Part shown: positions 1 through 64,000 of the stretch, piece after piece
How positions within the stretch are numbered: the first letter of the stretch is position 1
Layout of the letters: each line of letters begins with the position of its first letter
IMG/VR virus record: IMGVR_UViG_3300021255_001555
Coordinates: 6,845-70,844 of that record
DNA: 64,000 nucleotides
Reading direction: 5' to 3' (one strand)
Origin: a virus
Lineage: Duplodnaviria; Caudoviricetes
The notes under the pieces: generated by a model
What the model was told of the DNA's origin: nothing
Databases searched by the model: none
Seen by the model: only the letters and a program-made list of their open reading frames with translations
Position numbers and translations under genes: made by a program

Positions 1-465
1 CTGTTCTGTTCCCTTGTTTTTACCGCGTGTTGGAATGTATTTCTTCCACACACTGTGGTATCCCAGTGCCTTTGCAATGCGGAAAGCACCGAAGAACTTC
101 CAGTCATACAGTGTTTTATTCGCACAATCATACGCATCAAACTGTCCTGATGTAATGTCATCCTCAAGTCTTACCTCTGCTAACCAACCGTTAGGCTGAT
201 GTTCTTCAAAGGCTTTATGACTGTTAGTTCCAATCATACTTGCAGTAACACCCATTGGATCAATGTAGTAGTCATTGACTATCTCAAGGTAAGCAGGAAG
301 TGTAGGCTTAATAAGCTGTGTAACACTAGGCTTACCTCGCCATGGTCTTGTATCTCCTGCGGATAACCTTGCAGGTAATGCCATACACTGGTGGTCACAT
401 CCTGCAAAGCATTGTTTAAACGATACAGTGTCACCGTTTGGACACTTAAATCCTATCGCTGGCAT
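1..465 (-). CDS. PD-(D/E)XK (RecB/Cas4-like) nuclease, runs off the window edge
   Basis: Not in the ORF track. ATG at 465 after AGGAGGA; translation MPAIGFKCPNG...PSVTQL...GTNSHKAFE...SGQFDAYD...LYDWKF, with Cys residues at the N-terminus and D..D.K catalytic spacing. Confidence 0.7.
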   Translation of the reverse strand, partial: MPAIGFKCPNGDTVSFKQCFAGCDHQCMALPARLSAGDTRPWRGKPSVTQLIKPTLPAYLEIVNDYYIDPMGVTASMIGTNSHKAFEEHQPNGWLAEVRLEDDITSGQFDAYDCANKTLYDWKFFGAFRIAKALGYHSVWKKYIPTRGKNKGTEQ

Positions 466-557
466 TTTTATCCTCCTCGCTAACAAATTCTCATAAACGA
501 TAACAATATGAACAAAGAGAAACAGGGTGTTACCACCCTGCTAACACTTTCTCTTAT

Positions 558-586
558 ATGATAACACAGGTGTATAAATTACTCAA
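558..586 (-). promoter_or_regulatory. sigma-A-type promoter for the nuclease gene
   Basis: TTGAGT-17 nt-TATCAT with TGTGT immediately before the -10. Confidence 0.6.
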
Positions 587-809
587 CTTCGAGTTTCGCA
601 AAAATCTTCAGAATATCTTTAACCTCAACATCTAAATCTTTTGCTATCATCTGAGTCGTATGATAAAGCGATGCCAATACACTATTTGAATCGCCCTTCA
701 CACTTACACTAACGTTACCTGGGTCATCTGTTGTTACTACCGCTAAGATTGCAGTGGTTACTTTATCGCTTTCCATTGCATCTTTAATGCCTTCTTCAAT
801 GTAGTCCAT
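579..809 (-). CDS. small hypothetical protein (paralog family member A)
   Basis: RBS AGGAGG before ATG 809 (MDYIEEG...); similar to the ORFs at 3823 and 4085. Confidence 0.75.
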   Translation of the reverse strand: MDYIEEGIKDAMESDKVTTAILAVVTTDDPGNVSVSVKGDSNSVLASLYHTTQMIAKDLDVEVKDILKIFAKLEVE

Positions 810-819
810 TGTATTCCTC

Positions 820-2799
820 CTATAATTTCTCATGTAACCTACTGGTTGCAGGGTCATACTCAAGTTTAAAGATTGTATTAGCATTGCGAACCTCACGAGC
901 CTTGGTAATCTTTAAAACCGTGTCATACTTCTGTTCTTCACGCTCTATCGGTGACAACCCTGCATTTAACGCAGGTCTCCAAATGAGTATAATGTAGTCC
1001 GCAGAATTACCGATTGCACCAGAACCCATAAGGTCAGCTTGGTTTGGCTCATGGAAGTTACCATTACCTTCCTTGGATTGACTAGCTTTGCGTAGCTGAC
1101 TAAGCATTACTAAGGTCACACCCATCTTTTTCGCAAAGGCTTTCATCTGTCTTGCAGTGACATCCTGTTCTTCAATCGTGCTGACATTCTTCATGTACTG
1201 AAAGTAATCGACAGCAACAATATCAATCGGGATATCTTTGTTCTGCATGAGTCGAACATAGTCTTCCATGTTCTCAAAGGTAAGACTGTTCTTATCAATG
1301 ATGAACAGGTTCTTACGCAGCTTATCAGTGATAAGGTTGTAGGTCTCAGGGTGTTCTTTGATATACTGTAGAACTGTATGTCTAGGCACTTGAACCACCT
1401 TGGCAACAATGACCTTCATAATGTCCTCTACTGGCATTTCCATGGAGAAGAATAGTACCTTCTTGTTCTCCACGATACACCAGTGTAAAATCCACTCAGT
1501 TAGTAGGTCCGTCTTGCCACTGAATGAATAAGCTCCAAGAACTACAACGTCTTTCTTCGCAAACCGTATGGTCTCATCGATGTTCGTAAGACCAGTGCCA
1601 AACTTTTCTTCTTCCTGCTTATTCTGTAGCTTCATATAAGCAGCATCAATAGATACCACGTCTTGCAATTTTTCTTCCGCAGTATCGTTCTTGACATTCA
1701 ACAGTTCACGCACAAGGCTAACATCACGATTCCATGCTTTAGCAAGGTATTCTGCAATGTCTGCACGGACCATTGGGTTTCGTACAGTACCCATAAACTC
1801 CATAATGTTCTTCTCTTGAACATCACGGTCAGGTTCGGAGTTAACCATCTGCTTGACACAGTACAGATCAATGGACTCATAAGTACAATCCTTGGCTATA
1901 TCCTTGCCACCCACTACCATATCATTGAAGTCCTTGTATCCGTCTGGGATAATCGCAACTTTTACAATGATATTCGGTGCTTGTTTACGGAACAAATCGC
2001 GAGCACGTAGAACAAACTTACTTGCCTTGCCGTCATTGTCTGGGCAAAGAACAACCTTTGCTTTCATAGGAGTTACAATGTCCTTAATCTTTTCGATGTG
2101 CGACTTACCTACTGATATCCCACAGTAAGCAACACAACAGTTTTCCTGTTGAATTGCAGAGATAGCATCAAGAGCACCTTCGCAAAGCATGAGTGTCTTT
2201 GTATGCCGCAGAAACTTTTGTGCCTGTGGAAGCCCAAAGAGAAACTCACCTTTAACAAAGAGACCATCAATGTTCTTACTATTCTTATACTTAGGCATCC
2301 TATCGAAGAATCTGTATAAGAACGCTACCGTGCGACCCCATTCGTCTTGCATTGGAATAGACAGGGCTGACAGTTTATCGCTGTAGCCCAAGCCAAATGT
2401 CTTAATACTTTCATCGGTTATCCCACGCTTATGCAAGTAATCTATAATGGTTGGCAACTGTCTTTGCATTGATTTTGCCCACATAGCATTGCGTTTTACA
2501 ATATCTACTTGCTGACGATACTCCTCGCTGTCATCCAGTGTAATACCAAAGTCATCACATAACTGGTGTACTGCATAGTCAAAAGTAACACTGTCACGCT
2601 CCATGACAAAGTTAATGATATTGCCACGAGAACCACATGAGAAGCAGTAATAAGTATTACTGTCAGGAAAGATAACAAAGGATGTAGGGTTATCACCATG
2701 ATGTATAGGGCATTGACAACGGTATGTTCCATCGCTTGCCAATTGAGCATCAGGGATATACTCAACTAAAGACTTGTGTAACAGTGTATCAATGTTCAT
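820..2799 (-). CDS. DNA primase-helicase fusion (CHC2 zinc finger + TOPRIM + DnaB-like helicase)
   Basis: CQCPIH...CFSC zinc finger; TOPRIM CEGALD and CPDND; Walker A GAYSFSGKT; VAVDYFQ; LSQL; GSGAIGNSADY. Confidence 0.93.
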   Translation of the reverse strand: MNIDTLLHKSLVEYIPDAQLASDGTYRCQCPIHHGDNPTSFVIFPDSNTYYCFSCGSRGNIINFVMERDSVTFDYAVHQLCDDFGITLDDSEEYRQQVDIVKRNAMWAKSMQRQLPTIIDYLHKRGITDESIKTFGLGYSDKLSALSIPMQDEWGRTVAFLYRFFDRMPKYKNSKNIDGLFVKGEFLFGLPQAQKFLRHTKTLMLCEGALDAISAIQQENCCVAYCGISVGKSHIEKIKDIVTPMKAKVVLCPDNDGKASKFVLRARDLFRKQAPNIIVKVAIIPDGYKDFNDMVVGGKDIAKDCTYESIDLYCVKQMVNSEPDRDVQEKNIMEFMGTVRNPMVRADIAEYLAKAWNRDVSLVRELLNVKNDTAEEKLQDVVSIDAAYMKLQNKQEEEKFGTGLTNIDETIRFAKKDVVVLGAYSFSGKTDLLTEWILHWCIVENKKVLFFSMEMPVEDIMKVIVAKVVQVPRHTVLQYIKEHPETYNLITDKLRKNLFIIDKNSLTFENMEDYVRLMQNKDIPIDIVAVDYFQYMKNVSTIEEQDVTARQMKAFAKKMGVTLVMLSQLRKASQSKEGNGNFHEPNQADLMGSGAIGNSADYIILIWRPALNAGLSPIEREEQKYDTVLKITKAREVRNANTIFKLEYDPATSRLHEKL

Positions 2800-2801
2800 A
2801 A

Positions 2802-3872
2802 TTACTCCTCGTACTTCAATAAGAACTTAGGGTTAATAACCTTGAAGGACAATCGCCCACCAACGAACCTATGGTCTGGCACGATAATGTTTTCATACGG
2901 GCGAATAACAATGCCTTCACGCTGTACGTTCTTATTAATTTCAGACTTACCAACAGATAACTCAACGAGTCTATCTACGTCATCTGTAAGTTTAATACTA
3001 TCAACCAAAGGGACTGTAGGAATATCTAAGCTACGACATATAGTCCGCATTTCAGCAGGTGGTACATAGCCCCCGTCCTTGTTAATCATATTGAATACAT
3101 AGATTCTATAGTCATCAAGTTTATACTTATTGCCCTGAATCTTAGGTCCAATAATCTCGCCCTGAAAGACAGTGTTAAACGGTACAAACTTCATGGAATC
3201 ATAGAACTTCATAGCAGTCACATACATGATATCCTTTTCGTCAAGGATTTCCTTGTTCCGACTGCATACATGGAGTTTACGCTTCTTGTCTACCCAGAAT
3301 GTTACAGAAGAACCGTCGAGCTTTTCAGTGACATCACATACAGTTCCCTTATATACACTAAGGACATCCTGTAATACCTGCACACGGGTCTCGTCGGTCT
3401 TGTTAATCCAAGAAGGGAACTCTGCTCTCAGTGGTTTGTAGATAAACTTACGCCAGAACCAACGACCAATGCGGAATCTCATGTACCACTTATTGTTCTT
3501 AGGTTCTTTCACTACATACCAAGGGTCAGCCTGTGGTTCCCATTTCTTAGCACCGAGAAATTCAGTAACATCATCGCCTTCACCAAATGGCTTATCATAA
3601 CCTTCAAGTATACACAGTGGGAAAGCAATACCCTGTGATATCTGACCACGCAATTTCTTTGTGCGAATACGCTTACCTTCAAGGAAAGCAAAGTATTTAT
3701 TGTCAGCAGGGAAGATAGTATCAATCTCACCGTACACACAAAGGTCGCCTTCCTTGAACTCACCCTTCTTGACTACAACGTGCCAGCCAAGAATATCTGC
3801 TACTTCAATGTTATCAGCGTTTTCAATGGAACGAACCGCCTTCACTCTCTGAATCGTCACTAGCTGTCTCAT
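2802..3872 (-). CDS. ATP-dependent RNA ligase (DRB0094-like family)
   Basis: N-terminal MRQLVTIQ...ADNIEVA...GWHVVVKKGEF...GEIDT domain; adenylylation motif VTEKLDGSS; FQGE; REGIV; SFKVINPKFL. Confidence 0.9.
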   Translation of the reverse strand: MRQLVTIQRVKAVRSIENADNIEVADILGWHVVVKKGEFKEGDLCVYGEIDTIFPADNKYFAFLEGKRIRTKKLRGQISQGIAFPLCILEGYDKPFGEGDDVTEFLGAKKWEPQADPWYVVKEPKNNKWYMRFRIGRWFWRKFIYKPLRAEFPSWINKTDETRVQVLQDVLSVYKGTVCDVTEKLDGSSVTFWVDKKRKLHVCSRNKEILDEKDIMYVTAMKFYDSMKFVPFNTVFQGEIIGPKIQGNKYKLDDYRIYVFNMINKDGGYVPPAEMRTICRSLDIPTVPLVDSIKLTDDVDRLVELSVGKSEINKNVQREGIVIRPYENIIVPDHRFVGGRLSFKVINPKFLLKYEE

Positions 3873-4095
3873 CGTTATCCTCCTCAACAAGTCCGCTAAG
3901 CATAAGTATAATGAACTTTGGATTGACATCCTTATCCTTTGCCATTGCCTTAATCACTTCTGCAAGTAAGGATAATGTCTGCACACCATTACCTTTTACA
4001 ATGGTACATACCTCATTGTTATCGTTATATACAACGTTAGCTACAATTGCATCTGCATTATCTGCAATAAATTCCAGTGCTTCTTTAGTCTTCAT
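3823..4095 (-). CDS. small hypothetical protein (paralog family member B)
   Basis: ORF in the operon; similar to 579 and 4085. Confidence 0.7.
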   Translation of the reverse strand: MKTKEALEFIADNADAIVANVVYNDNNEVCTIVKGNGVQTLSLLAEVIKAMAKDKDVNPKFIILMLSGLVEEDNDETASDDSESEGGSFH

Positions 4096-4327
4096 TGTTT
4101 TCCTCCTTGTCGTGCATGATTTTAGTGATAATCAAAAGTAACTCAACTACACTTACATCGAACCTCTCTGCCAGAGACTCAATGAGAGCACAAGTTAATG
4201 CCAATAAGTTATCTCCTTTACCGTGAATGTAAACACCTGCATTACCCTCGTTATCAAGTGTTGTAGCGGTAAAAGCCTTTGCATTCTCAATAGAGTCAGC
4301 AAGTTCCTTAAGATCTTCCTTAGCCAT
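4085..4327 (-). CDS. small hypothetical protein (paralog family member C)
   Basis: ORF in the operon; similar to 579 and 3823. Confidence 0.7.
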   Translation of the reverse strand: MAKEDLKELADSIENAKAFTATTLDNEGNAGVYIHGKGDNLLALTCALIESLAERFDVSVVELLLIITKIMHDKEENNED

Positions 4328-4566
4328 TATGCTTTCCCCTTTCGTAAATTCCTATCCATTAAATCAATATCAACGAACTCTCCAGAACTCATCCAAGTCT
4401 GAAGATTAAACAATAACTCGGCAGGTTTGTCGCTACCTATTACCCAGTATTCCTTGTCCTTGAAGTGAATAACCAATGTTGAGTTATGAGTAACCATGTC
4501 AACAACATCAGATACCCACCGGGAATGGACACGTTTACTGTTATCTGTGTAAGAAATCATCTTCAT
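4327..4566 (-). CDS. hypothetical protein
   Basis: ORF abutting both neighbours in a tight operon. Confidence 0.65.
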   Translation of the reverse strand: MKMISYTDNSKRVHSRWVSDVVDMVTHNSTLVIHFKDKEYWVIGSDKPAELLFNLQTWMSSGEFVDIDLMDRNLRKGKA

Positions 4567-5003
4567 TAATCCAAAACCTCCACAGTTAAATATTGTCTGC
4601 CATTAGCAAACGCTTCTTCCTTTGTGTTACAAAAGATATCAACGCGGTCAGTGTATCCACCGCCGAATCTATCTTCTACAACATACTCGTTTCCGTTAAT
4701 GCGTAAGCGAGTTCCAAGGGGAAGGTGGTCAGCAGCCACGGTTCTTCCTGCGACTGCTACCTTACCACTTGCTGTAATACCACTATCACTACCGCACTCA
4801 TCCACTGAAGCGGTGTACCACGATACGTTAGCAACGAATGTCTGTGATACATTCACTGACTCCTCTACGGGTTTCTGTGTAACTACAGTTTCTACGTCTT
4901 GCGGTGGTAATAACAAATTATCATCTACGATAACACTTGGGGTTAAAAAATTACTCACTATCGGCATCAACAGAAGCATCATCGCTACTATTCTTTGCCG
5001 CAC
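4566..5003 (-). CDS. membrane-anchored 3D-domain protein (lytic transglycosylase-like)
   Basis: YTAS...GITASG...TVAAD..LPLGT...VEDRFGG...VDIF 3D-domain pattern; hydrophobic N-terminus; GTG 5003 after AGGAGG. Confidence 0.85.
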   Translation of the reverse strand: MRQRIVAMMLLLMPIVSNFLTPSVIVDDNLLLPPQDVETVVTQKPVEESVNVSQTFVANVSWYTASVDECGSDSGITASGKVAVAGRTVAADHLPLGTRLRINGNEYVVEDRFGGGYTDRVDIFCNTKEEAFANGRQYLTVEVLD

Positions 5004-5107
5004 TACGTTTCCTCCTATGTTCCTCTGCTTCAGCCTTGGCTTTGGCATCGAGCTTCTTGTAATAATCCTTAAGTTTTACATAAGGTACATTCTTGAAGTC
5101 TTTCATT

Positions 5108-5398
5108 TTATTTCTCCTTCAATAACTCAAGATAATTAACACTGGAAGACTGTGTAATCTTCGTTACTTGTGACTCCGTATTCCACAGTCTAGCCTTGTT
5201 ATACAATTCCTTCATTGACATATTGTGCTTCCCTTCAAGAGTACACATATATTCGTGAAGGAGGTCCATGGTCTCCTCGCTTTGCTTCTTAAAGAAACCA
5301 TAGACCGCCCAAAAATTTTGCTTCCATGCCTTACCTGTAACAGCAAGGTATTGTTTAGCCAGTGCGTGAGGCTTATTCGTTGTCTCCCACAATATCAC
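5108..5398 (-). CDS. hypothetical protein
   Basis: ORF in the operon, GAGGAG upstream of GTG. Confidence 0.6.
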   Translation of the reverse strand: MILWETTNKPHALAKQYLAVTGKAWKQNFWAVYGFFKKQSEETMDLLHEYMCTLEGKHNMSMKELYNKARLWNTESQVTKITQSSSVNYLELLKEK

Positions 5399-5530
5399 AC
5401 AACTCCTCTACACAGTCATTTAAGTTGCTCTGTAAAACAAAGAGTCCAGGATTATCACCTGCTGTGGCAGCAAGTAAATCACTGACACCTTCGAGCTTTA
5501 ACAGAACATCCTTAATGTGAGCCTTGTTCA

Positions 5531-6124
5531 TCATACAGGAATCTCCTCCTCGTCCATAGCGGCGAAGTCATCGATTTCTACGCCAAACTCAGAGAAGTCA
5601 TCGGAACCACCGTACTCAATGAGCTTGTCTACCGCAACCTTATCGATATACAGGTTCATGCCGTTTGATTCCTTGGTCATCCAATATACGGAAGGGGTAA
5701 ATGCAATACGCATCTCGGAACCATTGGAAATCTGTACATCATGTGGAATCTTACGCTTGGTCTGTACATTAACCATTGGGATAAAACGCTGTACTTCCTC
5801 GCCAGTATTCTTATCAGTGTAGAAAGCAGTGGTCTGGAACTTAAAACTGATAGTGCCATCGTCCAACTCATCGTAACCACAACGGTCATTACCTGCTCTC
5901 CACTTCTTATCAGCGAACTCAGGGAGTTCCTTTGCAGAAGCGAAGGTGTCATCACACCACTTCTTGAACTTTGCTTCGGTGTTCTTGTCATCGAATACAA
6001 TGTTAACAGTGTACTTACGCTTGCCTTCATACTCATCGATGCGAGAGTTAATCTTGCACCACATTGCCTTGCCACCCTTTGGGGATACTGAACTTGTAAG
6101 AGTCTTACTGATAACTTTTGCCAT
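5531..6124 (-). CDS. ssb: single-stranded DNA-binding protein, T7 gp2.5-like
   Basis: DDGTISFKFQTTAFYTDKNTGE and ISNGSEMRIAF resemble gp2.5 segments; acidic C-terminal tail. Confidence 0.8.
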   Translation of the reverse strand: MAKVISKTLTSSVSPKGGKAMWCKINSRIDEYEGKRKYTVNIVFDDKNTEAKFKKWCDDTFASAKELPEFADKKWRAGNDRCGYDELDDGTISFKFQTTAFYTDKNTGEEVQRFIPMVNVQTKRKIPHDVQISNGSEMRIAFTPSVYWMTKESNGMNLYIDKVAVDKLIEYGGSDDFSEFGVEIDDFAAMDEEEIPV

Positions 6125-6246
6125 ATTGATATGGACCTCCTTTTAAAAAATAATACATTGTGGATGTCAGTACACTATTTGTGTGATATAATAAATGTAC
6201 TAACCTCGGCTTATTAAATATGCTAACAACTTGTTATCATGTATAT

Positions 6247-6275
6247 AAGATAACACAGTGTTATTATATTTGCAA
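6247..6275 (-). promoter_or_regulatory. sigma-A-type promoter of the SSB/replication operon with a palindromic operator
   Basis: TTGCAA-17-TATCTT; perfect palindrome ATAACAC-A-GTGTTAT at 6250-6264 between the -35 and -10; related palindrome at 6223-6237. Confidence 0.7.
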
Positions 6276-6309
6276 ACATTAATTCAACTTTTTTAGGAAG
6301 GTGATTTTT

Positions 6310-6615
6310 ATGGGCAACAACATTGCTCAATTAAGAGAGAAACGACAAGTATCACTACGTGAAGTAAGCGATGAAACAGGTATTGCTTACCCTACCATCT
6401 GTCGTATTGAACAAGGTCGTGATCCAATGTGGTCAACCATCGTAAAACTAGCTGACTACTTTAACGTATCCGCTGATTATCTTATGGGTAGAGATTCTAC
6501 CAAGGTAATCATGGAAAGAGGTGAATTTACCTCTGAAGAAATTGAACTTGCCTGTAGGCTTATCCGAGAGATTCGTAAGGGAGTCCAAGATACTCCGCAA
6601 ACAAACGAGGGCTAA
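6310..6615 (+). CDS. XRE-family HTH regulator (repressor 1)
   Basis: IAQLREKRQVSLREVSDETGIAYPTICRIEQG...LADYFNVSADYLMGR. Confidence 0.9.
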   Translation: MGNNIAQLREKRQVSLREVSDETGIAYPTICRIEQGRDPMWSTIVKLADYFNVSADYLMGRDSTKVIMERGEFTSEEIELACRLIREIRKGVQDTPQTNEG

Positions 6616-6745
6616 TGAAGTAACTCCATCGCTTGTTATGTTTTATCGCAGTCCCAAACGGGAAAGCCTTGTTTCTCAATCCTGCTCTAACGAACTCCTT
6701 GCTCTTACCCATGAGTTCTGCTGCTTTCTCGATTGTTATAACCAT
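6560..6745 (-). CDS. small HTH DNA-binding protein (excisionase/Cro-like)
   Basis: ITIEKAAELMGKSKEFVRAGL...FPFG...YFISP; has an RBS and its own promoter; located next to the integrase. Confidence 0.7.
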   Translation of the reverse strand: MVITIEKAAELMGKSKEFVRAGLRNKAFPFGTAIKHNKRWSYFISPRLFAEYLGLPYESLG

Positions 6746-6798
6746 TCTTAACACCTCTTTTCCACACCAAATGTGTTTAAAACCAACTTACAGTGCTT

Positions 6799-6828
6799 AT
6801 GATAACACAAGCTGTGTTTTCGTGTCAA
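6799..6828 (-). promoter_or_regulatory. sigma-A-type promoter for the Xis/Cro-like gene
   Basis: TTGACA-18-TATCAT with TGTGT before the -10. Confidence 0.7.
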
Positions 6829-6876
6829 CACTATTTGTGTGATTTTTTTGACTTTTTATTTTTTGGAGGGATTGAT

Positions 6877-7371
6877 ATGAATAATATAAAAGAAGCAAGG
6901 CTATCCAGAGGTATGTCGCAAGCTGAGTTAGCTAAGGCGGTAGGGGTATCTCCGTCCGCCATTGGTATGATAGAACGAGGAGAAAGAGAACCATCATTAA
7001 AGGTTCTTAAAAGACTCAAGAAAGCTCTTGGGTATGGCACGGAATATCTACTTGGACATCCTCTTAGTGAACTAAGAAAAACTAAGAATATCATTTTGTC
7101 TCTTGAAGACTTTATGGAATACCTAGAATACAAAGTAGGTCAATCTGAGCCTAAAGAAAAACATAAGGACACAATCAGTTCATCCGAGAGCACTCCACCA
7201 CTCTTTAAGTTGTTAATGATGGATGACCCTAAGTTAGCAGAGATAGTCAATACTACCACTATTGTCGGTGAACACGATGTAATGTCTCACGGTAAACTCA
7301 TTTCAATTTCCCCTGCTAAGCTAGAACTATTCCACGCAGCTCTCAAAGCTATCCTTGAAATAGGAGGGTGA
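6877..7371 (+). CDS. XRE-family HTH regulator (CI-like repressor 2)
   Basis: IKEARLSRGMSQAELAKAVGVSPSAIGMIERGEREPSL; GGAGGG RBS. Confidence 0.9.
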   Translation: MNNIKEARLSRGMSQAELAKAVGVSPSAIGMIERGEREPSLKVLKRLKKALGYGTEYLLGHPLSELRKTKNIILSLEDFMEYLEYKVGQSEPKEKHKDTISSSESTPPLFKLLMMDDPKLAEIVNTTTIVGEHDVMSHGKLISISPAKLELFHAALKAILEIGG

Positions 7372-7376
7372 TTACC

Positions 7377-8354
7377 ATGAAGCTACCTAATGGCTACGGA
7401 AGTGTATATAAACTCAAAGGTAAACGACGTAAACCATTTACAGCAGTAGTAACCACTGGTAAAACCAAGGAAGGCAAGATAATCCGTAAGACACTGGGGT
7501 ACTATGCTACCCGTGAAGAAGGACTGGATGCTCTTGCTTTATATAGGAAAGCACCTGTTGAAGCGGAGAATCAACAGCTTACAGTAAGCAAGGTTATTAA
7601 ATTATTCATTGAATACAGGAATAAAATCAACAAGCCAATAGCGAGAAATTATCTTATGGGATTACGCAGAATAAAGAAGATTGGCAACATGGCTATTCTT
7701 GATGTACGCACTAGACATCTACAGGAAATAATTAATGAGATAAACAATCTTCCTTCAGCGTGTATAATCACAAAATCCTCCATGACAATGCTCTTTAAAT
7801 ATGCAATCATGGAGGATTACGCTAAAACAAATTATGCAAGCTATGTGGTTATCCCAGAGAAAAAACAGTCAACAAAGCATAAGCCGTTTACACATAAAGA
7901 AATTGACGCACTATGGAAACGTACTGATGTTTATGCTGTCCGTATTGCTTTAATCCTAATATACACTGGGATGAGAGCAGGAGAACTGTGTGCTTTAAAG
8001 AAAAGCAATATACATCTCAAGGAAAGATACATGATAGGCGGCTTAAAAACCAAGGCAGGTATAGACCGTACCATACCTATTGCAGAAAAAATTGTACCGC
8101 TCCTTAAGCTCAATGATCCGCTACCAGATTCAACGCAAAGCATTTACTTTATGTGGAATAAGTCGGAAGTCCCTGAACTACGACATCACCTACCGCATGA
8201 CGGTAGGCATACTTGCGAGACGTTACTGCATAATGCAGGGGTAAACGATAGAATCATTCAGCTTATCATAGGACATACAGGGAGAAATATTGATGAAACC
8301 GTTTACATCCATAAAACCAATGAACAATTAATTGAAGCTATCAATAAAATTTGA
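7377..8354 (+). CDS. int: phage tyrosine integrase
   Basis: N-terminal KLPNGYGSVYKL arm domain; YTGMRAGEL, KT, HDGRHT, GH and terminal Y catalytic residues. Confidence 0.93.
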   Translation: MKLPNGYGSVYKLKGKRRKPFTAVVTTGKTKEGKIIRKTLGYYATREEGLDALALYRKAPVEAENQQLTVSKVIKLFIEYRNKINKPIARNYLMGLRRIKKIGNMAILDVRTRHLQEIINEINNLPSACIITKSSMTMLFKYAIMEDYAKTNYASYVVIPEKKQSTKHKPFTHKEIDALWKRTDVYAVRIALILIYTGMRAGELCALKKSNIHLKERYMIGGLKTKAGIDRTIPIAEKIVPLLKLNDPLPDSTQSIYFMWNKSEVPELRHHLPHDGRHTCETLLHNAGVNDRIIQLIIGHTGRNIDETVYIHKTNEQLIEAINKI

Positions 8355-8525
8355 TAGTAACTTGCTAGTAACATAAACATTCTTATCATTTCTAAAACCA
8401 GCAAACCCCTGTAAATACTGTGAAGAACCGCAGTAGTACAGGGGTCGTTTAATATATAATACATAACACGAAAATCAAGTAATACCAAGGTTTTAAGCTA
8501 TCTTTGTTAGTAACGTGTTAGTAAT
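8355..8525. other. attP-like site
   Basis: Directly after int; two pairs of TAGTAA(C/T) direct repeats with 11-bp period (8355/8366 and 8508/8519) flank an AT-rich core and a hairpin (ACCCCTGTA 8405...TACAGGGGT 8445). Confidence 0.7.
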
Positions 8526-8529
8526 GTGT

Positions 8530-11500
8530 TTAGAGTGGTTTAACAGCGGTTACGATACCTTTGGTAATAATGAACTTATATTCCTTACCCTGTTCGACAG
8601 TGATTCCCGGTTGCCTACCTTTGTACTTATCGTAGTAAGACTTCTTCTTCCACTGACTAGAAAAGACAAGACCTTTAAATTCACCATAATCCGTTTTAAA
8701 CACAATGCGAGCCATAAGTCTTCCGTTCTTATCGTTGAATTCCTGTACGGTATCAGCGATTCCACTGAGAACTTTAGGCAACTTACTAAATGACATACCA
8801 AGGACTTCAATCTCACCCTTTGTATTATCGTAGCATTGCTCGGCATTATTGGCAAACTCCGTAGCTTTGAGTTTTTCTTCCCACTGTATACGCATTTTAT
8901 CCTTACCATTGGCAGTGTAATACTCAATGCACTCCTTGCAGTGCTCAATGTACTCAAGTTTCTTCTTATAGTCTTCAAGGTTAGCTACCATCCAAGCACG
9001 GGATTTTCCAAGGAAGTCCATTGCTCCTGCCTTGATAAGATTCATTGCTACTGCCTTGTTGCCATGCTTAGCAAAGTCTTCCCATGTCTTAGCACCGAGA
9101 TACACACGCTTACCAACGTTCTTAATGTATCCCAATCCCATACGAAGGCTACCATTTTCTACCTGCCACTCCATGTTACCCTTAGAATAGTCAGGTGGGA
9201 GAATGTCAATACCAAGTTTCTCCAGTTCATCAAGGTATTTCAATACATCTTCCTGCTTATTCTTAGAGTTTATCACCGCACACATATACTCAACAGGGTA
9301 ATGTGTTTTGAGATACGCAGTTTTGTAAGAAAGCTGACCGTATTCTACGGAATGAGCAAGGTTGAATACATAGCGACCTGCGGCTTTAATCTGTTCTGCA
9401 ACGGTCTCTGCGACTTCCTTTGTATAACCATTATTTACACAGGCTTCAACAAAGTCCTTTACCGCTTGATCAATTTTTGTCAGTTCTTTTCTACCGATAA
9501 CCTTACGTAAAGCATCAGCCTGACCAAGACCATACCCCGCCATCTTCATTGCTATACGCATAATCTGCTCTTGATATACTAGAACACCATACGTTTTACC
9601 TGCAATTTCTTCCATGGCTTTACATGGATACGTTACCTTTGCACCGTTCTTACCATCGATGTACTGTTGAAGCATACCACTATCAATAGGTCCCGGTCTA
9701 AACAATGCCACCAGTGCGGCAATATCATTAAAGTTGGATACTTTGAGTTGCTTTGCCACGCCCTGCATACCACTGGACTCCATTTGGAATACACCCATAA
9801 GATTGCCTTTCGCATAGGTTGCAAAGGTTTCCTTGTCATCCATTGGAATATCATCGACAGACATACCGATACGCTTTAAGCAATCGTCCATGATGTCCAA
9901 TGTATTGAGTCCAAGGATATCTAACTTCAAACATCCCATTGCTTCTAACTGGTGGAACGTATAAGCAGCCGCACGGATATACTTACGTTCACCAGTAGAG
10001 GTATCATTGGAATAACAACCTTCAAGCGGTGTATAATTCTCGATATCATCTGGTGTTACAAGAATTGCACTGGCATGAATACCAGTCTTGTCAATGCGAC
10101 CACAGAAATGCTTTGCTACATCAAGAAGGTTCTTACGGGTTTCCTCGTCAAACTCAGGACACTCTAGTATCTGCTCAAGACTAAGGTCCACACGTTTAAC
10201 AAGGGAACGTAACGCCTGTGCTTCGAGCTTCAATGCTTGTCCTGCTCTCTGTATAGCAGCTTTGCCCACTTCGTCTTTTTCAGGATTTTTAGTGTAACCG
10301 ACTGTCATAACCTTACAGATATATCCGTATTTCTCTTTGACGTAATCGATTACCTTGCCCCTATTTAACGTACTTACATCACTATCTACGTCAGCAGGGG
10401 AGCGTCTTTCAATGTTACAGAATCTAAAGAACTCAGTGCCACGTTGAATAGGGTCTACTTTATGTAACCCCATGAGATAACCTACAAGGCTTCCACCGAT
10501 ACTGTTATGAACCACAGTATTATTCGCAATATAACTATGGTCAATTTCGGTAGTAAAGTCATAAACATATCCCTTGAAGTTTTCTATATGCTCAACCTTT
10601 TTAACTTCCGTTAAAAGCATATTCCCTTCAATGGCATACGATGTCTTGGCTACTCGAATTTTGTAAGAGGTGTGCCAATTTTTCTGAGTAACATTGCGAG
10701 TCATTATTGTAGTGCTACATCCAAAATATGCCCATAAAGTTTTTATCTGGGTAATAAGATTGTATGAAATAGAATCATAAGATATTCTATTTTCACAAAC
10801 ACTACCATCAGTACGCATTAAACCTTCCAGTATGTTTGCTATCCATGTAGAATTATTTACCATAAGAATACTAGGTATATGTTTATTCTCTGCATGAACA
10901 CCGCATAGACACATAAAAAACTTAGATATTACACCACGATTACAGTTAAATCTAATACAAGTCTTGCGTTTGTTAATGTCATAAAACCCTTTTGCATTAA
11001 ACTTATCTGCTAAGATTCGTTCACAGTCCCTTGCGTACTCCTTATTTTTCATTGGAAAAGCAATACCGAAAGTATGTCTATGTGTTTCCTTTTTGTGATT
11101 TGCCCAGCCATTTCCAACAAAATAACCAATCAACCTACAAAGGTCCTCGTCAATTTTTATAAATCTAGGCACCTTAGTCTGTTCCCACTGAGCGTTATTG
11201 GAGAAGAAATTAACGTAACCATCCTTACAACGTAATCCCGGTATTAGCTCCATAAGGTCAATGGTATCAGTAATTGGTTCTGGTAATACTACTTTCGGAA
11301 AACACACTCTATCAGTAGTTTTAAGGTCCTTCATTGGGATCCACTCATACTGTGCTAATTGCTTGCATTTCTTAGGGCACGATGGTCTACAATACTTATA
11401 GCCTGTAGACTTCTTTTTACCGCACATTCCACCACGGTACACTAAAATCTTATGGTCATTAGTAAATGTCATTGGATTACGGTTCTCTACTGTTACTCTG

Positions 11501-12666
11501 GTCATTGGTTCGTCGATACTATATCGCATTGTATCTGTGACAGTTCGTACATTACCAGTGTGAGATATAACCTTATCCCCAACAACGATGTCCTCAATGT
11601 TTTTACTGGTGCCATCAGCCATAAGAACCTTAGTACCAGAAATTGAGCACCCACGTCCTTCACCTGTAGGTATATTGTTTTCCCTGCACCAATTGAGCAT
11701 ATCCCAGATAACCAAGAGATAATTGAGATACCCTGCTTTCTCAAGGTCAACCATTTCAGCATTGAATCTCTCACCGTACTCCTTGTACTTACCCTTTGGC
11801 ACCTTGTCTCTCCATACTTTTCTACAGATTTCCCGTATAGTTTCATTAGCATCATCAGTAGGATACGTTGGATAATGGTTACCACCCATTTCTATAGTTA
11901 CATTACACAGGCTAGCAATCTTTTCCGTGTTAGCTATAGCTTCCTGCTTTGTATCATCTGGAATCCAATCGGTGTCAAGGATTTCCTGCTCACTCCACAG
12001 GTAATTCTCATTGTCATGGTATGAAAGACCACGAACCTCATTCCATAAAGTGTGATACTTTTGATCTTCAGGGATAGAGTAATGAGCATCAGTGGTAACT
12101 ACGAGGGGGACATCATATTTCCTTGCAAGACCAATAACCTTCTCGTTGTATACCTGTTGTTCAGGCATATTCAATGGCTGTATCTCTGCGTACAACCTGT
12201 CACCAAAGATACCCTTAAGTTTCTGCATCCACTCATCAGCACTATCGGTGTTTAATACACCTGCCATACAAGCAGTGAGACAAATGAGTCCTTCGTTATG
12301 CTTGCGTAAATCTTCGAGTCCGATGCGTGGCTTGAAATAAAAGTTGCTTTCCTCATAGGCTATACTATCGAGCCTCTTGATATTCATATAACCCACATCG
12401 TTCATAGCAAGGATAAGCAAATGGTGTGTCAGTGTCTTATCGCGGATACTTGTGTCCTCACAGAAATAAAACTCGCAACCAATGATAGGTTTAATGTCCT
12501 GACGATGACACTCCTCATAAAACTCTACGATACCACGCATAGTTCCGTGGTCTGTCAGTGATAAAGCTGTGTATCCAAGGTCCTTCGCACGGGATACCAT
12601 CTCTGGAATCGTTTCGTACCCGTCTAAAATTGAATATGAGCTATGATTGTGAAGTGAAATATACAT
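8530..12666 (-). CDS. dnaE: DNA polymerase III alpha subunit (family C) with PHP domain and one intein
   Basis: LHNHSSYSILDG, TDHG, GCE, TTDAH PHP ligands; SPADVDSD catalytic motif; KLDILGL; GVFQMES; YVFNLAHS. Confidence 0.96.
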   Translation of the reverse strand: MYISLHNHSSYSILDGYETIPEMVSRAKDLGYTALSLTDHGTMRGIVEFYEECHRQDIKPIIGCEFYFCEDTSIRDKTLTHHLLILAMNDVGYMNIKRLDSIAYEESNFYFKPRIGLEDLRKHNEGLICLTACMAGVLNTDSADEWMQKLKGIFGDRLYAEIQPLNMPEQQVYNEKVIGLARKYDVPLVVTTDAHYSIPEDQKYHTLWNEVRGLSYHDNENYLWSEQEILDTDWIPDDTKQEAIANTEKIASLCNVTIEMGGNHYPTYPTDDANETIREICRKVWRDKVPKGKYKEYGERFNAEMVDLEKAGYLNYLLVIWDMLNWCRENNIPTGEGRGCSISGTKVLMADGTSKNIEDIVVGDKVISHTGNVRTVTDTMRYSIDEPMTRVTVENRNPMTFTNDHKILVYRGGMCGKKKSTGYKYCRPSCPKKCKQLAQYEWIPMKDLKTTDRVCFPKVVLPEPITDTIDLMELIPGLRCKDGYVNFFSNNAQWEQTKVPRFIKIDEDLCRLIGYFVGNGWANHKKETHRHTFGIAFPMKNKEYARDCERILADKFNAKGFYDINKRKTCIRFNCNRGVISKFFMCLCGVHAENKHIPSILMVNNSTWIANILEGLMRTDGSVCENRISYDSISYNLITQIKTLWAYFGCSTTIMTRNVTQKNWHTSYKIRVAKTSYAIEGNMLLTEVKKVEHIENFKGYVYDFTTEIDHSYIANNTVVHNSIGGSLVGYLMGLHKVDPIQRGTEFFRFCNIERRSPADVDSDVSTLNRGKVIDYVKEKYGYICKVMTVGYTKNPEKDEVGKAAIQRAGQALKLEAQALRSLVKRVDLSLEQILECPEFDEETRKNLLDVAKHFCGRIDKTGIHASAILVTPDDIENYTPLEGCYSNDTSTGERKYIRAAAYTFHQLEAMGCLKLDILGLNTLDIMDDCLKRIGMSVDDIPMDDKETFATYAKGNLMGVFQMESSGMQGVAKQLKVSNFNDIAALVALFRPGPIDSGMLQQYIDGKNGAKVTYPCKAMEEIAGKTYGVLVYQEQIMRIAMKMAGYGLGQADALRKVIGRKELTKIDQAVKDFVEACVNNGYTKEVAETVAEQIKAAGRYVFNLAHSVEYGQLSYKTAYLKTHYPVEYMCAVINSKNKQEDVLKYLDELEKLGIDILPPDYSKGNMEWQVENGSLRMGLGYIKNVGKRVYLGAKTWEDFAKHGNKAVAMNLIKAGAMDFLGKSRAWMVANLEDYKKKLEYIEHCKECIEYYTANGKDKMRIQWEEKLKATEFANNAEQCYDNTKGEIEVLGMSFSKLPKVLSGIADTVQEFNDKNGRLMARIVFKTDYGEFKGLVFSSQWKKKSYYDKYKGRQPGITVEQGKEYKFIITKGIVTAVKPL
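10504..11649 (-). mobile_element. intein (382 aa) with LAGLIDADG homing endonuclease, in DnaE
   Basis: Inserted at GEGRG|SIGGS; begins CSISGTKVLMADG, ends ...VYDFTTEIDHSYIANNTVVHN before Ser; LIGYFVGNG and LEGLMRTDG LAGLIDADG-like blocks. Confidence 0.95.
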
Positions 12667-12916
12667 TGTACTCCCCCTTTTTGACATCGATAATTTCCTG
12701 TAGGTACAAACTATAAGGCAAGGGAGTTTGTATGTCGAAAAACGCTTCCCTTGCCTAGTTTTTAAATGAATTTACCCATTTTCAAAGTGTGGTATATCTG
12801 ACACAATGCAATGACATACCCTGATGCACCAATGATAATCTCACCATCATCTATTGCCTTCGTTGCTACTACAAGAATGTACATAGCAATCAACAGGCAA
12901 AACATTATATTTCTAT

Positions 12917-14656
12917 CTAACATACCTTACCCTCCTTGATTAACTGTCGGATTTTACTTTTAAGAATAATTGCTTCAGTGAGAGAACCATTTTCAAACCC
13001 TCGTCCCCAAGTGGTCACCTCGCTGTTTTCTCCATCCTTATGACGTTGGATCTCATCTTCTAACCAATTAATTAACGCTTCCATACATTCTCCTTTCACT
13101 TGTTAACAGTGCTTTCAACTTCTTGATACTTGCGTAAGTATTCGAGAATACACTCCATTTCATATACAGAAAAATCCTGCGTCCACCCATAACCATTAGC
13201 CAGTGCTTTTTTACAGTGCTCTACTTTGTCGATACATAATTCTATAGCTAACATTCTTGCTCCCTCCAAGTTATACCAATGGTCTCGCATAAAAACTTCA
13301 TAGAATCTCTAGTTATAAGGAACCGTGAGCAATCGCTCATGTGTATAAATAACTCGCTCTTGTTTATCCATACAAGACTATTGATATTTACAACAACCTT
13401 GTCACCATCTTCAGTTTCCAAGGAAATCCAATCATTATTCATTGTTTAACCCTCCATATTGTTGCTAAGCCTCCATCCTTGTATCTCTTAACTGTGGTTA
13501 TAGAATCCTTTCTAATTGCATTTTCCAAATCCACTATTACATATCCTCTTAAAGTAACTAATTTATCTGGAGCGATTGCCACATAATAACTTTCTTTACC
13601 TTTACCATAGAACAACAAATCACCTGCCTTGATTTCGGGCATAGGATTTACTTCTTGATTGAGCCATTCCACAATTCCATGATAACAGGTTCTATCATCT
13701 TGACTTGCACAATTAAGTGAATATGCACAATTATCACAATTTTTATCCAAATAATCTGCCAATTCTTCTGCTGACATGGCTCTAATTTTGTCAATGTTCT
13801 TCATTGTCAGTCCTCCTGTCTAACTCTGCTTCTAAAAATGATTTAAACTTGTCAACCAATGGTTGGTCGCAGGTTCTTCCACCAAAGTCATCATCGGGAT
13901 AATACATATCACAATCACGTATCATACCTTCGATTTCCCAGTTTTCAAAATGTTTAATGTTATCGAGAATCTGGGGATATACAATGCTTAAAGCATAGGT
14001 ATGACGTGGTAGAGAATACCGTAAAGCAAAGACAAATAGTGTTCTTAAATCTTTATTCATTGTTATCCCCCTAGTCACGTATAATTTTTCTGATAGTCTT
14101 ATACACAGTTAATACAATGAGTGCTATTGAAAACGGTAGCCAACACGTTACGCCGCGTATAACATCTTCAGCCTCAATATAACTATGCTCTATCTCATTG
14201 ATGATCAATGTAATCATTAGTCCAACTGCACCGTAAATAAATATGATTTCTAAGTTAGTCATTATCAGCCCTCCTATTTAACGGACAATTTTCTACTTCT
14301 ATAAGACGTGTATCATTTTCTAAACAAACAAAATCAATACACGCCATTTCTATGTTAGGTTTTGTTCCACGTTTATCACAGTCTACACATCTAATTAACC
14401 TATCACATACTATAGACACAACATCTTCAAATGTTTTATTCATTGTCAGTCCCCCCTACTCACAATAACTATAGTGACAATAAGGACACCCAGTGATTAC
14501 AAAGTTACCTGCTTCTTCCAGTGTATAACCTTTATCCTCACCGAATATCTGGTGTCCACAACGGTAACAACGTCCATCATGCGGAGCGAACACCGGGAAT
14601 CCCTGTTTTTCACACGCTTTTTTCTGAGCTTCGTAGTATTTCTTAACGTCTACCAT
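12917..14656 (-). CDS. run of eight small hypothetical genes (12917-13099, 13096-13290, 13248-13442, 13439-13804, 13791-14060, 14071-14262, 14255-14443, 14456-14656); the last is a CxxC...CxxC zinc-ribbon protein
   Basis: Abutting or overlapping ORFs on one strand with GGAGG-type RBSs; CYRC...CPYC in 14456-14656. Confidence 0.65.
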
Positions 14657-14667
14657 TGTTGTCCCTC

Positions 14668-15237
14668 CTAATTAATCCATCTAATTACTGGTTCACCTTT
14701 AAAACCTTTTTCCCACACAAACCATGCGTAAGCTACGGCTGACGAATAGTTTTTTGAAAAATCCCCACCCATCATACAAGCAAGTCTACTACGTGCTACA
14801 TAAATAGTTTTCGGTGGGTTATCCTTGAACCACTGTCCACGCTCTTTACCTTCAAGGAATAACAGTTTTAAGAACATTGCTATTTTATGTCCAACAGGAA
14901 TAATGTCCATGCAATGTTTAATATATTCAAGGGCACCTTTATATGGTGGATTGGAAACGATGTCTCCTTCCCAGTTATCAATGTCAAATATATTTTTAAC
15001 ATTGCCATACCCACGGTCAAACATATCACTAGAGGAAACATCATATCCTGCTTCCTTCAAAGTATCAGAGATATGCCCTGCACCACACATAGGCTCAAGT
15101 ATGTTATGGTCAAAGGTTTCCTCCTGCAAAAGCAGTCGTACCGCTTTAGGGTCAGTTGCATAGAAGTCATTTGCTTCACGTTCATGTGTTGATATATTAG
15201 CTGCCCCTAACGATGCAAATACATTCTTTGATGGCAT
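14668..15237 (-). CDS. orphan N6-adenine DNA methyltransferase
   Basis: DFYATD, motif I ILEPMCGAGH, motif IV IVSNPPY. Confidence 0.85.
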   Translation of the reverse strand: MPSKNVFASLGAANISTHEREANDFYATDPKAVRLLLQEETFDHNILEPMCGAGHISDTLKEAGYDVSSSDMFDRGYGNVKNIFDIDNWEGDIVSNPPYKGALEYIKHCMDIIPVGHKIAMFLKLLFLEGKERGQWFKDNPPKTIYVARSRLACMMGGDFSKNYSSAVAYAWFVWEKGFKGEPVIRWIN

Positions 15238-15239
15238 TG

Positions 15240-15479
15240 TTACTCCTCCTTCTTTGTCCTTGTAATAACCTTCTTACGCAAGGTTATGAATTTCTTTTCA
15301 CACTTGTATTCCTTGGCTATGATTTGCTTACCATCTTTTTCCACACGAGTACACTTATAGATATCACTGGCGGCATCGAACTTCTTCATATCCGTAGGGT
15401 TCGCGGTGTATATCCTTGCAAACTTACTGGAACGGTCATAGCAAATAATGGTTTCCTGTTCATACGGTGCTAATCTCAT
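15240..15479 (-). CDS. hypothetical protein
   Basis: ORF in the operon (EQETII...ARIYT pattern). Confidence 0.6.
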   Translation of the reverse strand: MRLAPYEQETIICYDRSSKFARIYTANPTDMKKFDAASDIYKCTRVEKDGKQIIAKEYKCEKKFITLRKKVITRTKKEE

Positions 15480-16231
15480 GCGACATCCTCCCTTAAAATC
15501 TTACGAATAAAATCTACACCCTTCTCTTTCACATAGGTTGTAGTGGCTACTACTGAGTTACCACCGATGAAATACTGACTTTGAACCAGTTTAAAATACC
15601 CTGCATCTACGTATCTCTGATAAGGTGTATTGTCTTCCCGAAGAATTCCCTTGTTACGCAATTTGGCAAACATTTTATTTCTGCCAAATCCCATGTCCAA
15701 TGTTTTAGCAACGTCAGCCATAGAAAACAATGAGCTACTATCTGCCGCCATATCATAAAACTCTGCTTTCGGTTGCATAATAGCTATCTGCTTGGTCTGT
15801 TCAGCGATTAACTTATTGCGTTCTTCGAGTTGACGTTGAACAACAAGGAAGGCACGGGCTACCAATTCTTGTTCGTCCATACTCTCTTGTCCAACAATGT
15901 AACCACCGTGTTTACGCAGAGATGGCAGAACTTTCGATGTTATCCAATGCTTAAACTCTTTGGCAGCAGGGAGCCTACTACTGAGAATCAGTGAATACAC
16001 ACCTGATTCATTGATAAAAGTAGTTTTCGTGACCACATTCCCATTTTGGGAATCTGCTGTAACTGGTGTCTTGTATTTATCCTCATCATCTACGTGAACC
16101 ATAACAGCCTTGCTTGCGTTACTGTACCCTAATGCCATAGCTACGTCTTTACCGACAAGCCACGGTTCACCATTGATTTCCAATCCTCTAATATTGCCGA
16201 ACTTACTTTCAAATAACTGTAGTTTATCCAT
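15476..16231 (-). CDS. BRO-N / KilAC-type phage antirepressor
   Basis: PWLVGKDVAMALGY...FINESGVYSLILSSRLPAAKEFKHWITSKVLPSLRKHG; C-terminal PKAEFYD...PYQRYVDAGYF...TTYV. Confidence 0.92.
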   Translation of the reverse strand: MDKLQLFESKFGNIRGLEINGEPWLVGKDVAMALGYSNASKAVMVHVDDEDKYKTPVTADSQNGNVVTKTTFINESGVYSLILSSRLPAAKEFKHWITSKVLPSLRKHGGYIVGQESMDEQELVARAFLVVQRQLEERNKLIAEQTKQIAIMQPKAEFYDMAADSSSLFSMADVAKTLDMGFGRNKMFAKLRNKGILREDNTPYQRYVDAGYFKLVQSQYFIGGNSVVATTTYVKEKGVDFIRKILREDVA

Positions 16232-16454
16232 GTTGTTCCTCCTTAACAAAATGATAAAAACAAATGTGAGAACCGTAGTCCCATATCACTGTGTTCTCTT
16301 GCTTCCATTGGCGTATATATGGTGGTTCAAAGTTATTCTTCTTCCACCATTCCAATACACTGTTCTGGGCAGCATCAAGGGTATCAAATGTACCATGCTC
16401 ACGTACTACTGGTCGATACTCCTCGTCACACCCATGCCACTCTACTTTAAACAT
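16224..16454 (-). CDS. hypothetical protein
   Basis: ORF overlapping both neighbours by 8 bp. Confidence 0.6.
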
Positions 16455-17118
16455 TGTTATTCACCCCGAAGATATCATTTGCTCTTGGTTTTCCGCAGGT
16501 CATCTTACCTTCAGTGCATTTACCAGTAACACACGCAGGTCCGGCATTGACGAACAATAAAGGTGCTACTTTCATACATTCTTTGTACATTGAATCCGCG
16601 AGTTCCCTGATTTCCCATTGAGCACGATTACAACAACGTAATCTAAAGAAGTTCAATAGACTCCGTGCGTTCATTGTTACAATAATGTTCGTAGCTGTAG
16701 CATTAGGAAGAATGTATCTAGCGTCTTCCTTTGGTACTCCATTGAGAACCAACCATTTGTACAGGTCAGCAGTGTATGCCATAAACTTCTCATATTTATC
16801 TTTGCAACCAATGAGACTCTCTGGTACAATGTAGTCAAAGTTATCTTCGCTGACATACCGTTGACTGCGTTGGCTAAAAGACGCTAACCTATGTCTCACG
16901 AGTTGGTGACTGCAAGCTCTACTGATTCCGTCGATAGCAAAGGTAAAACTTGCGTGTTCAAATGGAGAGTAATGCCCAAGCTCGGCTAATTTTGATACAA
17001 ACTTGCCTACATCTTTGATTTCAATGTCACCAGTAGGTTTATCTGAGTAACAAAGTCTAGCAGCTTTAGCCACGGTCTCCTCTGGATTGCTTGTGTGTTC
17101 AATAAGTTCTACTTTCAT
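16447..17118 (-). CDS. thyX: FAD-dependent thymidylate synthase
   Basis: GHYSPFEH; ThyX motif [17 protein letters not shown]; EDARYILP; RAQWEIR. Confidence 0.96.
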
Positions 17119-17297
17119 TCCCAGTCCTCCAATTCGTTATCAATAGCTTTAACAATTTCCTTCGCAGGTATCTCGTATTGTCCTGCGGTGGCACATAGGA
17201 CATCAACTATCATCATTACGATTTCATTGAGGTCCGCTTCAACGTCAATGTTGACATTCTCATCATCATCAACATCAATGTGTATAAATGACTTCAT
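17115..17297 (-). CDS. small hypothetical protein (possible paralog family member D)
   Basis: AGGAGG RBS before ATG 17297. Confidence 0.6.
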
Positions 17298-17340
17298 AGA
17301 ATACCTCCTGTTATCGTCTAGGTAACGCTCTGTTATCGTT

Positions 17341-17369
17341 AATGTAACACAAGGAGAATTATTTTGCAA
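17341..17369 (-). promoter_or_regulatory. sigma-A-type promoter of the thyX-dnaE operon
   Basis: TTGCAA-17-TACATT with TGTGT before the -10. Confidence 0.65.
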
Positions 17370-17564
17370 CACCTTGTTTTCAATTTTTTTACAAAGGGCG
17401 GCGATTGTATGACAAAGCCAAGCATTGATATTACTGAGGTTGACAAGGTTTTAGACACTGATAAAAAATATAAAGAAGAACTTGAAAAGCAAAAGGGCAA
17501 ATATGAATCCATTGCTAACTCTATAAACAAAAATAAGGAGCCATAAAGGCTCCATTTTTATTGA

Positions 17565-17592
17565 CAAAAAAATGGGGGCATTAAGCCCCCGT
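17565..17592 (-). terminator. intrinsic terminator ending the late/lysis operon
   Basis: GGGGGC-TTAAT-GCCCCC hairpin followed by a T run on the minus strand. Confidence 0.75.
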
Positions 17593-17820
17593 TATTACAT
17601 TGTATATCTTATCGTAACACTTCATTATTACTTTGTTTATCTTCTCGACAGAATACCCATACTTCTCAGAGATAGCAGTGATACTCAAGCCATCAATGAA
17701 TCTGGCATGGAGTATCTTTTGGTCTTCCTTAAATATCTTTGCTTCGTCCACAATGCCATAATACTTTGTTTTCGTTGCTTTATTCAGGGTATCCTTTGCC
17801 AGTTTTCTATTGTCTTTCAT
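17581..17820 (-). CDS. small HTH protein (sigma region-4-like) at the end of the lysis cassette
   Basis: ILHARFIDGLSITAISEKYGYSVEKINKVI helix-turn-helix pattern. Confidence 0.65.
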   Translation of the reverse strand: MKDNRKLAKDTLNKATKTKYYGIVDEAKIFKEDQKILHARFIDGLSITAISEKYGYSVEKINKVIMKCYDKIYNVITGA

Positions 17821-17822
17821 TG

Positions 17823-18368
17823 TTAGAAGTGGACTTTCCACTGGACACTGCCACCGCGTACACCTTTTTCATTTACGTATACCTCTGCCTGTACAGAGTG
17901 GCATCTATCGTAATTACGCTGTATAGAAGTAACAGCAATGTTTTCATCTGCTATCCTGCCTACACCAACACCGAGTTCCCAGTTTCTATAAGTGTTTATC
18001 TTATAGACATCTACTTTAGTTCCGTCGGTTGTAACTACGGTCTTATCAGTGTTTTTCAACGCTTCAGGTGGTAACGTGCTATCCTTTTTGTTAATTTTTT
18101 CCTGCACCGCTTTTACAGGGGTAGGACTTTTTTCAATATAGGAAGCAACTGGAACCACTTTTTCAGTACGGATTTCCTTGATTTGTGTTACGATTTCCTT
18201 TGCGTTCTGCTTGTTAACACCTAACTCATTCTGTACGACATTGGTATCAGTGATTTGTTCTTCTGGAATAACCACTGTACCTTCATCAGCCTTACATGAA
18301 TAAAACGATAGGGCAACAAGAACAGTAACAAATACAATAAGTATTGTTCTTTTCCATATATCACTCAT
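17823..18368 (-). CDS. lysis-associated membrane protein (spanin candidate)
   Basis: N-terminal hydrophobic anchor ending in Cys; C-terminal amphipathic beta strands ending in Phe; follows the endolysin. Confidence 0.55.
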   Translation of the reverse strand: MSDIWKRTILIVFVTVLVALSFYSCKADEGTVVIPEEQITDTNVVQNELGVNKQNAKEIVTQIKEIRTEKVVPVASYIEKSPTPVKAVQEKINKKDSTLPPEALKNTDKTVVTTDGTKVDVYKINTYRNWELGVGVGRIADENIAVTSIQRNYDRCHSVQAEVYVNEKGVRGGSVQWKVHF

Positions 18369-18981
18369 TGTTCATGCCCCCGTATTGCTGTTTATAAAAC
18401 AATGCCTTCCCACGGATTACGTTTGCCCCCGTGATAGGGTTACTGTGGTCTGCGGTGTAGTACGGTGAATCTTCAGTGCCAAGGTACTGCAAATCCCACC
18501 TTTCAACAGTGTTTTCAGGTCCATACGGTGTATGTACAAACAATCCATCACAGTTGTCCGCCGCCTCGCCGTGGCTCATAACATGGTCTAAATCCACGGT
18601 TAACCACAGTGCATCACAGAGCTTCCACACTACCTGTGCCATAGTTTCAATCTGCACATCCGTTGGTGGTTCTTCACCGAGGTCATTGGTATTTGCGTGA
18701 TAACCGCAAGTCAACGTAACACCAATAGAACCAGTGTTACGACGGAAGGTATGTGCGAGCGTCTCATCCAATGGATGGTCAACGTAAATACTGCCATCCC
18801 AGTCAATAGCAATGTGATAATCATCGAGATACATCTGGCTCTCATCGCCATCTGCATAATGCCCTGCGGTCCAGTGCAGGTAAATCTTTGGCTCTCTGCC
18901 GTAATCCCGTGCTTCTGCCCAGATACTCTCGCGGTAACCCGATGCCATCTCATACAATTCGTCTAAATTTACCTTACGCAT
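18361..18981 (-). CDS. endolysin, N-acetylmuramoyl-L-alanine amidase (Amidase_2-like)
   Basis: IYLHWTAG, YHIAIDWDG, AHTFRRNTGSIGV, VMSHGE zinc-amidase motifs. Confidence 0.9.
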   Translation of the reverse strand: MRKVNLDELYEMASGYRESIWAEARDYGREPKIYLHWTAGHYADGDESQMYLDDYHIAIDWDGSIYVDHPLDETLAHTFRRNTGSIGVTLTCGYHANTNDLGEEPPTDVQIETMAQVVWKLCDALWLTVDLDHVMSHGEAADNCDGLFVHTPYGPENTVERWDLQYLGTEDSPYYTADHSNPITGANVIRGKALFYKQQYGGMNNE

Positions 18982-18985
18982 ACAA

Positions 18986-19264
18986 TCACTCCTTATTAGG
19001 CATTTCACCGTGTCCACTGTTATACTTTGAGTCTACATAGTATTTCGCTGCCATCGCTGCTAAACCACCGAGACCAGTGACAATCCCGGCAAGACCCTGC
19101 CAACAGCTATTGATTTCAAACTTAGTTCCAAAGAGACCATTTGACCAATAGCCGTACAACCAAGACAACATTACAAGAGCAAGGAACATCATAAGAAATG
19201 TCATTAGTGCTCCAACCTGCTGAGACTGTAACGCCTCTATAAAATTCTTAATTTTGTCTTTCAT
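18986..19264 (-). CDS. holin candidate
   Basis: 92 aa with two hydrophobic segments, directly upstream of the amidase. Confidence 0.7.
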   Translation of the reverse strand: MKDKIKNFIEALQSQQVGALMTFLMMFLALVMLSWLYGYWSNGLFGTKFEINSCWQGLAGIVTGLGGLAAMAAKYYVDSKYNSGHGEMPNKE

Positions 19265-19746
19265 AGTTTTTCCTCCAATTCCATATGGGACACCGTTGGT
19301 ATACCGTCGTCAACAATTTTTAATTCAAGCATTTTATTGTAATACACTTCGCCCAAGCCATTTCCATGAAGTTCATCGTGATACCAATGGTACATATCAG
19401 AAATATTTGTACGGGCTGCCAAGGTTATATACCCCTTTTCAATGAATACACGACAAGATTGTATTATCCTGTCGCGAAGTAATACTTTCCCACCGTTAGT
19501 TATATGCTGAACCTTGGCTTCCAATGAAATCACTTGCTTCGCCAGTTCTTTGAATTGTTTACAAATATCTTCCTGTTGTAACATAATGGTTTTTATTGCC
19601 TCATCACGTTCTATCTCATGGTTATAACGTTTCTCCTTTTCTTCTCTATGTCTGGCAGAAGTATCTTTAATATATCCAAAGAGATACCCTACAAGACCAG
19701 TGACAGTCGCAGTTATTAATGTTGCCCATATAACTTCAAAACTCAT
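19261..19746 (-). CDS. lysis-module membrane protein (holin-like)
   Basis: N-terminal TM segment, coiled coil, LLRDRI...Y..LHGNG pattern common in phage lysis regions. Confidence 0.6.
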   Translation of the reverse strand: MSFEVIWATLITATVTGLVGYLFGYIKDTSARHREEKEKRYNHEIERDEAIKTIMLQQEDICKQFKELAKQVISLEAKVQHITNGGKVLLRDRIIQSCRVFIEKGYITLAARTNISDMYHWYHDELHGNGLGEVYYNKMLELKIVDDGIPTVSHMELEEKL

Positions 19747-19760
19747 TTCACATCACACCT

Positions 19761-20051
19761 TTAGAACTTTACTTGATACATCATCACCCCTGTACAATCA
19801 GCGGCAAAGTCACCGCCATCCCAATGGTCATCAATTAAACCTTCTTTAATTGCTCCGATAGCTAACGTAGTAAATGCTGCCCAAAAATCATTGAATCCTG
19901 CATTGCGTTTCAACTGGTCACAAATAACATAACTTACTGCTGCATGGGCAATCTTATCTGTACCAATGTTATCCTGAATATCATGTAAATCATTGGCGTA
20001 ACAAGGAGTTACAAACATAATCAAAGCAAATACCATTGCAATAATCTTCAT
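19761..20051 (-). CDS. small membrane protein (VanZ/YfiM-like)
   Basis: Signal peptide; DKIAH and GAIKE...D..AD motifs. Confidence 0.5.
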   Translation of the reverse strand: MKIIAMVFALIMFVTPCYANDLHDIQDNIGTDKIAHAAVSYVICDQLKRNAGFNDFWAAFTTLAIGAIKEGLIDDHWDGGDFAADCTGVMMYQVKF

Positions 20052-20082
20052 CTAACTATCATCTCCAAATTAAAAAGTAGGG

Positions 20083-20241
20083 TTAGTAATAGCCCTGCTG
20101 TGACTCATCTTCCTTTTCCTCTACAAGCGGTGGAACGTAGATTGGAAACTCATGGTTACGACATACCCACTGAGGTTTCTCAGGAGTACCAATGTTTTCC
20201 ATTTTCTTCGTACAATGTGGACAACGCTTCTTTACTGCCAT
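20083..20241 (-). CDS. 52-aa zinc-ribbon peptide
   Basis: GGAGG RBS; MAVKKRCPHC...WVCRNH; below the ORF-track cutoff. Confidence 0.45.
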   Translation of the reverse strand: MAVKKRCPHCTKKMENIGTPEKPQWVCRNHEFPIYVPPLVEEKEDESQQGYY

Positions 20242-20243
20242 GA

Positions 20244-20546
20244 TTATCCCTCCAATTCTTTTCTATCAAGCTGATACTGTGCTTCAATTTCAGCCATTTC
20301 TTCTTTTAGCTCTGTAACGGTATCATTATCACCACTAAGAATAGCATCCATAAGATAACCTTTGAGTTCATTCTTGTTGGCTTCGTACTCAGCTTCTAAC
20401 TGTGCCAGCTTTTCCTCTTTTGTCGGCACATGGATAGGTTCGGGATGCAGTTCTTTCCATTCCGGCTCCGTGTAATATCCTCTTGGCTTTTCTTCCCAAA
20501 CCTCGAAGTTTCCGCTTGGTGAATAGTATTTTCCCATGTATATCAC
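20244..20546 (-). CDS. tail fiber assembly/chaperone-like protein
   Basis: Directly after the fiber gene; P..PT.EEK.A helical C-terminus. Confidence 0.55.
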   Translation of the reverse strand: MIYMGKYYSPSGNFEVWEEKPRGYYTEPEWKELHPEPIHVPTKEEKLAQLEAEYEANKNELKGYLMDAILSGDNDTVTELKEEMAEIEAQYQLDRKELEG

Positions 20547-20549
20547 TCC

Positions 20550-21800
20550 TTAAATGTCGCAGTATTCAAATGTGATGTAACCATCGCCGCCGTTGCCACC
20601 GTTAAGCTGCCCCATTGAACCGCCAGCACCACCAGCACCTGCATAACCATTAATGTGGTTATAGAAGGCGGTTGTGGTATATTGTCTACTAACACCGCCA
20701 CCGGGACCACCGCCCACACCACCGTCAGATTTCCAAACATCATTTCTGGAGGCACCTGCTACACCACCTGCACACCCATATCCAATTGTTTCGGTGCCGT
20801 TTATTGTAGATGCACCACCTTGCCCGGCGATACCATATTGCCCGCCGTGTCCACCTCCAGCAGAATAAATCGAGTCTGCGACAGTAATAGACGTAGAGCC
20901 TCCGTCCCCACCTCTGTTACTTGCACCACCTGGGTTTGTAGTATTACTCCCTATACCACCAGAACCACCTGCCCCAACCGTGAAGCTATAAACTTGCCCA
21001 GCTGTGAGTTTTTCGTAGACAACTAAATGCCCCCCTTGACCGCCACCGGCACCAGAAAAAGCCCCTTGAGCCGAATCTTTCATATACCCCGAACCACCAC
21101 CGCCACCGCCTTGCAAGGTGATACGGTAAGTGCCTGTGACAGGTGCGGTAAAACTACCACTAGACGCGAAGGTTTCTTTGTGATTAAACACTCCCATGTT
21201 GAGAGTATTTGAAACACTGTCCTGAATAATAGAGTAAGATACAGTTTCAATATCCGCACTCACTACAGAATCACTTGTAGTTACAGTGGTAATACCGTAC
21301 TGGGTACTGTATTCACTAGATTTAACAGAGGTAAATACTGTATTTGTCCCGTCATACAACTTCAATCCTCTGTACTCAGTGAAAACAGGAGTCATATCGT
21401 CTGGTACAGTAAAAGAATTTTCAGATACATAGGTAACATCAATAGTAGGAGTCTTCCATTCATCAACATTAGCTGTCACTGGATCCTTTAAAGTGCCATC
21501 TGGATTCATTGAAACATCAAGACGAGATTTTAGGTCATTCATTTGCCCTCGTGCCTCAACAATTTCAGCATGAGTAGCAGTGGTATCTCCATCTGGAATC
21601 CACGCTGTACCATTGTATACATAGGTTACATTGTTAGATACATTAAAATACTTCTGACCAATCGCTGGGTCAGTAGGTGCAGAGCTACCGCTAAAATTAC
21701 TACGGAGAGCTTCAGTATTATCCTGTAAGTTACCTACGTATTCACGTACAAGCTGTCCTGCACCACGGATAACACCGCCCTGATTATGATAAGTTTGCAT
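20550..21800 (-). CDS. tail fiber / receptor-binding protein with glycine-rich C-terminal domain
   Basis: NFSGSSAP; FTAPVTGTYRITLQGGGGGG...GGNGGDGYITFEY Gly-rich domain. Confidence 0.8.
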   Translation of the reverse strand: MQTYHNQGGVIRGAGQLVREYVGNLQDNTEALRSNFSGSSAPTDPAIGQKYFNVSNNVTYVYNGTAWIPDGDTTATHAEIVEARGQMNDLKSRLDVSMNPDGTLKDPVTANVDEWKTPTIDVTYVSENSFTVPDDMTPVFTEYRGLKLYDGTNTVFTSVKSSEYSTQYGITTVTTSDSVVSADIETVSYSIIQDSVSNTLNMGVFNHKETFASSGSFTAPVTGTYRITLQGGGGGGSGYMKDSAQGAFSGAGGGQGGHLVVYEKLTAGQVYSFTVGAGGSGGIGSNTTNPGGASNRGGDGGSTSITVADSIYSAGGGHGGQYGIAGQGGASTINGTETIGYGCAGGVAGASRNDVWKSDGGVGGGPGGGVSRQYTTTAFYNHINGYAGAGGAGGSMGQLNGGNGGDGYITFEYCDI

Positions 21801-21803
21801 ATA

Positions 21804-24800
21804 TTACCATCCTTTCACTGTGAGTAAAAACGATACATTCGTTGGATTTCCACTAGCATCAAATGTTTTTACTGTCACAGACTGCGTATTAACATCTATT
21901 ACTGGGAACGCATACAAAGAACCAGTGATTACACAGCTTACCTGTGTAGGAATTTCAAGGAACTCCTCGTCAAACTGGAAGGTTTTTGTACCATTCACAG
22001 TAGTATCTCTGTATGTATACTCTAAGTCTGGAACATCATAGCATTGATATAACTTAGTAACATGAACTCGTGTATTAATAGAACCGAGAGTATAGACTAC
22101 TTTATACTGTATGTATCTAAACTGATACGATGCAGATACATACAACTGCCAGTCAGTCCATTCTTCACTGTCTTCGCTGTATCTAATGTAAATCTCTCTG
22201 TCCCAATTGTGATTCATGTTTTCAAAGCTATTTGTCCAGAGTTCATCAAATGTTTTATCCCATATATCATCAAAGGAAATATCAAATTCATTGACATCTT
22301 CTTCAAATATATAGTTAATATTGGTCAATTTATTTTTTCTTATATCAATAGCATCAGAAACAATAGTAAACGTATCCAAACTCTCTGAATCAAATGTTTC
22401 AATATAGTCATCAAAGGTTGCATCCCAGTCATCGTCAAATAGTATGCCCCACGGATTGACAAGGGTTCCATCCGTTGCTTTAAACAGACCATTAACAGTG
22501 TAATTACCAAGCTCAATACTATCTTGTTCAAGGATTACATTCTTAAACCTGTTAGGGTCTCTTATGTATATCTGATAGATAGCATCGTGAACACTTTCAT
22601 TTCCTGCGTTATCCACTGCCTTGACACGGAATACATGGTTACCTTCCCACTGTATATCTACATTACGCACTCTATATGGGAACGAATAGAAGTCACAGAT
22701 TTTCTTTGCATCTTCCCATGTTGTTCCGTCCATACGCAGTTCAACATGGTCAAAGTCTGGATCATCTGCTATTTTGCCTTCCAGTATAAACTCATTGTCA
22801 TTACTGTACTGTCCAATGACAAACTTTGTAATATCGCCGGGAGGACTATTCTTACCAACGAGTGCTAATGATGCCACAGCACCACTACTTGTTCTATTTG
22901 TTGTATTAACAGTTACTACTTTTACTCTAATAGTGCGATGTGGTATTGTGTTTTGAATTACAAATGATGTATTATTGGCATTGCCAGCATATGTATAACT
23001 CTTGCCATCATATGAATAGTAAACATTATACGAAGATATAAATGGATAATTCGGAGCTTTCCATGTTGCAGTTACATGACCAATGTAAGCACCGCCCTGA
23101 CTAAGATAGCCATCTTCTTCAAGTGTTAAATTCAAAGGGTTCAATACTTCCCCTGCATACGGTGTTGGCATTGTAGAATACTGATACCAATGAATATTGC
23201 CGCCGAGTTCGTCTGTATAAATAGTGTCATTGTACTGTCTACCACTGATTTCAAATGTCCCCTTGTTGGTTTCTTTGATTTCAGCGATACGAATTGGCAT
23301 ACCGTCAAATACTCCGTGATAAGACAATGTAACAACATCGCCCGGCTCAAGGTGCATTGCTTGCATACCAGTGGAGAACGACACCTGCAATGGACAAGTA
23401 AGATTGTAATCACGGTAGAACCTTGCTAATCTCAATGCCTGATTCTGTGAAGTTACACCTTCAAGCCCTACCTGCTTAGTGATAATCTTCTGCCGTTCCT
23501 TTTGATCTGCTTGGTCTTCGCATATAGCTACAATTGACTTCCAATTATTCAAAGGGTCAACAAAGGATACCTCATAGCGGTTAGGGGTTTCAGATAGTTT
23601 CAAAGGTTCAATTTTTAAATCCATCATGGTATCATCATTGAAACGATAACTGATAGGAGTTGGCTTCTCAATTTTTAACTTTAGCTTCCCCTGAGAATAC
23701 ACAAGATAACCTGCAAAGCAAGCAAGCATTTCTTGTAACCATTCGAGAGCAGAACGCTTCTCATCGAGTACCATGTTAAGTTCGTATCTCTTTGCTCTCG
23801 TTGTTGTACCGTCACCTGCATAGAATGAAATTACTTCATCACAGTAATTAGCAGCTTCAATGAACGCATCATTATCTAGGTCAGAAGCAGAGAACCACTT
23901 GCCAAGACCATATCGTTTTGACAATAAGAAATCTCTTACACACCACGCAGGATTTGTTGAATACTCTGTCCTTCCTGTTTTAGCATTGTATACCTTGCGA
24001 CCTTTAACTAAACATGACACTGACGGATTACCACTAAGTTCATCCGATATTACAAATTTCATATCAAGCCATGCCATGTCAGTATAGGCACCAGTCTCGG
24101 TATAGTTACTTGGAATAGAACAATCTCTAAACGTAAAGTTAGTACCACCGCGTACTGTATCTGCTGTGAAATTTATTGGATTGTTATAGCATCCACCGCC
24201 CGGTGTCGATAGCTTGCCGGGGTATAACGATGTACTAGCCACTGGAAACGCTTGCCAACCTTCGCCTAGTCTGTTGATATAACTTATCAAAGCATTGACA
24301 TTCACCTGATAGTCCCAGTATGTAGTATTCTGATTCATATCATCAGGGATACAGAGGAAAATATCATGGTTACCACCGCTACTCTTAAGATACAAGTGTC
24401 TGTCCTTTATCTGTGCTGTAGCGTTGCTATACTTGATATTCTGCAATGTAAATACAGTGTTAGATGTCTGACTACCAGTAGGTATTAGCAATTCATTTGC
24501 AGTTACACCGCTAACACCTTGAATTCCACCTTCGCACAATACAACGTGCTTGTATAGCTCACTAGAATCAGAGTTTGTCTTATGATACGTCTGGTTACCA
24601 GTAATCCTACGCTCACCATAAACTAGCGGCAATACTCCATTAGAAGACATTGATTCCTGTGCTCTATCAAAACGTTGAACATTGGCGAACCCTGAAGTAT
24701 TATTATTTGGTCTGTTAAACGCAGACCATACAGATGAAAACAGTGAAGCACCAAGCATGAAGTTAGCTGTCCACCCAGTTACACCCCATGAGGAAAACAG

Positions 24801-24962
24801 TCCTGCTCCACCCATAGCTCCTGCTGTCAGTACACCGAGAGCAATACTACCAATGATTTTTCCTGCGGATTTACCATCGCCTCCACCACCGAATAACTGT
24901 GAGTCAAACTGGAACATCCTTGAGGCACGACGACGCATTTTTCTTTCACATCTCATTGTCAT
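21804..24962 (-). CDS. central tail tip / host-specificity protein (lambda gpJ-like, with FN3 domains)
   Basis: LPLVYGERRITG, VKGRKVY, NPAWCVRDFL...YGLG, LEPGDVV, FN3-like repeats. Confidence 0.9.
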   Translation of the reverse strand: MTMRCERKMRRRASRMFQFDSQLFGGGGDGKSAGKIIGSIALGVLTAGAMGGAGLFSSWGVTGWTANFMLGASLFSSVWSAFNRPNNNTSGFANVQRFDRAQESMSSNGVLPLVYGERRITGNQTYHKTNSDSSELYKHVVLCEGGIQGVSGVTANELLIPTGSQTSNTVFTLQNIKYSNATAQIKDRHLYLKSSGGNHDIFLCIPDDMNQNTTYWDYQVNVNALISYINRLGEGWQAFPVASTSLYPGKLSTPGGGCYNNPINFTADTVRGGTNFTFRDCSIPSNYTETGAYTDMAWLDMKFVISDELSGNPSVSCLVKGRKVYNAKTGRTEYSTNPAWCVRDFLLSKRYGLGKWFSASDLDNDAFIEAANYCDEVISFYAGDGTTTRAKRYELNMVLDEKRSALEWLQEMLACFAGYLVYSQGKLKLKIEKPTPISYRFNDDTMMDLKIEPLKLSETPNRYEVSFVDPLNNWKSIVAICEDQADQKERQKIITKQVGLEGVTSQNQALRLARFYRDYNLTCPLQVSFSTGMQAMHLEPGDVVTLSYHGVFDGMPIRIAEIKETNKGTFEISGRQYNDTIYTDELGGNIHWYQYSTMPTPYAGEVLNPLNLTLEEDGYLSQGGAYIGHVTATWKAPNYPFISSYNVYYSYDGKSYTYAGNANNTSFVIQNTIPHRTIRVKVVTVNTTNRTSSGAVASLALVGKNSPPGDITKFVIGQYSNDNEFILEGKIADDPDFDHVELRMDGTTWEDAKKICDFYSFPYRVRNVDIQWEGNHVFRVKAVDNAGNESVHDAIYQIYIRDPNRFKNVILEQDSIELGNYTVNGLFKATDGTLVNPWGILFDDDWDATFDDYIETFDSESLDTFTIVSDAIDIRKNKLTNINYIFEEDVNEFDISFDDIWDKTFDELWTNSFENMNHNWDREIYIRYSEDSEEWTDWQLYVSASYQFRYIQYKVVYTLGSINTRVHVTKLYQCYDVPDLEYTYRDTTVNGTKTFQFDEEFLEIPTQVSCVITGSLYAFPVIDVNTQSVTVKTFDASGNPTNVSFLLTVKGW

Positions 24963-24968
24963 ACCTCC

Positions 24969-25766
24969 TTATCTATATGTTGATTCAAATGGAATTGCAG
25001 GGAATCCACTGAAATGTTTTAAGTTACCAAATCTTTCACATTCGGCTTTCGTTTTATTACACCCTCTGGATAACTGTGCTGTCTTACCAACGACTCTGTC
25101 TTGCAAAAAGTTTACATTGAGTTTTATGGTATTGCCATTAGATTCAGTAATAATTCTACTTTCGCCCTCGATGGAACATACGCCGTTAATCCAAAAGTTC
25201 TTATTGAATGACCTTGATACTGTCAATGTATTACCATTAACGCCAGTAACACTTACATTTGTTGTAGATTTTGACGCACCGCACTGTTCATCGCCAAACT
25301 CAGAATTACAATGTAAACTATATTGTCTATTCGGTACATCAATCTGCGGAAACCTTGACATAATCTTGCATGACAATGTTCCATTGCTAAACGATAGTTC
25401 ATCAAGAAAGCCATAGTAAAGCCACTCAAATATATTAGGGTTCGACAAACTATCAGGGTATTGAATTCTACGAACCAATACGTTTGCCATTCGAGGGTCA
25501 TAGCCTTTCATTACATAACTAAGAAGACCATAATCAACATCGCCAATACTAAGCTGACAATTGTCCGTTATGTTATCCATGGAACGAGTTATGCTTTCTC
25601 GTTGGATAGGCACTGCAAGATAACGAGTTCCTGCAAATGTTATATCTGTATCAGATGCAACGAAATGAATTGTCCCTGTTCTCAAGGCTATATCATAGAT
25701 TTCCAAGAAGAAGGTTTCGTTTGACTCCTTCATCTCTTGCATTTTTACTGGAAGAACTACAGCCAT
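24969..25766 (-). CDS. tail tip / hub protein (gpL / DUF2163-like)
   Basis: C-terminal HCNSEFGDEQCG...GCNKTKAECERFGNLKHFSGFP Cys cluster. Confidence 0.8.
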   Translation of the reverse strand: MAVVLPVKMQEMKESNETFFLEIYDIALRTGTIHFVASDTDITFAGTRYLAVPIQRESITRSMDNITDNCQLSIGDVDYGLLSYVMKGYDPRMANVLVRRIQYPDSLSNPNIFEWLYYGFLDELSFSNGTLSCKIMSRFPQIDVPNRQYSLHCNSEFGDEQCGASKSTTNVSVTGVNGNTLTVSRSFNKNFWINGVCSIEGESRIITESNGNTIKLNVNFLQDRVVGKTAQLSRGCNKTKAECERFGNLKHFSGFPAIPFESTYR

Positions 25767-25769
25767 AAC

Positions 25770-26129
25770 TTATTCCTCCGCATCTTTCAGTACCATAAGA
25801 CTTACCTGTGCCTTGTAACCCACAGTGCCTTCGCCTTCATACCCACGAACTTCAGTGAAATCAAGGTTAGTCTCACCGAATCTCACGCGATACGTTGTAC
25901 CCTCGTAGTTCCACAAGAAGGGTTCAAAGTTACCACCACGAGCAACAAAAAAAGACTCAAGGTATTCCTTCATTTCCTTTGAGCCTGACACATTGAATGA
26001 AAACGTAAGTCTTGGTGTTATCCATTTACGTTGAATCTGAGTGACACCGGATTCAAAGTCTACCTTATTGTTATTGAAATTGTAATTCTTTGTTACCTCA
26101 CCGCGTGGCGTTAGTATTAATGTTTCCAT
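25770..26129 (-). CDS. distal tail protein (gpM / DUF2460-like)
   Basis: FESG..QI...FFVARGGNFEPFLW...VRF. Confidence 0.75.
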   Translation of the reverse strand: METLILTPRGEVTKNYNFNNNKVDFESGVTQIQRKWITPRLTFSFNVSGSKEMKEYLESFFVARGGNFEPFLWNYEGTTYRVRFGETNLDFTEVRGYEGEGTVGYKAQVSLMVLKDAEE

Positions 26130-26133
26130 TCAC

Positions 26134-26532
26134 TCACTTCCTTTTGTACGCCACCTTAAAGAATGGTTGCCACCATTGTCTATGGTAGATCGTACTGTAT
26201 GAATTTGTATATCCATCTACAATCTGTGTTGACAGTAATCGACCATTGCCAACGTAGATACCAAAATGTATTTCACGGTTAATCAGGAAGATACAAATGT
26301 CACCATAGGTCATGTCATTGGGGTCTCGTGTTTTGTTAAAGTTTGCACCGAACCACCGTACAATCCTGCGTGGAGCATCTTTCATCCAATTCTCATCAAT
26401 GGGAAGTCCATCGTCTATCTTGATCCAACCATGCTCACGATAGAAAAGCCTTACAAGACCAAGGCAATCTACGCCTTCAAATGTATCTCCATTAAATTTA
26501 TATGGTATTCCTATGTATTTATCTGTATCCAT
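26134..26532 (-). CDS. NlpC/P60 tail assembly protein (gpK-like)
   Basis: YIGIPYKFNG...GVDCLGLV...HFGIYVGNG. Confidence 0.88.
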   Translation of the reverse strand: MDTDKYIGIPYKFNGDTFEGVDCLGLVRLFYREHGWIKIDDGLPIDENWMKDAPRRIVRWFGANFNKTRDPNDMTYGDICIFLINREIHFGIYVGNGRLLSTQIVDGYTNSYSTIYHRQWWQPFFKVAYKRK

Positions 26533-26549
26533 AACTTTTCTCCAAAAGA

Positions 26550-26580
26550 AAAAAGAGAGGAATCATGTCCTCTCTTTTAA
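26550..26580 (-). terminator. intrinsic terminator after HU
   Basis: AAAAGAGAGGA...TCCTCTCTTTT hairpin with T tracts on both strands. Confidence 0.7.
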
Positions 26581-26849
26581 CGTACAATATCTTTCAATGC
26601 CTTCGCAGCTTTAAACACTGGAGCATCATAGCCAGCAATCTGAATAGCCTCGCCAGTCATTGGGTTTACTCCCGGTCTACCTGCACGGTGCTTTACCTTG
26701 AAAGTACCAAAGCCAACCAGTCGAATGTAACCGCTGTATTCAAGTTCATGCGTTGCTACTTCCTTGAAAGCATTGATTACCTTTGCGGTATCCTTCTGGG
26801 TTACACCAGATGCCTTTGAGATTGCCTTGACTAATTCCTTCTGATTCAT
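26577..26849 (-). CDS. hup: HU-family DNA-binding protein
   Basis: MNQKELVKAI...LVGFGTFKV..RAGRPGVNPMTGEAIQI....PVFKAAKALKD. Confidence 0.95.
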   Translation of the reverse strand: MNQKELVKAISKASGVTQKDTAKVINAFKEVATHELEYSGYIRLVGFGTFKVKHRAGRPGVNPMTGEAIQIAGYDAPVFKAAKALKDIVR

Positions 26850-26878
26850 AGAAAATCCTCCTTAAAAATAATGTAATG

Positions 26879-27472
26879 ATAATAACCATTAAACCTAGCA
26901 TACCAAGAGCCTTCGCTCTACTTTGCTTTCAAGCCTAATTGTTCGACCACAGAGATGACAAGTCTGAGCAGTAGGGAGCTACCCTAATGCTTCTTGCCAC
27001 GGTCTAGCTCTGAGAAGACTGGTTACTTCCAACGTTCACCCGACATTCAGAATTATGTTTTGGTTACATATATTTTCATAATGTCTTCTTGTTAAACCTT
27101 GTGGTAATTGGGCTACTTGTACGACACTGCTCTCTTATAGGAACGTTACTTCCATCACCACAAATCCCCTTGGGTGGTATTCCCTTGTATTTTTTCTACG
27201 TTTACCAGACGCAGATACAAGGGTTATTCTCCACAGGAGCGTCTATTGCAAGGACGAGAGGGTGTCTGTCTTACCAGACCATTAGCATTGCATTGGTTCC
27301 AGTGGTTGAACCTCGTTCTCCCCCGATAGCCTTACGGTTATCAGGAAGGGTATCACAGGGGCGTATCCGCCAATCCAACTAACAAGTGAATCCTCTATTA
27401 GAAACCAATCCTGCAAACGGAATCACCGCCTTATGCAGCAGGTTTTGCTATGCTAGGTTTAATGGTTATTAT
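26879..27472 (-). ncRNA. large structured ncRNA, candidate ROOL (or GOLLD-related)
   Basis: Perfect 24-bp terminal inverted repeat; many internal hairpins; no credible ORF; adjacent to tRNA genes; strand inferred from context. Confidence 0.7.
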
Positions 27473-27525
27473 TCATCTTCTTCATTATCAAGATTCGTAC
27501 ACTTAATCACTCCTAAAGTTATATT

Positions 27526-27595
27526 TGACAATGACAGGACTCGAACCTGTATCTCCCTGTCAAGACCGTTGTTTTCTCCATTAAACTACATTGTC
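27526..27595 (-). pseudogene. tRNA-like element with a collapsed anticodon arm
   Basis: Perfect GACAATG/CATTGTC acceptor stem, D arm, ACAGG-TTCGAGT-CCTGT T arm; anticodon arm unpaired and 2-3 nt short. Confidence 0.7.
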
Positions 27596-27863
27596 ATATC
27601 AGGGCGACTTGTTTTACATCCTATCGCCATCAGATGAGTTACCTACTTATATACACCTGTAACCATTGGTGTAATGTTATAGACGTTTGTTGTCTACCTA
27701 GCCTCTCAGGTGTCTCTAGTTCCATCCACGGAACTTCAGGCATACCCAACTCAACACCATCTTGGGATTTAGGATTCGGTGTCTGGGGTTCCCATGGTAA
27801 CTTTGCCAGACAAAGATGTTTAGTGAGCCAGTGGTAGGAGTGGTCCCCTACAGTTTGGCATAT

Positions 27864-27939
27864 TGGAAGCAGAGGGTGGAATCGAACCACCGATGTTGAG
27901 CTTATGAGGCTCATAGCTTAACCACTAGCTTACTCTGCT
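27864..27939 (-). tRNA. tRNA with CAT anticodon (elongator Met, or lysidine Ile2)
   Basis: AGCAGAG/CTCTGCT acceptor; TGAGC-CTCATAA-GCTCA anticodon arm; GGTGG-TTCGATT-CCACC T arm; encoded CCA; lacks initiator features. Confidence 0.95.
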
Positions 27940-28109
27940 ATCAAGAAGGGCTCCATGGGAATCTATGAAAGGATGATGACTCTCACAAAGGGGTAAAGTG
28001 AAGTACATCTGTTGGAGCCCATAAGGTTTACCTTGCTGCCTATGGCGAGGAGGTGGGAACCATAGTACAACAAGCCTACTGTCTACAATAATAAACAATG
28101 TATACATTA

Positions 28110-28460
28110 GTGTTTATTGTAATAAACATTATGTAATACATTGTATTCTATGGATTACTATGAGTTACTATAAGTATCTATAAATTATAAGCTATAAGAT
28201 ACTATGTTATACTATAGTAAGCTATAGAATACAATGTAGAACTAAGTGTTACTAAGAAGCTATCTATTCCTTGATTAAATCATATCCTCCGAAGGAGGAT
28301 AACTGCGAAGCAGTTTAAGGAACGATAGTGACCTATGTTATTCTATGTTACTCTATGATAATCATAAGTATCTATGAAATACTATGATATAAAACCATAA
28401 GAAAACATAGGATACTATATGATATCTATAGAATATCTATAGAATACATAGTAATTCTGG
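28110..28460. repeat. AT-rich low-complexity CTAT-repeat block containing a conserved hairpin element
   Basis: More than 15 CTAT words; ATCCTCC-GAA-GGAGGAT hairpin; counterpart at 48040-48340. Confidence 0.7.
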
Positions 28461-28629
28461 ACATACTTCGACACCCCACTTACTTCTTTCTTCTTTTTTA
28501 GTATGACTAGGTACACTCGCATCCTTGGCAGGGACAGTGCGTAGTTGCTGTTACCAGTTTTCCCATGTTGTCATACTTGGAAAAGAAGATACTAGCGAAG
28601 TGCAAGAAAGAAGAAAAAATTCCTTTCAT

Positions 28630-28662
28630 ATATAATGTCGCCAAAGTGTCTAAAATATTCCA
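28630..28662 (-). promoter_or_regulatory. putative phage late promoter, copy 1
   Basis: TGGAATATTTT-N12-GACATTATAT; also at 44337 and 48511. Confidence 0.6.
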
Positions 28663-28680
28663 AGAATTTTCTGTACTTAT

Positions 28681-28709
28681 ATGATAACACCTTGTTATTA
28701 TATTTGCAA
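28681..28709 (-). promoter_or_regulatory. sigma-A-type promoter with operator, upstream of the tRNA/ncRNA/HU island
   Basis: TTGCAA-17-TATCAT; near-palindrome ATAACAC-C-TTGTTAT; almost identical to the 6247-6275 promoter. Confidence 0.65.
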
Positions 28710-28848
28710 TACCCTTATTTTAACAATAGAAAGGGTACGAGATATTCTCTCATACCCTTGTATTGCCAAAATATGACATAGATAAAATTGAACAGGTATA
28801 AACTATCCAGTGTTCTTCTTCGTATGTCGTAGAAGGGCAAGGGAAGGC

Positions 28849-31800
28849 TTATCTGAACCCCATATTTCGTTGCTGACCCATGATTGCCTGTACGGCTCGT
28901 GGGTTTTCTTGTAATGCACGGAGAACATCAGCAGACGATGCTTGAGTATTGAGGACAATCATCTTTCCATTGCCACCATCAGTACCCATGTTTTTCAACA
29001 TTTCATTCTGCTGTGCCATCTTCTTGTTCTGCTCACGAAGAAGATACTCTGTCATCTTATTGCTACCATAGATATTAGTAGTACGCTGTGCTACCTGTGG
29101 ATTAATCGTAGGGACGTATGGAGTTGGATTGGTTATTGATGTATCCAATGGACCGCCAGTGGCATAACCATTGAGTTTATCGAGTGTATCGTAACCAAGA
29201 GCTTTCGCAGACTTCTCATTGATTACGTACTCACCATTAGACAACCATACGAACTTATCTTTGTTCCGCAGATAAGTAAGGATAGAATCACTGCGACCAG
29301 TACCAGCACCCTTAACTCTCCCTGAAGGAGCACCGCCATCAGCGAACTTCGGTATAGAACCACCATTGGCAAATATAGGTAACGCTGCTACAGCAGATGT
29401 AAAGCTAGGCATACCAATGGAAGCCGTTGCTGATACTGCACTGCCACCACCAAAGAGACCACCAAGAAGATCACCTGCGAATCCAAGGAGTCCTCCACTA
29501 CTTCCACCGCCACCTAACAACTGACCAGCGAATCCAAGTACCTGTGACAAGAAATTATTACTGTCATTCAAGAGACCACTGTTTTGTGATACCTTGTTTG
29601 TCAAGTTGTTTTCGCTGTTAGTGTTGTACTGGGTGATACTATTGGAAGTCTTTAGGACACGGTTTAAGTCAAACATGGTTTTATCCATTTTAAACATGGA
29701 GTCCATGTTGCCCTGTATAGCCTTAGTGATTGGTACGGAACTATCATATGTCTTTGTCAATCCAAGGTTTTCACTGAATGACTTAGACATATCATAGCTA
29801 CCATAACCAAACGTGCGACCAGTGCTGAGTACACTGAGTATCTGAGCAAGATAATTGTTGGTAGTGTTTATCTTGGTATCAATGCTACCAGTATACTGCT
29901 GTATCTGTGACCACTGAGTTTCAGACTGCTTCTCTGCGTCTTTCTTGTTTAAATCACCGAACCCAAGGAGCTGAGCAAAGAATGATGGATTGTCAGTCTT
30001 ACCGGTCAGCAATAAATCCCACGCGTTTCTACCAAGGTCAACCCAGAGATTACGGAGCATTTCACCGAAGTCCTTGCCATCAAAGATTAACTCCTGAACT
30101 AGCTTATTGTATCCTTCGCGGATGGTACGGATATGCTTTGTTGAAGCATCGCGTATCTCTTTGTTTACAGATACGAGTTCCTCTTTGATAGCATTGTGCT
30201 TCTCAATGTACTTAGGGTCAGTTCTATCGAGTTCTGCGAGTTCCTTTGATAATGCCTTGCGTTTCGTGAGAAGGTCAGCGTAAGCATCGGTAGCTCGTTT
30301 CTGTCCCCATGCGTCTTCAGTGTTGTCTACACCGTAATCACGCATCTTAGCATTGTGGTCAATGATTTTCATTGCATCATTGTACTGTGCTTCAATGAGT
30401 TTAACCTGTGCATCCACAGCCGCCTTGGAAGCAGTAAGGTATTTATCCTGCCAATCACGGAACGCTTCGGTATTCTCATGTTCCTTTGTGGTCTCATCTT
30501 CCATAAACTTGCTATACTCAGCTAAAGCAGCAGTAGTCTTTGCTACCTCTGCTCTTGCTTTGTCAGACTCAGTAGCACCATTGCCCAGTGCAAAGAGTTC
30601 TTTGTTACTCTTACGCTCGGCATTTTTTTGTGCCTGAGATACAGCCTTATCAGCACTGGAGAACCATTCGTCAGCAGCTTTTTCACGAAGGTCTGCAATC
30701 TTATCCTTAGCTTCCTTGAGTAACTTCACGGATTCAAGGAGCTTCTCTTTGACAGCCTGTAAAAACTTCTGACGATCATCGGACTTATTGGACTCATCTT
30801 CCATAGCATTAGAGATAAGGTCAATCTGACCACTGATACCAGCGTTGTCCCATTCGTCCTGCGTTACACGATGGGTTTCACCGTTAATCGTGGAACTAAG
30901 GAAATCGGCAAGTTTATCATTGAAAGCCACAGCAACTTCACGAGCACCAGACTGGATAATCTTTGTAGGCACCTGTCCACCCATCTGACGATAATCGCTA
31001 CCATGGACTACGCCGCCAGCACCACCGTTAGCACTGGAGCTATTGCCAACATAGCCACCCTGACCGTCATACATTACTACGTGGTCGTTATCACCGTATA
31101 CAATGATATCTCCCGGTTTAAGCTGACTGGAATCAAATGGAATAACCTTGTCACCTGCATCGGATACCAGTCGAGGAACATTAACTACGCCATCTGCAAA
31201 TTCCTGTGATAAGAACTGGTTCTGCATTGCATTACCAATTTTAACTACGGCTTCAACACAGGCTTCTGTACCATTAGCCAAGGTCTGACCAAGGAATCCT
31301 TCGACAGCCGCATTGATTTCTTCAACGGAAGTCTCAGCACCAGACATCTTGATTACATTGGTATCAAAGAGCTGACTATTGACTTCATTGATATGAGATT
31401 CAGTCTTACCTTGTTCAACCTGCATATCGGCTATAGCTTTCTTATACAAGTCATTGCGTTTCTTTGCACTGTCTAAGGTAGTACCTTGATTCTTCTCAAT
31501 GCGATTCAATGATTTTAACTGGTCATTTAGCTTTGACTCAATGTTCTTCATGCGGTTAGAAATGGAGATAACAACTGGATCCTTTTCCTTTTGCTTTTGA
31601 ACACGCGGTTCACGGGAAGACTTGGATTTTTCTTCTGAAGGTTGTACTATGTCACCACCGCCAGCAGAGGTGCGAACACCGCCATTACCGTCAAGCTGTT
31701 TAAGAGTTTCAATATTATTTTTAATTTCATCCATCTGACCCTTAAAGTGAGCATCCTGCATATTCATCATGGTGTCTTTTTGATACTGGTCCTCATTGTA

Positions 31801-33219
31801 TATCTTGTCGTTTAAGACATCCATGCGAGCTTTGGCTTCTTTTAACTGACGTTCTTCAAAGGCGGTTCTATTTTCCTTCTGTTCAAGCTCCCACACTTTA
31901 TCATTGAGATTATCATACTCATGTTGATAAGCATTTTCGTTGATACGCGACCACCATAACTGAACTTTTCCTAACGCAATAGTTGCACTTTCGAGGGCAG
32001 ATAAAGCATCAATTTTCTTTTCAATATTTTCAACAAATTCCTGTCTGTCCCTCTGATATTCTTCTATCATTGTCGCAGTATCAGCTTTGAGTTGTTTTGT
32101 ATATTCTTCAATAGCCTGTTTTTCGTTTTCAGCAGCAGTTATTTTTTGCTCAGTTGTTTTGTGGAACACCTGATATTCTTCTTCTGCTGCCGCAGCTACG
32201 TCTTGGCTATTTTTGATACGTTCAATAGCTCCTTGATTTAACTGTGCAGATAGCTTTTTCTCGGTTTCTTCAATATCTTTACTGAGATTAGCTTGTTTTT
32301 CAGCAGTAAGAGTTTCATCTTTCTGGGCTTGCATAAGAGCTACATAAGAGCTAGTCAGAGCATGAACGAATTCATCCTGTTCTTTGTAGATTTCTATAGC
32401 GGCAGACTGTTGCTCAAGTTCTAATACCTTTTGGTTACCAAATTGCTGTGCCGCAGATGTAGCCTCAAAATAAGATGCTGTTAATTCTGCTAAAGCAACT
32501 ATAGCAATACCGACAACGCTTTCGATTAACAATGTCTTAGCAGAAATATCTAATTTTCTCAGCTCTACATTTAATCTATTTACACCGACAGCACCGCCTT
32601 CTCCAGCGGCTCCAACAGCACCTTCGGCAACGGCGAGTCCAGTCATTCCGCCTGTCGCCATTGTTGCGTTACGTCCAGCTTGTCTTTCTGCTGTTGAGAG
32701 AATACGCTGACCATCTGCACTATATATAGCAACTGAACCAGTACGTTCTTCTGCCATAGCTAAAGAGTTAACTTCGCTTGCAGATGTAGCCGCCGCAACA
32801 CCTATAGCTTCTTCTGATGCAACTGTAGAAGCCATAGCTTCGTTGAATGACATACGGTAAGATTGGATAACATTGGAAATATATTTCCATACTTTATGAA
32901 CGCCCCATAAAGCACCTGCAAATTCTAATGTAGTGGATATGACTTTCCACGTTGTAGAATCCAAATTATTTAACCATGTTAATAATCCGTTTCCTAGTTC
33001 AAGGAAGTTTTTAATAAACTCGGATATGCCACCGCTACCACCGTTTGCAATAATACCAGTAATATTATCTTTGAAAGATTGCCATTTTCTAGCTACAGTA
33101 TCTAACTGCTCGGCAACCTGTTCGTTTGTAAATCCCTGAGAATTAATTGCTAATTCCCAGTTGTTAATGATTTCCTTATAATCTGACAGCATAGCTGCCA
33201 CCTTTGCCCACTGGAACTT
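28849..33219 (-). CDS. tape measure protein, exon 2 (contains an NlpC/P60-like peptidoglycan hydrolase domain)
   Basis: In frame with exon 1 after intron removal (SGG|KFQW); helical repeats; EACVEAV...GDIIVYGDNDHVVMY. Confidence 0.9.
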   Translation of the reverse strand, partial: KFQWAKVAAMLSDYKEIINNWELAINSQGFTNEQVAEQLDTVARKWQSFKDNITGIIANGGSGGISEFIKNFLELGNGLLTWLNNLDSTTWKVISTTLEFAGALWGVHKVWKYISNVIQSYRMSFNEAMASTVASEEAIGVAAATSASEVNSLAMAEERTGSVAIYSADGQRILSTAERQAGRNATMATGGMTGLAVAEGAVGAAGEGGAVGVNRLNVELRKLDISAKTLLIESVVGIAIVALAELTASYFEATSAAQQFGNQKVLELEQQSAAIEIYKEQDEFVHALTSSYVALMQAQKDETLTAEKQANLSKDIEETEKKLSAQLNQGAIERIKNSQDVAAAAEEEYQVFHKTTEQKITAAENEKQAIEEYTKQLKADTATMIEEYQRDRQEFVENIEKKIDALSALESATIALGKVQLWWSRINENAYQHEYDNLNDKVWELEQKENRTAFEERQLKEAKARMDVLNDKIYNEDQYQKDTMMNMQDAHFKGQMDEIKNNIETLKQLDGNGGVRTSAGGGDIVQPSEEKSKSSREPRVQKQKEKDPVVISISNRMKNIESKLNDQLKSLNRIEKNQGTTLDSAKKRNDLYKKAIADMQVEQGKTESHINEVNSQLFDTNVIKMSGAETSVEEINAAVEGFLGQTLANGTEACVEAVVKIGNAMQNQFLSQEFADGVVNVPRLVSDAGDKVIPFDSSQLKPGDIIVYGDNDHVVMYDGQGGYVGNSSSANGGAGGVVHGSDYRQMGGQVPTKIIQSGAREVAVAFNDKLADFLSSTINGETHRVTQDEWDNAGISGQIDLISNAMEDESNKSDDRQKFLQAVKEKLLESVKLLKEAKDKIADLREKAADEWFSSADKAVSQAQKNAERKSNKELFALGNGATESDKARAEVAKTTAALAEYSKFMEDETTKEHENTEAFRDWQDKYLTASKAAVDAQVKLIEAQYNDAMKIIDHNAKMRDYGVDNTEDAWGQKRATDAYADLLTKRKALSKELAELDRTDPKYIEKHNAIKEELVSVNKEIRDASTKHIRTIREGYNKLVQELIFDGKDFGEMLRNLWVDLGRNAWDLLLTGKTDNPSFFAQLLGFGDLNKKDAEKQSETQWSQIQQYTGSIDTKINTTNNYLAQILSVLSTGRTFGYGSYDMSKSFSENLGLTKTYDSSVPITKAIQGNMDSMFKMDKTMFDLNRVLKTSNSITQYNTNSENNLTNKVSQNSGLLNDSNNFLSQVLGFAGQLLGGGGSSGGLLGFAGDLLGGLFGGGSAVSATASIGMPSFTSAVAALPIFANGGSIPKFADGGAPSGRVKGAGTGRSDSILTYLRNKDKFVWLSNGEYVINEKSAKALGYDTLDKLNGYATGGPLDTSITNPTPYVPTINPQVAQRTTNIYGSNKMTEYLLREQNKKMAQQNEMLKNMGTDGGNGKMIVLNTQASSADVLRALQENPRAVQAIMGQQRNMGFR

Positions 33220-33718
33220 CAATTATCTGTTATCCGTTTTATTATAAAATAAAACGAGACAGGTCATTTCTGCCTGTCTCTCACATTTTATTTAATTAGG
33301 CTATTTTGTGAGTTCGGACTGTACATTCACTCTTTTACCATGTGGCAGTCAGAGGGCTATTTGCAGTCTCTAGGGTTTCACATCTCGTCTTCTTTTTTTA
33401 ATCTCCATACAGCTATTTTATAACACGCGAAGAATCCACCAGTACATATAAGCCACTGAGCGAATATTGAATATTGCTTATCAAGTAACGCTCCTATGGC
33501 ACATAGCGTGTATACTGCATAGAGGAAGCCAGTGACGATACAGGCTTGTTTTAGTCCGATTAAAAAGTTAATGACACCGAATATAATTGCAAATAAGAAG
33601 AAGAACATAACAAACCCTCCTTTGTGTTTTACCACGGTCTTGTCCTGCCTATAGGATTTTAACCGTTATTAAAGCGTTCTAGTAATGTATTTCTACATCA
33701 CGCGGCAAGTTTACGTCT
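33220..33718 (-). mobile_element. group I self-splicing intron (499 nt) in the tape measure gene
   Basis: 5' exon ends in U and intron ends in G; P1, P10 and P4 pairings; R element CTAGAGACT; S element ATGTACAGTCC; P9 hairpin; splicing restores the frame. Confidence 0.93.
33378..33608 (-). CDS. intron-encoded 76-aa membrane protein
   Basis: AGGAGG RBS then ATG 33608; 2-3 hydrophobic helices and a charged tail; lies in the P6 loop. Confidence 0.75.
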   Translation of the reverse strand: MFFFLFAIIFGVINFLIGLKQACIVTGFLYAVYTLCAIGALLDKQYSIFAQWLICTGGFFACYKIAVWRLKKEDEM

Positions 33719-36700
33719 ACCGCCAGAAATTGCGAGCAAAGTTTTTTGGATATCGTTGTTTGTATACTTGGTTTGGATTGCTATATCAAGGATTACCTGT
33801 TGTATATCACGGAATCTTTCAACGCCATCCTCGCCAACTTCTTTAACTTTTATACCAATCTTATCTAACTCTTTAACTGCTTTATCACTTCTAATAGATG
33901 CAATAAATGTTTTCAACATTGTACCAATAGCCGAGCCTGATAAAGCTGTAGAACGCGTTGCTTGTGCTATCAATGCGTTTAAGAATTCAAAACTCATACC
34001 TGCTTGGTGTGCTACAGAACCGCTTCGTTCAACTGCGGCTGCAAGGTCCTGTGCAGTTACACCTGCATTATGTGATAACTTGGTATAAACATCAATGATA
34101 CGATTAGAATAAGCTAATGCTTCAGCAGTGGAATGTGCTTGCATACCAAACTGGAACATAGCTGCCTCAACAGCTTTCGTAGATTCTTCCATCGAGAAGT
34201 TATCTGCCACTGCGAGTTTTGCGGATTGAGCTGTAAGTAAGTTTACAGTTTCTCTTTCCTTATACATACGTCCCCAGAGTCTTGCGGATTCAATAATATC
34301 ACTATTGGATACACCGTACTTGGCTCCAATGTTAATCATCCGTCTCTGTTGGTCTTCGTAGGTAGCTTTTTGCATTTCCTTATCTATAGAGCGATTATTC
34401 ATAAGGGCTTCTATAGGGTCAATACTTAACGGTTCTCCAAGGCTAGGCATTACAGTTCTCAGATTAGCCATATTTTCTTCAAACTCTTTAATAGCTTCGC
34501 CAGCCCTACCTAAGAAGTCGTATGTTTCATAGAATCCGAAGGCTCCACCTATCCAACGAAGTTTATGTTCCCAACCTTTTGTAAGGTTATCAGGGTTAAG
34601 CAACTTCATTTTACGGTTAATTATATCGGCTTCCCTTTGAGCCTTCCTTAATTCAACCTCGGTTTCTTTGATATATTTTTTTATACCAACATTACCGGGG
34701 TTTCTTCTAATTAAACTATAAGCTCTCTCTAAAGAACCTGTCAAGGCATTAACTTTTTCATTTGCAGTAGAAAAATATTGATCCTTCCAAGCATCGAGAT
34801 TACGCATACTATTTCTGGTGTTTATCTCTTTGGCACTCATACCAGCAAACGGGATAATCTGTAGTTTTTCCTTTTCCCCTCCGAGTTCCTCATACTCTCT
34901 CTTGAGCTTTTCAAGTTTAGCTACAGAGTTATCAACGTATTTCTGAGTGACCATTTCTCCACGCTCAAGCAATGCGTTTTGTCTTGCGATTTCCTCATTG
35001 TACTGTCCTTGTATAGTAAGGAGTCGCTGAGTGTGGTCGTTAGCCTTAGTGTTCTCAGGGATAAGTTCATTGAGTCTGTTACGATTACCTACGTTCCACT
35101 GACGATAATACCCAAGTGCATTAGGGTTTACACCGTACATAGCAAGAGCTTTGAACGTATCGGCTTCCTCATAGTCATTCTTAAGAGCCTGTCTGTCACT
35201 TGGTTTTGTCTGTGACTCAACGGCAAGCTGATAATCTTTCTTGAGTTGGTTCAGTTTACCAAGGAGTTTATTAACAGCTTCTTGCTGTTTATCAAGTTCT
35301 TTTGTAGCTTGTTTTTCAGCAGCTATAATTTCATTCCAAGCATCTTTGTGGTCTTTAGTGTTATTTTTAATACGTATCTGCTCATCATTGTACCACTTAT
35401 CGGCAAGACTTACATTGTTCTTATTCTGATTTCCAAGGTCCTTCTGGAGTTTAGCCTCGTCTTTTTCTTTCTGTTTATTTTGAATCCTAGATAAAGCAAA
35501 ACGAACTTTGGTTTCATACTCAAGAACTCTCTGACGTACCTTGGCTTCGTCATTGCTTTCCATGATAAGCCGTGCCTGATTAATGATTCTACGACGATTA
35601 GCAACTTTCTCAGCAGAAGCAATCTCGGCTTTTTCGCGTTCAGCAAGGTCAAGCTGATATTGCTTTGCTACGGTAAGGTTATTCTTTGCGGCAGTGGCAT
35701 TACGTTCAAGGTTCATGTTTCTGAACTGTAGTTTTTGTAATTGCTCCTCAGTGCCGTTCCATTGTCCGTCATTATAAGCCTCAAGCAAACTACGAATACG
35801 CTGACGTTGCTTAGAAATTTTCTCTGGTTTTCCGCTCCACACTGCATCGTATTCTTCGTTCCAGTTCAGTGGTTTCTTCTGTTTTCCTCCACCGCCACCT
35901 TTTGCAGTGACCTGACCTTCGATTTTAATGGTCTTCGTTGGGAGTCCATTGATTAACCTATGGGCTTCTTCGACAGCAGTTTTTAAACCACTAATATCAC
36001 CTTCGATTTTAATGGTCTTCGGTTTGAGTTCGTCGCTCTTACCGTTCTTACGATAGTCAAGCATTTTTGACATATCGGCAAATGGTCTTACTGCGTCTAC
36101 TACTTTATCAAAGTTCTTTCCTTTGATACCAAGTTTATCAATGGCATTATTATTGATAGCATTGATAAGCTGACCAAAAGCATGATTACCCTTGAAGTGC
36201 CTTGCAAGAGCACTCATCTTACCTTCGATATCAGTTGCCTTATTATATTCTTCAAAGAAAGCCTTGTAATCCTTGGTATAACTAGGAATTTTAAATGTAT
36301 CACCCTTGGCAAATTCAGCGAACTTCTTACTGGATTTCATTGCTGATTGTGCTGCATTGACATAGTTCTTCCAAAGAGACCTATAGCTATCGCCCTTGGT
36401 TCCAGACTCTAAACCAATGTCAACAGTAACTTTTCTGTCGAGCTTCTTGAGTTGACTTAGAGAATTATTGATAGTCTTAACAAGACCAGTATTATTACCA
36501 TTAATTTCTACTGTCTTATTACCAAGACCATTGATTAAAGTATGGGTCTGCTCCAGTAATACATTGAGTGCGGCAACGCTTGTGACAGCTTTACTCTTTG
36601 TAGGGTCACTGTCAAACATTTCTGACGTAGCTTTCTTTACCTTTTCCCCTTCGGCTGCAAGACTACCCAGTGAGGTCTTAATGCTTTCTGCAACTTTTTC

Positions 36701-36883
36701 AAGGCGTGATATTTGCTTGAAATCAATATCAAATGATAAAGGCTTGTTCTTTTTACCTTCGGCATTAATTGCATTACGTAACTGAGTAACCCTTGTTATG
36801 GCTTGTGCAAGGTCTTTAAAGTTCTTCGCAATAGTACCAGCGTTGGAAGCAATGTTTAAATCTATACGAGGTTTTTGTGCCAT
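33719..36883 (-). CDS. tape measure protein, exon 1
   Basis: TMP core (AQSAKLAVADN, AAVERSGSVA, IGTMLKT); coiled-coil; follows the tail chaperones. Confidence 0.92.
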
Positions 36884-36898
36884 TATCTCACTTCCTTC

Positions 36899-37120
36899 TT
36901 ATAACCCACCGAGTAAAGCATGAATAGCATCATCGCCTTCCAATGGTTTCTTTTCGCCTTTCAGTTCGCGTTCCATGGCTTCTGCGTTTTCATTCATGCC
37001 TTCCAGTAGGTCTTCTAATTGGTTAATCCGCATATTACCTATGTCTTCCATTGTCATGCTCGTGTTTTGAACGATGGAAGCGAACAGGTTTCTCCACTCG
37101 GTTTTTTCTTTTACATCACT
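36899..37120 (-). CDS. tail assembly chaperone -1 frameshift extension (gpGT-like)
   Basis: Open -1 frame SDVKEKTEWRNLF...LLGGL with no start of its own, immediately after an A9 slippery run. Confidence 0.75.
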   Translation of the reverse strand, partial: SDVKEKTEWRNLFASIVQNTSMTMEDIGNMRINQLEDLLEGMNENAEAMERELKGEKKPLEGDDAIHALLGGL

Positions 37121-37482
37121 TTTTTTTTAAACTGTGACATACCAAGGAATATCTCAAGGATTTCTTTGGCAATCTTCATGTCAAGCCATTCCTCGATTTC
37201 CTCTTTGGACTCACGGTAATCAAGAGCACACTCAATAATTTCAAGAAGTTCATCATGGAATCCATTGTCATAGCTAATGTTTCCGTCCTTGTCTTTTACT
37301 ACCTCACCATCTTCAATGGTAGGAGCAAGGAGATACACTGTAAGATACTCAGGATTATACTTCTCTGTAAATGAAGTAACAATCTGCATATCCTTGAATC
37401 GCACAGAGAACACCTTGTGCTTCTTGTTATATCTATCTACAACTGTTTCATACATTGAAATAGTATTAGTTTCCATAATCAT
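37111..37482 (-). CDS. tail assembly chaperone (gpG-like)
   Basis: Between the major tail gene and TMP; ends TTT AAA AAA AAA GTG ATG TAA. Confidence 0.8.
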   Translation of the reverse strand: MIMETNTISMYETVVDRYNKKHKVFSVRFKDMQIVTSFTEKYNPEYLTVYLLAPTIEDGEVVKDKDGNISYDNGFHDELLEIIECALDYRESKEEIEEWLDMKIAKEILEIFLGMSQFKKKVM

Positions 37483-37489
37483 ATCCTCC

Positions 37490-37519
37490 TAAAAAAAATA
37501 AGGGGGAGTTGCCTCCCCC
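37490..37519 (-). terminator. intrinsic terminator after the major tail gene
   Basis: GC-rich hairpin followed by a T run on the minus strand. Confidence 0.7.
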
Positions 37520-37526
37520 AAGTTTA

Positions 37527-38297
37527 TCAGAGCTTAGTAATAGTAATTACTGCAAAGTCATCGTGACCGTCGCCCGGATCGAGAATCTTTACGGTCAAGG
37601 TTGGAGTTGTAGCAGAATCACGAGCGGTCTCAATGGAGAACTCACCGTTAGCACGAACTCGTCTTGCATAGATATCAATCTGGTACTTGTTACCAGCAGC
37701 GTCCTCAGTGGTAAACATCCAGTTGAAGGAAGCAACCTCTGGCATTGCGTTCTTCAGCATCTCAGCGGATACTGCGGAAGCCTCGTCAGCCTTGAACCAT
37801 ACGGAATACTCACCGTCCATCATGGTTACATCGGAACCTACAGTGATATCACCAGTGGTGCTGATTGCAATCTTGTCGTTAGCAGCAGTAGTTACAACTT
37901 CAACATTGGAACCATCTGGAGCGATTACTGCAATTACCTCAACACCAGTTACGGATACACCAGTACCAACGATGCTAGTGGAATCCTTGGTAATCAAGGT
38001 ACGATAGCTACGCTTGTTATTGGTAACCTTGGTATCAACCTTCTGAGAAATCTCAAGCTGAGACAACTTAAAGTCTGCATTGGTAATCTCGATAGTACCT
38101 TCCTTCTGAGAGATATAGGTATACAGTGGGAACAGACCGTCACCGCCATATACATCCTCAGTAGAAGTGGTTACATCCAACTTCATGCTCTGGGAAGTAG
38201 TACACTCCATAACCTTACCACTTACTGTCTTGAATACACCACTGCCGATACCATGAAGCAATACAGGGGTATTTAAAATGTTGTTTACGCTAGGCAT
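37527..38297 (-). CDS. major tail tube protein
   Basis: Position; own RBS and terminator; beta-rich; DVYGGDGLFP. Confidence 0.8.
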   Translation of the reverse strand: MPSVNNILNTPVLLHGIGSGVFKTVSGKVMECTTSQSMKLDVTTSTEDVYGGDGLFPLYTYISQKEGTIEITNADFKLSQLEISQKVDTKVTNNKRSYRTLITKDSTSIVGTGVSVTGVEVIAVIAPDGSNVEVVTTAANDKIAISTTGDITVGSDVTMMDGEYSVWFKADEASAVSAEMLKNAMPEVASFNWMFTTEDAAGNKYQIDIYARRVRANGEFSIETARDSATTPTLTVKILDPGDGHDDFAVITITKL

Positions 38298-38363
38298 TTA
38301 TACATCATCCTTTCAGTGTTATTTATGAGCAATAAAAAAAGCAGTCCAAAAACTGCTAGATAC

Positions 38364-38759
38364 TCACGTTGATATTAATGGGGTAAATATTAATCTATAC
38401 TTGTACACAGCATGAATACCACTCGGTGTCTGCATTTCACTTCTGACTCTTTCATCAAAGTTGTCGTGCATCATATCAACCAATATTTTTCTTATTGCAG
38501 GGACGTTGTTTCTCATGCTTGAGTATATATCTATGTATAGATTTGAAAGATTGGCGAAGTCGTTATATGTACTCTGTGTATCTGCAATATATATTGCTAT
38601 GAACGGTAAATTCTCAGGTTCATATCCTTCTGGCATAACGTCTTCGGTTCTTATTTTAGTTTCATAATCCTCGTCATCTACGACTTCAAGGAGGTCCTTT
38701 AGTTCTTCATTGTCCGCACACAAGGACCAGAGTGTGTCAACATATTCAAAAGAGGTCAT
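38364..38759 (-). CDS. tail terminator / completion protein
   Basis: Position before the tail tube gene; LPFIAIY...LYIDIYS pattern. Confidence 0.6.
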   Translation of the reverse strand: MTSFEYVDTLWSLCADNEELKDLLEVVDDEDYETKIRTEDVMPEGYEPENLPFIAIYIADTQSTYNDFANLSNLYIDIYSSMRNNVPAIRKILVDMMHDNFDERVRSEMQTPSGIHAVYKYRLIFTPLIST

Positions 38760-39555
38760 GTAGGTACTTCTCCACCTCGTTAGCTATTTTATCGCTTATT
38801 TTATCGGCTTCTTTTTGTCTTATCAGTGGACCGCTTTGCCTATTATCAATGAAGTTATAACCGAGAGCCTCTGATATTCTAAGGGACCCCGGATGGGATA
38901 CCTGTGGTTTACCATTAGCTAATCTACGCCGACTCTCAATTGGAAATGTTCCTTTTGCAACAGAAGAATGAGGAGTACCATCGATATCGGTATATCCACC
39001 GGGTCTTGAATAGATTCTTACTTCTCTATTAGTATCACGTTCTCTGCGATACTGTCTCATTTTCCTGTACTGTGTATACTCTTTACCATTTCTAGTAACC
39101 TTAATCTGCTGACGTTTTTTAACAGCATGACCATTACCATCAGTTATAAGAACATTTCTATAGGTTCCGCCTTTTCTGTAAGGGTTTTTTGAAGCGTACT
39201 GCTTCCAATAAATAGAGCGTTTAAAGTGGGCTCGTTGATAATTCAATGGAATTTCACGGTGCTGACTATCAAATAAACTTGTTAAGCCTTTGAGTAAACC
39301 GCTTCCGCTTCTATCGAATATACCGATACCCAAACCTTTACCAAACTCATCGGTCCACATACGCTGACCCCAAAAGGAAATCTGAATATAACTTCTATTA
39401 CCAGTGCCACCCTTGATTTCTACCTTGTGGTCATATTCACCAGCATCATTAGGGTGGACAGCCATGGCTTTCAGTTTTAATCCCTTGGCTCTTTTTTCAA
39501 GAACCTCTTTGAGTTCAGTGTTAATCATTAAGCCGAGTTCATCAAATGATTTCAT
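38746..39555 (-). CDS. neck / tail completion protein (putative)
   Basis: Position in the head-tail joining cluster; basic. Confidence 0.5.
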   Translation of the reverse strand: MKSFDELGLMINTELKEVLEKRAKGLKLKAMAVHPNDAGEYDHKVEIKGGTGNRSYIQISFWGQRMWTDEFGKGLGIGIFDRSGSGLLKGLTSLFDSQHREIPLNYQRAHFKRSIYWKQYASKNPYRKGGTYRNVLITDGNGHAVKKRQQIKVTRNGKEYTQYRKMRQYRRERDTNREVRIYSRPGGYTDIDGTPHSSVAKGTFPIESRRRLANGKPQVSHPGSLRISEALGYNFIDNRQSGPLIRQKEADKISDKIANEVEKYLHDLF

Positions 39556-40127
39556 TCTCTCGCATCCTCACTTACTTGGATAACCCATACATCACGGTAT
39601 TTATCCTTGGCGATATCGTCTATCTGGAAATTACCATCGTCTGACTTTATCCGTTGCATAGCTTTGATTCGAGGGTCAGGTTGTACGAAGAATTTACGTA
39701 CAAGCTGTGGTTGAAAACCTGCATCATAGAAGAATATCCTTGAGCGAACATCTTCACAATATGCAGGAACCTGTTGAAGCACTGGAACTTCTTTGGTTCC
39801 AACTTTTCTATGGTTCTTATCCAGTACCTTTTCAATGCTGACAATATCAATGTGTGAGTTAATACGCTTACCTTGCATAGATACGCAGTCAGCACCGATC
39901 TGCTTTGCAACAATAATGAACTGGTCAGGGTTCTCGTGGTCAATGCGAGTAACCAAGTCTCCGTTGACAATCTTTGTACCCAGTGGTGTGATAATGTTTT
40001 TATGGTCAGAAATGGTGTATGGGTTCTGTGTCTTACCACGGCGAAGCATTAAACCAAGTTCAGTAAAGCCACGCTCACAATATAGTCTTTCCATTCTGTC
40101 GTCATAAAATTCCAATACGCTACTCAC
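39552..40127 (-). CDS. head closure / stopper protein (putative)
   Basis: Position; beta-rich. Confidence 0.55.
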   Translation of the reverse strand: MSSVLEFYDDRMERLYCERGFTELGLMLRRGKTQNPYTISDHKNIITPLGTKIVNGDLVTRIDHENPDQFIIVAKQIGADCVSMQGKRINSHIDIVSIEKVLDKNHRKVGTKEVPVLQQVPAYCEDVRSRIFFYDAGFQPQLVRKFFVQPDPRIKAMQRIKSDDGNFQIDDIAKDKYRDVWVIQVSEDARE

Positions 40128-40684
40128 TGGATTTCAACTCCTCTCAACATTACCTTGATTTCTTCGGTGAATACGCCTTCGTCTGCAAGTGTAACCTTGA
40201 TATCATAGTCATCACGCATCTTCCAACGCATGACACCGCCCATCTGCTTGATATTACAAGCGAGCATCCCACAGGCACGTTTGAGTTGTTCTGGTAATTC
40301 GTCGTATCCGCAGGTGTATGTTACTTGTAACTTCTTAGGAACCTTGCGGAACATTAACTCTCGTGGCATATGGAATGTGTAATACAATGAGTGGTCATCG
40401 TCGAACTCAAGGCAACTTACTGGTAATTCAATTTTTTGCTCACCGAAAATACTTTTGACATCCGCAATGATTTTATCAATTGAGATGCGAGGAAAGTGAT
40501 TCAGCTTACCTCGGAGCTCATCGGATTTCCATTTAATTTCAGTGCGTTCAACGTATTTCTGTGGCAGAAAACTTACACCCTTATAGGCATTAATGAGAGT
40601 AGTTGCAGCTTCTACGTGATCCATTGTCACACCAGAAACCAGACCGCAGTACAACGGTATTTCACTCTCTTTTAAATAACTCAT
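40124..40684 (-). CDS. head-tail adaptor protein
   Basis: YLKESE...VTYTCGYDELPEQLKRACGML adaptor pattern. Confidence 0.75.
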   Translation of the reverse strand: MSYLKESEIPLYCGLVSGVTMDHVEAATTLINAYKGVSFLPQKYVERTEIKWKSDELRGKLNHFPRISIDKIIADVKSIFGEQKIELPVSCLEFDDDHSLYYTFHMPRELMFRKVPKKLQVTYTCGYDELPEQLKRACGMLACNIKQMGGVMRWKMRDDYDIKVTLADEGVFTEEIKVMLRGVEIQ

Positions 40685-40890
40685 TTTACATAATCCTTTA
40701 TAGCCTCTACATCTTCCTCTGGAACAGCAATCTTACCATCAATAACATTGATGAGCTTACCGTTTACAATGAAGCTAGTGTAGCGGCTGTCCTTTACTTC
40801 AAAGACATTCTTCTGTGGTTTCACCGCTTTAGCAGGTGCCTCCACAACTTCTTCTACCTTGTTCTCAAGGTCTTCTCTCTTTTTAGCCAT
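40681..40890 (-). CDS. small hypothetical virion-associated protein
   Basis: ORF with RBS between the capsid and adaptor genes. Confidence 0.55.
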   Translation of the reverse strand: MAKKREDLENKVEEVVEAPAKAVKPQKNVFEVKDSRYTSFIVNGKLINVIDGKIAVPEEDVEAIKDYVK

Positions 40891-40913
40891 CTACATTCTC
40901 CTTGTAATAAAAA

Positions 40914-40934
40914 GGAGGGGCAAGAAGCCCCTCA
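40914..40934 (-). terminator. intrinsic terminator after the capsid gene
   Basis: GAGGGGC/GCCCCTC-type hairpin with T run on the minus strand. Confidence 0.65.
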
Positions 40935-41957
40935 TTAAACTTCCAGAGTCAACATGAAGTGAGCACCAGTCTGAGCACCGTGTACGATGTAGTTTGCAAA
41001 GTCAAGCACAAACTTATCAGTGAGCAGTGCATCGTTAGCCAGTGGGGTATCAGGGTTAGCTACCTCATAGGTTACTGGACCATCATTGAACATCCAAATC
41101 TTATCAATCATAGAAGTGTTGAGTGCAACAATCTTATGAGTGGTCTTGTTAGTGTCGCTGTCAAGAACTGGCTTAATGAATGGAGTCAATACGATTGGCA
41201 GGATACCCATTGGAGTATAGAAGCCCGGCACAGTAATGCCCGGAATTACCTCAACATCGATTGGTCTACGATAGAGGTCACGGTCCTGCTCCTGCTTAAT
41301 CAGAATGTCATAGGTTGCAGGGTTCATGCAGATTACATCAGGGTAATTGCTGTAGTCAAGGCGAGCCATGAGGGAAGCAATCTTGGTAGTGAGTGCATCT
41401 GCAATCTTGGTGCCACCAGTGATTGGAGTAATATCAGTAATCTGATTCAGTACACCGCAGTAAGTCAGGTCATTATCAGTAGTACCACTGAGAGTACCAG
41501 TGCCGTTCCAGAAATCATTGGAGGTAGTACGAGCGAAGTCAACGAACATATCATTGTAATCCTTTGCAATCATGTCCTCGAAGGAACCATAATTCTCCTC
41601 CATCTTACGGTCGAAGAAGTCATAGCGAATACCAGTTGCATAAAGACGGGCAAACGCCTGAGACCAATTGTCACGGTCATAGTTTGCATTGAGGGTAGTT
41701 GGGCGATAAGAAGGATTTGCCGCAGTACCAAAGCCCTTACGTGGGTCAATAGCCTGAGTGTTCTGCGGAATAGCCTTCTGCTCATTCCATACGTGTGGAT
41801 ATCCAGATGCCTTGACACTGTTTACCTTGAAGGTCAGTGCAAAGTCACGCTTCAAATAATCTTTCAGTACGTGGTCAAAATCACCAACTACGAGAATATG
41901 ACCCTCGTCATAAATCTGCATAGGATTGGCTGTAGCTTTATATAATTCTCTTGCCAT
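40935..41957 (-). CDS. major capsid protein (HK97 fold, inferred)
   Basis: Follows protease/scaffold; 340 aa; own RBS and terminator; PDVICMNPATY. Confidence 0.85.
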   Translation of the reverse strand: MARELYKATANPMQIYDEGHILVVGDFDHVLKDYLKRDFALTFKVNSVKASGYPHVWNEQKAIPQNTQAIDPRKGFGTAANPSYRPTTLNANYDRDNWSQAFARLYATGIRYDFFDRKMEENYGSFEDMIAKDYNDMFVDFARTTSNDFWNGTGTLSGTTDNDLTYCGVLNQITDITPITGGTKIADALTTKIASLMARLDYSNYPDVICMNPATYDILIKQEQDRDLYRRPIDVEVIPGITVPGFYTPMGILPIVLTPFIKPVLDSDTNKTTHKIVALNTSMIDKIWMFNDGPVTYEVANPDTPLANDALLTDKFVLDFANYIVHGAQTGAHFMLTLEV

Positions 41958-41993
41958 TTATACATCATCCTTTCAATAAAAAAGACAGGGTAA

Positions 41994-43016
41994 TTATGCC
42001 CTGCCGTTCTTTGCCTTTGCGATTGCCTTGAGCTTCTCAAAGTTGCTCATGGAACTTGCATTAATCTTTTCAATTTCTGCCTTGAGCTTTGCGTCTTTGT
42101 CATCTTCAAGGTTTGGATTCTCAGCAACCTGCTGACCAGCCTTTGGGGTTGGAATTACTGGCTGTGCAATGCCAGCCTTGATTTCCTCAAGCTCTGCCTT
42201 TACTTTCTCAAGCTCATCAGATGGGAGATTCTTAACACCCTCTGCGGATGCCTTGAGGTCATTAATAAACTGACCCTGTTCATCAAGCTGTGCCTTCATC
42301 TGCTCGAAGGATTCCTTGAGTTCTGCCATAGCACCAATAGCTTCCTTGAGTTCATCAAGAACTTCAGCGGATGCCTTCAGTTCCTCACTGATTCTGTTAA
42401 TGTTTTCTGCCTGAACTTCATTTTCTGCCTTGATGAGTTCAGAGACTTCCTGCTTCATTTCCTTGTCCATTCGTTTATCACTCCTATTTGCTGCTATTTT
42501 CTCGATGAATGTCTGGGAGAACGCTGCTGTGCTGCTCCAAAGCATTGCACAACCTACGCCTTCAAACTCATCAATGTATTGAATGTTATTCTTGTCATCC
42601 TCATGGGTTGCTGTTGGATACATCTCAACACTAAAACCCAGAGCGTCCATTGCATTTACTGTTAGCTCTGCTAACCATGGATACTTCTCTTTCCAAAGAA
42701 CAATCTCAGCCATGATATTGTCATCTTTAACCTTGATTTTTCTAAGGTAACCAATCGTTGTATTGCCATGCCCACTAAGAATTGCTTCAGAAGGAAGCCA
42801 TTCTGCTTCAGGGAGAACACAGTTTAATGGCATACCTTCAAAGGTCTTACCACACTTCTCCACAGATTCAGGAGTAAACACAATAAAATAACCCCCTGCA
42901 CCGCAAGGGGAACCTGTGCTTGCCTCGCCAACTTTAGCGATGCAACCAGTGATTATCATTTTATTCTTCTCTTTACTTAGAGATATATTACTAAGTGATG
43001 CTTTAATTGGGTCCAC
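41994..43016 (-). CDS. prohead protease / scaffold fusion
   Basis: N-terminal protease-like domain (SGH..IG...GFSVE) and acidic coiled-coil C-terminus. Confidence 0.75.
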   Translation of the reverse strand: MDPIKASLSNISLSKEKNKMIITGCIAKVGEASTGSPCGAGGYFIVFTPESVEKCGKTFEGMPLNCVLPEAEWLPSEAILSGHGNTTIGYLRKIKVKDDNIMAEIVLWKEKYPWLAELTVNAMDALGFSVEMYPTATHEDDKNNIQYIDEFEGVGCAMLWSSTAAFSQTFIEKIAANRSDKRMDKEMKQEVSELIKAENEVQAENINRISEELKASAEVLDELKEAIGAMAELKESFEQMKAQLDEQGQFINDLKASAEGVKNLPSDELEKVKAELEEIKAGIAQPVIPTPKAGQQVAENPNLEDDKDAKLKAEIEKINASSMSNFEKLKAIAKAKNGRA

Positions 43017-44306
43017 TTAATCACCACCCTTCTCACTCGTATCTTTAACTGTACCAACGCCATTGAATCCCCCGGCTATACCTAGATCTACGTTAATAGA
43101 CGCAGTTTTCTCAGGGTATGTCATGTCGGCATAGTTACTATCACTGATGTTATATCCCATCTTTTCGCGGAACTCATTCTCTGTAATGGCACCGCGATAG
43201 TATTCCTCAATCATTCTCTTGGACTTCATAGACTTCAATGATTCAGAATCCTCGTACATCAGACGGAACCTCAGTATACCTTCAAAGCCCAACTTCTTTA
43301 TAACATATGTATTAATCAAGTTTTCATACATATTTGCATAAGGCTTAATAAGGTCTTGCATTACGATGTTCTCTTGGTCTTCACCAGTTGAACGGTCATT
43401 GGCTATCATTATGCCCAACTTTTCAGGTGGTAATCCAAAAGCTACACCGATGATAGTAGTAAGGAATTCCTGCCATTTTAAATAGGACATCTCACCGAGA
43501 CCAGAACGAATCTGCTTGGTTTCAATTTCAGTACCATTGATAACAGGGATACGTCCTGTCCCCTCAATTTCCTCTTTGAAATACTGGATGAACCTTTCTC
43601 TTTCATCTGCACTTACATCGAGCAGGTCAATGATATAATCTGCTGTGTTGTTGGTAGCCTTGGTATTACTCTGACTTAACGCATCAAGATAATACTTGAT
43701 ATAGTTATACGCACACATCACCGGGCTTAAACCGTAAGGTTGATAGGTAAAGTATGAACGCTGTAAGTATGCAACTTCATTCGCTGTAAAGTATTTGTTC
43801 CCATCGGTCTGCTGTTGAACATACCGAGCTGCATTAGGATCAGAGTAATCATAAGGAACAACGTGTTTAATTGTTGCCCCATCGATTGGGTAAAGGTACA
43901 GTGGGTGACTAGGGTCATCTGCCTGTGCTACTTCAACTGTAAGTGCATCGAGAACCAGTGCATCATCGAAGATTCTCTTAACAAACGATTCTCTCCTATC
44001 GATTACATTAGGGTTCTCTATAATGTTTTTCACTACTGCTATCTGCCTTGTACACTTGCCACGCCCACCGATTACCTCGATAACATAGTCCTGCCTTGCC
44101 AGAGCATCTTGTACTATGGTAATGGCTTTGCGTACAATAGGTTCTCTGGAGAAATTTCTTAACTGAATTACCGAAGGGTTCTTTGGTAAGACAGTCTTTC
44201 TTTTTACATCCTTTGGTAACCAAGACATATATCTATCTGTAGGTAGAAGTTTCATTTCTGGCGGAGCAAGAACAGAGGCTAGATATTTTCTTACATTGCT
44301 AAACAA
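43017..44306 (-). CDS. portal protein
   Basis: LYPIDG, PYGLSPV, AFGLPPEKLG portal motifs; TTG start after AGGGGTGA. Confidence 0.9.
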   Translation of the reverse strand: MFSNVRKYLASVLAPPEMKLLPTDRYMSWLPKDVKRKTVLPKNPSVIQLRNFSREPIVRKAITIVQDALARQDYVIEVIGGRGKCTRQIAVVKNIIENPNVIDRRESFVKRIFDDALVLDALTVEVAQADDPSHPLYLYPIDGATIKHVVPYDYSDPNAARYVQQQTDGNKYFTANEVAYLQRSYFTYQPYGLSPVMCAYNYIKYYLDALSQSNTKATNNTADYIIDLLDVSADERERFIQYFKEEIEGTGRIPVINGTEIETKQIRSGLGEMSYLKWQEFLTTIIGVAFGLPPEKLGIMIANDRSTGEDQENIVMQDLIKPYANMYENLINTYVIKKLGFEGILRFRLMYEDSESLKSMKSKRMIEEYYRGAITENEFREKMGYNISDSNYADMTYPEKTASINVDLGIAGGFNGVGTVKDTSEKGGD

Positions 44307-44336
44307 TTTCTCACCCCTCTCTGTTTTTGCTTTCAT

Positions 44337-44369
44337 ATATAATGTCAAAAATGTGGGAAAAATATTCCA
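44337..44369 (-). promoter_or_regulatory. putative phage late promoter, copy 2
   Basis: TGGAATATTTT-N12-GACATTATAT just upstream of portal. Confidence 0.6.
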
Positions 44370-44408
44370 TTATTTTTTCATTGATTACTGTAATACCAAT
44401 GCTTAACG

Positions 44409-45950
44409 TTACTTCAGTAAGCTACCAAGTTTGCTGATAAAGGAGTTATTGTCCTTATCCTTTTCTCCAATGGAACCAAAGCCAAACTTATTGTTACCAT
44501 TGAGAAGCAGTTCCCTCATGCACATCGCAAGGGTATCTGGGGCATCATCGTGTCCCTTTGGATAATTCTTTAACTGTCCAAGGAGAATCTTTTGCGACTC
44601 CTTGAATTTAATATATCCATTCTTTATATGTGGAACTAAGCTCTCAATACGGCTTGACTTCTTATCACCAGTGGTATGACATACTTCCACCCAGTCGATG
44701 TAGATACCAGCGTTTACCATGTCACGCTGTAAGGTACTAGCAAAGAACGACTGGAACTGATTGGTCTCAACAATAACCTTCGGGTGATACTTATAGTATT
44801 TGGCTATGATATTCTTTGCATCTTCAATGAGTCTATCTGGGCTTCTTCGTTGTGCATCCGCTTCTAATACATAGAAGTAACCATTCTTTGCCCGTGCTAC
44901 CGCGAGAACTACACTGTAGTCATTGTTCCTCTTTTTCTTAGCAGCAGGGTCAATAGCGATAACAACTTCCTTTATCTCCGGTTCATCAATGTAGAAATTG
45001 TCTTCAAGCCAAGCTGTTTTGAATACACGGGTCTTCTCTGTCTGTGGATCATTCATATACTCAGAAGCAAAGCCTTCCTCACTGGCAATCCTACGTTCCA
45101 TTAAATGCTTGTACATATCAGGACGCTGACCTTCCCATAGGACCTCAGTGCCTTTCAGCATTTCATCTTTGTGTTCTTTATAGAAAGCCACACTGTCTTC
45201 ATATGCGGTATCACCACGTTCAAGGTCAGTAATAATGTCTTCCCACTCTAACCACAAAGGACTCTCGGAAAACTTAATGACAGCTTGGAATCTCTTGCGT
45301 GTCCATGAACTGTAGTTACTCTTGGTAAGCATATGATACAGTAGACTTTCATAGGAAAGCACTGTGCCAATGTAAAAGAAGTCTACTGTCGGACAACCTA
45401 CTGGCATAACATCGGATTCAAACCATGTTTCCAGTGCGTCAGTCTGTGCTACGCTCTTGACCTGCTCCGGGGTCTCAAGGTCATCAAGGATAACAGTGTC
45501 AGGACGTGTGCCATTAAAGTTCAAACCACGGAGCTGTGTCCCTGCTGACTTGCTTGTAATGAACACTTTGTTGGTTGTAAAGAGTTCAGTGTTGTTCCAC
45601 ATATCCTCACTCTTGAGTGAACCAAAGTCTGCACGAATTTTTTCATTGTATTCCAATGTATTGCGAATGTTTATCAAGAATTGCTTTGCAACTGTTGTAG
45701 TTGCAGAGATAATTACAATAAACTTCTTATAGTTGTACACTGTAAGCCAGATGACATAAGCATAGGTTGTCAAGGTAGACTTAGCGTGACCACGGGGTGC
45801 AGCTACTACAGTACGGGTTTCTTCATCGGTATGGTTAAGGGTAATATCAGTGAGTTTATCAATGAGCCATCCATGGAACTCGGTACTCCATGAGCTAGGG
45901 AAAAGAGTCTGAGAGGTAATACTCACAGAACAACTTGAAGTCCGTAGCAC
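44409..45950 (-). CDS. terL: terminase large subunit
   Basis: Walker A APRGHAKST; Walker B VILDDLE; IGT coupling motif; nuclease AIDPA...DYS...HDDAPD. Confidence 0.95.
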   Translation of the reverse strand: MLRTSSCSVSITSQTLFPSSWSTEFHGWLIDKLTDITLNHTDEETRTVVAAPRGHAKSTLTTYAYVIWLTVYNYKKFIVIISATTTVAKQFLINIRNTLEYNEKIRADFGSLKSEDMWNNTELFTTNKVFITSKSAGTQLRGLNFNGTRPDTVILDDLETPEQVKSVAQTDALETWFESDVMPVGCPTVDFFYIGTVLSYESLLYHMLTKSNYSSWTRKRFQAVIKFSESPLWLEWEDIITDLERGDTAYEDSVAFYKEHKDEMLKGTEVLWEGQRPDMYKHLMERRIASEEGFASEYMNDPQTEKTRVFKTAWLEDNFYIDEPEIKEVVIAIDPAAKKKRNNDYSVVLAVARAKNGYFYVLEADAQRRSPDRLIEDAKNIIAKYYKYHPKVIVETNQFQSFFASTLQRDMVNAGIYIDWVEVCHTTGDKKSSRIESLVPHIKNGYIKFKESQKILLGQLKNYPKGHDDAPDTLAMCMRELLLNGNNKFGFGSIGEKDKDNNSFISKLGSLLK

Positions 45951-46025
45951 ACTTGTCTTTCATGGAACCAGTGGTAGCATCCTTACGTAATTTGTTACCA
46001 AAGATTTCTCTCATTATCTCAGACA

Positions 46026-46952
46026 TTATGCCACCTCGTATTTCTCTATATGCTCACATAACTTCCAATAGCGTTCATCAGAAAAGAATGGTTGAGCGTG
46101 ATACCATGTCTGCATATGCTGACGTAACTTACTTCCGTTGCACTCCTTACAAGCAGGAACAATATTACCAATTAAATCAACCTTGTCTGGGTCTGTCTTT
46201 GCAAGGGTATTCTGCGGAATGATATGTTCAGGAATGAGTATACCCTTTTTGCCACAGTAAGCACAAGAATTGTTAAACTCTTTCTTTATTTTCTCCCACT
46301 CAACTGAATTACCGAATACTCCATTGAGTGACACCAGATGTCCCCGTGGGTTGACAGTGATAATCCCTGTTTCCAGTCCTGCTACTAATTCCTGCAATGC
46401 TTCCATTGGTATGTTCATTAAAATCCATTCTCTTACAGTGATACTTATACTGTCACTATAGGGAACTTTCACTCCAAACCAGTCACCTATCTGGTCATAG
46501 AATGTACGTACACGGTCAATGCCAGTACACTGCTTCCATCGGGTGACAAGGTTTTCAAAGGTATAGCGTGGATTGACACATGGTTTCACTACGCCGGACT
46601 GTGTAAGTAGTATCTGTAATTCCTTGATGGTTTCCGTCTGTTTGTTAATGGTATCAATGAGTCCATTGGTTATTCCATTCTCAAACATAGACAGGTACTC
46701 AAGTTTCTTATGTAACGCATAGCTTCCCGTGAATCCCATAGTAACAAGAAAAAAACCGTCACGACCCATAAGGTACTGACGGTATTCTCTGCCTCGCAAG
46801 GTGTATGTACTCTCAACAAATAGCTGCGAAGTCACCTTGCGATTGTTTATTGTTTTAATGATGTTATCAATGGCAGACAGCACGTGTTTATGCTGCTTGC
46901 CGAAGTCTTCTGCTATATCCACACTGGATACAACGGTATCAGTATTACTCAT
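46026..46952 (-). CDS. Rha-family N-terminal domain fused to an HNH endonuclease
   Basis: SSVDIAEDFGKQHKHVL...YLMGRDGFFLVTMGFTG (Rha); CAYCG...EHIIP...NIVPACKECNGSK (HNH). Confidence 0.85.
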   Translation of the reverse strand: MSNTDTVVSSVDIAEDFGKQHKHVLSAIDNIIKTINNRKVTSQLFVESTYTLRGREYRQYLMGRDGFFLVTMGFTGSYALHKKLEYLSMFENGITNGLIDTINKQTETIKELQILLTQSGVVKPCVNPRYTFENLVTRWKQCTGIDRVRTFYDQIGDWFGVKVPYSDSISITVREWILMNIPMEALQELVAGLETGIITVNPRGHLVSLNGVFGNSVEWEKIKKEFNNSCAYCGKKGILIPEHIIPQNTLAKTDPDKVDLIGNIVPACKECNGSKLRQHMQTWYHAQPFFSDERYWKLCEHIEKYEVA

Positions 46953-47079
46953 CGGTTCTTCGCATTAAATATCTCCTTTTTAGCTTCTCTACGGTCATCC
47001 CGTTCTTTTACGTGTCTACGCAGGTCCTTACCACGTTTAATATGGCGAGGTCTACGTTCCTTTTCTGCGAGCGACATAA

Positions 47080-47376
47080 TCAGTCAACGTTAGCATTGCT
47101 ATTCAATTTCTTAACAATGCTATTCACAATTTCCATCTCGTCTTCACAGATAGTCGTGGACTGACTGTCACGCTCTGCTACTTCCTTGATATACTCAAGT
47201 TCAAGAGATGTGAAATCATTGTTGTAACCTTCGGTTGAAATCTCGAACTCATGTGGTTCGCCCAGCTTATGCCAAGCACCATCAACGTAGAATTCATTGA
47301 CAGACACGGTAAAAGTACCAGTACCAGTAGCGGTTACAACGCCATTCATTTTTACATTGTCATTAGTGTTAATCAT
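47080..47376 (-). CDS. hypothetical protein
   Basis: ORF with RBS in the packaging operon. Confidence 0.6.
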   Translation of the reverse strand: MINTNDNVKMNGVVTATGTGTFTVSVNEFYVDGAWHKLGEPHEFEISTEGYNNDFTSLELEYIKEVAERDSQSTTICEDEMEIVNSIVKKLNSNANVD

Positions 47377-47390
47377 TTAATTCATCCTTC

Positions 47391-48035
47391 CTATACATTG
47401 CTTGGAGCAATAGTCTTAAGGGTTTCACAGAGTATCGGGTCTTCACGTAGGACTGCCTTGATTTCCTCATAGTCTTCAGGTTTAACCTTGGTACTTATGA
47501 TTGCCATGATGGTTTCCATTGCTTTAGCAACGGTTTCATACTTATACACCTTCTCCTGCATCTCTCCAATGCTTGCAGATAGTGTCTGTATACGTAAACC
47601 AATTTTATCAAGGGAGCCTACGAGCTGACTTAGTTCACTCATCTTACATTTCATAGGGTCCTTATTGATTTCATCAAGGCGAACCTGTAGAGTCTCAAGG
47701 GTACTCTGCATGGTTTCAAGGAGTGTACAGTTTACATTGTATGTATTGACTGCCTCCATTTCAGATGTAGCTTCTATCGTTCCACCAAGTCCATGCTTTG
47801 CACACCAACGTACTATACTGTTGTAAGACAGGATATAACCATTGGGTGTCAGTTTATTTTCATTGATATACTCTGCTATCGCACGGTAACTATGTCCCTT
47901 CAAACGCATCTCACGGACAACCGATGTAAGATTGTATTGGTCTATCAATGAGATTCCCGGTCCCTCAAAGTGTGGACTCGTAGGTGTAGCTATGCGTGGC
48001 TTGATTGGTTTTGGATTTGGATTACCTTTTGCCAT
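47391..48035 (-). CDS. terminase small subunit (putative)
   Basis: First late gene; N-terminal HTH (GHSYRAIAEYI...IVRW) and coiled coil. Confidence 0.65.
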   Translation of the reverse strand: MAKGNPNPKPIKPRIATPTSPHFEGPGISLIDQYNLTSVVREMRLKGHSYRAIAEYINENKLTPNGYILSYNSIVRWCAKHGLGGTIEATSEMEAVNTYNVNCTLLETMQSTLETLQVRLDEINKDPMKCKMSELSQLVGSLDKIGLRIQTLSASIGEMQEKVYKYETVAKAMETIMAIISTKVKPEDYEEIKAVLREDPILCETLKTIAPSNV

Positions 48036-48039
48036 ATAG

Positions 48040-48340
48040 TCTCCTTTCTATAGTATTACAATGTATTTCTATGGTTTCCCTTAGTTCCTTCTATAGTATT
48101 ACTATGTATATCCTTAGTTCCTCTATAGTGTTCCTATGGTTGAGCCATGGATACTATACTCTTTGAACTTGCTTCGCAAGTTATCCTCCTTCGGAGGATA
48201 TAGTTTAATCATGGGAAGGTTTAGTTCTTTATAGTTCCTATGTTTTTAGCTATAGAATTTTCTATAGTTTAAACATAGAGTTCCATAGTATTACAATGTA
48301 TAACAATGTATTACTATAGAATAACTAAGTAATAACTAAA
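48040..48340. repeat. second AT-rich CTAT-repeat block
   Basis: Repeated CTATAG/CTATG words; contains the inverted copy of the 28267-28312 element. Confidence 0.7.
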
Positions 48341-48510
48341 CATCCATGAAGACAGACTGTTCCTCCACTTCTACTTTTTCTTTTCTTCTTTTTACTCAGA
48401 AGAAAATCAGGGAGAAAAAGCTAGCCTTACTGAGTCTGTCCATAGCGTTCCCTGATACTATAGCTATGACATACGACTCCAAAAAGAAAAGAAGAAAAAA
48501 GTGTCTTCAC

Positions 48511-48543
48511 ATATAATGTCAAAAATCCCGGAAAAATATTCCA
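48511..48543 (-). promoter_or_regulatory. putative phage late promoter, copy 3
   Basis: TGGAATATTTT-N12-GACATTATAT upstream of the terS operon. Confidence 0.6.
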
Positions 48544-48936
48544 TAAATTTTGGAATAATTTTATTTCGGGTAAGAAAAATGCACCCCGTTGATATTAACG
48601 TAGGGTGCTTTTGTATTTTGTTGGAATTCCAACATTATCCCATTGTTTGTTTCGTTGGCATTGGATGACGGTGTTTAAGCAAAGTTTTGAACTGTGTGAA
48701 CGTGGGATAACTGAGTCAAGCCCCCGTGTGTTAAAAAAAGTTGCCCGCTATTGGTACAGCAAAACGCACCCCAGTAGGCTTTATAGCCATAAAGTCAACA
48801 TTTTTTCAAAAAATTTTCCAGCAACCATTTTACAGTTTTTGACTTTTGGTGTGTAGTGAGGTCACAGCAAGCCCGACGGGGCAGGGCTGAAGTCATAAGA
48901 GAATATTAATAAACAGTACAAGAAAGGATGATTATT

Positions 48937-49359
48937 ATGACTACTCAGAATACTCAGAACAACACTCAGATTACCCTTACTCAGGAGATGCTTCAGAGTC
49001 TTATCTCTAATGCAGTCGTTCAGGCTATCAATGCCACCAAGAAGCCTAGTGCTAGAAAAGCCAATACTAGAGCTACTGTTAAGCTCGGTGCTGATGGCTT
49101 ACTGGCAGAATTGGCAAAACTGGGTATCGAGCCTAAAACCGATGTATGGCTCTATACTGCAAAATCCGGCCGTACTACACTGTTCTGTCAGTTTAGTAAA
49201 ACTGAGTCAGCAGAATTGGACTTCATGGGTTCTATCGGATTTGAGTCATGGGCAAACAAGGACAGTAAGCGTGATATGTGGCAGGGCGGTCGCATCGTAA
49301 GGTTATACGCTGATGTACCAGAAGGTGCAGAAGGCAACTATGAAGCGTTCAGGCGGTAA
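48937..49359 (+). CDS. first gene of the plus-strand early cluster, hypothetical
   Basis: AGAAAGGA RBS; followed by a terminator. Confidence 0.7.
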   Translation: MTTQNTQNNTQITLTQEMLQSLISNAVVQAINATKKPSARKANTRATVKLGADGLLAELAKLGIEPKTDVWLYTAKSGRTTLFCQFSKTESAELDFMGSIGFESWANKDSKRDMWQGGRIVRLYADVPEGAEGNYEAFRR

Positions 49360-49377
49360 GCCACAGACCAACAAAGA

Positions 49378-49408
49378 AGCCGCACTCCTACGGGGGTGCG
49401 GTTTTAAT
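49378..49408 (+). terminator. intrinsic terminator
   Basis: CCGCACTCC-TAC-GGGGGTGCGG hairpin then TTTT. Confidence 0.75.
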
Positions 49409-49471
49409 TTGCCCTTATTTATCTAGTGCTAAAGCAGAGCATGGTCAAAGAAACACCAAGGAGGTATCACT

Positions 49472-49630
49472 ATGTACCCAAGAACACAGCAGGAACGCAT
49501 TAGGATAATCCAACGTCACTACCCTGCTCCTACTACTGACCTTCCAATATGTGACGATGATATAGCCCCAGAAAACTTCGGGGACGACTGTTTTGACGAG
49601 GAGGAAGATGATTATGACTGCGATGATTAA
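49472..49630 (+). CDS. 52-aa acidic peptide
   Basis: AAGGAGG RBS; below the ORF-track cutoff; acidic C-terminus. Confidence 0.55.
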   Translation: MYPRTQQERIRIIQRHYPAPTTDLPICDDDIAPENFGDDCFDEEEDDYDCDD

Positions 49631-50197
49631 TGGATACCAAGTCGAACTGCGTAATCAAGGCATACACGCAGTATGGTGTGTATATTCCAAACGCACTCCA
49701 AGACGTAATGCAGGGAGTAACCTTGTGTTACAGATTAGTACCAACAAGTATGATGGTGTTCCACTGGTATTAAGCCGTGGTCAGCAGATAAACAAGTTAA
49801 CCAATATCATAAGGAGGGTATTGCCATGTTAGATGCTTATAAGATACTTATCTTAATCATTGTCCTGTATAGTATTATACAGGCTTACCATGAGTGCTGG
49901 GACAAGTGTTATGGGTGGTTAGGGATATCTATGTCACTCATAGTCTACGGTATATTCTGTCTTGGTATGTAGGAGGTGTTACCGTGAGTTCGTATGAAAT
50001 TCTCTGTTCCGCCGATGCGGTACAGTTATTATCATTAGCGTACTGTGTATTAATGTTAGTATTTGCCACGGTTATATCTGTGGCATTTTTTAGTGGACAC
50101 AATAAATTCGGTAGAAGATTATTGTATTCCTACTGTATTACATTATTTGCCATTGTAATAATCGGTAAATGTCTGTAGAGAGAAAGGAAAATAAAAA

Positions 50198-51105
50198 ATG
50201 GAAAATAAAAAAGAAATTATACGGCGACTGGAAAACAGTTACCGTGCCACCCGTGAAGACATTGATGCACTGGTTTACTATGAAACCGAGAATCACGATG
50301 AGTTCGTTGATGTCTATAGCTACTGTCGTAGTCAAAGCAAGCCATGGATTACGGTGGATGTAAGTTGTGACAGCGGAATCGCCATGATTTATGACGTGGC
50401 GAAAGCAGTAATGCACAATTTATAGAAAATGAAAAAATTCACGGTTTCCAAGTTCTATTGGTGTATATCAATAGAAAATGAAAATTTTTGACACTAGGAA
50501 GTTCTATTGGTAGAGAGGAGGATACCATTATGGAAGCCACAGTAAAAAATAATTACAGCCGTTGGAATTATCTTGAAATCAAAAAGGAGTCTGATGCTTT
50601 TGAGCAGATGCTCCTTGAATACTGGGAGCGACTGGAAAAGGCAAGGGAAAGCTATATCCTGCTCAAGAACAGGAATAAGCTGTAGATAAAAAATAGAAAA
50701 TATCGCCATTTTTACCGGTGATAGATTATGAATTCGTTTGTAAATACTTACGGATTCATTTTAGTTTCACGGTAAATATCGAGCGATAATAAAAATTAAC
50801 TTGTTATCATATATGCAAATGTGTTATCGTATATGTACGCTAACACGGTGTTATTGTGAAAGGGTGGTCTTATGAATAAATACTATGTTGTGATGTTGAA
50901 AGAAAATGAAAAACATAATCAGGTGTGTGGAACTGAAAGACAGTTTCTTGTACACAACTGGCGTAATCTGTTGGAAAAATTTAACCGCCTGAAGAACTAC
51001 AAGGGTGACATTGGACAGTTAAAAGGCATACAGCGTATGGAAGTATATACATTTAGCAATTTTTTTGATGACAGGACATTCCGTTTAATAGCAACGGAAT
51101 ACTAA
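50198..51105 (+). CDS. three small early hypothetical genes (50198-50425, 50530-50685, 50872-51105)
   Basis: Each has an AG-rich RBS. Confidence 0.6.
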
Positions 51106-51154
51106 TGCCCTGTTGTTATCGTAAATGTAAAACTGTTATCGAGGAGGATAAAAA

Positions 51155-52822
51155 ATGAAAAAAGATGAAAGAATTAAGTTGTTTGCGAAACAAATCAATT
51201 GGGCGTTGAAGACTTATTTTAACAATGCCCCAGACAATAGGGATATTTTGTCAAACGACATTTCCGAGTTCTGCCGGAGAATGGCAGAGGATAACTATGA
51301 AAGCAAGAAGGAACTCCGCGAGTTATTCAGCAAATCCCCTTCTTATAACGAGGAGTGGGATTACATTCTCATAAATGGCAATAGAACTCATGAACCAGAC
51401 TGGGGTACAGTAATGGAAGATACGATTGAATTACTTCAAATGAACGAAAAAGGTAATTACTTCCTTGCTAACTGTTATATTCGTGACCTAATAGATGGGT
51501 TACGAGGTATAGAAACTGAAGAAGCCTATGCTATCGAAAAGATGGCAATGGTAGACGATAAAATCTACCATAAAGGCAAGAAGATTTCTAAAATGCTGCG
51601 AGCATTGTTTGTAGCATTAGAGTTAGATAAAGTTCCAGACTTCGAAGCTAGGTACGCAAAGATAGCAGATGAATGTAACAGTAGAAAAATTGATTTTAAA
51701 TATATTTTGTCTACTAACCCTGCTTTCCAAATCACGATGTCTAACCCTCAAAGTGACAATAGAGGTACGATGTTACAGTCGTGCCATTCGTTGAATAGCG
51801 GTTATGAGTACCAAAATGGTTGTAGCGGTTATGCCCGTGATGAGTATAGCTTCATCACGTTTATACCATCAGTATTCGATGATAAGGAAACTTGGGTAAA
51901 TAGGAAAACAATGAGGCAAATGTTCATGTATAAGCCTTACAATGGTGTTCTTATTCAGTCACGCTTATACGATGCAAGCGGTGGTTTGTATGGAGATCAG
52001 GGTGAGGTTATGAAAATTTATCGTGACCTCGTACAGCGTGAAATTTCCTTGTGTGAAAATGAGGTTAACTCTTGGAATACTAAGAAGTATAACCATCATG
52101 ACATCGATGATTTTCACCTTGGTGTAGGCGAAGGTTTCGGGGGATATCCCGACTGGAGATATAGTAGTGATTTCGATATCCGTCAGTCAATAAGAAAAGG
52201 AAAAACTGATTTTGTGAAGTACAAGGCAGGTGCTCGTGGTCGTTGCATGGCTTGCGGTGAGTTAACAAATGAAGGCGACAATGTATTCTGCGAAGAATGT
52301 GGTGGCGGCTACCGCTGTGAAGAATGTAATGAACATTTTAATGAAGATGACCTGTACTATGTTCACGACAGAGATGGTAACGAAATACAAGTTTGCTATG
52401 ACTGCCGTTGTGACAGTTATTGTTACTGTGATGGTTGTGACGAATACCATCACATTGATAATTGCACTCAAATCGGTGATTACTGGTACTGCGATGACTG
52501 TCGTGATAGAAACTTCTTCAAGTGTGATATCTGTGGCGACTGGGAGTCAAAAGAAGATAGGACTGAAACAGCAGATGATAAGGAAGTTTGTCAATATTGC
52601 CTTGAGGGTAACTACACTCGGTGTGATGAGTGCGGTGAATGGATAAAAGATAGTGATGTTGTGGAAACTGCTGATGGCAGTAACATTTGTGAAGACTGTA
52701 TGGATAGATACTACTTTGAGTGCGAGGAGTGTGGTGAGATACACCCTAACGGTGAAAAAGTAGAAAAAGATGGGAAAGAACTTTGTGAAGACTGTGCAGG
52801 TAGCGAGGAGGAAATAGCATGA
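51155..52822 (+). CDS. 555-aa protein with unknown N-terminal domain and 12 C-terminal CxxC motifs
   Basis: GAGGAGG RBS; LSTNP...MS...SCHSL motif; tandem zinc-ribbon repeats. Confidence 0.8.
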   Translation: MKKDERIKLFAKQINWALKTYFNNAPDNRDILSNDISEFCRRMAEDNYESKKELRELFSKSPSYNEEWDYILINGNRTHEPDWGTVMEDTIELLQMNEKGNYFLANCYIRDLIDGLRGIETEEAYAIEKMAMVDDKIYHKGKKISKMLRALFVALELDKVPDFEARYAKIADECNSRKIDFKYILSTNPAFQITMSNPQSDNRGTMLQSCHSLNSGYEYQNGCSGYARDEYSFITFIPSVFDDKETWVNRKTMRQMFMYKPYNGVLIQSRLYDASGGLYGDQGEVMKIYRDLVQREISLCENEVNSWNTKKYNHHDIDDFHLGVGEGFGGYPDWRYSSDFDIRQSIRKGKTDFVKYKAGARGRCMACGELTNEGDNVFCEECGGGYRCEECNEHFNEDDLYYVHDRDGNEIQVCYDCRCDSYCYCDGCDEYHHIDNCTQIGDYWYCDDCRDRNFFKCDICGDWESKEDRTETADDKEVCQYCLEGNYTRCDECGEWIKDSDVVETADGSNICEDCMDRYYFECEECGEIHPNGEKVEKDGKELCEDCAGSEEEIA

Positions 52823-53715
52823 GAACACTTGATGAATACATTAAATTACCACAAAAGAAGTTATTTAAAGCAATAAAAAGCGATTTTCCTTCCGCAGTAT
52901 ATCGCAAGGATAAATACATTTTTATTCCCGGTGAAGCCCCTATTCTCCTTGTAAGTCACCTTGATACAGTGCATCACGATAATGTCACTGTTATCTGTAA
53001 GAGTGATGACGGTAATATTCTGATGTCCCCACAAGGAATTGGCGGCGATGACCGTTGTGGTGTCTACGGAATTATTAAGGCATACGAAAATGCCAATATA
53101 AAACCGTGGTTACTGTTTACTTGCGATGAGGAAATAGGAGGTGTCGGTGCTAGACAGTTTGCCAAAGATTTACCAATGAGAAAAGAATTAGAAAAAGTGA
53201 ATCTCATTGTTGAACTCGATAGAAAAGGGAAAAACGATGCAGTTTACTACGAATGTGACTCTCCTGAACTTGAGAAATACATTACTTCCAAGGGATACAA
53301 GACTGAATGGGGAACATACAGTGATATCTGTGACATTGCCCCTGCACTCGGTGTAGCTGCTGTAAATCTCTCATGTGGATACTATAATGCCCACACACAG
53401 CATGAGTACATCAATGTAAAACACCTTGAAAAGACCATTGAAAAGGTTATTGAGATAGTCAATGAGTCCGCAGAACTTCCGCAGTTTGAATACAGAGAAA
53501 TGTTCACATACAATAGCTGGGATTATCCCAGTAAAGGCTTCGACCCATCGCTTCTCAAAGGATTCCTTTTGGACTACTGGGATGAACTGTTGGACCTATA
53601 CAGCGAGGAGGAATTAATAGAATACTGCGAAGCCTGTGGAATGGGTGCTATCACAGATTTATACTACGCAGAATTTATGGATTCAAAGGACCCAAAAGTT
53701 AATTACGGATATTAA
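52819..53715 (+). CDS. M28/M20-like zinc peptidase
   Basis: SHLDTV, GIGGDDRCG, DEEIGG, ELDRKG, YSDI, YYNAHT..E metal ligands. Confidence 0.85.
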   Translation: MRTLDEYIKLPQKKLFKAIKSDFPSAVYRKDKYIFIPGEAPILLVSHLDTVHHDNVTVICKSDDGNILMSPQGIGGDDRCGVYGIIKAYENANIKPWLLFTCDEEIGGVGARQFAKDLPMRKELEKVNLIVELDRKGKNDAVYYECDSPELEKYITSKGYKTEWGTYSDICDIAPALGVAAVNLSCGYYNAHTQHEYINVKHLEKTIEKVIEIVNESAELPQFEYREMFTYNSWDYPSKGFDPSLLKGFLLDYWDELLDLYSEEELIEYCEACGMGAITDLYYAEFMDSKDPKVNYGY

Positions 53716-53727
53716 GGAGGTATAAAC

Positions 53728-56700
53728 ATGGGTAACAGAGCGGTATTAACATTTGGAACAAAGGAAAATTATTTGAATAACGTAGGTATTTACCTGCATT
53801 GGAACGGTGGACCAAAGAGTGTTCAGGCATTTCTTACATACTGTAAGTTCAAGAATTATCCTACAGATAATTATGGAATCGCCAGACTTGCACAGGTAAT
53901 AGGAAATTATTTCGGCGGTACATTGTCAATAGGTATTGATATTTGTAAGAACCTTGATTGTAACAACTGGGATAACGGTGTGTATTTCATTAAAGACTGG
54001 GAGGTTGTAGATAGTTTATACGATGATAACCGACGTACTGAGAATTACGATGTATTTGAGTTCCTATTAACCATTGACAGGTCAATGCCTAAACATGAAC
54101 AGCTTGGAGAAGATGTTATAGCAGCAAAGTGGAAGGAGGAATAAACAATGGATAGAGATAGATACAAAACAGCATATCACCTAAAGAAAACCGATGAGGT
54201 TTACATCGGCGTCTTGTTCAATGATAACAAAATAAAATTCGTTACCGACACTGAAGGTCACTATGCCAAGTGGGAAGACGGTAAGGACGCAATACAGTTT
54301 ACATTGGTCCACGCCGCCGACATTGTAAAAGGACTGTGCTTTAATGGATATCATGCGGTAATAGTCGATGCCTATTTCTTTGAACGGTTATGGAACCCAA
54401 AGGAAAAGGAGGTATAACAATGATAATATCACACGATACATTATCGCATTGCCTCAATGTCATAGTTTTTGAGGTAGATGGGAAAGTAGCCGTCGAAATT
54501 CGACAGGGTAACGACAAAAAGGAATATGTTTTCGAGGTGTATAAGCTACCGTATGACAATGAAAAAGATGTAATAAAGACGGTAAAAGTTCTGTACAAAA
54601 AAACTAAAAAAAAGACATATAGGAGATAAAATTATGAAATACATTATTAACAGTGCAAGTACATGGTGTGCTGATAATTTTTTGGATAAATATTCTGATA
54701 TATTATCTGAATCCGGTTTTAAAATTCGGGTTTTGTCGGAAAATAATAAGGACAAAAGTGCAGTAATTATTACGATAAAATCCCTGAATGACTTAAAAAA
54801 ACTAACAAGTGTCGTAGATAAAATCATAGTATACGATAGGGATTTAACTTACCCGGAATATCCAAGGATAACTATTTATGATGATTTTATGGAGTAAATG
54901 GAGGTGGAGTAATATGTGGGCATTGTTAACATTTGTAGATAATGAACATACTGTAGAGTTCTTTGATAACAAAGTTAAAGCTACAGATGCTTTTATCGCA
55001 TGGATATATGACATGAAAGCACATCGAGGACTAATGCTTACTCGGTATGTTGTTCGAGGGATAGCAACTAACTATGTACAGTCAAGCGGTGCTAATCCTG
55101 AAGATTACCTTGAAGCAAGGTTAGTACAAGTAGAATCTGGTAAAAAATACAGTCACTAAGGAGGTGTGAACCATGGCAAAACTGTGTGATTACGAAGGTA
55201 TAGACTTTGTAACAATAGATAATGGCAATATTATCTGGAACGGTTTTTTTTATGACAGCGATGGTTACATTGCTCTCACCGAATACTCACGGTTTGACAT
55301 GAGTATAGATGAGTTCATCAATAAGTACAATCGTGACCCCGAACAGGCTTATGAACTGTACGGATGTCAGTTTACTCAGTACATAACAAAGGAAGGTGAA
55401 GATGAGAATACAAGAGAGTCAATGCACGACTTGTTTGACAGTTGGGTAAACGATGCTACCCCACTGGCTCCCGGAGATATAACAATGGATACCCCAAATG
55501 GGTTCTATGTGTTGAGAGAAAACAAAATAAGTATTGTAAGAGAATATACAAACGATGATACCACTTGGTATTTATTGGAAAACGATGGTAGAGCTTGTTT
55601 TTCAAGGGATAAAACTACTGACCCTGCTACTCTATCGTACATTGAATATACAGACCCACTACTTCAACATCTGTATCACTGTGTGATAACAAGTGATAAT
55701 GATATGTGGTTTGTAGATACTAATCCATGGAATGATTATGGAATTATTCAGGAGGAATTTGAAAACAGAATAGATGCAATGATTGATAAGTATAGTCTTG
55801 AAGATGTAATTACAAAGAACGAAGATGATGCACTATACACTTTCTATGGTGACTTACAGAGTAGATTTAGTTGGGAGGTATAAATATGAAAATTAATGAA
55901 CTCAATAATTTATGGGTAGCAGAAGCAAGTGATTTTAAGGTTCTTGTCGTTGCTCTTGACGAAGAAGAAGCATACGACATCGCAAGAGAATATTATTTTG
56001 ACGCTGATATCGACAGTGATGATTTAGAAGTAGTTCAGTTTACCAAGGTTAGAACACAGTTTGACTGCGATTATGCAATAACAGGAGGTGTATAGACTAT
56101 GGTTTACCCAGTATACTCAAAAGACTATGACATGACTTTTCTCATGGAAGAAAAAATTATTTCCACTGGTCCCACTGATGGCGAAGTAAGCCTTGAGGTT
56201 ATAGGGTTTTACCTTGGCAAGCCAGACGGCGAAAAGATAGATGAATACTACGGAAAGAAATATTATACGGTTGATTATGATAAAAGAAACATGAAACCAA
56301 GATTTTGAGGAGGTATAGAAAATGAATAAGCAGGAATTCGAACTCAGATTAAAACTCAAACTAGAGAAAGACTCCCATAATGAGAAAATAGCAGCTATCA
56401 GAGAAGAAAAAGCATTAAAAGATGCAAATAATAGACTAGCGTCTAAAATAAAAGACATTGTAGATTATATCAGCATGGCTCAGTCATGTGAACTTCACAA
56501 TATTTCATTAGATTCGGGATTAGTTGTTAAATATAAAACAGGTTGTTTTGTAGAAGGTAAATTCGGATTAATTTGCAAAGAGTTACCATTTTATCCTGTT
56601 AGGCAGTTTACAGGTATGGGAATATTTTTAAAACCACATAGATATGACTCAAAAAAATGCTTTATGGTTGATGTAAATGGAAATATAGCAGCTTACATAA

Positions 56701-57178
56701 GCTCAGGTTCATATAAAGCATATCCATTCTGTCCTACAAGCAGAGAGGTTAATGATTTTATTGATGCTTTTAACGAGTGGGAGCAGAAATTTGAAAGATT
56801 CTCTAAAATGGTTGGAATTTAAAGGGGGTTTTAGAAATGTGGATTGAAAAACTCAGTAATAAAGAGTTATTGCAAATGCACAAATCTGTAATAATAGAAG
56901 ATACGAAAAATATTGATGTAACCAAAACATCAGAAGGAATATACATTACAGCCTATGAAAATTGTCCTTATGACGATGGCACTCCAGCATACGTACCAAC
57001 ACAATATTTATATACTGATTATGACTACGTTGATTACGACACCTCAGACCCAAATCACTGGGAGACGGCAGGTAGATACCGCCAATATATGACAAAGCGT
57101 TTCGGGTCAGAATACGTTCAGGCGATGGTTAAAAAGATGTTAAACGTAGATATAACGGAAGTCATAGGGAAGGAGTGA
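53728..57178 (+). CDS. run of ten small early hypothetical genes (53728-54144, 54148-54417, 54420-54629, 54634-54897, 54914-55159, 55173-55883, 55886-56095, 56099-56308, 56322-56822, 56837-57178)
   Basis: Co-directional, closely spaced, strong GGAGG RBSs; no recognisable function. Confidence 0.7.
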
Positions 57179-57972
57179 AATCAATGTTTGATGATTATCT
57201 TGAGGAGGTAAAAATTACTCGTACCTCCTCCACCTACGAACTCTATGGTCATGCGTTGAAAAACTTTCCAAACGGTGGAACACGTAATGAGATTTTAGGG
57301 TTTATAGAAAATGGAAATGTCAAGGATACTACAAAGAAGCTCTATCTTACTATCCTTGGTAATGCCCTTGATTTCTACAATAAAAAAACCAAGGATATAT
57401 CAAGGTTAATCACTGGCTATCGTTGTAACAAGCCAGTTGAACCATGCCCTACCAACGAAGAAGTTGAAAAGGTATGGAACTCCTTGAGAAAGCCAAGGGA
57501 CAAGGTAATCTTTGGACTCATGGCTTACAGCGGCTTACGAATATCGGAAGTCTGTGGGCTTACAGTTGATGATCTACTGCCAGACCATAAGATATTACTT
57601 CGTGATACGAAAGGGAAACAGGATGCAGTTGTTCCGGTGGTTCATCCACGAGTAATCACTGCAATGCGTGAGTACCTAAAGAAACGCCATAGTAGATACA
57701 AAGCATTGTTCTTGTCTTCTCATAAGGAACCAATAAAACTTGAAAGTATGAAAATGTTAATTACTAGACACTGTAGAAAATGTGGACTCCCCTACCATCC
57801 ACATTCTTTCCGCAGATACTTTGGTAACACATTGTCCCGTGCAGGGGTTCCAGTACAGAATATCTGTGTAGCAATGAGGCATAAGAGCATTACAACTACA
57901 ATGCGGTATCTTAACATTAATCAAGACGATGTAAGAAATACATTAGAAAGGGTGTATGCAAATGCGGAGTAA
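57175..57972 (+). CDS. second tyrosine recombinase (XerC/D-like, no arm-binding domain)
   Basis: YSGLRISEV, TKG, HPHSFRR, RH, TTMRYL catalytic residues; 265 aa. Confidence 0.9.
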   Translation: MKSMFDDYLEEVKITRTSSTYELYGHALKNFPNGGTRNEILGFIENGNVKDTTKKLYLTILGNALDFYNKKTKDISRLITGYRCNKPVEPCPTNEEVEKVWNSLRKPRDKVIFGLMAYSGLRISEVCGLTVDDLLPDHKILLRDTKGKQDAVVPVVHPRVITAMREYLKKRHSRYKALFLSSHKEPIKLESMKMLITRHCRKCGLPYHPHSFRRYFGNTLSRAGVPVQNICVAMRHKSITTTMRYLNINQDDVRNTLERVYANAE

Positions 57973-60900
57973 TAAATACATTGAATACGCGAAACTGGAA
58001 ATGAGAAATGATAAGTATGTGCGGTTCGTAGCAATGAGTTACTGCTACGGTAATATTCTTATATTCCAAGCAAGAGATATTCCAAAGGAACTCAGTGAGG
58101 GTGATGTTTGTGAATTGATTTACTCCTACAACGGAGGTGTTCCTCTGCTTTACAAGTGTAAGAAAGTAGATAATATCCCTGTTAGCAAGTGGTGCAGTGA
58201 AAGGACGGTGTCTAATGAGCAAATTGCATGATATTTTACTGCTTGCAGCAATAGCCGAAGCAAAGAAAGTAGTAATTCACCCACACATGAAAGTACGGTG
58301 GGTTGAGCCGATGTCAAAGTTTAACTATGTTCCGCAGAAAGATGACCTTGATAAACTGTATGAACAGACAGTAGATAAGGCTCATGCAGAAGCATTAGAA
58401 CTCTATGATTTCACTACTGTTCACTGTAAGATTGCAGGTTTTACCTTTGTAATCGACTGGACAATAGTAAATGGAAAACTTCATGCAGATGTAGAACCGT
58501 TGGTAGGCTAGGTTAAACCTAGTCCTTTTTAGTATAAGGAGGTTTTAGAATGATTTGGATAGGAAACGCAAGAGACATTGAACTTACTGCACAGGAAGCA
58601 TACAAGCTCACCGAGGCAGAGAAGATATACAAGGATGTTATCAAGGAAGTATTTTCGTACATCAATAAAAGTATTGATTGCAGTATTCGTGAATGGAAAA
58701 GGTTTAGTATAACTGTTAACTCAGGGGAACTCGGTAAGATTTTACAGCCACATGGTTTAGAGTTCCTTGTTGATAGAGTTATGAATGATATCAAAGAGAA
58801 GTATAAGCAACTTGGGTTTTATATAAAACCTACAAAGACTTCTTCGTTGTGTGAGGTAAAAGTATTTACAATCAGTTGGAGTAAACGTGACCTAGCAAGG
58901 TTAGAAAAGGCAGCATAAGGAGGGCTGACAATGAGAACGGATGAACTTGTAAAGGAATTGGAAAATGTTCAAGCATTGGTATGCAAGCATGAGCATAATG
59001 AATGTGACCATAATCGTTGTATGGCTTGTATTGGCGGTTATTATGGTGACGAGTGTGCTTTTGAAGTTGTAATAGACGCTATTTGGAAAATCAATGATTT
59101 AGATTTGCAGGAGGGCTAACAATGTATTACTGTGAAAGTTCGCTTGAAGCATATGACAGGCGTAATGCGAAAATATATTTAACAACAGGTTCACATAAGA
59201 TAGAAATTGAACCATTTATGTCACCACAAAGGAACAGAGTTACTATAGATAGTTTTTTCACTGTCTATACAGTAACAAAATTCAAGGAATATAAAGAGCG
59301 TTTTGAGAATAACCTGTCTCTACGCAGGTATTTTAGTGAAGTAGAAAATGTAGAAAAAGCATTGAGAAGTAAACCGTTCTCTGTTGTACATAAGGAGGAA
59401 TAAACAATGAAAAAGGTAGTTAGAGGTAATACATTTTGTGGCAATCCTATCAGTGAATACGGACAGAAGAACCATCGTGTAGACTATGCTACACTGGCGA
59501 AAGCATTTGATGCGGTGTTATGCAATGAGATAGTAAATGTTTCCCCTGCGAATATGTTCTTGTGGAACGGTTCTGATTATGATGAGGAGAACGAAAGAGA
59601 CGTTGAAATCTACCAGTATTACATCATTAGTAATAGCGGTGCTGAGTTACTCAAATGGTGGACAGATGAAATCGTGTATTACAATAGCGAACTCGATGTT
59701 TATGTCTGGGGAGTAACTCACTGGGGCACTGGCTGGGACTATGTTCTCACGAATATAGAAGTTGAAAGAGATATGAATGTTAAAGAGTTAAGCAGAGCAA
59801 AGTTCTGGAGACTCAAGAGATACTACTACAAAAATGTATTGCTCCCACCAAACGCAGGTGTAACAACGAAAGAACTTGACAATGTAGATAAATATGTAAC
59901 AGATGAGGAAATCATTAAATATTACGACGGAATAAAGTTTTATAACAGTGACTTTGTAGATGGCGGTATGTGGTATATGTAAGGAGGTATAGAAAATGAT
60001 TGTATTCATTGAAAGATACTTACCTATCGAGGGGACATCATTTCACTACTGGGCGACAGTAATGAATACCGATGAGACCCCAGTTACATTTGAAAGTAAA
60101 AGAGAAGCTGAATCGTGGTTAAATGACCGTGGCTTTACAGTTGATAACAAAGAGTTCAGGCTGTTTGCATTGGGGGTGAACTGATATGAGATACATAATC
60201 AACAAAAGAATACAGATGGAAGACTGTGAATATTGGTCTTCTATGGTTAATAAAGATGGTATTGTAAAACTATTTAAATCCAAGGCAGAAGCAAGAAATT
60301 ACCTGCACGATGCAGGGTATACCATTGATGATCCAAATGTAAAAATTATGGAGGTGCCTTAATATGTTATTCACTGGAACACGAAAACCAACAGGAAAGA
60401 AATTCTATTTTGAAATCGTTGATGCAAATGGCAATGTGGTAGGCACACGAAAAAGTTTCAGAAAATACGTGTCTGCTACAGTACACCTACATAAAGACAC
60501 TAATAAAGTATGGAATATTACATACAGCACCAAGTTAAAAGCTACAAGCATGGGAATTCCCGGTGTTATTTCACTATTAGTACCAATTGAGGAGGTTGAT
60601 TAGTATGGTATGGGCAGTTGCAGAAGCTATTGGTTACACTCCGATAACTACGTTCTGGGATGATTTCACCATCGCAGATCACTTTGGAAAAGATGCTATA
60701 CAAGATACATACAACCGTGCTTTCGAAGCATGGAAAGGAGATTACAAGTACCTTACAGAGTTAGTTATGGTTTTAAACCATAAGATTTGGCAGCATTACC
60801 GTGCGAACAACACGGTATACTCTGAACTCTACGATAAGCTATGGAAAGAAGCAGATAACTATGCTATGGATAATTTAAAGGATGATGAACTTAGATACTT

Positions 60901-63368
60901 CTTGGAAGTTACTGATTAAAAGGAGTGATAGATAATGAAAACAGTAAATATATATAACTTTGCAGAGTTATCCGACGATGCAAAAAAGAAAGCTATTGGT
61001 AATTATCGTACAACATATGGTTTCAGTGCATTTGAATTGGAAGATTATATGGACAATGAGTTTGCAGATAGACTCGGAACATTAACAAATGAGTTCGGGT
61101 ATAATTATAGTCTTAGTCATTGTCAGGGTGACGGTGTTTGCTTCTTTGGAGAAATTATTGGTAGTGATTTATATGCGTTAGCCAAACTTGTGTACAACGG
61201 TAACACGCCAAACAATATTGAGGAAGCAATAAAAAATGAAATGATAGATAAAGTTTCTTTTGACAAAGTAAATACTCATTATTGTCATAAGTACACAGTA
61301 GAAATTACAGTTCACTATCCATTAGATGTTGATGAGGAACTATCAGATAATGATTGTAATGCTATCATAAACTTTCAGAAAGCGATAACTGATTGGTATA
61401 GAGATACGTGTGATGAACTGGAGCACGGCGGTTATGATACCATTGAAAGACTTCAGAGTGATGATTTCATTGCTACTACATTAAGTGATGACGATGTTGA
61501 ACATTATCTTGCCGACGGAACAAAGGTGTTATAAGGAGGAATTACTATGGGATTAGATATGTGGACAATGCTTGCAAAGAAAAGACATGAAAATACAAAG
61601 GCTACCTATGAAGACAGAGAGAAATTCACTGCCGATTGGTATGTAGAAGACGATGAGCATCACTATTGGCGTAAGAATCGTCATTTAAACAACTGGATGG
61701 CACAGAAATACTATAACCTCGGTGGTATAAGTGATGATTTTAATTGCTGTTACCTTGTTCTTACAGTGTATGATCTTAAAGAACTTCAGAATGATATAGA
61801 AAATGACACCGTTAAACAGATGGGTGAACATGGTTTCTTCTGGGGCGATGGAGATTATACATACAAAGAAACAGATTTGAAATTCTGCAAGGATGCCATG
61901 GCTGAGCTTGAAGAACTCGGAGATAACTATGCAATAATCTATACAAACTGGTGGTAAGAAGGAGGGATTGTAATGTATAGCTTAGACGCATTATCTAAAG
62001 ATATTCATACTGTTTCCAAGGCAACTTGTAAACTTGTACTAGGTACTAACTCTGCTAATTCATTGCTTGTTCATATAAAAAACTATAAAAATCTCCTAAA
62101 AGAATTCGAGGAGAACAATGAAATTGTTGACATCTGTGTTTACCGTGACCTTTTCGAGGACCATGATGATGACGACAAGCCCATGTATTATGACAACCTC
62201 ATGTATATCGGTGTAAGAAAAAGTGATGTTATTGAATGGCTGAGAGGAGATGACTTCGACGAATTTATGCAGGAATACACCGCTGATGACACAGATGGTC
62301 TTGTACAATACCTGCATGAAAATAACAAACCAATTTTGTTTGAAGATTTATCTTGAAAATCAATTTTAAACCGTGAAAACATATGAAGGCTAGCGATTTT
62401 CAATGTATGAACATGGACACACGATAGTTTATATTAGTCCAAAATTATCGATGTTGAAAATCGCTTCCTTTAAGAATTTTGGAGGGATAAAAAATGAAAC
62501 ATACAATAGATTACAAAGAGCGTGTTGAGATGGTTAGAGCTATGGATTTAATAGCACGGAATATCAATGATGAAGATGTATTTGACTATTGGTTAGCTTG
62601 TGGCGTTGCTGATGGTGATATAACGGAGAATACCACTGATAAAGATTTAAAATACTATTGCAATGACAATAGTTTCCGTGATTTGATGGACTGCTTCTTA
62701 GTGTGTATGAAAAATGCTTATAAGTCAGGTGGTTTATACTGTGACCATGTTGTAACTAAGGAGGTATAATTATGTTTACTATATATATTAACTCTTTTGA
62801 TTTAAGAAGAATCATAAAGACTATCAAGGAAAAACCTGCTTTTAGCGGCGGTTATCTGTTTAGAGCCACAAGTGAGCCAATGCGAATAAACGATGAAACT
62901 TTTGTGGCAACACTGGACCTCATTGAACTCAGGGAAATGTGCTGTAGAGTTGCGTTGATAGGACGTGGCTGTATCGTAACAAAAGGTGTTGATGTTCCAC
63001 TGAGAGACCTCGAATTCCTGCTTAATAACAAGTATGGAGAGGAAGTTGATAACACTAAAATTACAGTGAAGGTCGGCGATTACAATGTAACTATTGAGAA
63101 ATACGATGTGGCAGAATATGAAGAACCTTGTCCACATTGTGGTGCTACGGTACTCGGTGTTACTGATAGCTCTCTCATTGCTACCTGCCCTGAGTGCGGT
63201 AAGGAGATAATGATTTGTTCTTTTTGTCCTACGCATTGTGGTGAGAGCGATAAAAAAATCTGTGAATCTTGTATGTTCTGTGGTATGGATTGTACCTTTG
63301 CTTGTAACGGTAATACTGGCGAAGGATGCCATATGAAACTCCGGGTAAAAAACATTAAGACATTCTAG
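57962..63368 (+). CDS. run of about 15 small early hypothetical genes (57962-58231, 58215-58511, 58550-58918, 58931-59119, 59122-59403, 59407-59982, 59996-60184, 60186-60362, 60364-60603, 60605-60919, 60935-61534, 61547-61957, 61973-62356, 62494-62769, 62772-63368)
   Basis: Co-directional with RBSs; recurring phage-type motifs (MGLD..YWRK; Y.F.ELS.DAKKKA; FWDDF.IAD); the last has Cys-rich zinc ribbons. Confidence 0.7.
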
Positions 63369-63383
63369 TAAAAAAGGAAAATG

Positions 63384-63415
63384 CCCTCCTACGTAGTATA
63401 TTATACGTAGGAGGG
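63384..63415. repeat. perfect 12-8-12 inverted repeat (terminator, translational hairpin or recombination site)
   Basis: CCCTCCTACGTA-GTATATTA-TACGTAGGAGGG. Confidence 0.75.
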
Positions 63416-63421
63416 ATAGTT

Positions 63422-64000
63422 GTGAATCAAATGTCGGACGATTTAATTGAATTGCGAAAAATCTTTTTCCAGTTTTATGATATATATAAAGCCAATACAA
63501 TAAAACCTGTTAATGAAAAAGAAGAACTTGTATTCGATGGATTAAATTTATATTTTAGCAAATTAAATCCTTCAATAGAACTAAATAATGATGAAGTTTA
63601 TAATTATTTTAGTGCTATTTTGCCTGTTCTACATAAATTAGGCAATCAGTATAAAGAAAAGTACATAAATGCTAATAATGAATATAAGAAAACATCAAGT
63701 GAATTATTCCATCTAGGTAGAAAAACAGGAAAAAAGGTTAGTATATATAATGAGCCTTTAAAGAGTTTAAAAGATAAACGGGATAGGTATGAAAAAATAA
63801 CAGAAGCAATTAAAGTATTGCTATCTGAAAACAATGGATTACCTGAGTTTATCCTTAAGTATAGTTATTCAGAAATAGACGAAGTAGATTATCAGAATTT
63901 TTTTATATATGTAAATGAAGTACCATGTAAACGTGATGGACATAAACATGAACGTATATATGCAGGAATACCTATACTCTCCTTCGATGGCGAAAGAACA
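63422..64000 (+). CDS. AT-rich hypothetical protein, runs off the window edge
   Basis: Open frame from GTG 63422 / ATG 63431 to the end; GGAGGG RBS; not in the ORF track. Confidence 0.65.
   Translation, partial: MNQMSDDLIELRKIFFQFYDIYKANTIKPVNEKEELVFDGLNLYFSKLNPSIELNNDEVYNYFSAILPVLHKLGNQYKEKYINANNEYKKTSSELFHLGRKTGKKVSIYNEPLKSLKDKRDRYEKITEAIKVLLSENNGLPEFILKYSYSEIDEVDYQNFFIYVNEVPCKRDGHKHERIYAGIPILSFDGERT

Follow-up and report, generated by a model that had tools for sequence, protein, structure and literature searches.

The 594-nt element at 26879-27472, read on the minus strand, is very probably the gene for a ROOL RNA (Rumen-Originating, Ornate, Large; Rfam RF03087) of an uncultured tailed phage. 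The window, which is the whole 64,000-nt stretch of DNA analyzed here, comprises bases 6845-70844 of a linear IMG/VR virus record of 70.8 kb with a CheckV completeness of 94%. When the Rfam 15 covariance models were scanned over the whole window, three matches exceeded the gathering score, two of them to tRNA and one to ROOL, and a rerun with permissive filters gave the same ROOL match. The match (27466..26888, minus strand) scored 310.4 bits with an E value of 1.7e-70, three times the gathering score of 99.1 bits for RF03087. It spans model positions 1-574 of 574 and is not truncated. The ROOL scores in 58 of 97 other viral records probed ranged from 245 to 406 bits, which places the phage ROOL in the middle of the family spread. 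By the same covariance model there is a single copy of ROOL in the full 70,844-bp record. An earlier sequence-only reading had guessed that the element belonged to the ROOL class and had proposed that it be compared with the Rfam ROOL and GOLLD models using Infernal. The full-length match to the one and the lack of a match to the other bore this guess out; no GOLLD match was found at the gathering threshold in the whole window or at E ≤ 1 in 26500-29000.

The ROOL family has been in print since 2017 and its structure was solved in 2025, and the element is a further member of this described family. ROOL was reported by Weinberg et al. 2017 (PMC5737381) and by Cousin et al. 2017; it averages 581 nt and is found near tRNAs and in prophages (PMC5737381). 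Cryo-EM structures were presented by Kretsch et al. 2025 (PMC12286853), and those from the Su laboratory are reviewed in PMC12990946. The background given in the sequence-only reading (about 600 nt, associated with phages and the rumen, near tRNAs, of unknown function) agrees with PMC5737381 and PMC12286853. The element at 594 nt is ROOL-sized, about 580 nt being expected, and its minus strand has a predicted minimum free energy (MFE) of -200.1 kcal/mol (z = -6.3 against dinucleotide shuffles). Every ROOL-defining feature that could be tested is present in it. The coordinates of the element and of the features around it are collected in Table 1.

Table 1 Features of the ROOL locus and related sites in the window. 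Positions are those of the window.
Feature	Position	Strand	Remarks
ROOL RNA gene	26879..27472	-	Supported by RF03087 match, MFE z score and covariation; bounded by the outermost P1 pairs
P1, 5' arm	27445..27472	-	24 perfect pairs, 28 with one mismatch
P1, 3' arm	26879..26906	-	Carries sigma-70-like hexamers TTGGTA-16-TATTAT facing HU (consensus match only)
Conserved core, CAAUAGACGC to AGUAGCC	27111..27248	-	Includes the long hairpin 27182-27223
Variable A/U-rich linker	27053..27110	-	58 nt, between AGUAGCC and UUCUGAAUG
HU-family DNA-binding protein, 90 aa	26577-26849	-	PF00216, 8e-28; phrog_379
Terminator-like hairpin	26551..26578	-	Directly after HU
tRNA-like shell	27526-27595	-	Rfam tRNA, 50.7 bits; 53 nt upstream of ROOL
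tRNA-Met (CAU)	27864-27939	-	Rfam and ARAGORN; 391 nt upstream of ROOL
Bipartite motif TGGAATATTTT-N12-GACATTATAT	28630-28662	-	1.16 kb upstream of ROOL
Bipartite motif copy before portal gene	44337-44369	-	
Bipartite motif copy before terS	48511-48543	-	
Two overlapping sigma-70-like matches	28681..28726	-	10/12 and 9/12, the second with TG; consensus matches only
Terminator-like hairpin	28731..28759	-	Closes the tape-measure gene
Tape-measure protein, two large ORFs	33698-36883, 28849-33222	-	About 475 nt apart

A protein-coding reading of the element was considered and dropped. The only minus-strand ORF of at least 50 aa that overlaps the element is one of 51 aa (26746-26901), which covers the HU start and touches only the 3' arm of the closing stem P1. 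On the plus strand, the ORFs at 27089-27382 (97 aa) and 27386-27637 (83 aa) matched no Pfam family, and a further one of 51 aa is nested inside the element at 27174-27329. The listing of ORFs and the Pfam scan of the two larger ones are in line with the earlier statement that the interior holds no credible ORF.

The internal architecture of the element is that of a ROOL. The sequence motifs of the family are all present in consensus order, namely CAATAGACGC, AGTAGCC, TTCTGAATG, GGTGAA, CTCAGAC, the GGATAC loop and the GCGAAGGC hairpin. At the RNA level, the known ROOLs and this one have in common CAAUAGACGC, AGUAGCC, CUGAA-N5-GGUGAA, CUCAGAC, the GGAUAC loop, and the GNRA and GAAG hairpins. 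In addition to this full architecture in order and to its length (594 nt against an average of 581), the element resembles known ROOLs in its variable linker, its long closing stem, its location in a phage and its co-oriented tRNA. In the solved structures, the loop that corresponds to the linker at 27053-27110 is disordered and faces the cage interior (PMC12286853). The span from AGUAGCC to CUGAA, which is comparable to this linker, measures 37-87 nt in 55 validated ROOLs. The internal helices named in the sequence-only reading were all located at the places it gave: CCCTTGTAT (27182-27190) pairs with ATACAAGGG (27215-27223), a hairpin GGGAGCTACCC occupies 26974-26984, a hairpin GAGC-CTTC-GCTC occupies 26907-26918, and CC-GTAA-GG sits within a longer stem. 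The UAGCU loop within 26974-26984 includes the self-complementary AGCU.

Covariation was examined in a plain MAFFT alignment of 22 validated ROOLs, the phage one included, which was built so as to be independent of the Rfam seed alignment and folded with RNAalifold. The consensus comprises 82 pairs in 16 helices, and double compensatory changes are found in 76 of the 82. Standard pairs fill 93.2% of the cells, as compared with 64.4 ± 0.8% in 500 shuffles, none of which reached the observed paired fraction. When the 3' partners were slid by 1-3 columns, the paired cells fell to 36-44%. The covariation score is 0.80, against 0.11-0.16 in the controls. As the structure was predicted on the very alignment that was tested, these values are somewhat favorable to the structure, yet the margin is very large. 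The absence of covariation had been named beforehand as an observation that would speak against a structured RNA, and the opposite was observed. The phage ROOL itself forms 66 of the 82 pairs in the MAFFT alignment. Much of the shortfall of 16 pairs looks like local misalignment by MAFFT, because the covariance-model alignment pairs several of the missed helices correctly. In the latter, counting along the NC and CS lines by hand gives about 140 of about 160 Rfam consensus pairs as formed and about 20 as not formed. About half of those not formed belong to a sub-hairpin that has been lost in part, the first of the 5' multi-stem domain; this partial loss is one respect in which the element is unlike a typical ROOL, and another is a closing stem at the long end of the range (24 pairs against a median of 16).

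The phage that carries this ROOL has no cultured close relative. Its TerL is at most 38% identical to that of any cultured phage, the best being phages of Bacillus, Faecalibacterium and Enterocloster; a Firmicutes host is suggested rather than shown. Lambda-like tail genes flank ROOL on both sides and all of the nearby genes are on the minus strand. A 1.37-kb non-coding island follows the tape-measure gene, with ROOL at its end. Downstream of ROOL, the order is HU, an NlpC/P60 tail protein, an ORF with weak resemblance to DUF2460 and minor-tail proteins (both matches sub-threshold), a tail assembly protein and a J-like central fiber. The portal and large terminase genes lie farther upstream. 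In the gap of about 475 nt between the two tape-measure ORFs, the Rfam scan at gathering threshold gave no match to an intron family. The 268-nt spacer at 27596-27863 was tried as a second non-coding RNA and rejected: it had no Rfam match at E ≤ 1 and no homolog in 96 validated ROOL loci, and its fold (z = -0.54) lends the idea no support.

The bipartite motif TGGAATATTTT-N12-GACATTATAT occurs exactly three times in the window, each time on the minus strand and as an exact match; the number expected by chance is zero. Its spacing is not that of sigma-70 promoters, and it has the look of a late promoter specific to the phage. With one copy before terS, one before the portal gene and one upstream of ROOL, the simplest reading of these predicted signals is that ROOL heads a third late operon. 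The terminator-like hairpin after HU may or may not halt transcription before the tail-tip genes. The same island holds two arrays of the pentamer YATAG at 28148-28441 on the minus strand, with eight copies each phased at 10-11 bp, which flank a perfect hairpin TATCCTCC-TTCG-GGAGGATA. There is a CTAT-rich twin of this block at 48040-48340, downstream of the late motif of terS, in which the hairpin element is inverted (28254-28304 against 48179-48229, 80%). The helical phasing of YATAG suggests a protein-binding array, which could be a set of iterons, a centromere-like site or a regulatory site.

Other ROOL loci were surveyed in two samples. A search of the viral collection with the pattern CAATAGACGC-N(105-135)-AGTAGCC gave 97 loci. 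Alignment, confirmed by the covariance model and nhmmer, identified 39 of the 97 as chance matches, which were discarded; a ROOL is present at the pattern site in 57, as to which the covariance model and the nhmmer profile agree. Together with the phage one, the 57 validated viral loci fall into 28 clusters when grouped at ≥ 90% identity and into 14 lineages when grouped at ≥ 70%. The second and independent sample consisted of 39 validated ROOLs in bacterial genomes, mostly of gut and rumen Firmicutes. The combined survey thus covers 96 other validated ROOL loci, with 23 lineages in all. No full-length close relative of the phage ROOL was found in the viral or metagenome collections. L002 and L146 are short contigs; the latter, from a metagenome and 86% identical, covers only the last 30 nt of ROOL.

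tRNAs on the strand of ROOL are its sole general neighbors across the 96 other loci. In the viral sample, a tRNA lies within 1 kb upstream of ROOL in 16 of 25 clusters and within 1 kb downstream in 16 of 23, and every one of the 214 tRNAs within 2.5 kb has the orientation of ROOL. In nine of the 90% clusters, 1-20 nt separate ROOL from the end of the nearest tRNA upstream. In the bacterial sample, 23 of 39 ROOLs have a tRNA within 1 kb, and 82 of 82 tRNAs are co-oriented. This universal co-orientation supports the idea of co-transcription put forward by Weinberg et al. (PMC5737381). Taken as a whole, the arrangement suggests that tRNA processing may set the ends of ROOL. One large clade, made up of viral contigs and of Clostridia/Oscillospiraceae genomes (L014, L046, L051, L056, L064, L082 and relatives; L116, L119, L120, L142), has the order HU, tRNA-Met or tRNA-Val, tRNA-Thr, ROOL, tRNA-Ala, tRNA-Ile and others, and its tRNA-Thr ends 1-8 nt before ROOL.

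In the phage, the strand of ROOL, which had been left open earlier, is minus, and HU is therefore downstream and the tRNA elements are upstream. The element had been placed between tRNA genes and HU; this is correct for HU, and what lies upstream proved to be one true tRNA and one tRNA-like shell. RNase P and RNase Z read the acceptor and T arms of tRNAs, and the shell has a perfect 7-bp acceptor stem as well as a D arm and a T arm. ARAGORN finds nothing there at default and draws it only at -ps80. Since its anticodon arm is broken, with G.A and G.G mismatches and a 6-nt loop, the shell cannot decode. It may be a tRNA that has decayed, or its acceptor-T half alone may have been kept as a processing signal.

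The HU gene is a companion of ROOL that is recurrent but restricted to certain lineages. HU on the same strand within 1 kb of ROOL is found in 10 of the 28 viral clusters and not once in 230 kb of farther flank. These ten clusters amount to three lineages, which are the large clade above, L079 and the phage studied here, and the identity of HU among the three is 27-40%. The association has p = 3e-8 if counted by cluster (10/28), but p = 0.004 if counted by viral lineage (3/14). In the bacterial sample, the link is seen in one of 17 lineages (p = 0.29), and this is the same large clade. The order in that clade, with HU first and ROOL after tRNA-Thr, is the reverse of that in the phage, where ROOL precedes HU. 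HU as a general partner of ROOL is out, as it accompanies 3 of 23 lineages and is absent among the recurrent neighbor families. No paper that names ROOL along with 'histone-like' was found in the literature searched.

The position of HU raises the question of whether the fold acts in cis, that is, as a leader that stabilizes or regulates the mRNA of HU and of the downstream tail-tip and lysis genes with no free particle being formed. HU starts 29 nt past P1 with a strong ribosome-binding site (AAGGAGG), and the promoter-like hexamers in the 3' arm of P1, about 30 nt before its start codon, face HU and may double as its promoter. The order of ROOL and then HU is kept in the nearest relative, L146, which starts inside the ROOL 3' arm and continues with HU and then tail genes, and the confinement of HU to the first kilobase around ROOL in 3 of 23 lineages points the same way. 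We nevertheless regard a cis-acting leader as quite improbable. No downstream gene family recurs among the other lineages: the 117 neighboring ORFs in 22 of them represent 70 Pfam families, none of which is found in more than three ORFs. This is a useful negative from the survey, as it indicates that ROOL has no general protein-coding neighbor besides the co-oriented tRNAs. HU lies upstream and not downstream of ROOL in the large HU-linked clade. Finally, members of the family assemble as free RNA-only particles, and one ROOL RNA is as abundant as 16S rRNA (PMC12286853).

The closing stem P1 could also be taken for the ends of a MITE or its remnant, with 24-bp terminal inverted repeats that merely mimic an RNA stem. 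As had been reported, ATAATAACCATTAAACCTAGCATA (26879-26902) returns at 27449-27472 as its exact reverse complement; once one mismatch is included, the inverted repeat is 28 nt long at 96% complementarity (26879-26906 and 27445-27472, 538 nt apart). The perfection of these repeats and their A/T-rich ends are what one might see in such an element. However, the 24-mer is confined to the two arms within the window even if 3 mismatches are allowed (none expected in 100 shuffles), and the element is present once in the 70.8-kb genome. No direct duplication is visible in the flanking sequence (...TGTAATG | element | TCATCTT...). Neither of the observations named earlier as favoring a MITE, dispersed copies and a target-site duplication, was made, and the interior matches the ROOL model along its whole length. 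Moreover, a long closing stem is a trait of the family: among representatives, one per cluster, the number of uninterrupted pairs has a median of 16 and spans 11-33. With its 24 pairs, the phage ROOL is itself among the six of 24 such representatives that have at least 24. The sequences of the P1 arms are unrelated from lineage to lineage, the terminal helix being kept elsewhere by compensatory changes and not by sequence identity, and 17 of 17 P1 pairs covary in the family alignment. That the arms differ so between lineages argues for P1 as genuine RNA structure and against a transposon end, and we consider a MITE extremely improbable. In L146, the 3' arm of P1 is identical at 24 of 24 positions.

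The fallback of the earlier reading, a new giant RNA class or else a GOLLD that merely resembles ROOL, could draw on the nearly nil sequence similarity to the 57 other viral ROOLs, with which only the motif cores align, but it is unsupported because the ROOL model matched in full at three times its threshold, all ROOL motifs are present in order, GOLLD has no match at E ≤ 1 and low identity between members is usual for ROOL (PMC12191101), so that we give it next to no chance.

Given a ROOL RNA, we propose the following for its making and form. To judge from the promoter-like motifs, its transcription would probably fall in the late phase of infection, with ROOL forming the leader of the third late operon. 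The precursor might then be cut by RNase P and RNase Z at the tRNA and the shell, and possibly by RNase III at P1, which would free ROOL; we put the chances of this step at about even. The RNA is likely to fold into a flat monomer that assembles into a protein-free, closed dihedral cage, a hexamer or an octamer, with the linker pointing inward. Since the whole consensus scaffold and the 58-nt linker are kept, the cage behavior of the solved members is to be expected here by analogy. ROOLs from three sources have been seen by cryo-EM to form flat monomers that build protein-free closed dihedral cages (PMC12286853, PMC12990946). Two of the sources gave octamers and that from L. salivarius gave a hexamer (PMC12286853, PMC12990946, PMC12191101). 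Kissing loops and A-minor contacts join the chains, and the resulting cages, in whose interior the variable linker is disordered, remain stable at about 10 nM (PMC12286853, PMC12990946, PMC12191101). The solved ROOLs share less than 50% sequence similarity, low identity being normal for the family (PMC12191101).

As to its role, co-oriented tRNAs are the only general neighbors of ROOL, and our best guess is thus a function tied to the supply of phage tRNA and translation late in infection, for example that of a scaffold, a store or a decoy; we favor this over the regulation of a neighboring gene. An unlikely variant is that, in this phage lineage, the late ROOL particle is coupled to HU, which it may bind, be chaperoned by or enclose, or else that the cage is produced along with virion parts because it works in assembly or lysis or travels with the virion. 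In either case the shell would be purely a processing signal. If true, this variant would tell for the first time when ROOL is made and how it is processed, and would supply a candidate protein partner.

Three known systems may be compared with ROOL as found here. GOLLD is likewise a large ornate RNA of phages and prophages that is found by tRNAs, forms RNA-only cages and increases in expression during phage lysis (PMC12286853). It differs in its length of 700-830 nt and in having separate 5' and 3' domains, and its model has no match in the window.

The second is the pRNA of phage phi29, which is far smaller and whose ring on the portal is part of the DNA packaging motor. To our knowledge, no protein partner or virion role has been described for ROOL. 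The likeness is that both are phage-encoded and form symmetric homo-oligomers, and that both would belong to the late, virion-building phase; there is no similarity in sequence or structure. The pRNA ring is covered in PMC12990946.

The third comparison is with rRNA operons, in which long terminal stems are cut by RNase III and embedded tRNAs by RNase P and RNase Z. The phage locus similarly has a large RNA within a duplex of 24-28 bp and tRNA-shaped flankers on one predicted transcript. The difference is that P1 belongs to the mature particle in the solved ROOL structures.

ROOL is among the very few natural RNAs known to build closed, protein-free cages larger than a ribosome. One more ROOL leaves the question of purpose unchanged; what this one offers is an unusually readable local context in a nearly complete genome. 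The context opens three questions in one system, which are whether ROOL is a late transcript, whether it is excised by tRNA enzymes and whether it contacts HU.

The location of ROOL in its genome varies. In the phage it sits inside the tail module behind a late-operon motif with HU next, whereas in the Streptococcus prophages PH15, Javan246 and Javan207 it is at the extreme end, 1-2 kb or less from the edge of the record. Positions at record ends were also seen in the small viral records G043 (71-640), G027 (36048-36618 of 37143), G034 (21-586) and G030 (21-587). Such a position is the usual slot of prophage cargo beside the attachment site, in contrast to the mid-tail-module ROOL of the phage. 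In locus L089, ARAGORN called a tmRNA 823-1245 nt downstream of ROOL within a tRNA array. The record of locus L070, a jumbo phage (G068, 402,311 bp, 100% complete), carries two ROOLs at 209967-210580 and 6246-6837, which score 328 and 313 bits.

What the first reader, a model, noticed from the sequence alone, without database searches (positions are those of the whole stretch)
33220..33718. Group I intron in the tape measure gene carries a membrane-protein gene instead of a homing endonuclease
Seen: exon 1 ends TCT GGC GGU; the intron guide GCCGC pairs with it via the U-G wobble (P1); the adjacent AACTT pairs with exon 2 AAGTT (P10); AACGGT/ACCGT (P4), CTAGAGACT (R), ATGTACAGTCC (S), a GAGACAGG/CCTGTCTC P9 stem and a terminal G are present. 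Splicing gives ...ISGG|KFQW... and a 2511-aa TMP. The P6 loop holds an AGGAGG-led 76-aa ORF (33378-33608) with 2-3 TM helices and no LAGLIDADG, HNH or GIY-YIG motif. Established: group I intron ORFs are almost always homing endonucleases. Inference: the intron acts as a cargo cassette co-expressing a membrane effector (superinfection exclusion, lysis timing or an ejection helper) and gating tail assembly on splicing.
Basis: partly seen in the sequence, partly recalled or inferred. Interest (0 to 1): 0.9.

Follow-up and report, generated by a model that had tools for sequence, protein, structure and literature searches.

The report
Tape-measure intron carrying membrane-protein gene
A self-splicing-type (group I) intron really does interrupt this gut phage's tail tape-measure gene. 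Where related introns carry a DNA-cutting homing enzyme, this one carries a conserved gene for a tiny membrane protein of unknown function, so the intron appears to act as a carrier for an accessory gene.

Summary
The 499 bases at 33220-33718 (minus strand) split a 2511-aa tape measure gene exactly at SGG|KFQW. An intron-less relative, and an intron-less DNA allele in a cattle gut run, read straight through that junction.

The insert belongs to an intron family that I found in about 20 distinct versions, at three or more sites of homologous tape measure genes. The hosts are gut or rumen phages and Selenomonadales prophages. The family shows:
- an invariant U-G pair at the 5' splice site and a terminal G;
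- P1 and P10 guide pairings that co-vary with the exons;
- a P3-P9 core with the P3/P7 pseudoknot (92% of cells paired, 26 of 55 pairs with compensatory changes, 0 of 500 shuffles as good).

Rfam's group I model misses all members.

Sister introns are ORF-less or carry GIY-YIG, LAGLIDADG or Vsr-like nucleases. Here the P6 loop holds a 76-aa protein with 2-3 membrane helices and an AGGAGG ribosome site. The protein is an orphan, is seen only in this intron, stays intact in three alleles, and has dN/dS of about 0.3.

Two other unrelated membrane-protein cassettes sit in sister introns, also under purifying selection.

Splicing and function are untested, and no RNA evidence was obtained. This scan has already met cargo-carrying tape-measure introns on other DNA. 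I found no paper on them.

The parts
33719..36883 (-). Tape measure exon 1 (1055 codons). A PhageMin_Tail domain covers residues 850-1047.
   Evidence: In the intron-less L004, the residue matching the last residue of this exon (1055) is directly followed by the start of exon 2.
33220..33718 (-). Group I-type intron, 499 nt. It starts after the U of the U-G pair and ends in G (33220).
33698..33700 (-). In-frame TGA. It stops exon-1 translation 7 codons into the unspliced intron.
   Evidence: the ORF 33698..36883 ends here.
33702..33711 (-). Internal guide. AACUU (the P10 partner of exon-2 AAGUU) is followed by GCCGC (the P1 partner of exon-1 GCGGU).
   Evidence: Both pairings co-vary with the exons in relatives.
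33682..33701 (-). P2 hairpin GUGAUGUA-GAAA-UACAUUAC.
   Evidence: (minimum-energy fold) and compensatory changes.
33634..33675 (-). P3 5' strand (GCUUU, 33675-33671), P4 (ACGGU/ACCGU) and P5 (UCCU/AGGA).
   Evidence: P3 and P5 co-vary. P4 is invariant.
33612..33621 (-). Shine-Dalgarno AGGAGG (33621-33616). It overlaps the helix strand AGGGUUU (33618-33612), which pairs with AAACCCU (33378-33372) and closes the ORF loop.
33378..33608 (-). 76-aa ORF (P0001) with 2-3 hydrophobic helices and a charged tail RLKKEDEM, in the P6 loop. The coordinates include the stop codon.
33356..33368 (-). P7 5' strand GACUG (33368-33364) and P3 3' strand AAAUAGC (33362-33356): the pseudoknot junction.
33317..33354 (-). 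P8 (CUCU/AGAG) and P7 3' strand CAGUC (33321-33317).
33235..33312 (-). P9 (CUCACA/UGUGAG), P9.1 (AGACAGG-CAGAAAUGA-CCUGUCU, with the loop conserved across the family) and P9.2 (CGUUUUAUU/AAUAAAACG).
   Evidence: The terminator-like call on P9.1 is explained by the conserved intron hairpin followed by the U-rich P9.2 strand.
28849..33219 (-). Tape measure exon 2 (1456 codons plus stop).

Best explanation
The 499-nt insert is a group I intron of a family that specialises in the tape measure genes of gut and rumen siphophages of Selenomonadales-type hosts.

How the intron should work (inferred from the sequence):
- It is transcribed with the late tail operon.
- Ribosomes leaving exon 1 stop at a TGA seven codons into the intron.
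- The RNA folds into the P1-P10 architecture.
- It excises itself by the usual guanosine-initiated two-step reaction, joining ...SGG to KFQW... This lets the 2511-aa tape measure protein be made.

The cargo (inferred from conservation):
- The slot that holds a homing endonuclease in sister introns (the P6 loop) is filled by a real, selected gene for a 76-aa inner-membrane protein with 2-3 helices and a short charged C-terminal tail.
- The gene has a strong ribosome-binding site and no promoter of its own. It should therefore be made late, from the pre-mRNA or the excised intron.
- Its ribosome-binding site is partly buried in the helix that closes the loop.

Mobility (inferred): with no nuclease of its own, the intron and its cargo can spread only by recombination, or by homing driven in trans by the GIY-YIG enzymes of sister introns that occupy the same site.

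Function (my guess only): the protein acts at the cytoplasmic membrane late in infection. It could be a lysis-timing or holin-modulating factor, or a block to entry of competing phage DNA. I put lysis or membrane modulation at about 0.3, exclusion at about 0.25, and something else at about 0.45.

What is shown: the anatomy, the family, the covariation and the selection on the ORF. What is inferred: splicing, translation and function.
For: Junction:
- The intron-less relative L004 runs from exon-1 residue 1055 straight into exon-2 residue 1, in frame.
- A DNA contig in bovine gut run X2 joins 33216 to 33718 with 2 letters between, a net loss of 499 nt.

Family:
- About 20 distinct introns were recovered from viral, metagenome and genome collections. 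One lies in the Mitsuokella multacida DSM 20544 chromosome.
- Matches were found in 4 of 151 genomes of that order.

Ribozyme structure:
- The U-G pair at the 5' splice site is present in 20 of 20 distinct introns. All introns end in G.
- P1 and P10 change together with the exons.
- On 20 distinct introns, 92% of cells are paired and 26 of 55 pairs carry compensatory changes. No shuffle of 500 does as well, and slid controls give 34-43%.
- On the 8 ORF-less introns, 99.5% of cells are paired and 14 pairs have double changes, again 0 of 500 shuffles.
- Model R1, built from the ORF-less relatives only, hits 33536-33726 (103.6 bits) and 33212-33462 (83.4 bits).
- An unconstrained fold recovers P2, P5, P7, P8, P9, P9.1 and P9.2.

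Sister introns hold GIY-YIG, LAGLIDADG_2 and DUF559/Vsr-like ORFs.

The ORF:
- 11 of the 12 differences between this intron and L014 fall in the 231-nt ORF. One falls in the other 268 nt.
- Five changes are synonymous and six are conservative replacements, giving dN/dS of 0.30.
- The ORF is intact in three alleles.
- It is found only inside split tape measure genes.

Other cassettes: two unrelated membrane cassettes in sister introns have dN/dS of 0.15-0.41 at dS up to 0.93. They too occur only inside tape measure introns.
Against: - Rfam's Intron_gpI model (RF00028) gives no hit for this intron or for its compact ORF-less relatives, even at E up to 10.
- The subgroup is not assigned.
- Selection on this particular ORF rests on only 11 substitutions, so dN/dS of 0.30 is not significant by itself.
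- The protein has no homologue outside its own 90%-identity cluster among 1.84 billion representatives, so nothing ties it to a function.
- The phage already has a conventional lysis block, with an endolysin at 18364-19017 and small ORFs upstream of it.
- No promoter precedes the ORF.
Confidence: 0.72

Rival explanations
1. The intron is real, but the 76-aa ORF is not a functional gene. It would be a young, still-open stretch left by an insertion into the P6 loop, and it looks membrane-like only because the sequence is T-rich.
For: - It is an orphan with no relatives beyond 92% identity and no family hit.
- Only 11 substitutions are available to judge selection.
- Its third hydrophobic segment is weak.
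Against: - The ORF, its AGGAGG site and its ATG fill the insert almost exactly.
- It is intact in three alleles from cattle and pig gut samples of several studies.
- All replacements are conservative, and dN/dS is 0.30.
- Two other, unrelated small membrane ORF cassettes in sister introns show clear purifying selection at much greater divergence: 57-61% identity and dN/dS of 0.24-0.35. The pattern is therefore recurrent, not accidental.
Confidence: 0.18
2. There is no splicing. The tape measure function would be supplied by two separate polypeptides, and the region between them would be an ordinary intergenic moron with its own terminator.
For: - Gene callers annotate two genes plus the small ORF in every relative.
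- The P9.1 hairpin followed by a U-run scores as a terminator.
- Exon 2 has a possible internal start: AAGGUGG, then 5 nt, then an AUG at codon 10.
- The Rfam model is silent.
Against: - The break lies in the middle of a continuous conserved protein, and intron-less alleles read through it.
- The insert is bounded by U-G and G.
- Its guide sequences track exon changes.
- About 50 base pairs of a pseudoknotted group I core are kept by compensatory changes.
- The hairpin called a terminator is conserved in family members that have no U-run after it.
- The Met at codon 10 is also conserved in the intron-less alleles, as plain coding sequence.
Confidence: 0.05
3. The cargo is a superinfection-exclusion moron of the HK97 gp15 or Sie2009 type. 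It would be expressed from the prophage to block DNA entry by related phages.
For: - It is a small inner-membrane protein encoded in the tail gene region of a probably temperate phage. The genome has tyrosine recombinases and a prophage relative exists.
- From my own knowledge, not tested here: HK97 gp15 is a membrane moron next to the tape measure gene, and exclusion proteins such as Ltp target the tape measure protein.
Against: - No sigma-70-like promoter lies upstream of the ORF inside the intron.
- The ORF is on the sense strand of a late operon.
- It has no homology to any known exclusion protein.
Confidence: 0.2

Closest known systems
Group I introns in tape measure genes of Bacillus cereus-group prophages (TMP-IVS1, IVS2, IVS3a/b; Tourasse and Kolsto 2008, PMC2504315). 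That paper also lists an intron in the Lactobacillus delbrueckii phage JCL1032 tape measure gene.
   Same: - The host gene is the same.
- There are several insertion sites per gene.
- Homologous introns are re-targeted to different sites by changes in P1.
- Homologous introns carry unrelated nuclease families, or none.
- They spread passively with prophages.
   Different: - Those introns are assigned to subgroups IA1 and IA2 and carry either a nuclease or nothing.
- BLAST found no similarity between this family and any deposited phage.
- This family lacks an obvious P7.1/P7.2.
- In three lineages this family carries small membrane-protein genes instead.
Phage T4 td, nrdB and nrdD introns with I-TevI, I-TevII and I-TevIII (my own knowledge)
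   Same: - A phage group I intron with the ORF looped out of a peripheral helix.
- An in-frame stop soon after the 5' splice site.
- A ribosome-binding site partly hidden in RNA structure.
   Different: - The T4 ORFs are endonucleases that drive homing.
- Here the ORF is a 76-aa hydrophobic protein with no nuclease motif and no detectable promoter of its own.
Morons, that is accessory genes inserted in phage late operons, for example the HK97 gp15 membrane exclusion protein (my own knowledge)
   Same: A small membrane-protein gene that is not needed for virion structure sits in the tail gene region and is variably present among relatives.
   Different: - Morons sit between genes and bring their own promoter and terminator.
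- This gene sits inside an essential gene and can be tolerated only because the surrounding ribozyme removes it from the mRNA.
Cargo-carrying tape measure introns noted earlier in this scan on other DNA (e1-5845897, e1-3753236, e1-3510172 and others)
   Same: A group I intron in a tape measure gene carries non-nuclease passenger genes, often small membrane proteins.
   Different: - Those cases are reported with their own promoters, and many lie on the opposite strand.
- Here the ORF is on the sense strand, has no promoter and fits tightly into P6.
- Sequence look-up found no shared cargo.

Membership tests
Group I intron | The 5' splice site follows a U that forms a U-G wobble with an internal guide sequence (P1). 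| tested here: met
   Exon GCGGU pairs with guide GCCGC. The U-G pair is present in 20 of 20 distinct family members. Position -4 switches from C-G to G-C in 4 members.
Group I intron | A terminal G at the 3' end, and a P10 pairing between the guide and exon 2. | tested here: met
   Every intron recovered ends in G. AACUU/AAGUU is replaced by GAUUU/AAAUU and AAAUUU/AAAUUU in relatives.
Group I intron | A conserved core in the order P3-P4-P5-P6-P7-P3'-P8-P7' with the P3/P7 pseudoknot, followed by P9. | tested here: met
   92% of cells are paired, 26 of 55 pairs have compensatory changes, and 0 of 500 shuffles match this. On the ORF-less set, 99.5% are paired. P3, P5, P6, P7, P8, P9 and P9.1 all co-vary. 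P4 never varies.
Group I intron | A match to the curated covariance model Rfam RF00028 (Intron_gpI). | tested here: not met
   No hit at the gathering score or at E up to 10, for this intron or for the 250-290-nt ORF-less relatives. I treat this as a limit of the model, because the structural features above are met. It still means the assignment rests on my own structure.
Group I intron | Removal restores an uninterrupted conserved host gene, and intron-less alleles exist. | tested here: met
   L004, site A empty in L012, and a DNA contig in run X2.
Group I intron | Guanosine-dependent self-splicing, with ligated exons in RNA. | tested here: inconclusive
   The two RNA runs laid on the region did not cover the junction. 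In vitro splicing cannot be tested with these tools.
Homing endonuclease (LAGLIDADG, GIY-YIG, HNH, His-Cys, PD-(D/E)XK or Vsr-like), as the identity of the ORF | A catalytic motif or domain of one of these families. | tested here: not met
   Pfam and PHROGs give no hit, even at E up to 10. The same searches find GIY-YIG, LAGLIDADG_2 and DUF559 in the ORFs of sister introns.
Holin | A small protein with one or more membrane helices and a charged C-terminal tail, encoded beside the endolysin and belonging to a holin family. | tested here: inconclusive
   The size, helices and charged tail fit. It has no holin family hit. It lies about 14 kb from the endolysin at 18364-19017, which has its own small upstream ORFs.
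Moron or superinfection-exclusion gene | Its own promoter (and usually a terminator) that allows expression from the prophage. | tested here: not met
   The consensus scan finds no promoter on the minus strand upstream of the ORF within the intron. The scan covers only sigma-70-type sites.
IStron | A group I ribozyme fused to an IS element that has a transposase. | tested here: not met
   The only ORF in the insert is the 76-aa protein.

The most novel reading that the evidence does not exclude
Group I introns in the tape measure genes of gut phages are a recurrent docking site for small membrane-protein genes. At least three unrelated cassettes were captured independently, in the L6 and L9 loops at two insertion sites. 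These genes are known only from inside such introns. They would give the phage a late-acting membrane function, such as control of lysis or exclusion of competitors, and they would spread by riding on homing driven in trans by the nucleases of sister introns. The ribozyme would then serve as a way to place accessory genes inside an essential gene without harm.
Probability: 0.3. Interest if true: 0.8.

Novelty: new variant of a known kind. Interest (0 to 1): 0.62.

Why it matters
Phage group I introns are usually seen as selfish elements whose only passenger is the nuclease that moves them. In this family the same ribozyme scaffold carries either one of three classes of nuclease, nothing, or one of three unrelated small membrane-protein cassettes. 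Those membrane genes are under purifying selection and are known only from this location.

If the proteins are made, the intron acts as a safe harbour that lets a phage keep an extra gene inside an essential structural gene, an unrecognised route for accessory-gene traffic.

There is also a practical consequence. Annotation pipelines split these tape measure genes in two and call the ribozyme nothing, because Rfam's model misses the whole family. The covariance model built here (R1) could mend that.

Tried and rejected
- Rfam scans of the window, the region and the compact relatives gave no Intron_gpI hit. The only hit in the region was a chance-level match to Enterococcus sRNA 1C (E = 5.6).
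- BLAST of the locus and of an ORF-less relative against 50,697 deposited phages found no match.
- My first, stricter DNA pattern found only two contigs.
- Searches for the 76-aa protein by word index, exhaustive HMMER and the ESM Atlas gave only its own cluster and uninformative neighbours.
- The 76-aa protein shows no relation to the 80-aa cargo of the L002-type intron, by BLAST or by profile comparison at probability 1.2%.
- RNA evidence: one RNA run held only an exon-2 fragment and short pieces of other family members' P9.1. The metatranscriptome from the source sample held nothing. This says nothing about splicing either way.
- The full-length MAFFT alignment with inserts (A3) misaligned some rows. 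I replaced it with a core alignment in which the inserts were excised.
- Intein, group II intron, translational bypass and IStron readings were rejected on anatomy: the insert is not in frame, has no reverse transcriptase or domain V, is too long for a bypass, and has no transposase.
- I did not fold the 76-aa protein or test its self-association. Neither result would have changed the verdict.

Full report
**What is there**

The window belongs to a 70.8-kb IMG/VR virus record that CheckV rates 94% complete. The tail genes lie on the minus strand.

- One ORF of 1061 aa (36883..33698) carries a PhageMin_Tail domain at its end.
- A second ORF of 1457 aa (33222..28849) follows after a gap.
- The two exons are in frame and give 1055 + 1456 = 2511 residues.
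- One label needs correcting. GAGACAGG/CCUGUCUC is the second 3' hairpin (P9.1). P9 itself is CUCACA/UGUGAG.

**The junction is real**

- A relative from the viral collection (L004, 65% protein identity) has no insert. The exon-1 match ends at L004:4627 and the exon-2 match begins at 4628, in the same frame.
- A 237-nt DNA contig in bovine gut run X2 joins 33216 to 33718 with two letters between, a net loss of 499 nt. The intron-containing allele is in the same run.
- Both are DNA alleles. They show presence/absence polymorphism at exactly the predicted borders. They do not show RNA splicing.

**It belongs to an intron family**

A pattern taken from the P4-P5 region recovered 9 viral, 15 metagenome and 1 genome locus. 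The genome locus is in the Mitsuokella multacida DSM 20544 chromosome. After removing duplicates there are about 20 distinct introns.

- Most sit at the same site of homologous tape measure genes (SGG|KFQW).
- Others sit about 72 codons upstream. The L002-type intron splices to SGS|AIGTM, which is identical to this phage's uninterrupted sequence.
- A more divergent one sits further upstream in L012.
- Twelve loci, giving eight distinct sequences, are compact ORF-less introns of 248-274 nt.

**The fold is the group I fold**

I assigned P1, P10, P2, P3, P4, P5, P6, P7, P8, P9 and P9.1 on the ORF-less alignment.

- On those 8 sequences, 99.5% of cells form standard pairs and 14 of 55 pairs change on both sides. 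No shuffle of 500 reaches this, and sliding the partners drops pairing to 35-42%.
- On 20 distinct introns with the inserts excised, 92% of cells are paired and 26 of 55 pairs carry compensatory changes. Again 0 of 500 shuffles match, and slid controls give 34-43%.
- The order P3(5')-P4-P5-P6-P7(5')-P3(3')-P8-P7(3') gives the P3/P7 pseudoknot that defines the group I core.
- The U-G pair at the 5' splice site is invariant, and every intron ends in G.
- P1 follows the exon: GGCGGU/GCCGC becomes GGGGGU/GCCCUC, and GGGGU/GCCCC at the other site.
- P10 follows exon 2: AAGUU/AACUU, AAAUU/GAUUU and AAAUUU/AAAUUU.
- A covariance model built only from the ORF-less relatives (R1) hits the window at 33536-33726 (103.6 bits, E = 8e-29) and 33212-33462 (83.4 bits, E = 8e-23). 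These are the two halves on either side of the ORF. It hits nowhere else in the genome.
- An unconstrained fold of the 499 nt recovers P2, P5, P7, P8, P9, P9.1 and P9.2.

The one failed test is Rfam RF00028. It matches neither this intron nor the compact relatives, even at E up to 10. I did not assign a subgroup.

**What sister introns carry**

| Locus | Cargo | Position |
|---|---|---|
| L019, L013 | GIY-YIG enzyme (328 aa and intact in L019; broken by a stop in L013) | P6 |
| L020, L022, L029 | zinc-finger plus DUF559/Vsr-like nuclease | P6 |
| L028 | LAGLIDADG_2 enzyme | P8 |
| L012 (third site) | ORF with a GIY-YIG-type motif (read by eye, not scanned) | not determined |

This is the cargo expected of mobile group I introns. 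It matches the published picture for Bacillus cereus-group prophages, where there are three intron sites in the tape measure gene, homologous introns are re-targeted through P1, and homologous introns carry unrelated nucleases (PMC2504315).

**The ORF in this intron**

- The P6 loop holds AGGAGG, a 7-nt spacer and a 76-codon ORF (33608..33378). Its stop overlaps the returning strand of the helix.
- The insert is only slightly longer than the ORF.
- The protein has two strongly hydrophobic segments (1-19 and 21-42), a third weaker one (46-68) and a charged tail RLKKEDEM.
- It has no hit in Pfam or PHROGs.
- It has no relative outside one 92%-identical cluster, by word search of 5.8 billion proteins and by exhaustive HMMER over 1.84 billion representatives. 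The ESM Atlas gave nothing useful.
- All three contigs that encode that cluster have it inside a split tape measure gene.
- Comparing this intron with L014, 11 of the 12 differences lie in the 231-nt ORF and one lies in the other 268 nt. The ribozyme is almost frozen, while the ORF drifts at about the rate of the flanking exons (3-6%).
- The 11 changes are 5 synonymous and 6 conservative replacements, giving dN/dS of 0.30.
- A third allele (run X2) differs at two ORF positions and is also intact.
- This evidence is suggestive but thin on its own.

**The pattern repeats**

- L002-type introns (upstream site) carry two overlapping ORFs in P6, of 80 aa and 141-158 aa. Both have N-terminal membrane helices.
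- L026-type introns (same site as here) carry a 109-aa membrane ORF in the P9 loop.
- These proteins are related neither to each other nor to the 76-aa protein.
- Their homologues go down to 57% identity, and every copy looked up lies inside a split tape measure gene.
- dN/dS is 0.15-0.41 with dS up to 0.93, which is clear purifying selection.
- Three independent captures of small membrane-protein genes by one intron family make a chance open frame an unlikely reading for the copy in this window.

**Expression and mechanism (inference)**

- Unspliced, exon-1 translation stops at a TGA seven codons into the intron (33700-33698). A full-length tape measure protein therefore needs splicing. That is true of any intron in an essential gene and is not evidence of regulation.
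- No sigma-70-like promoter precedes the ORF on its strand. The ORF should therefore be transcribed with the late tail operon and translated from the precursor or the excised intron.
- Its Shine-Dalgarno sequence overlaps AGGGUUU, which pairs with AAACCCU just after the stop. In L002-type introns GAGGAG likewise lies in the long P6 stem. Translation and compact folding of the loop may compete.
- The terminator-like call on P9.1 is explained by a hairpin conserved across the family, with a constant loop CAGAAAUGA. In this phage alone it is followed by the U-rich strand of P9.2.
- The genome has no GIY-YIG gene. Its single HNH gene lies far from the intron. This intron cannot home by itself, and spread would need recombination or a sister intron's nuclease acting on the shared empty site.

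**Function**

Nothing ties the protein to a known family.

- The phage has an ordinary lysis block far away: an endolysin at 18364-19017 with small ORFs upstream. The intron ORF is therefore not the obvious holin, although its shape is holin-like.
- The phage is probably temperate. It has two tyrosine recombinases and a prophage relative. The lack of a promoter argues against a classical prophage-expressed exclusion gene.
- I therefore commit only to a late-made inner-membrane protein. I put lysis or membrane modulation slightly ahead of exclusion, and I mark this as a guess.

**Prior knowledge**

- Introns in tape measure genes are published (PMC2504315).
- Three full-text searches found no paper on phage group I introns carrying membrane-protein genes.
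- This scan has already recorded cargo-carrying tape measure introns in at least 14 other genomes. It has also noted two unfollowed ORF-less members of this very family.

**Verdict**

This is a new variant of a known kind: a group I intron whose passenger is a selected small membrane-protein gene rather than a nuclease. Splicing, translation and function remain to be shown.

Noticed in passing
window 26888-27466 (-), with tRNA genes at 27526-27595 (-) and 27867-27939 (-): A full-length ROOL RNA (Rfam RF03087, 310 bits, model positions 1-574) sits between the tape measure gene and the tail-tip genes, next to two tRNA-like genes. The second tRNA-like gene scores poorly in its anticodon arm.
   Followed up: partly
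L007:5465-5533 (the same sequence is visible in L022, L020 and L029): An int-alpA RNA motif (RF02996, 55.7 bits) lies inside the P6 loop of the upstream-site introns. It sits between an extended -10-like TGATATAAT and the zinc-finger/Vsr-like nuclease ORF. This is a possible regulatory leader for an intron-encoded nuclease.
   Followed up: no
L012 (reverse strand, about 10300-11390 and 11940-12187) and L020:2841-2875: Some tape measure genes hold two introns of this family at once. L012 has a divergent intron at a third site, holding an ORF with a GIY-YIG-type motif (read by eye), plus the ORF-less intron at SGG|KFQW. In L020 a second intron starts at the contig end.
   Followed up: partly
L013:6356-7408: The GIY-YIG nuclease ORF in this intron is interrupted by an in-frame TAG, giving 246 aa plus a 78-aa tail. 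Its relative in L019 is intact at 328 aa. TTGACA-17 nt-TATAAT sits directly upstream, and the TTGACA doubles as the P6 5' strand.
   Followed up: no
L026:2798-3124 and L037:2501-2830: A 109-aa membrane-protein ORF lies in the P9 loop rather than in P6, closed by a 9-bp helix AUGUUCGAU/AUCGAACAU. dN/dS is 0.16 between the two copies.
   Followed up: partly
window 33216/33718 in DNA run X2: An intron-less allele of a related phage and the intron-containing allele occur in the same bovine gut sample.
   Followed up: partly
window 40421-40467 (-): Weak match to the intron model R1 (13.7 bits, E = 0.04). It is probably chance.
   Followed up: no
window 18364-26532 (-): Downstream of the ROOL RNA are lambda-like tail-tip genes, namely a minor tail protein, a tail assembly protein and a 1052-aa J-like central fibre. 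These are followed by a fibre gene, small ORFs and an endolysin. The layout fits a host with an outer membrane (Negativicutes).
   Followed up: partly
window 28849-33219 versus L014, L034 and L037: The C-terminal half of the tape measure protein is highly variable among relatives. Over its first 2.8 kb, exon 2 of this phage and of L014 are 75% identical in DNA. This phage's exon 2 has no Pfam hit, whereas relatives have NlpC/P60-CHAP or SLT lytic domains.
   Followed up: no
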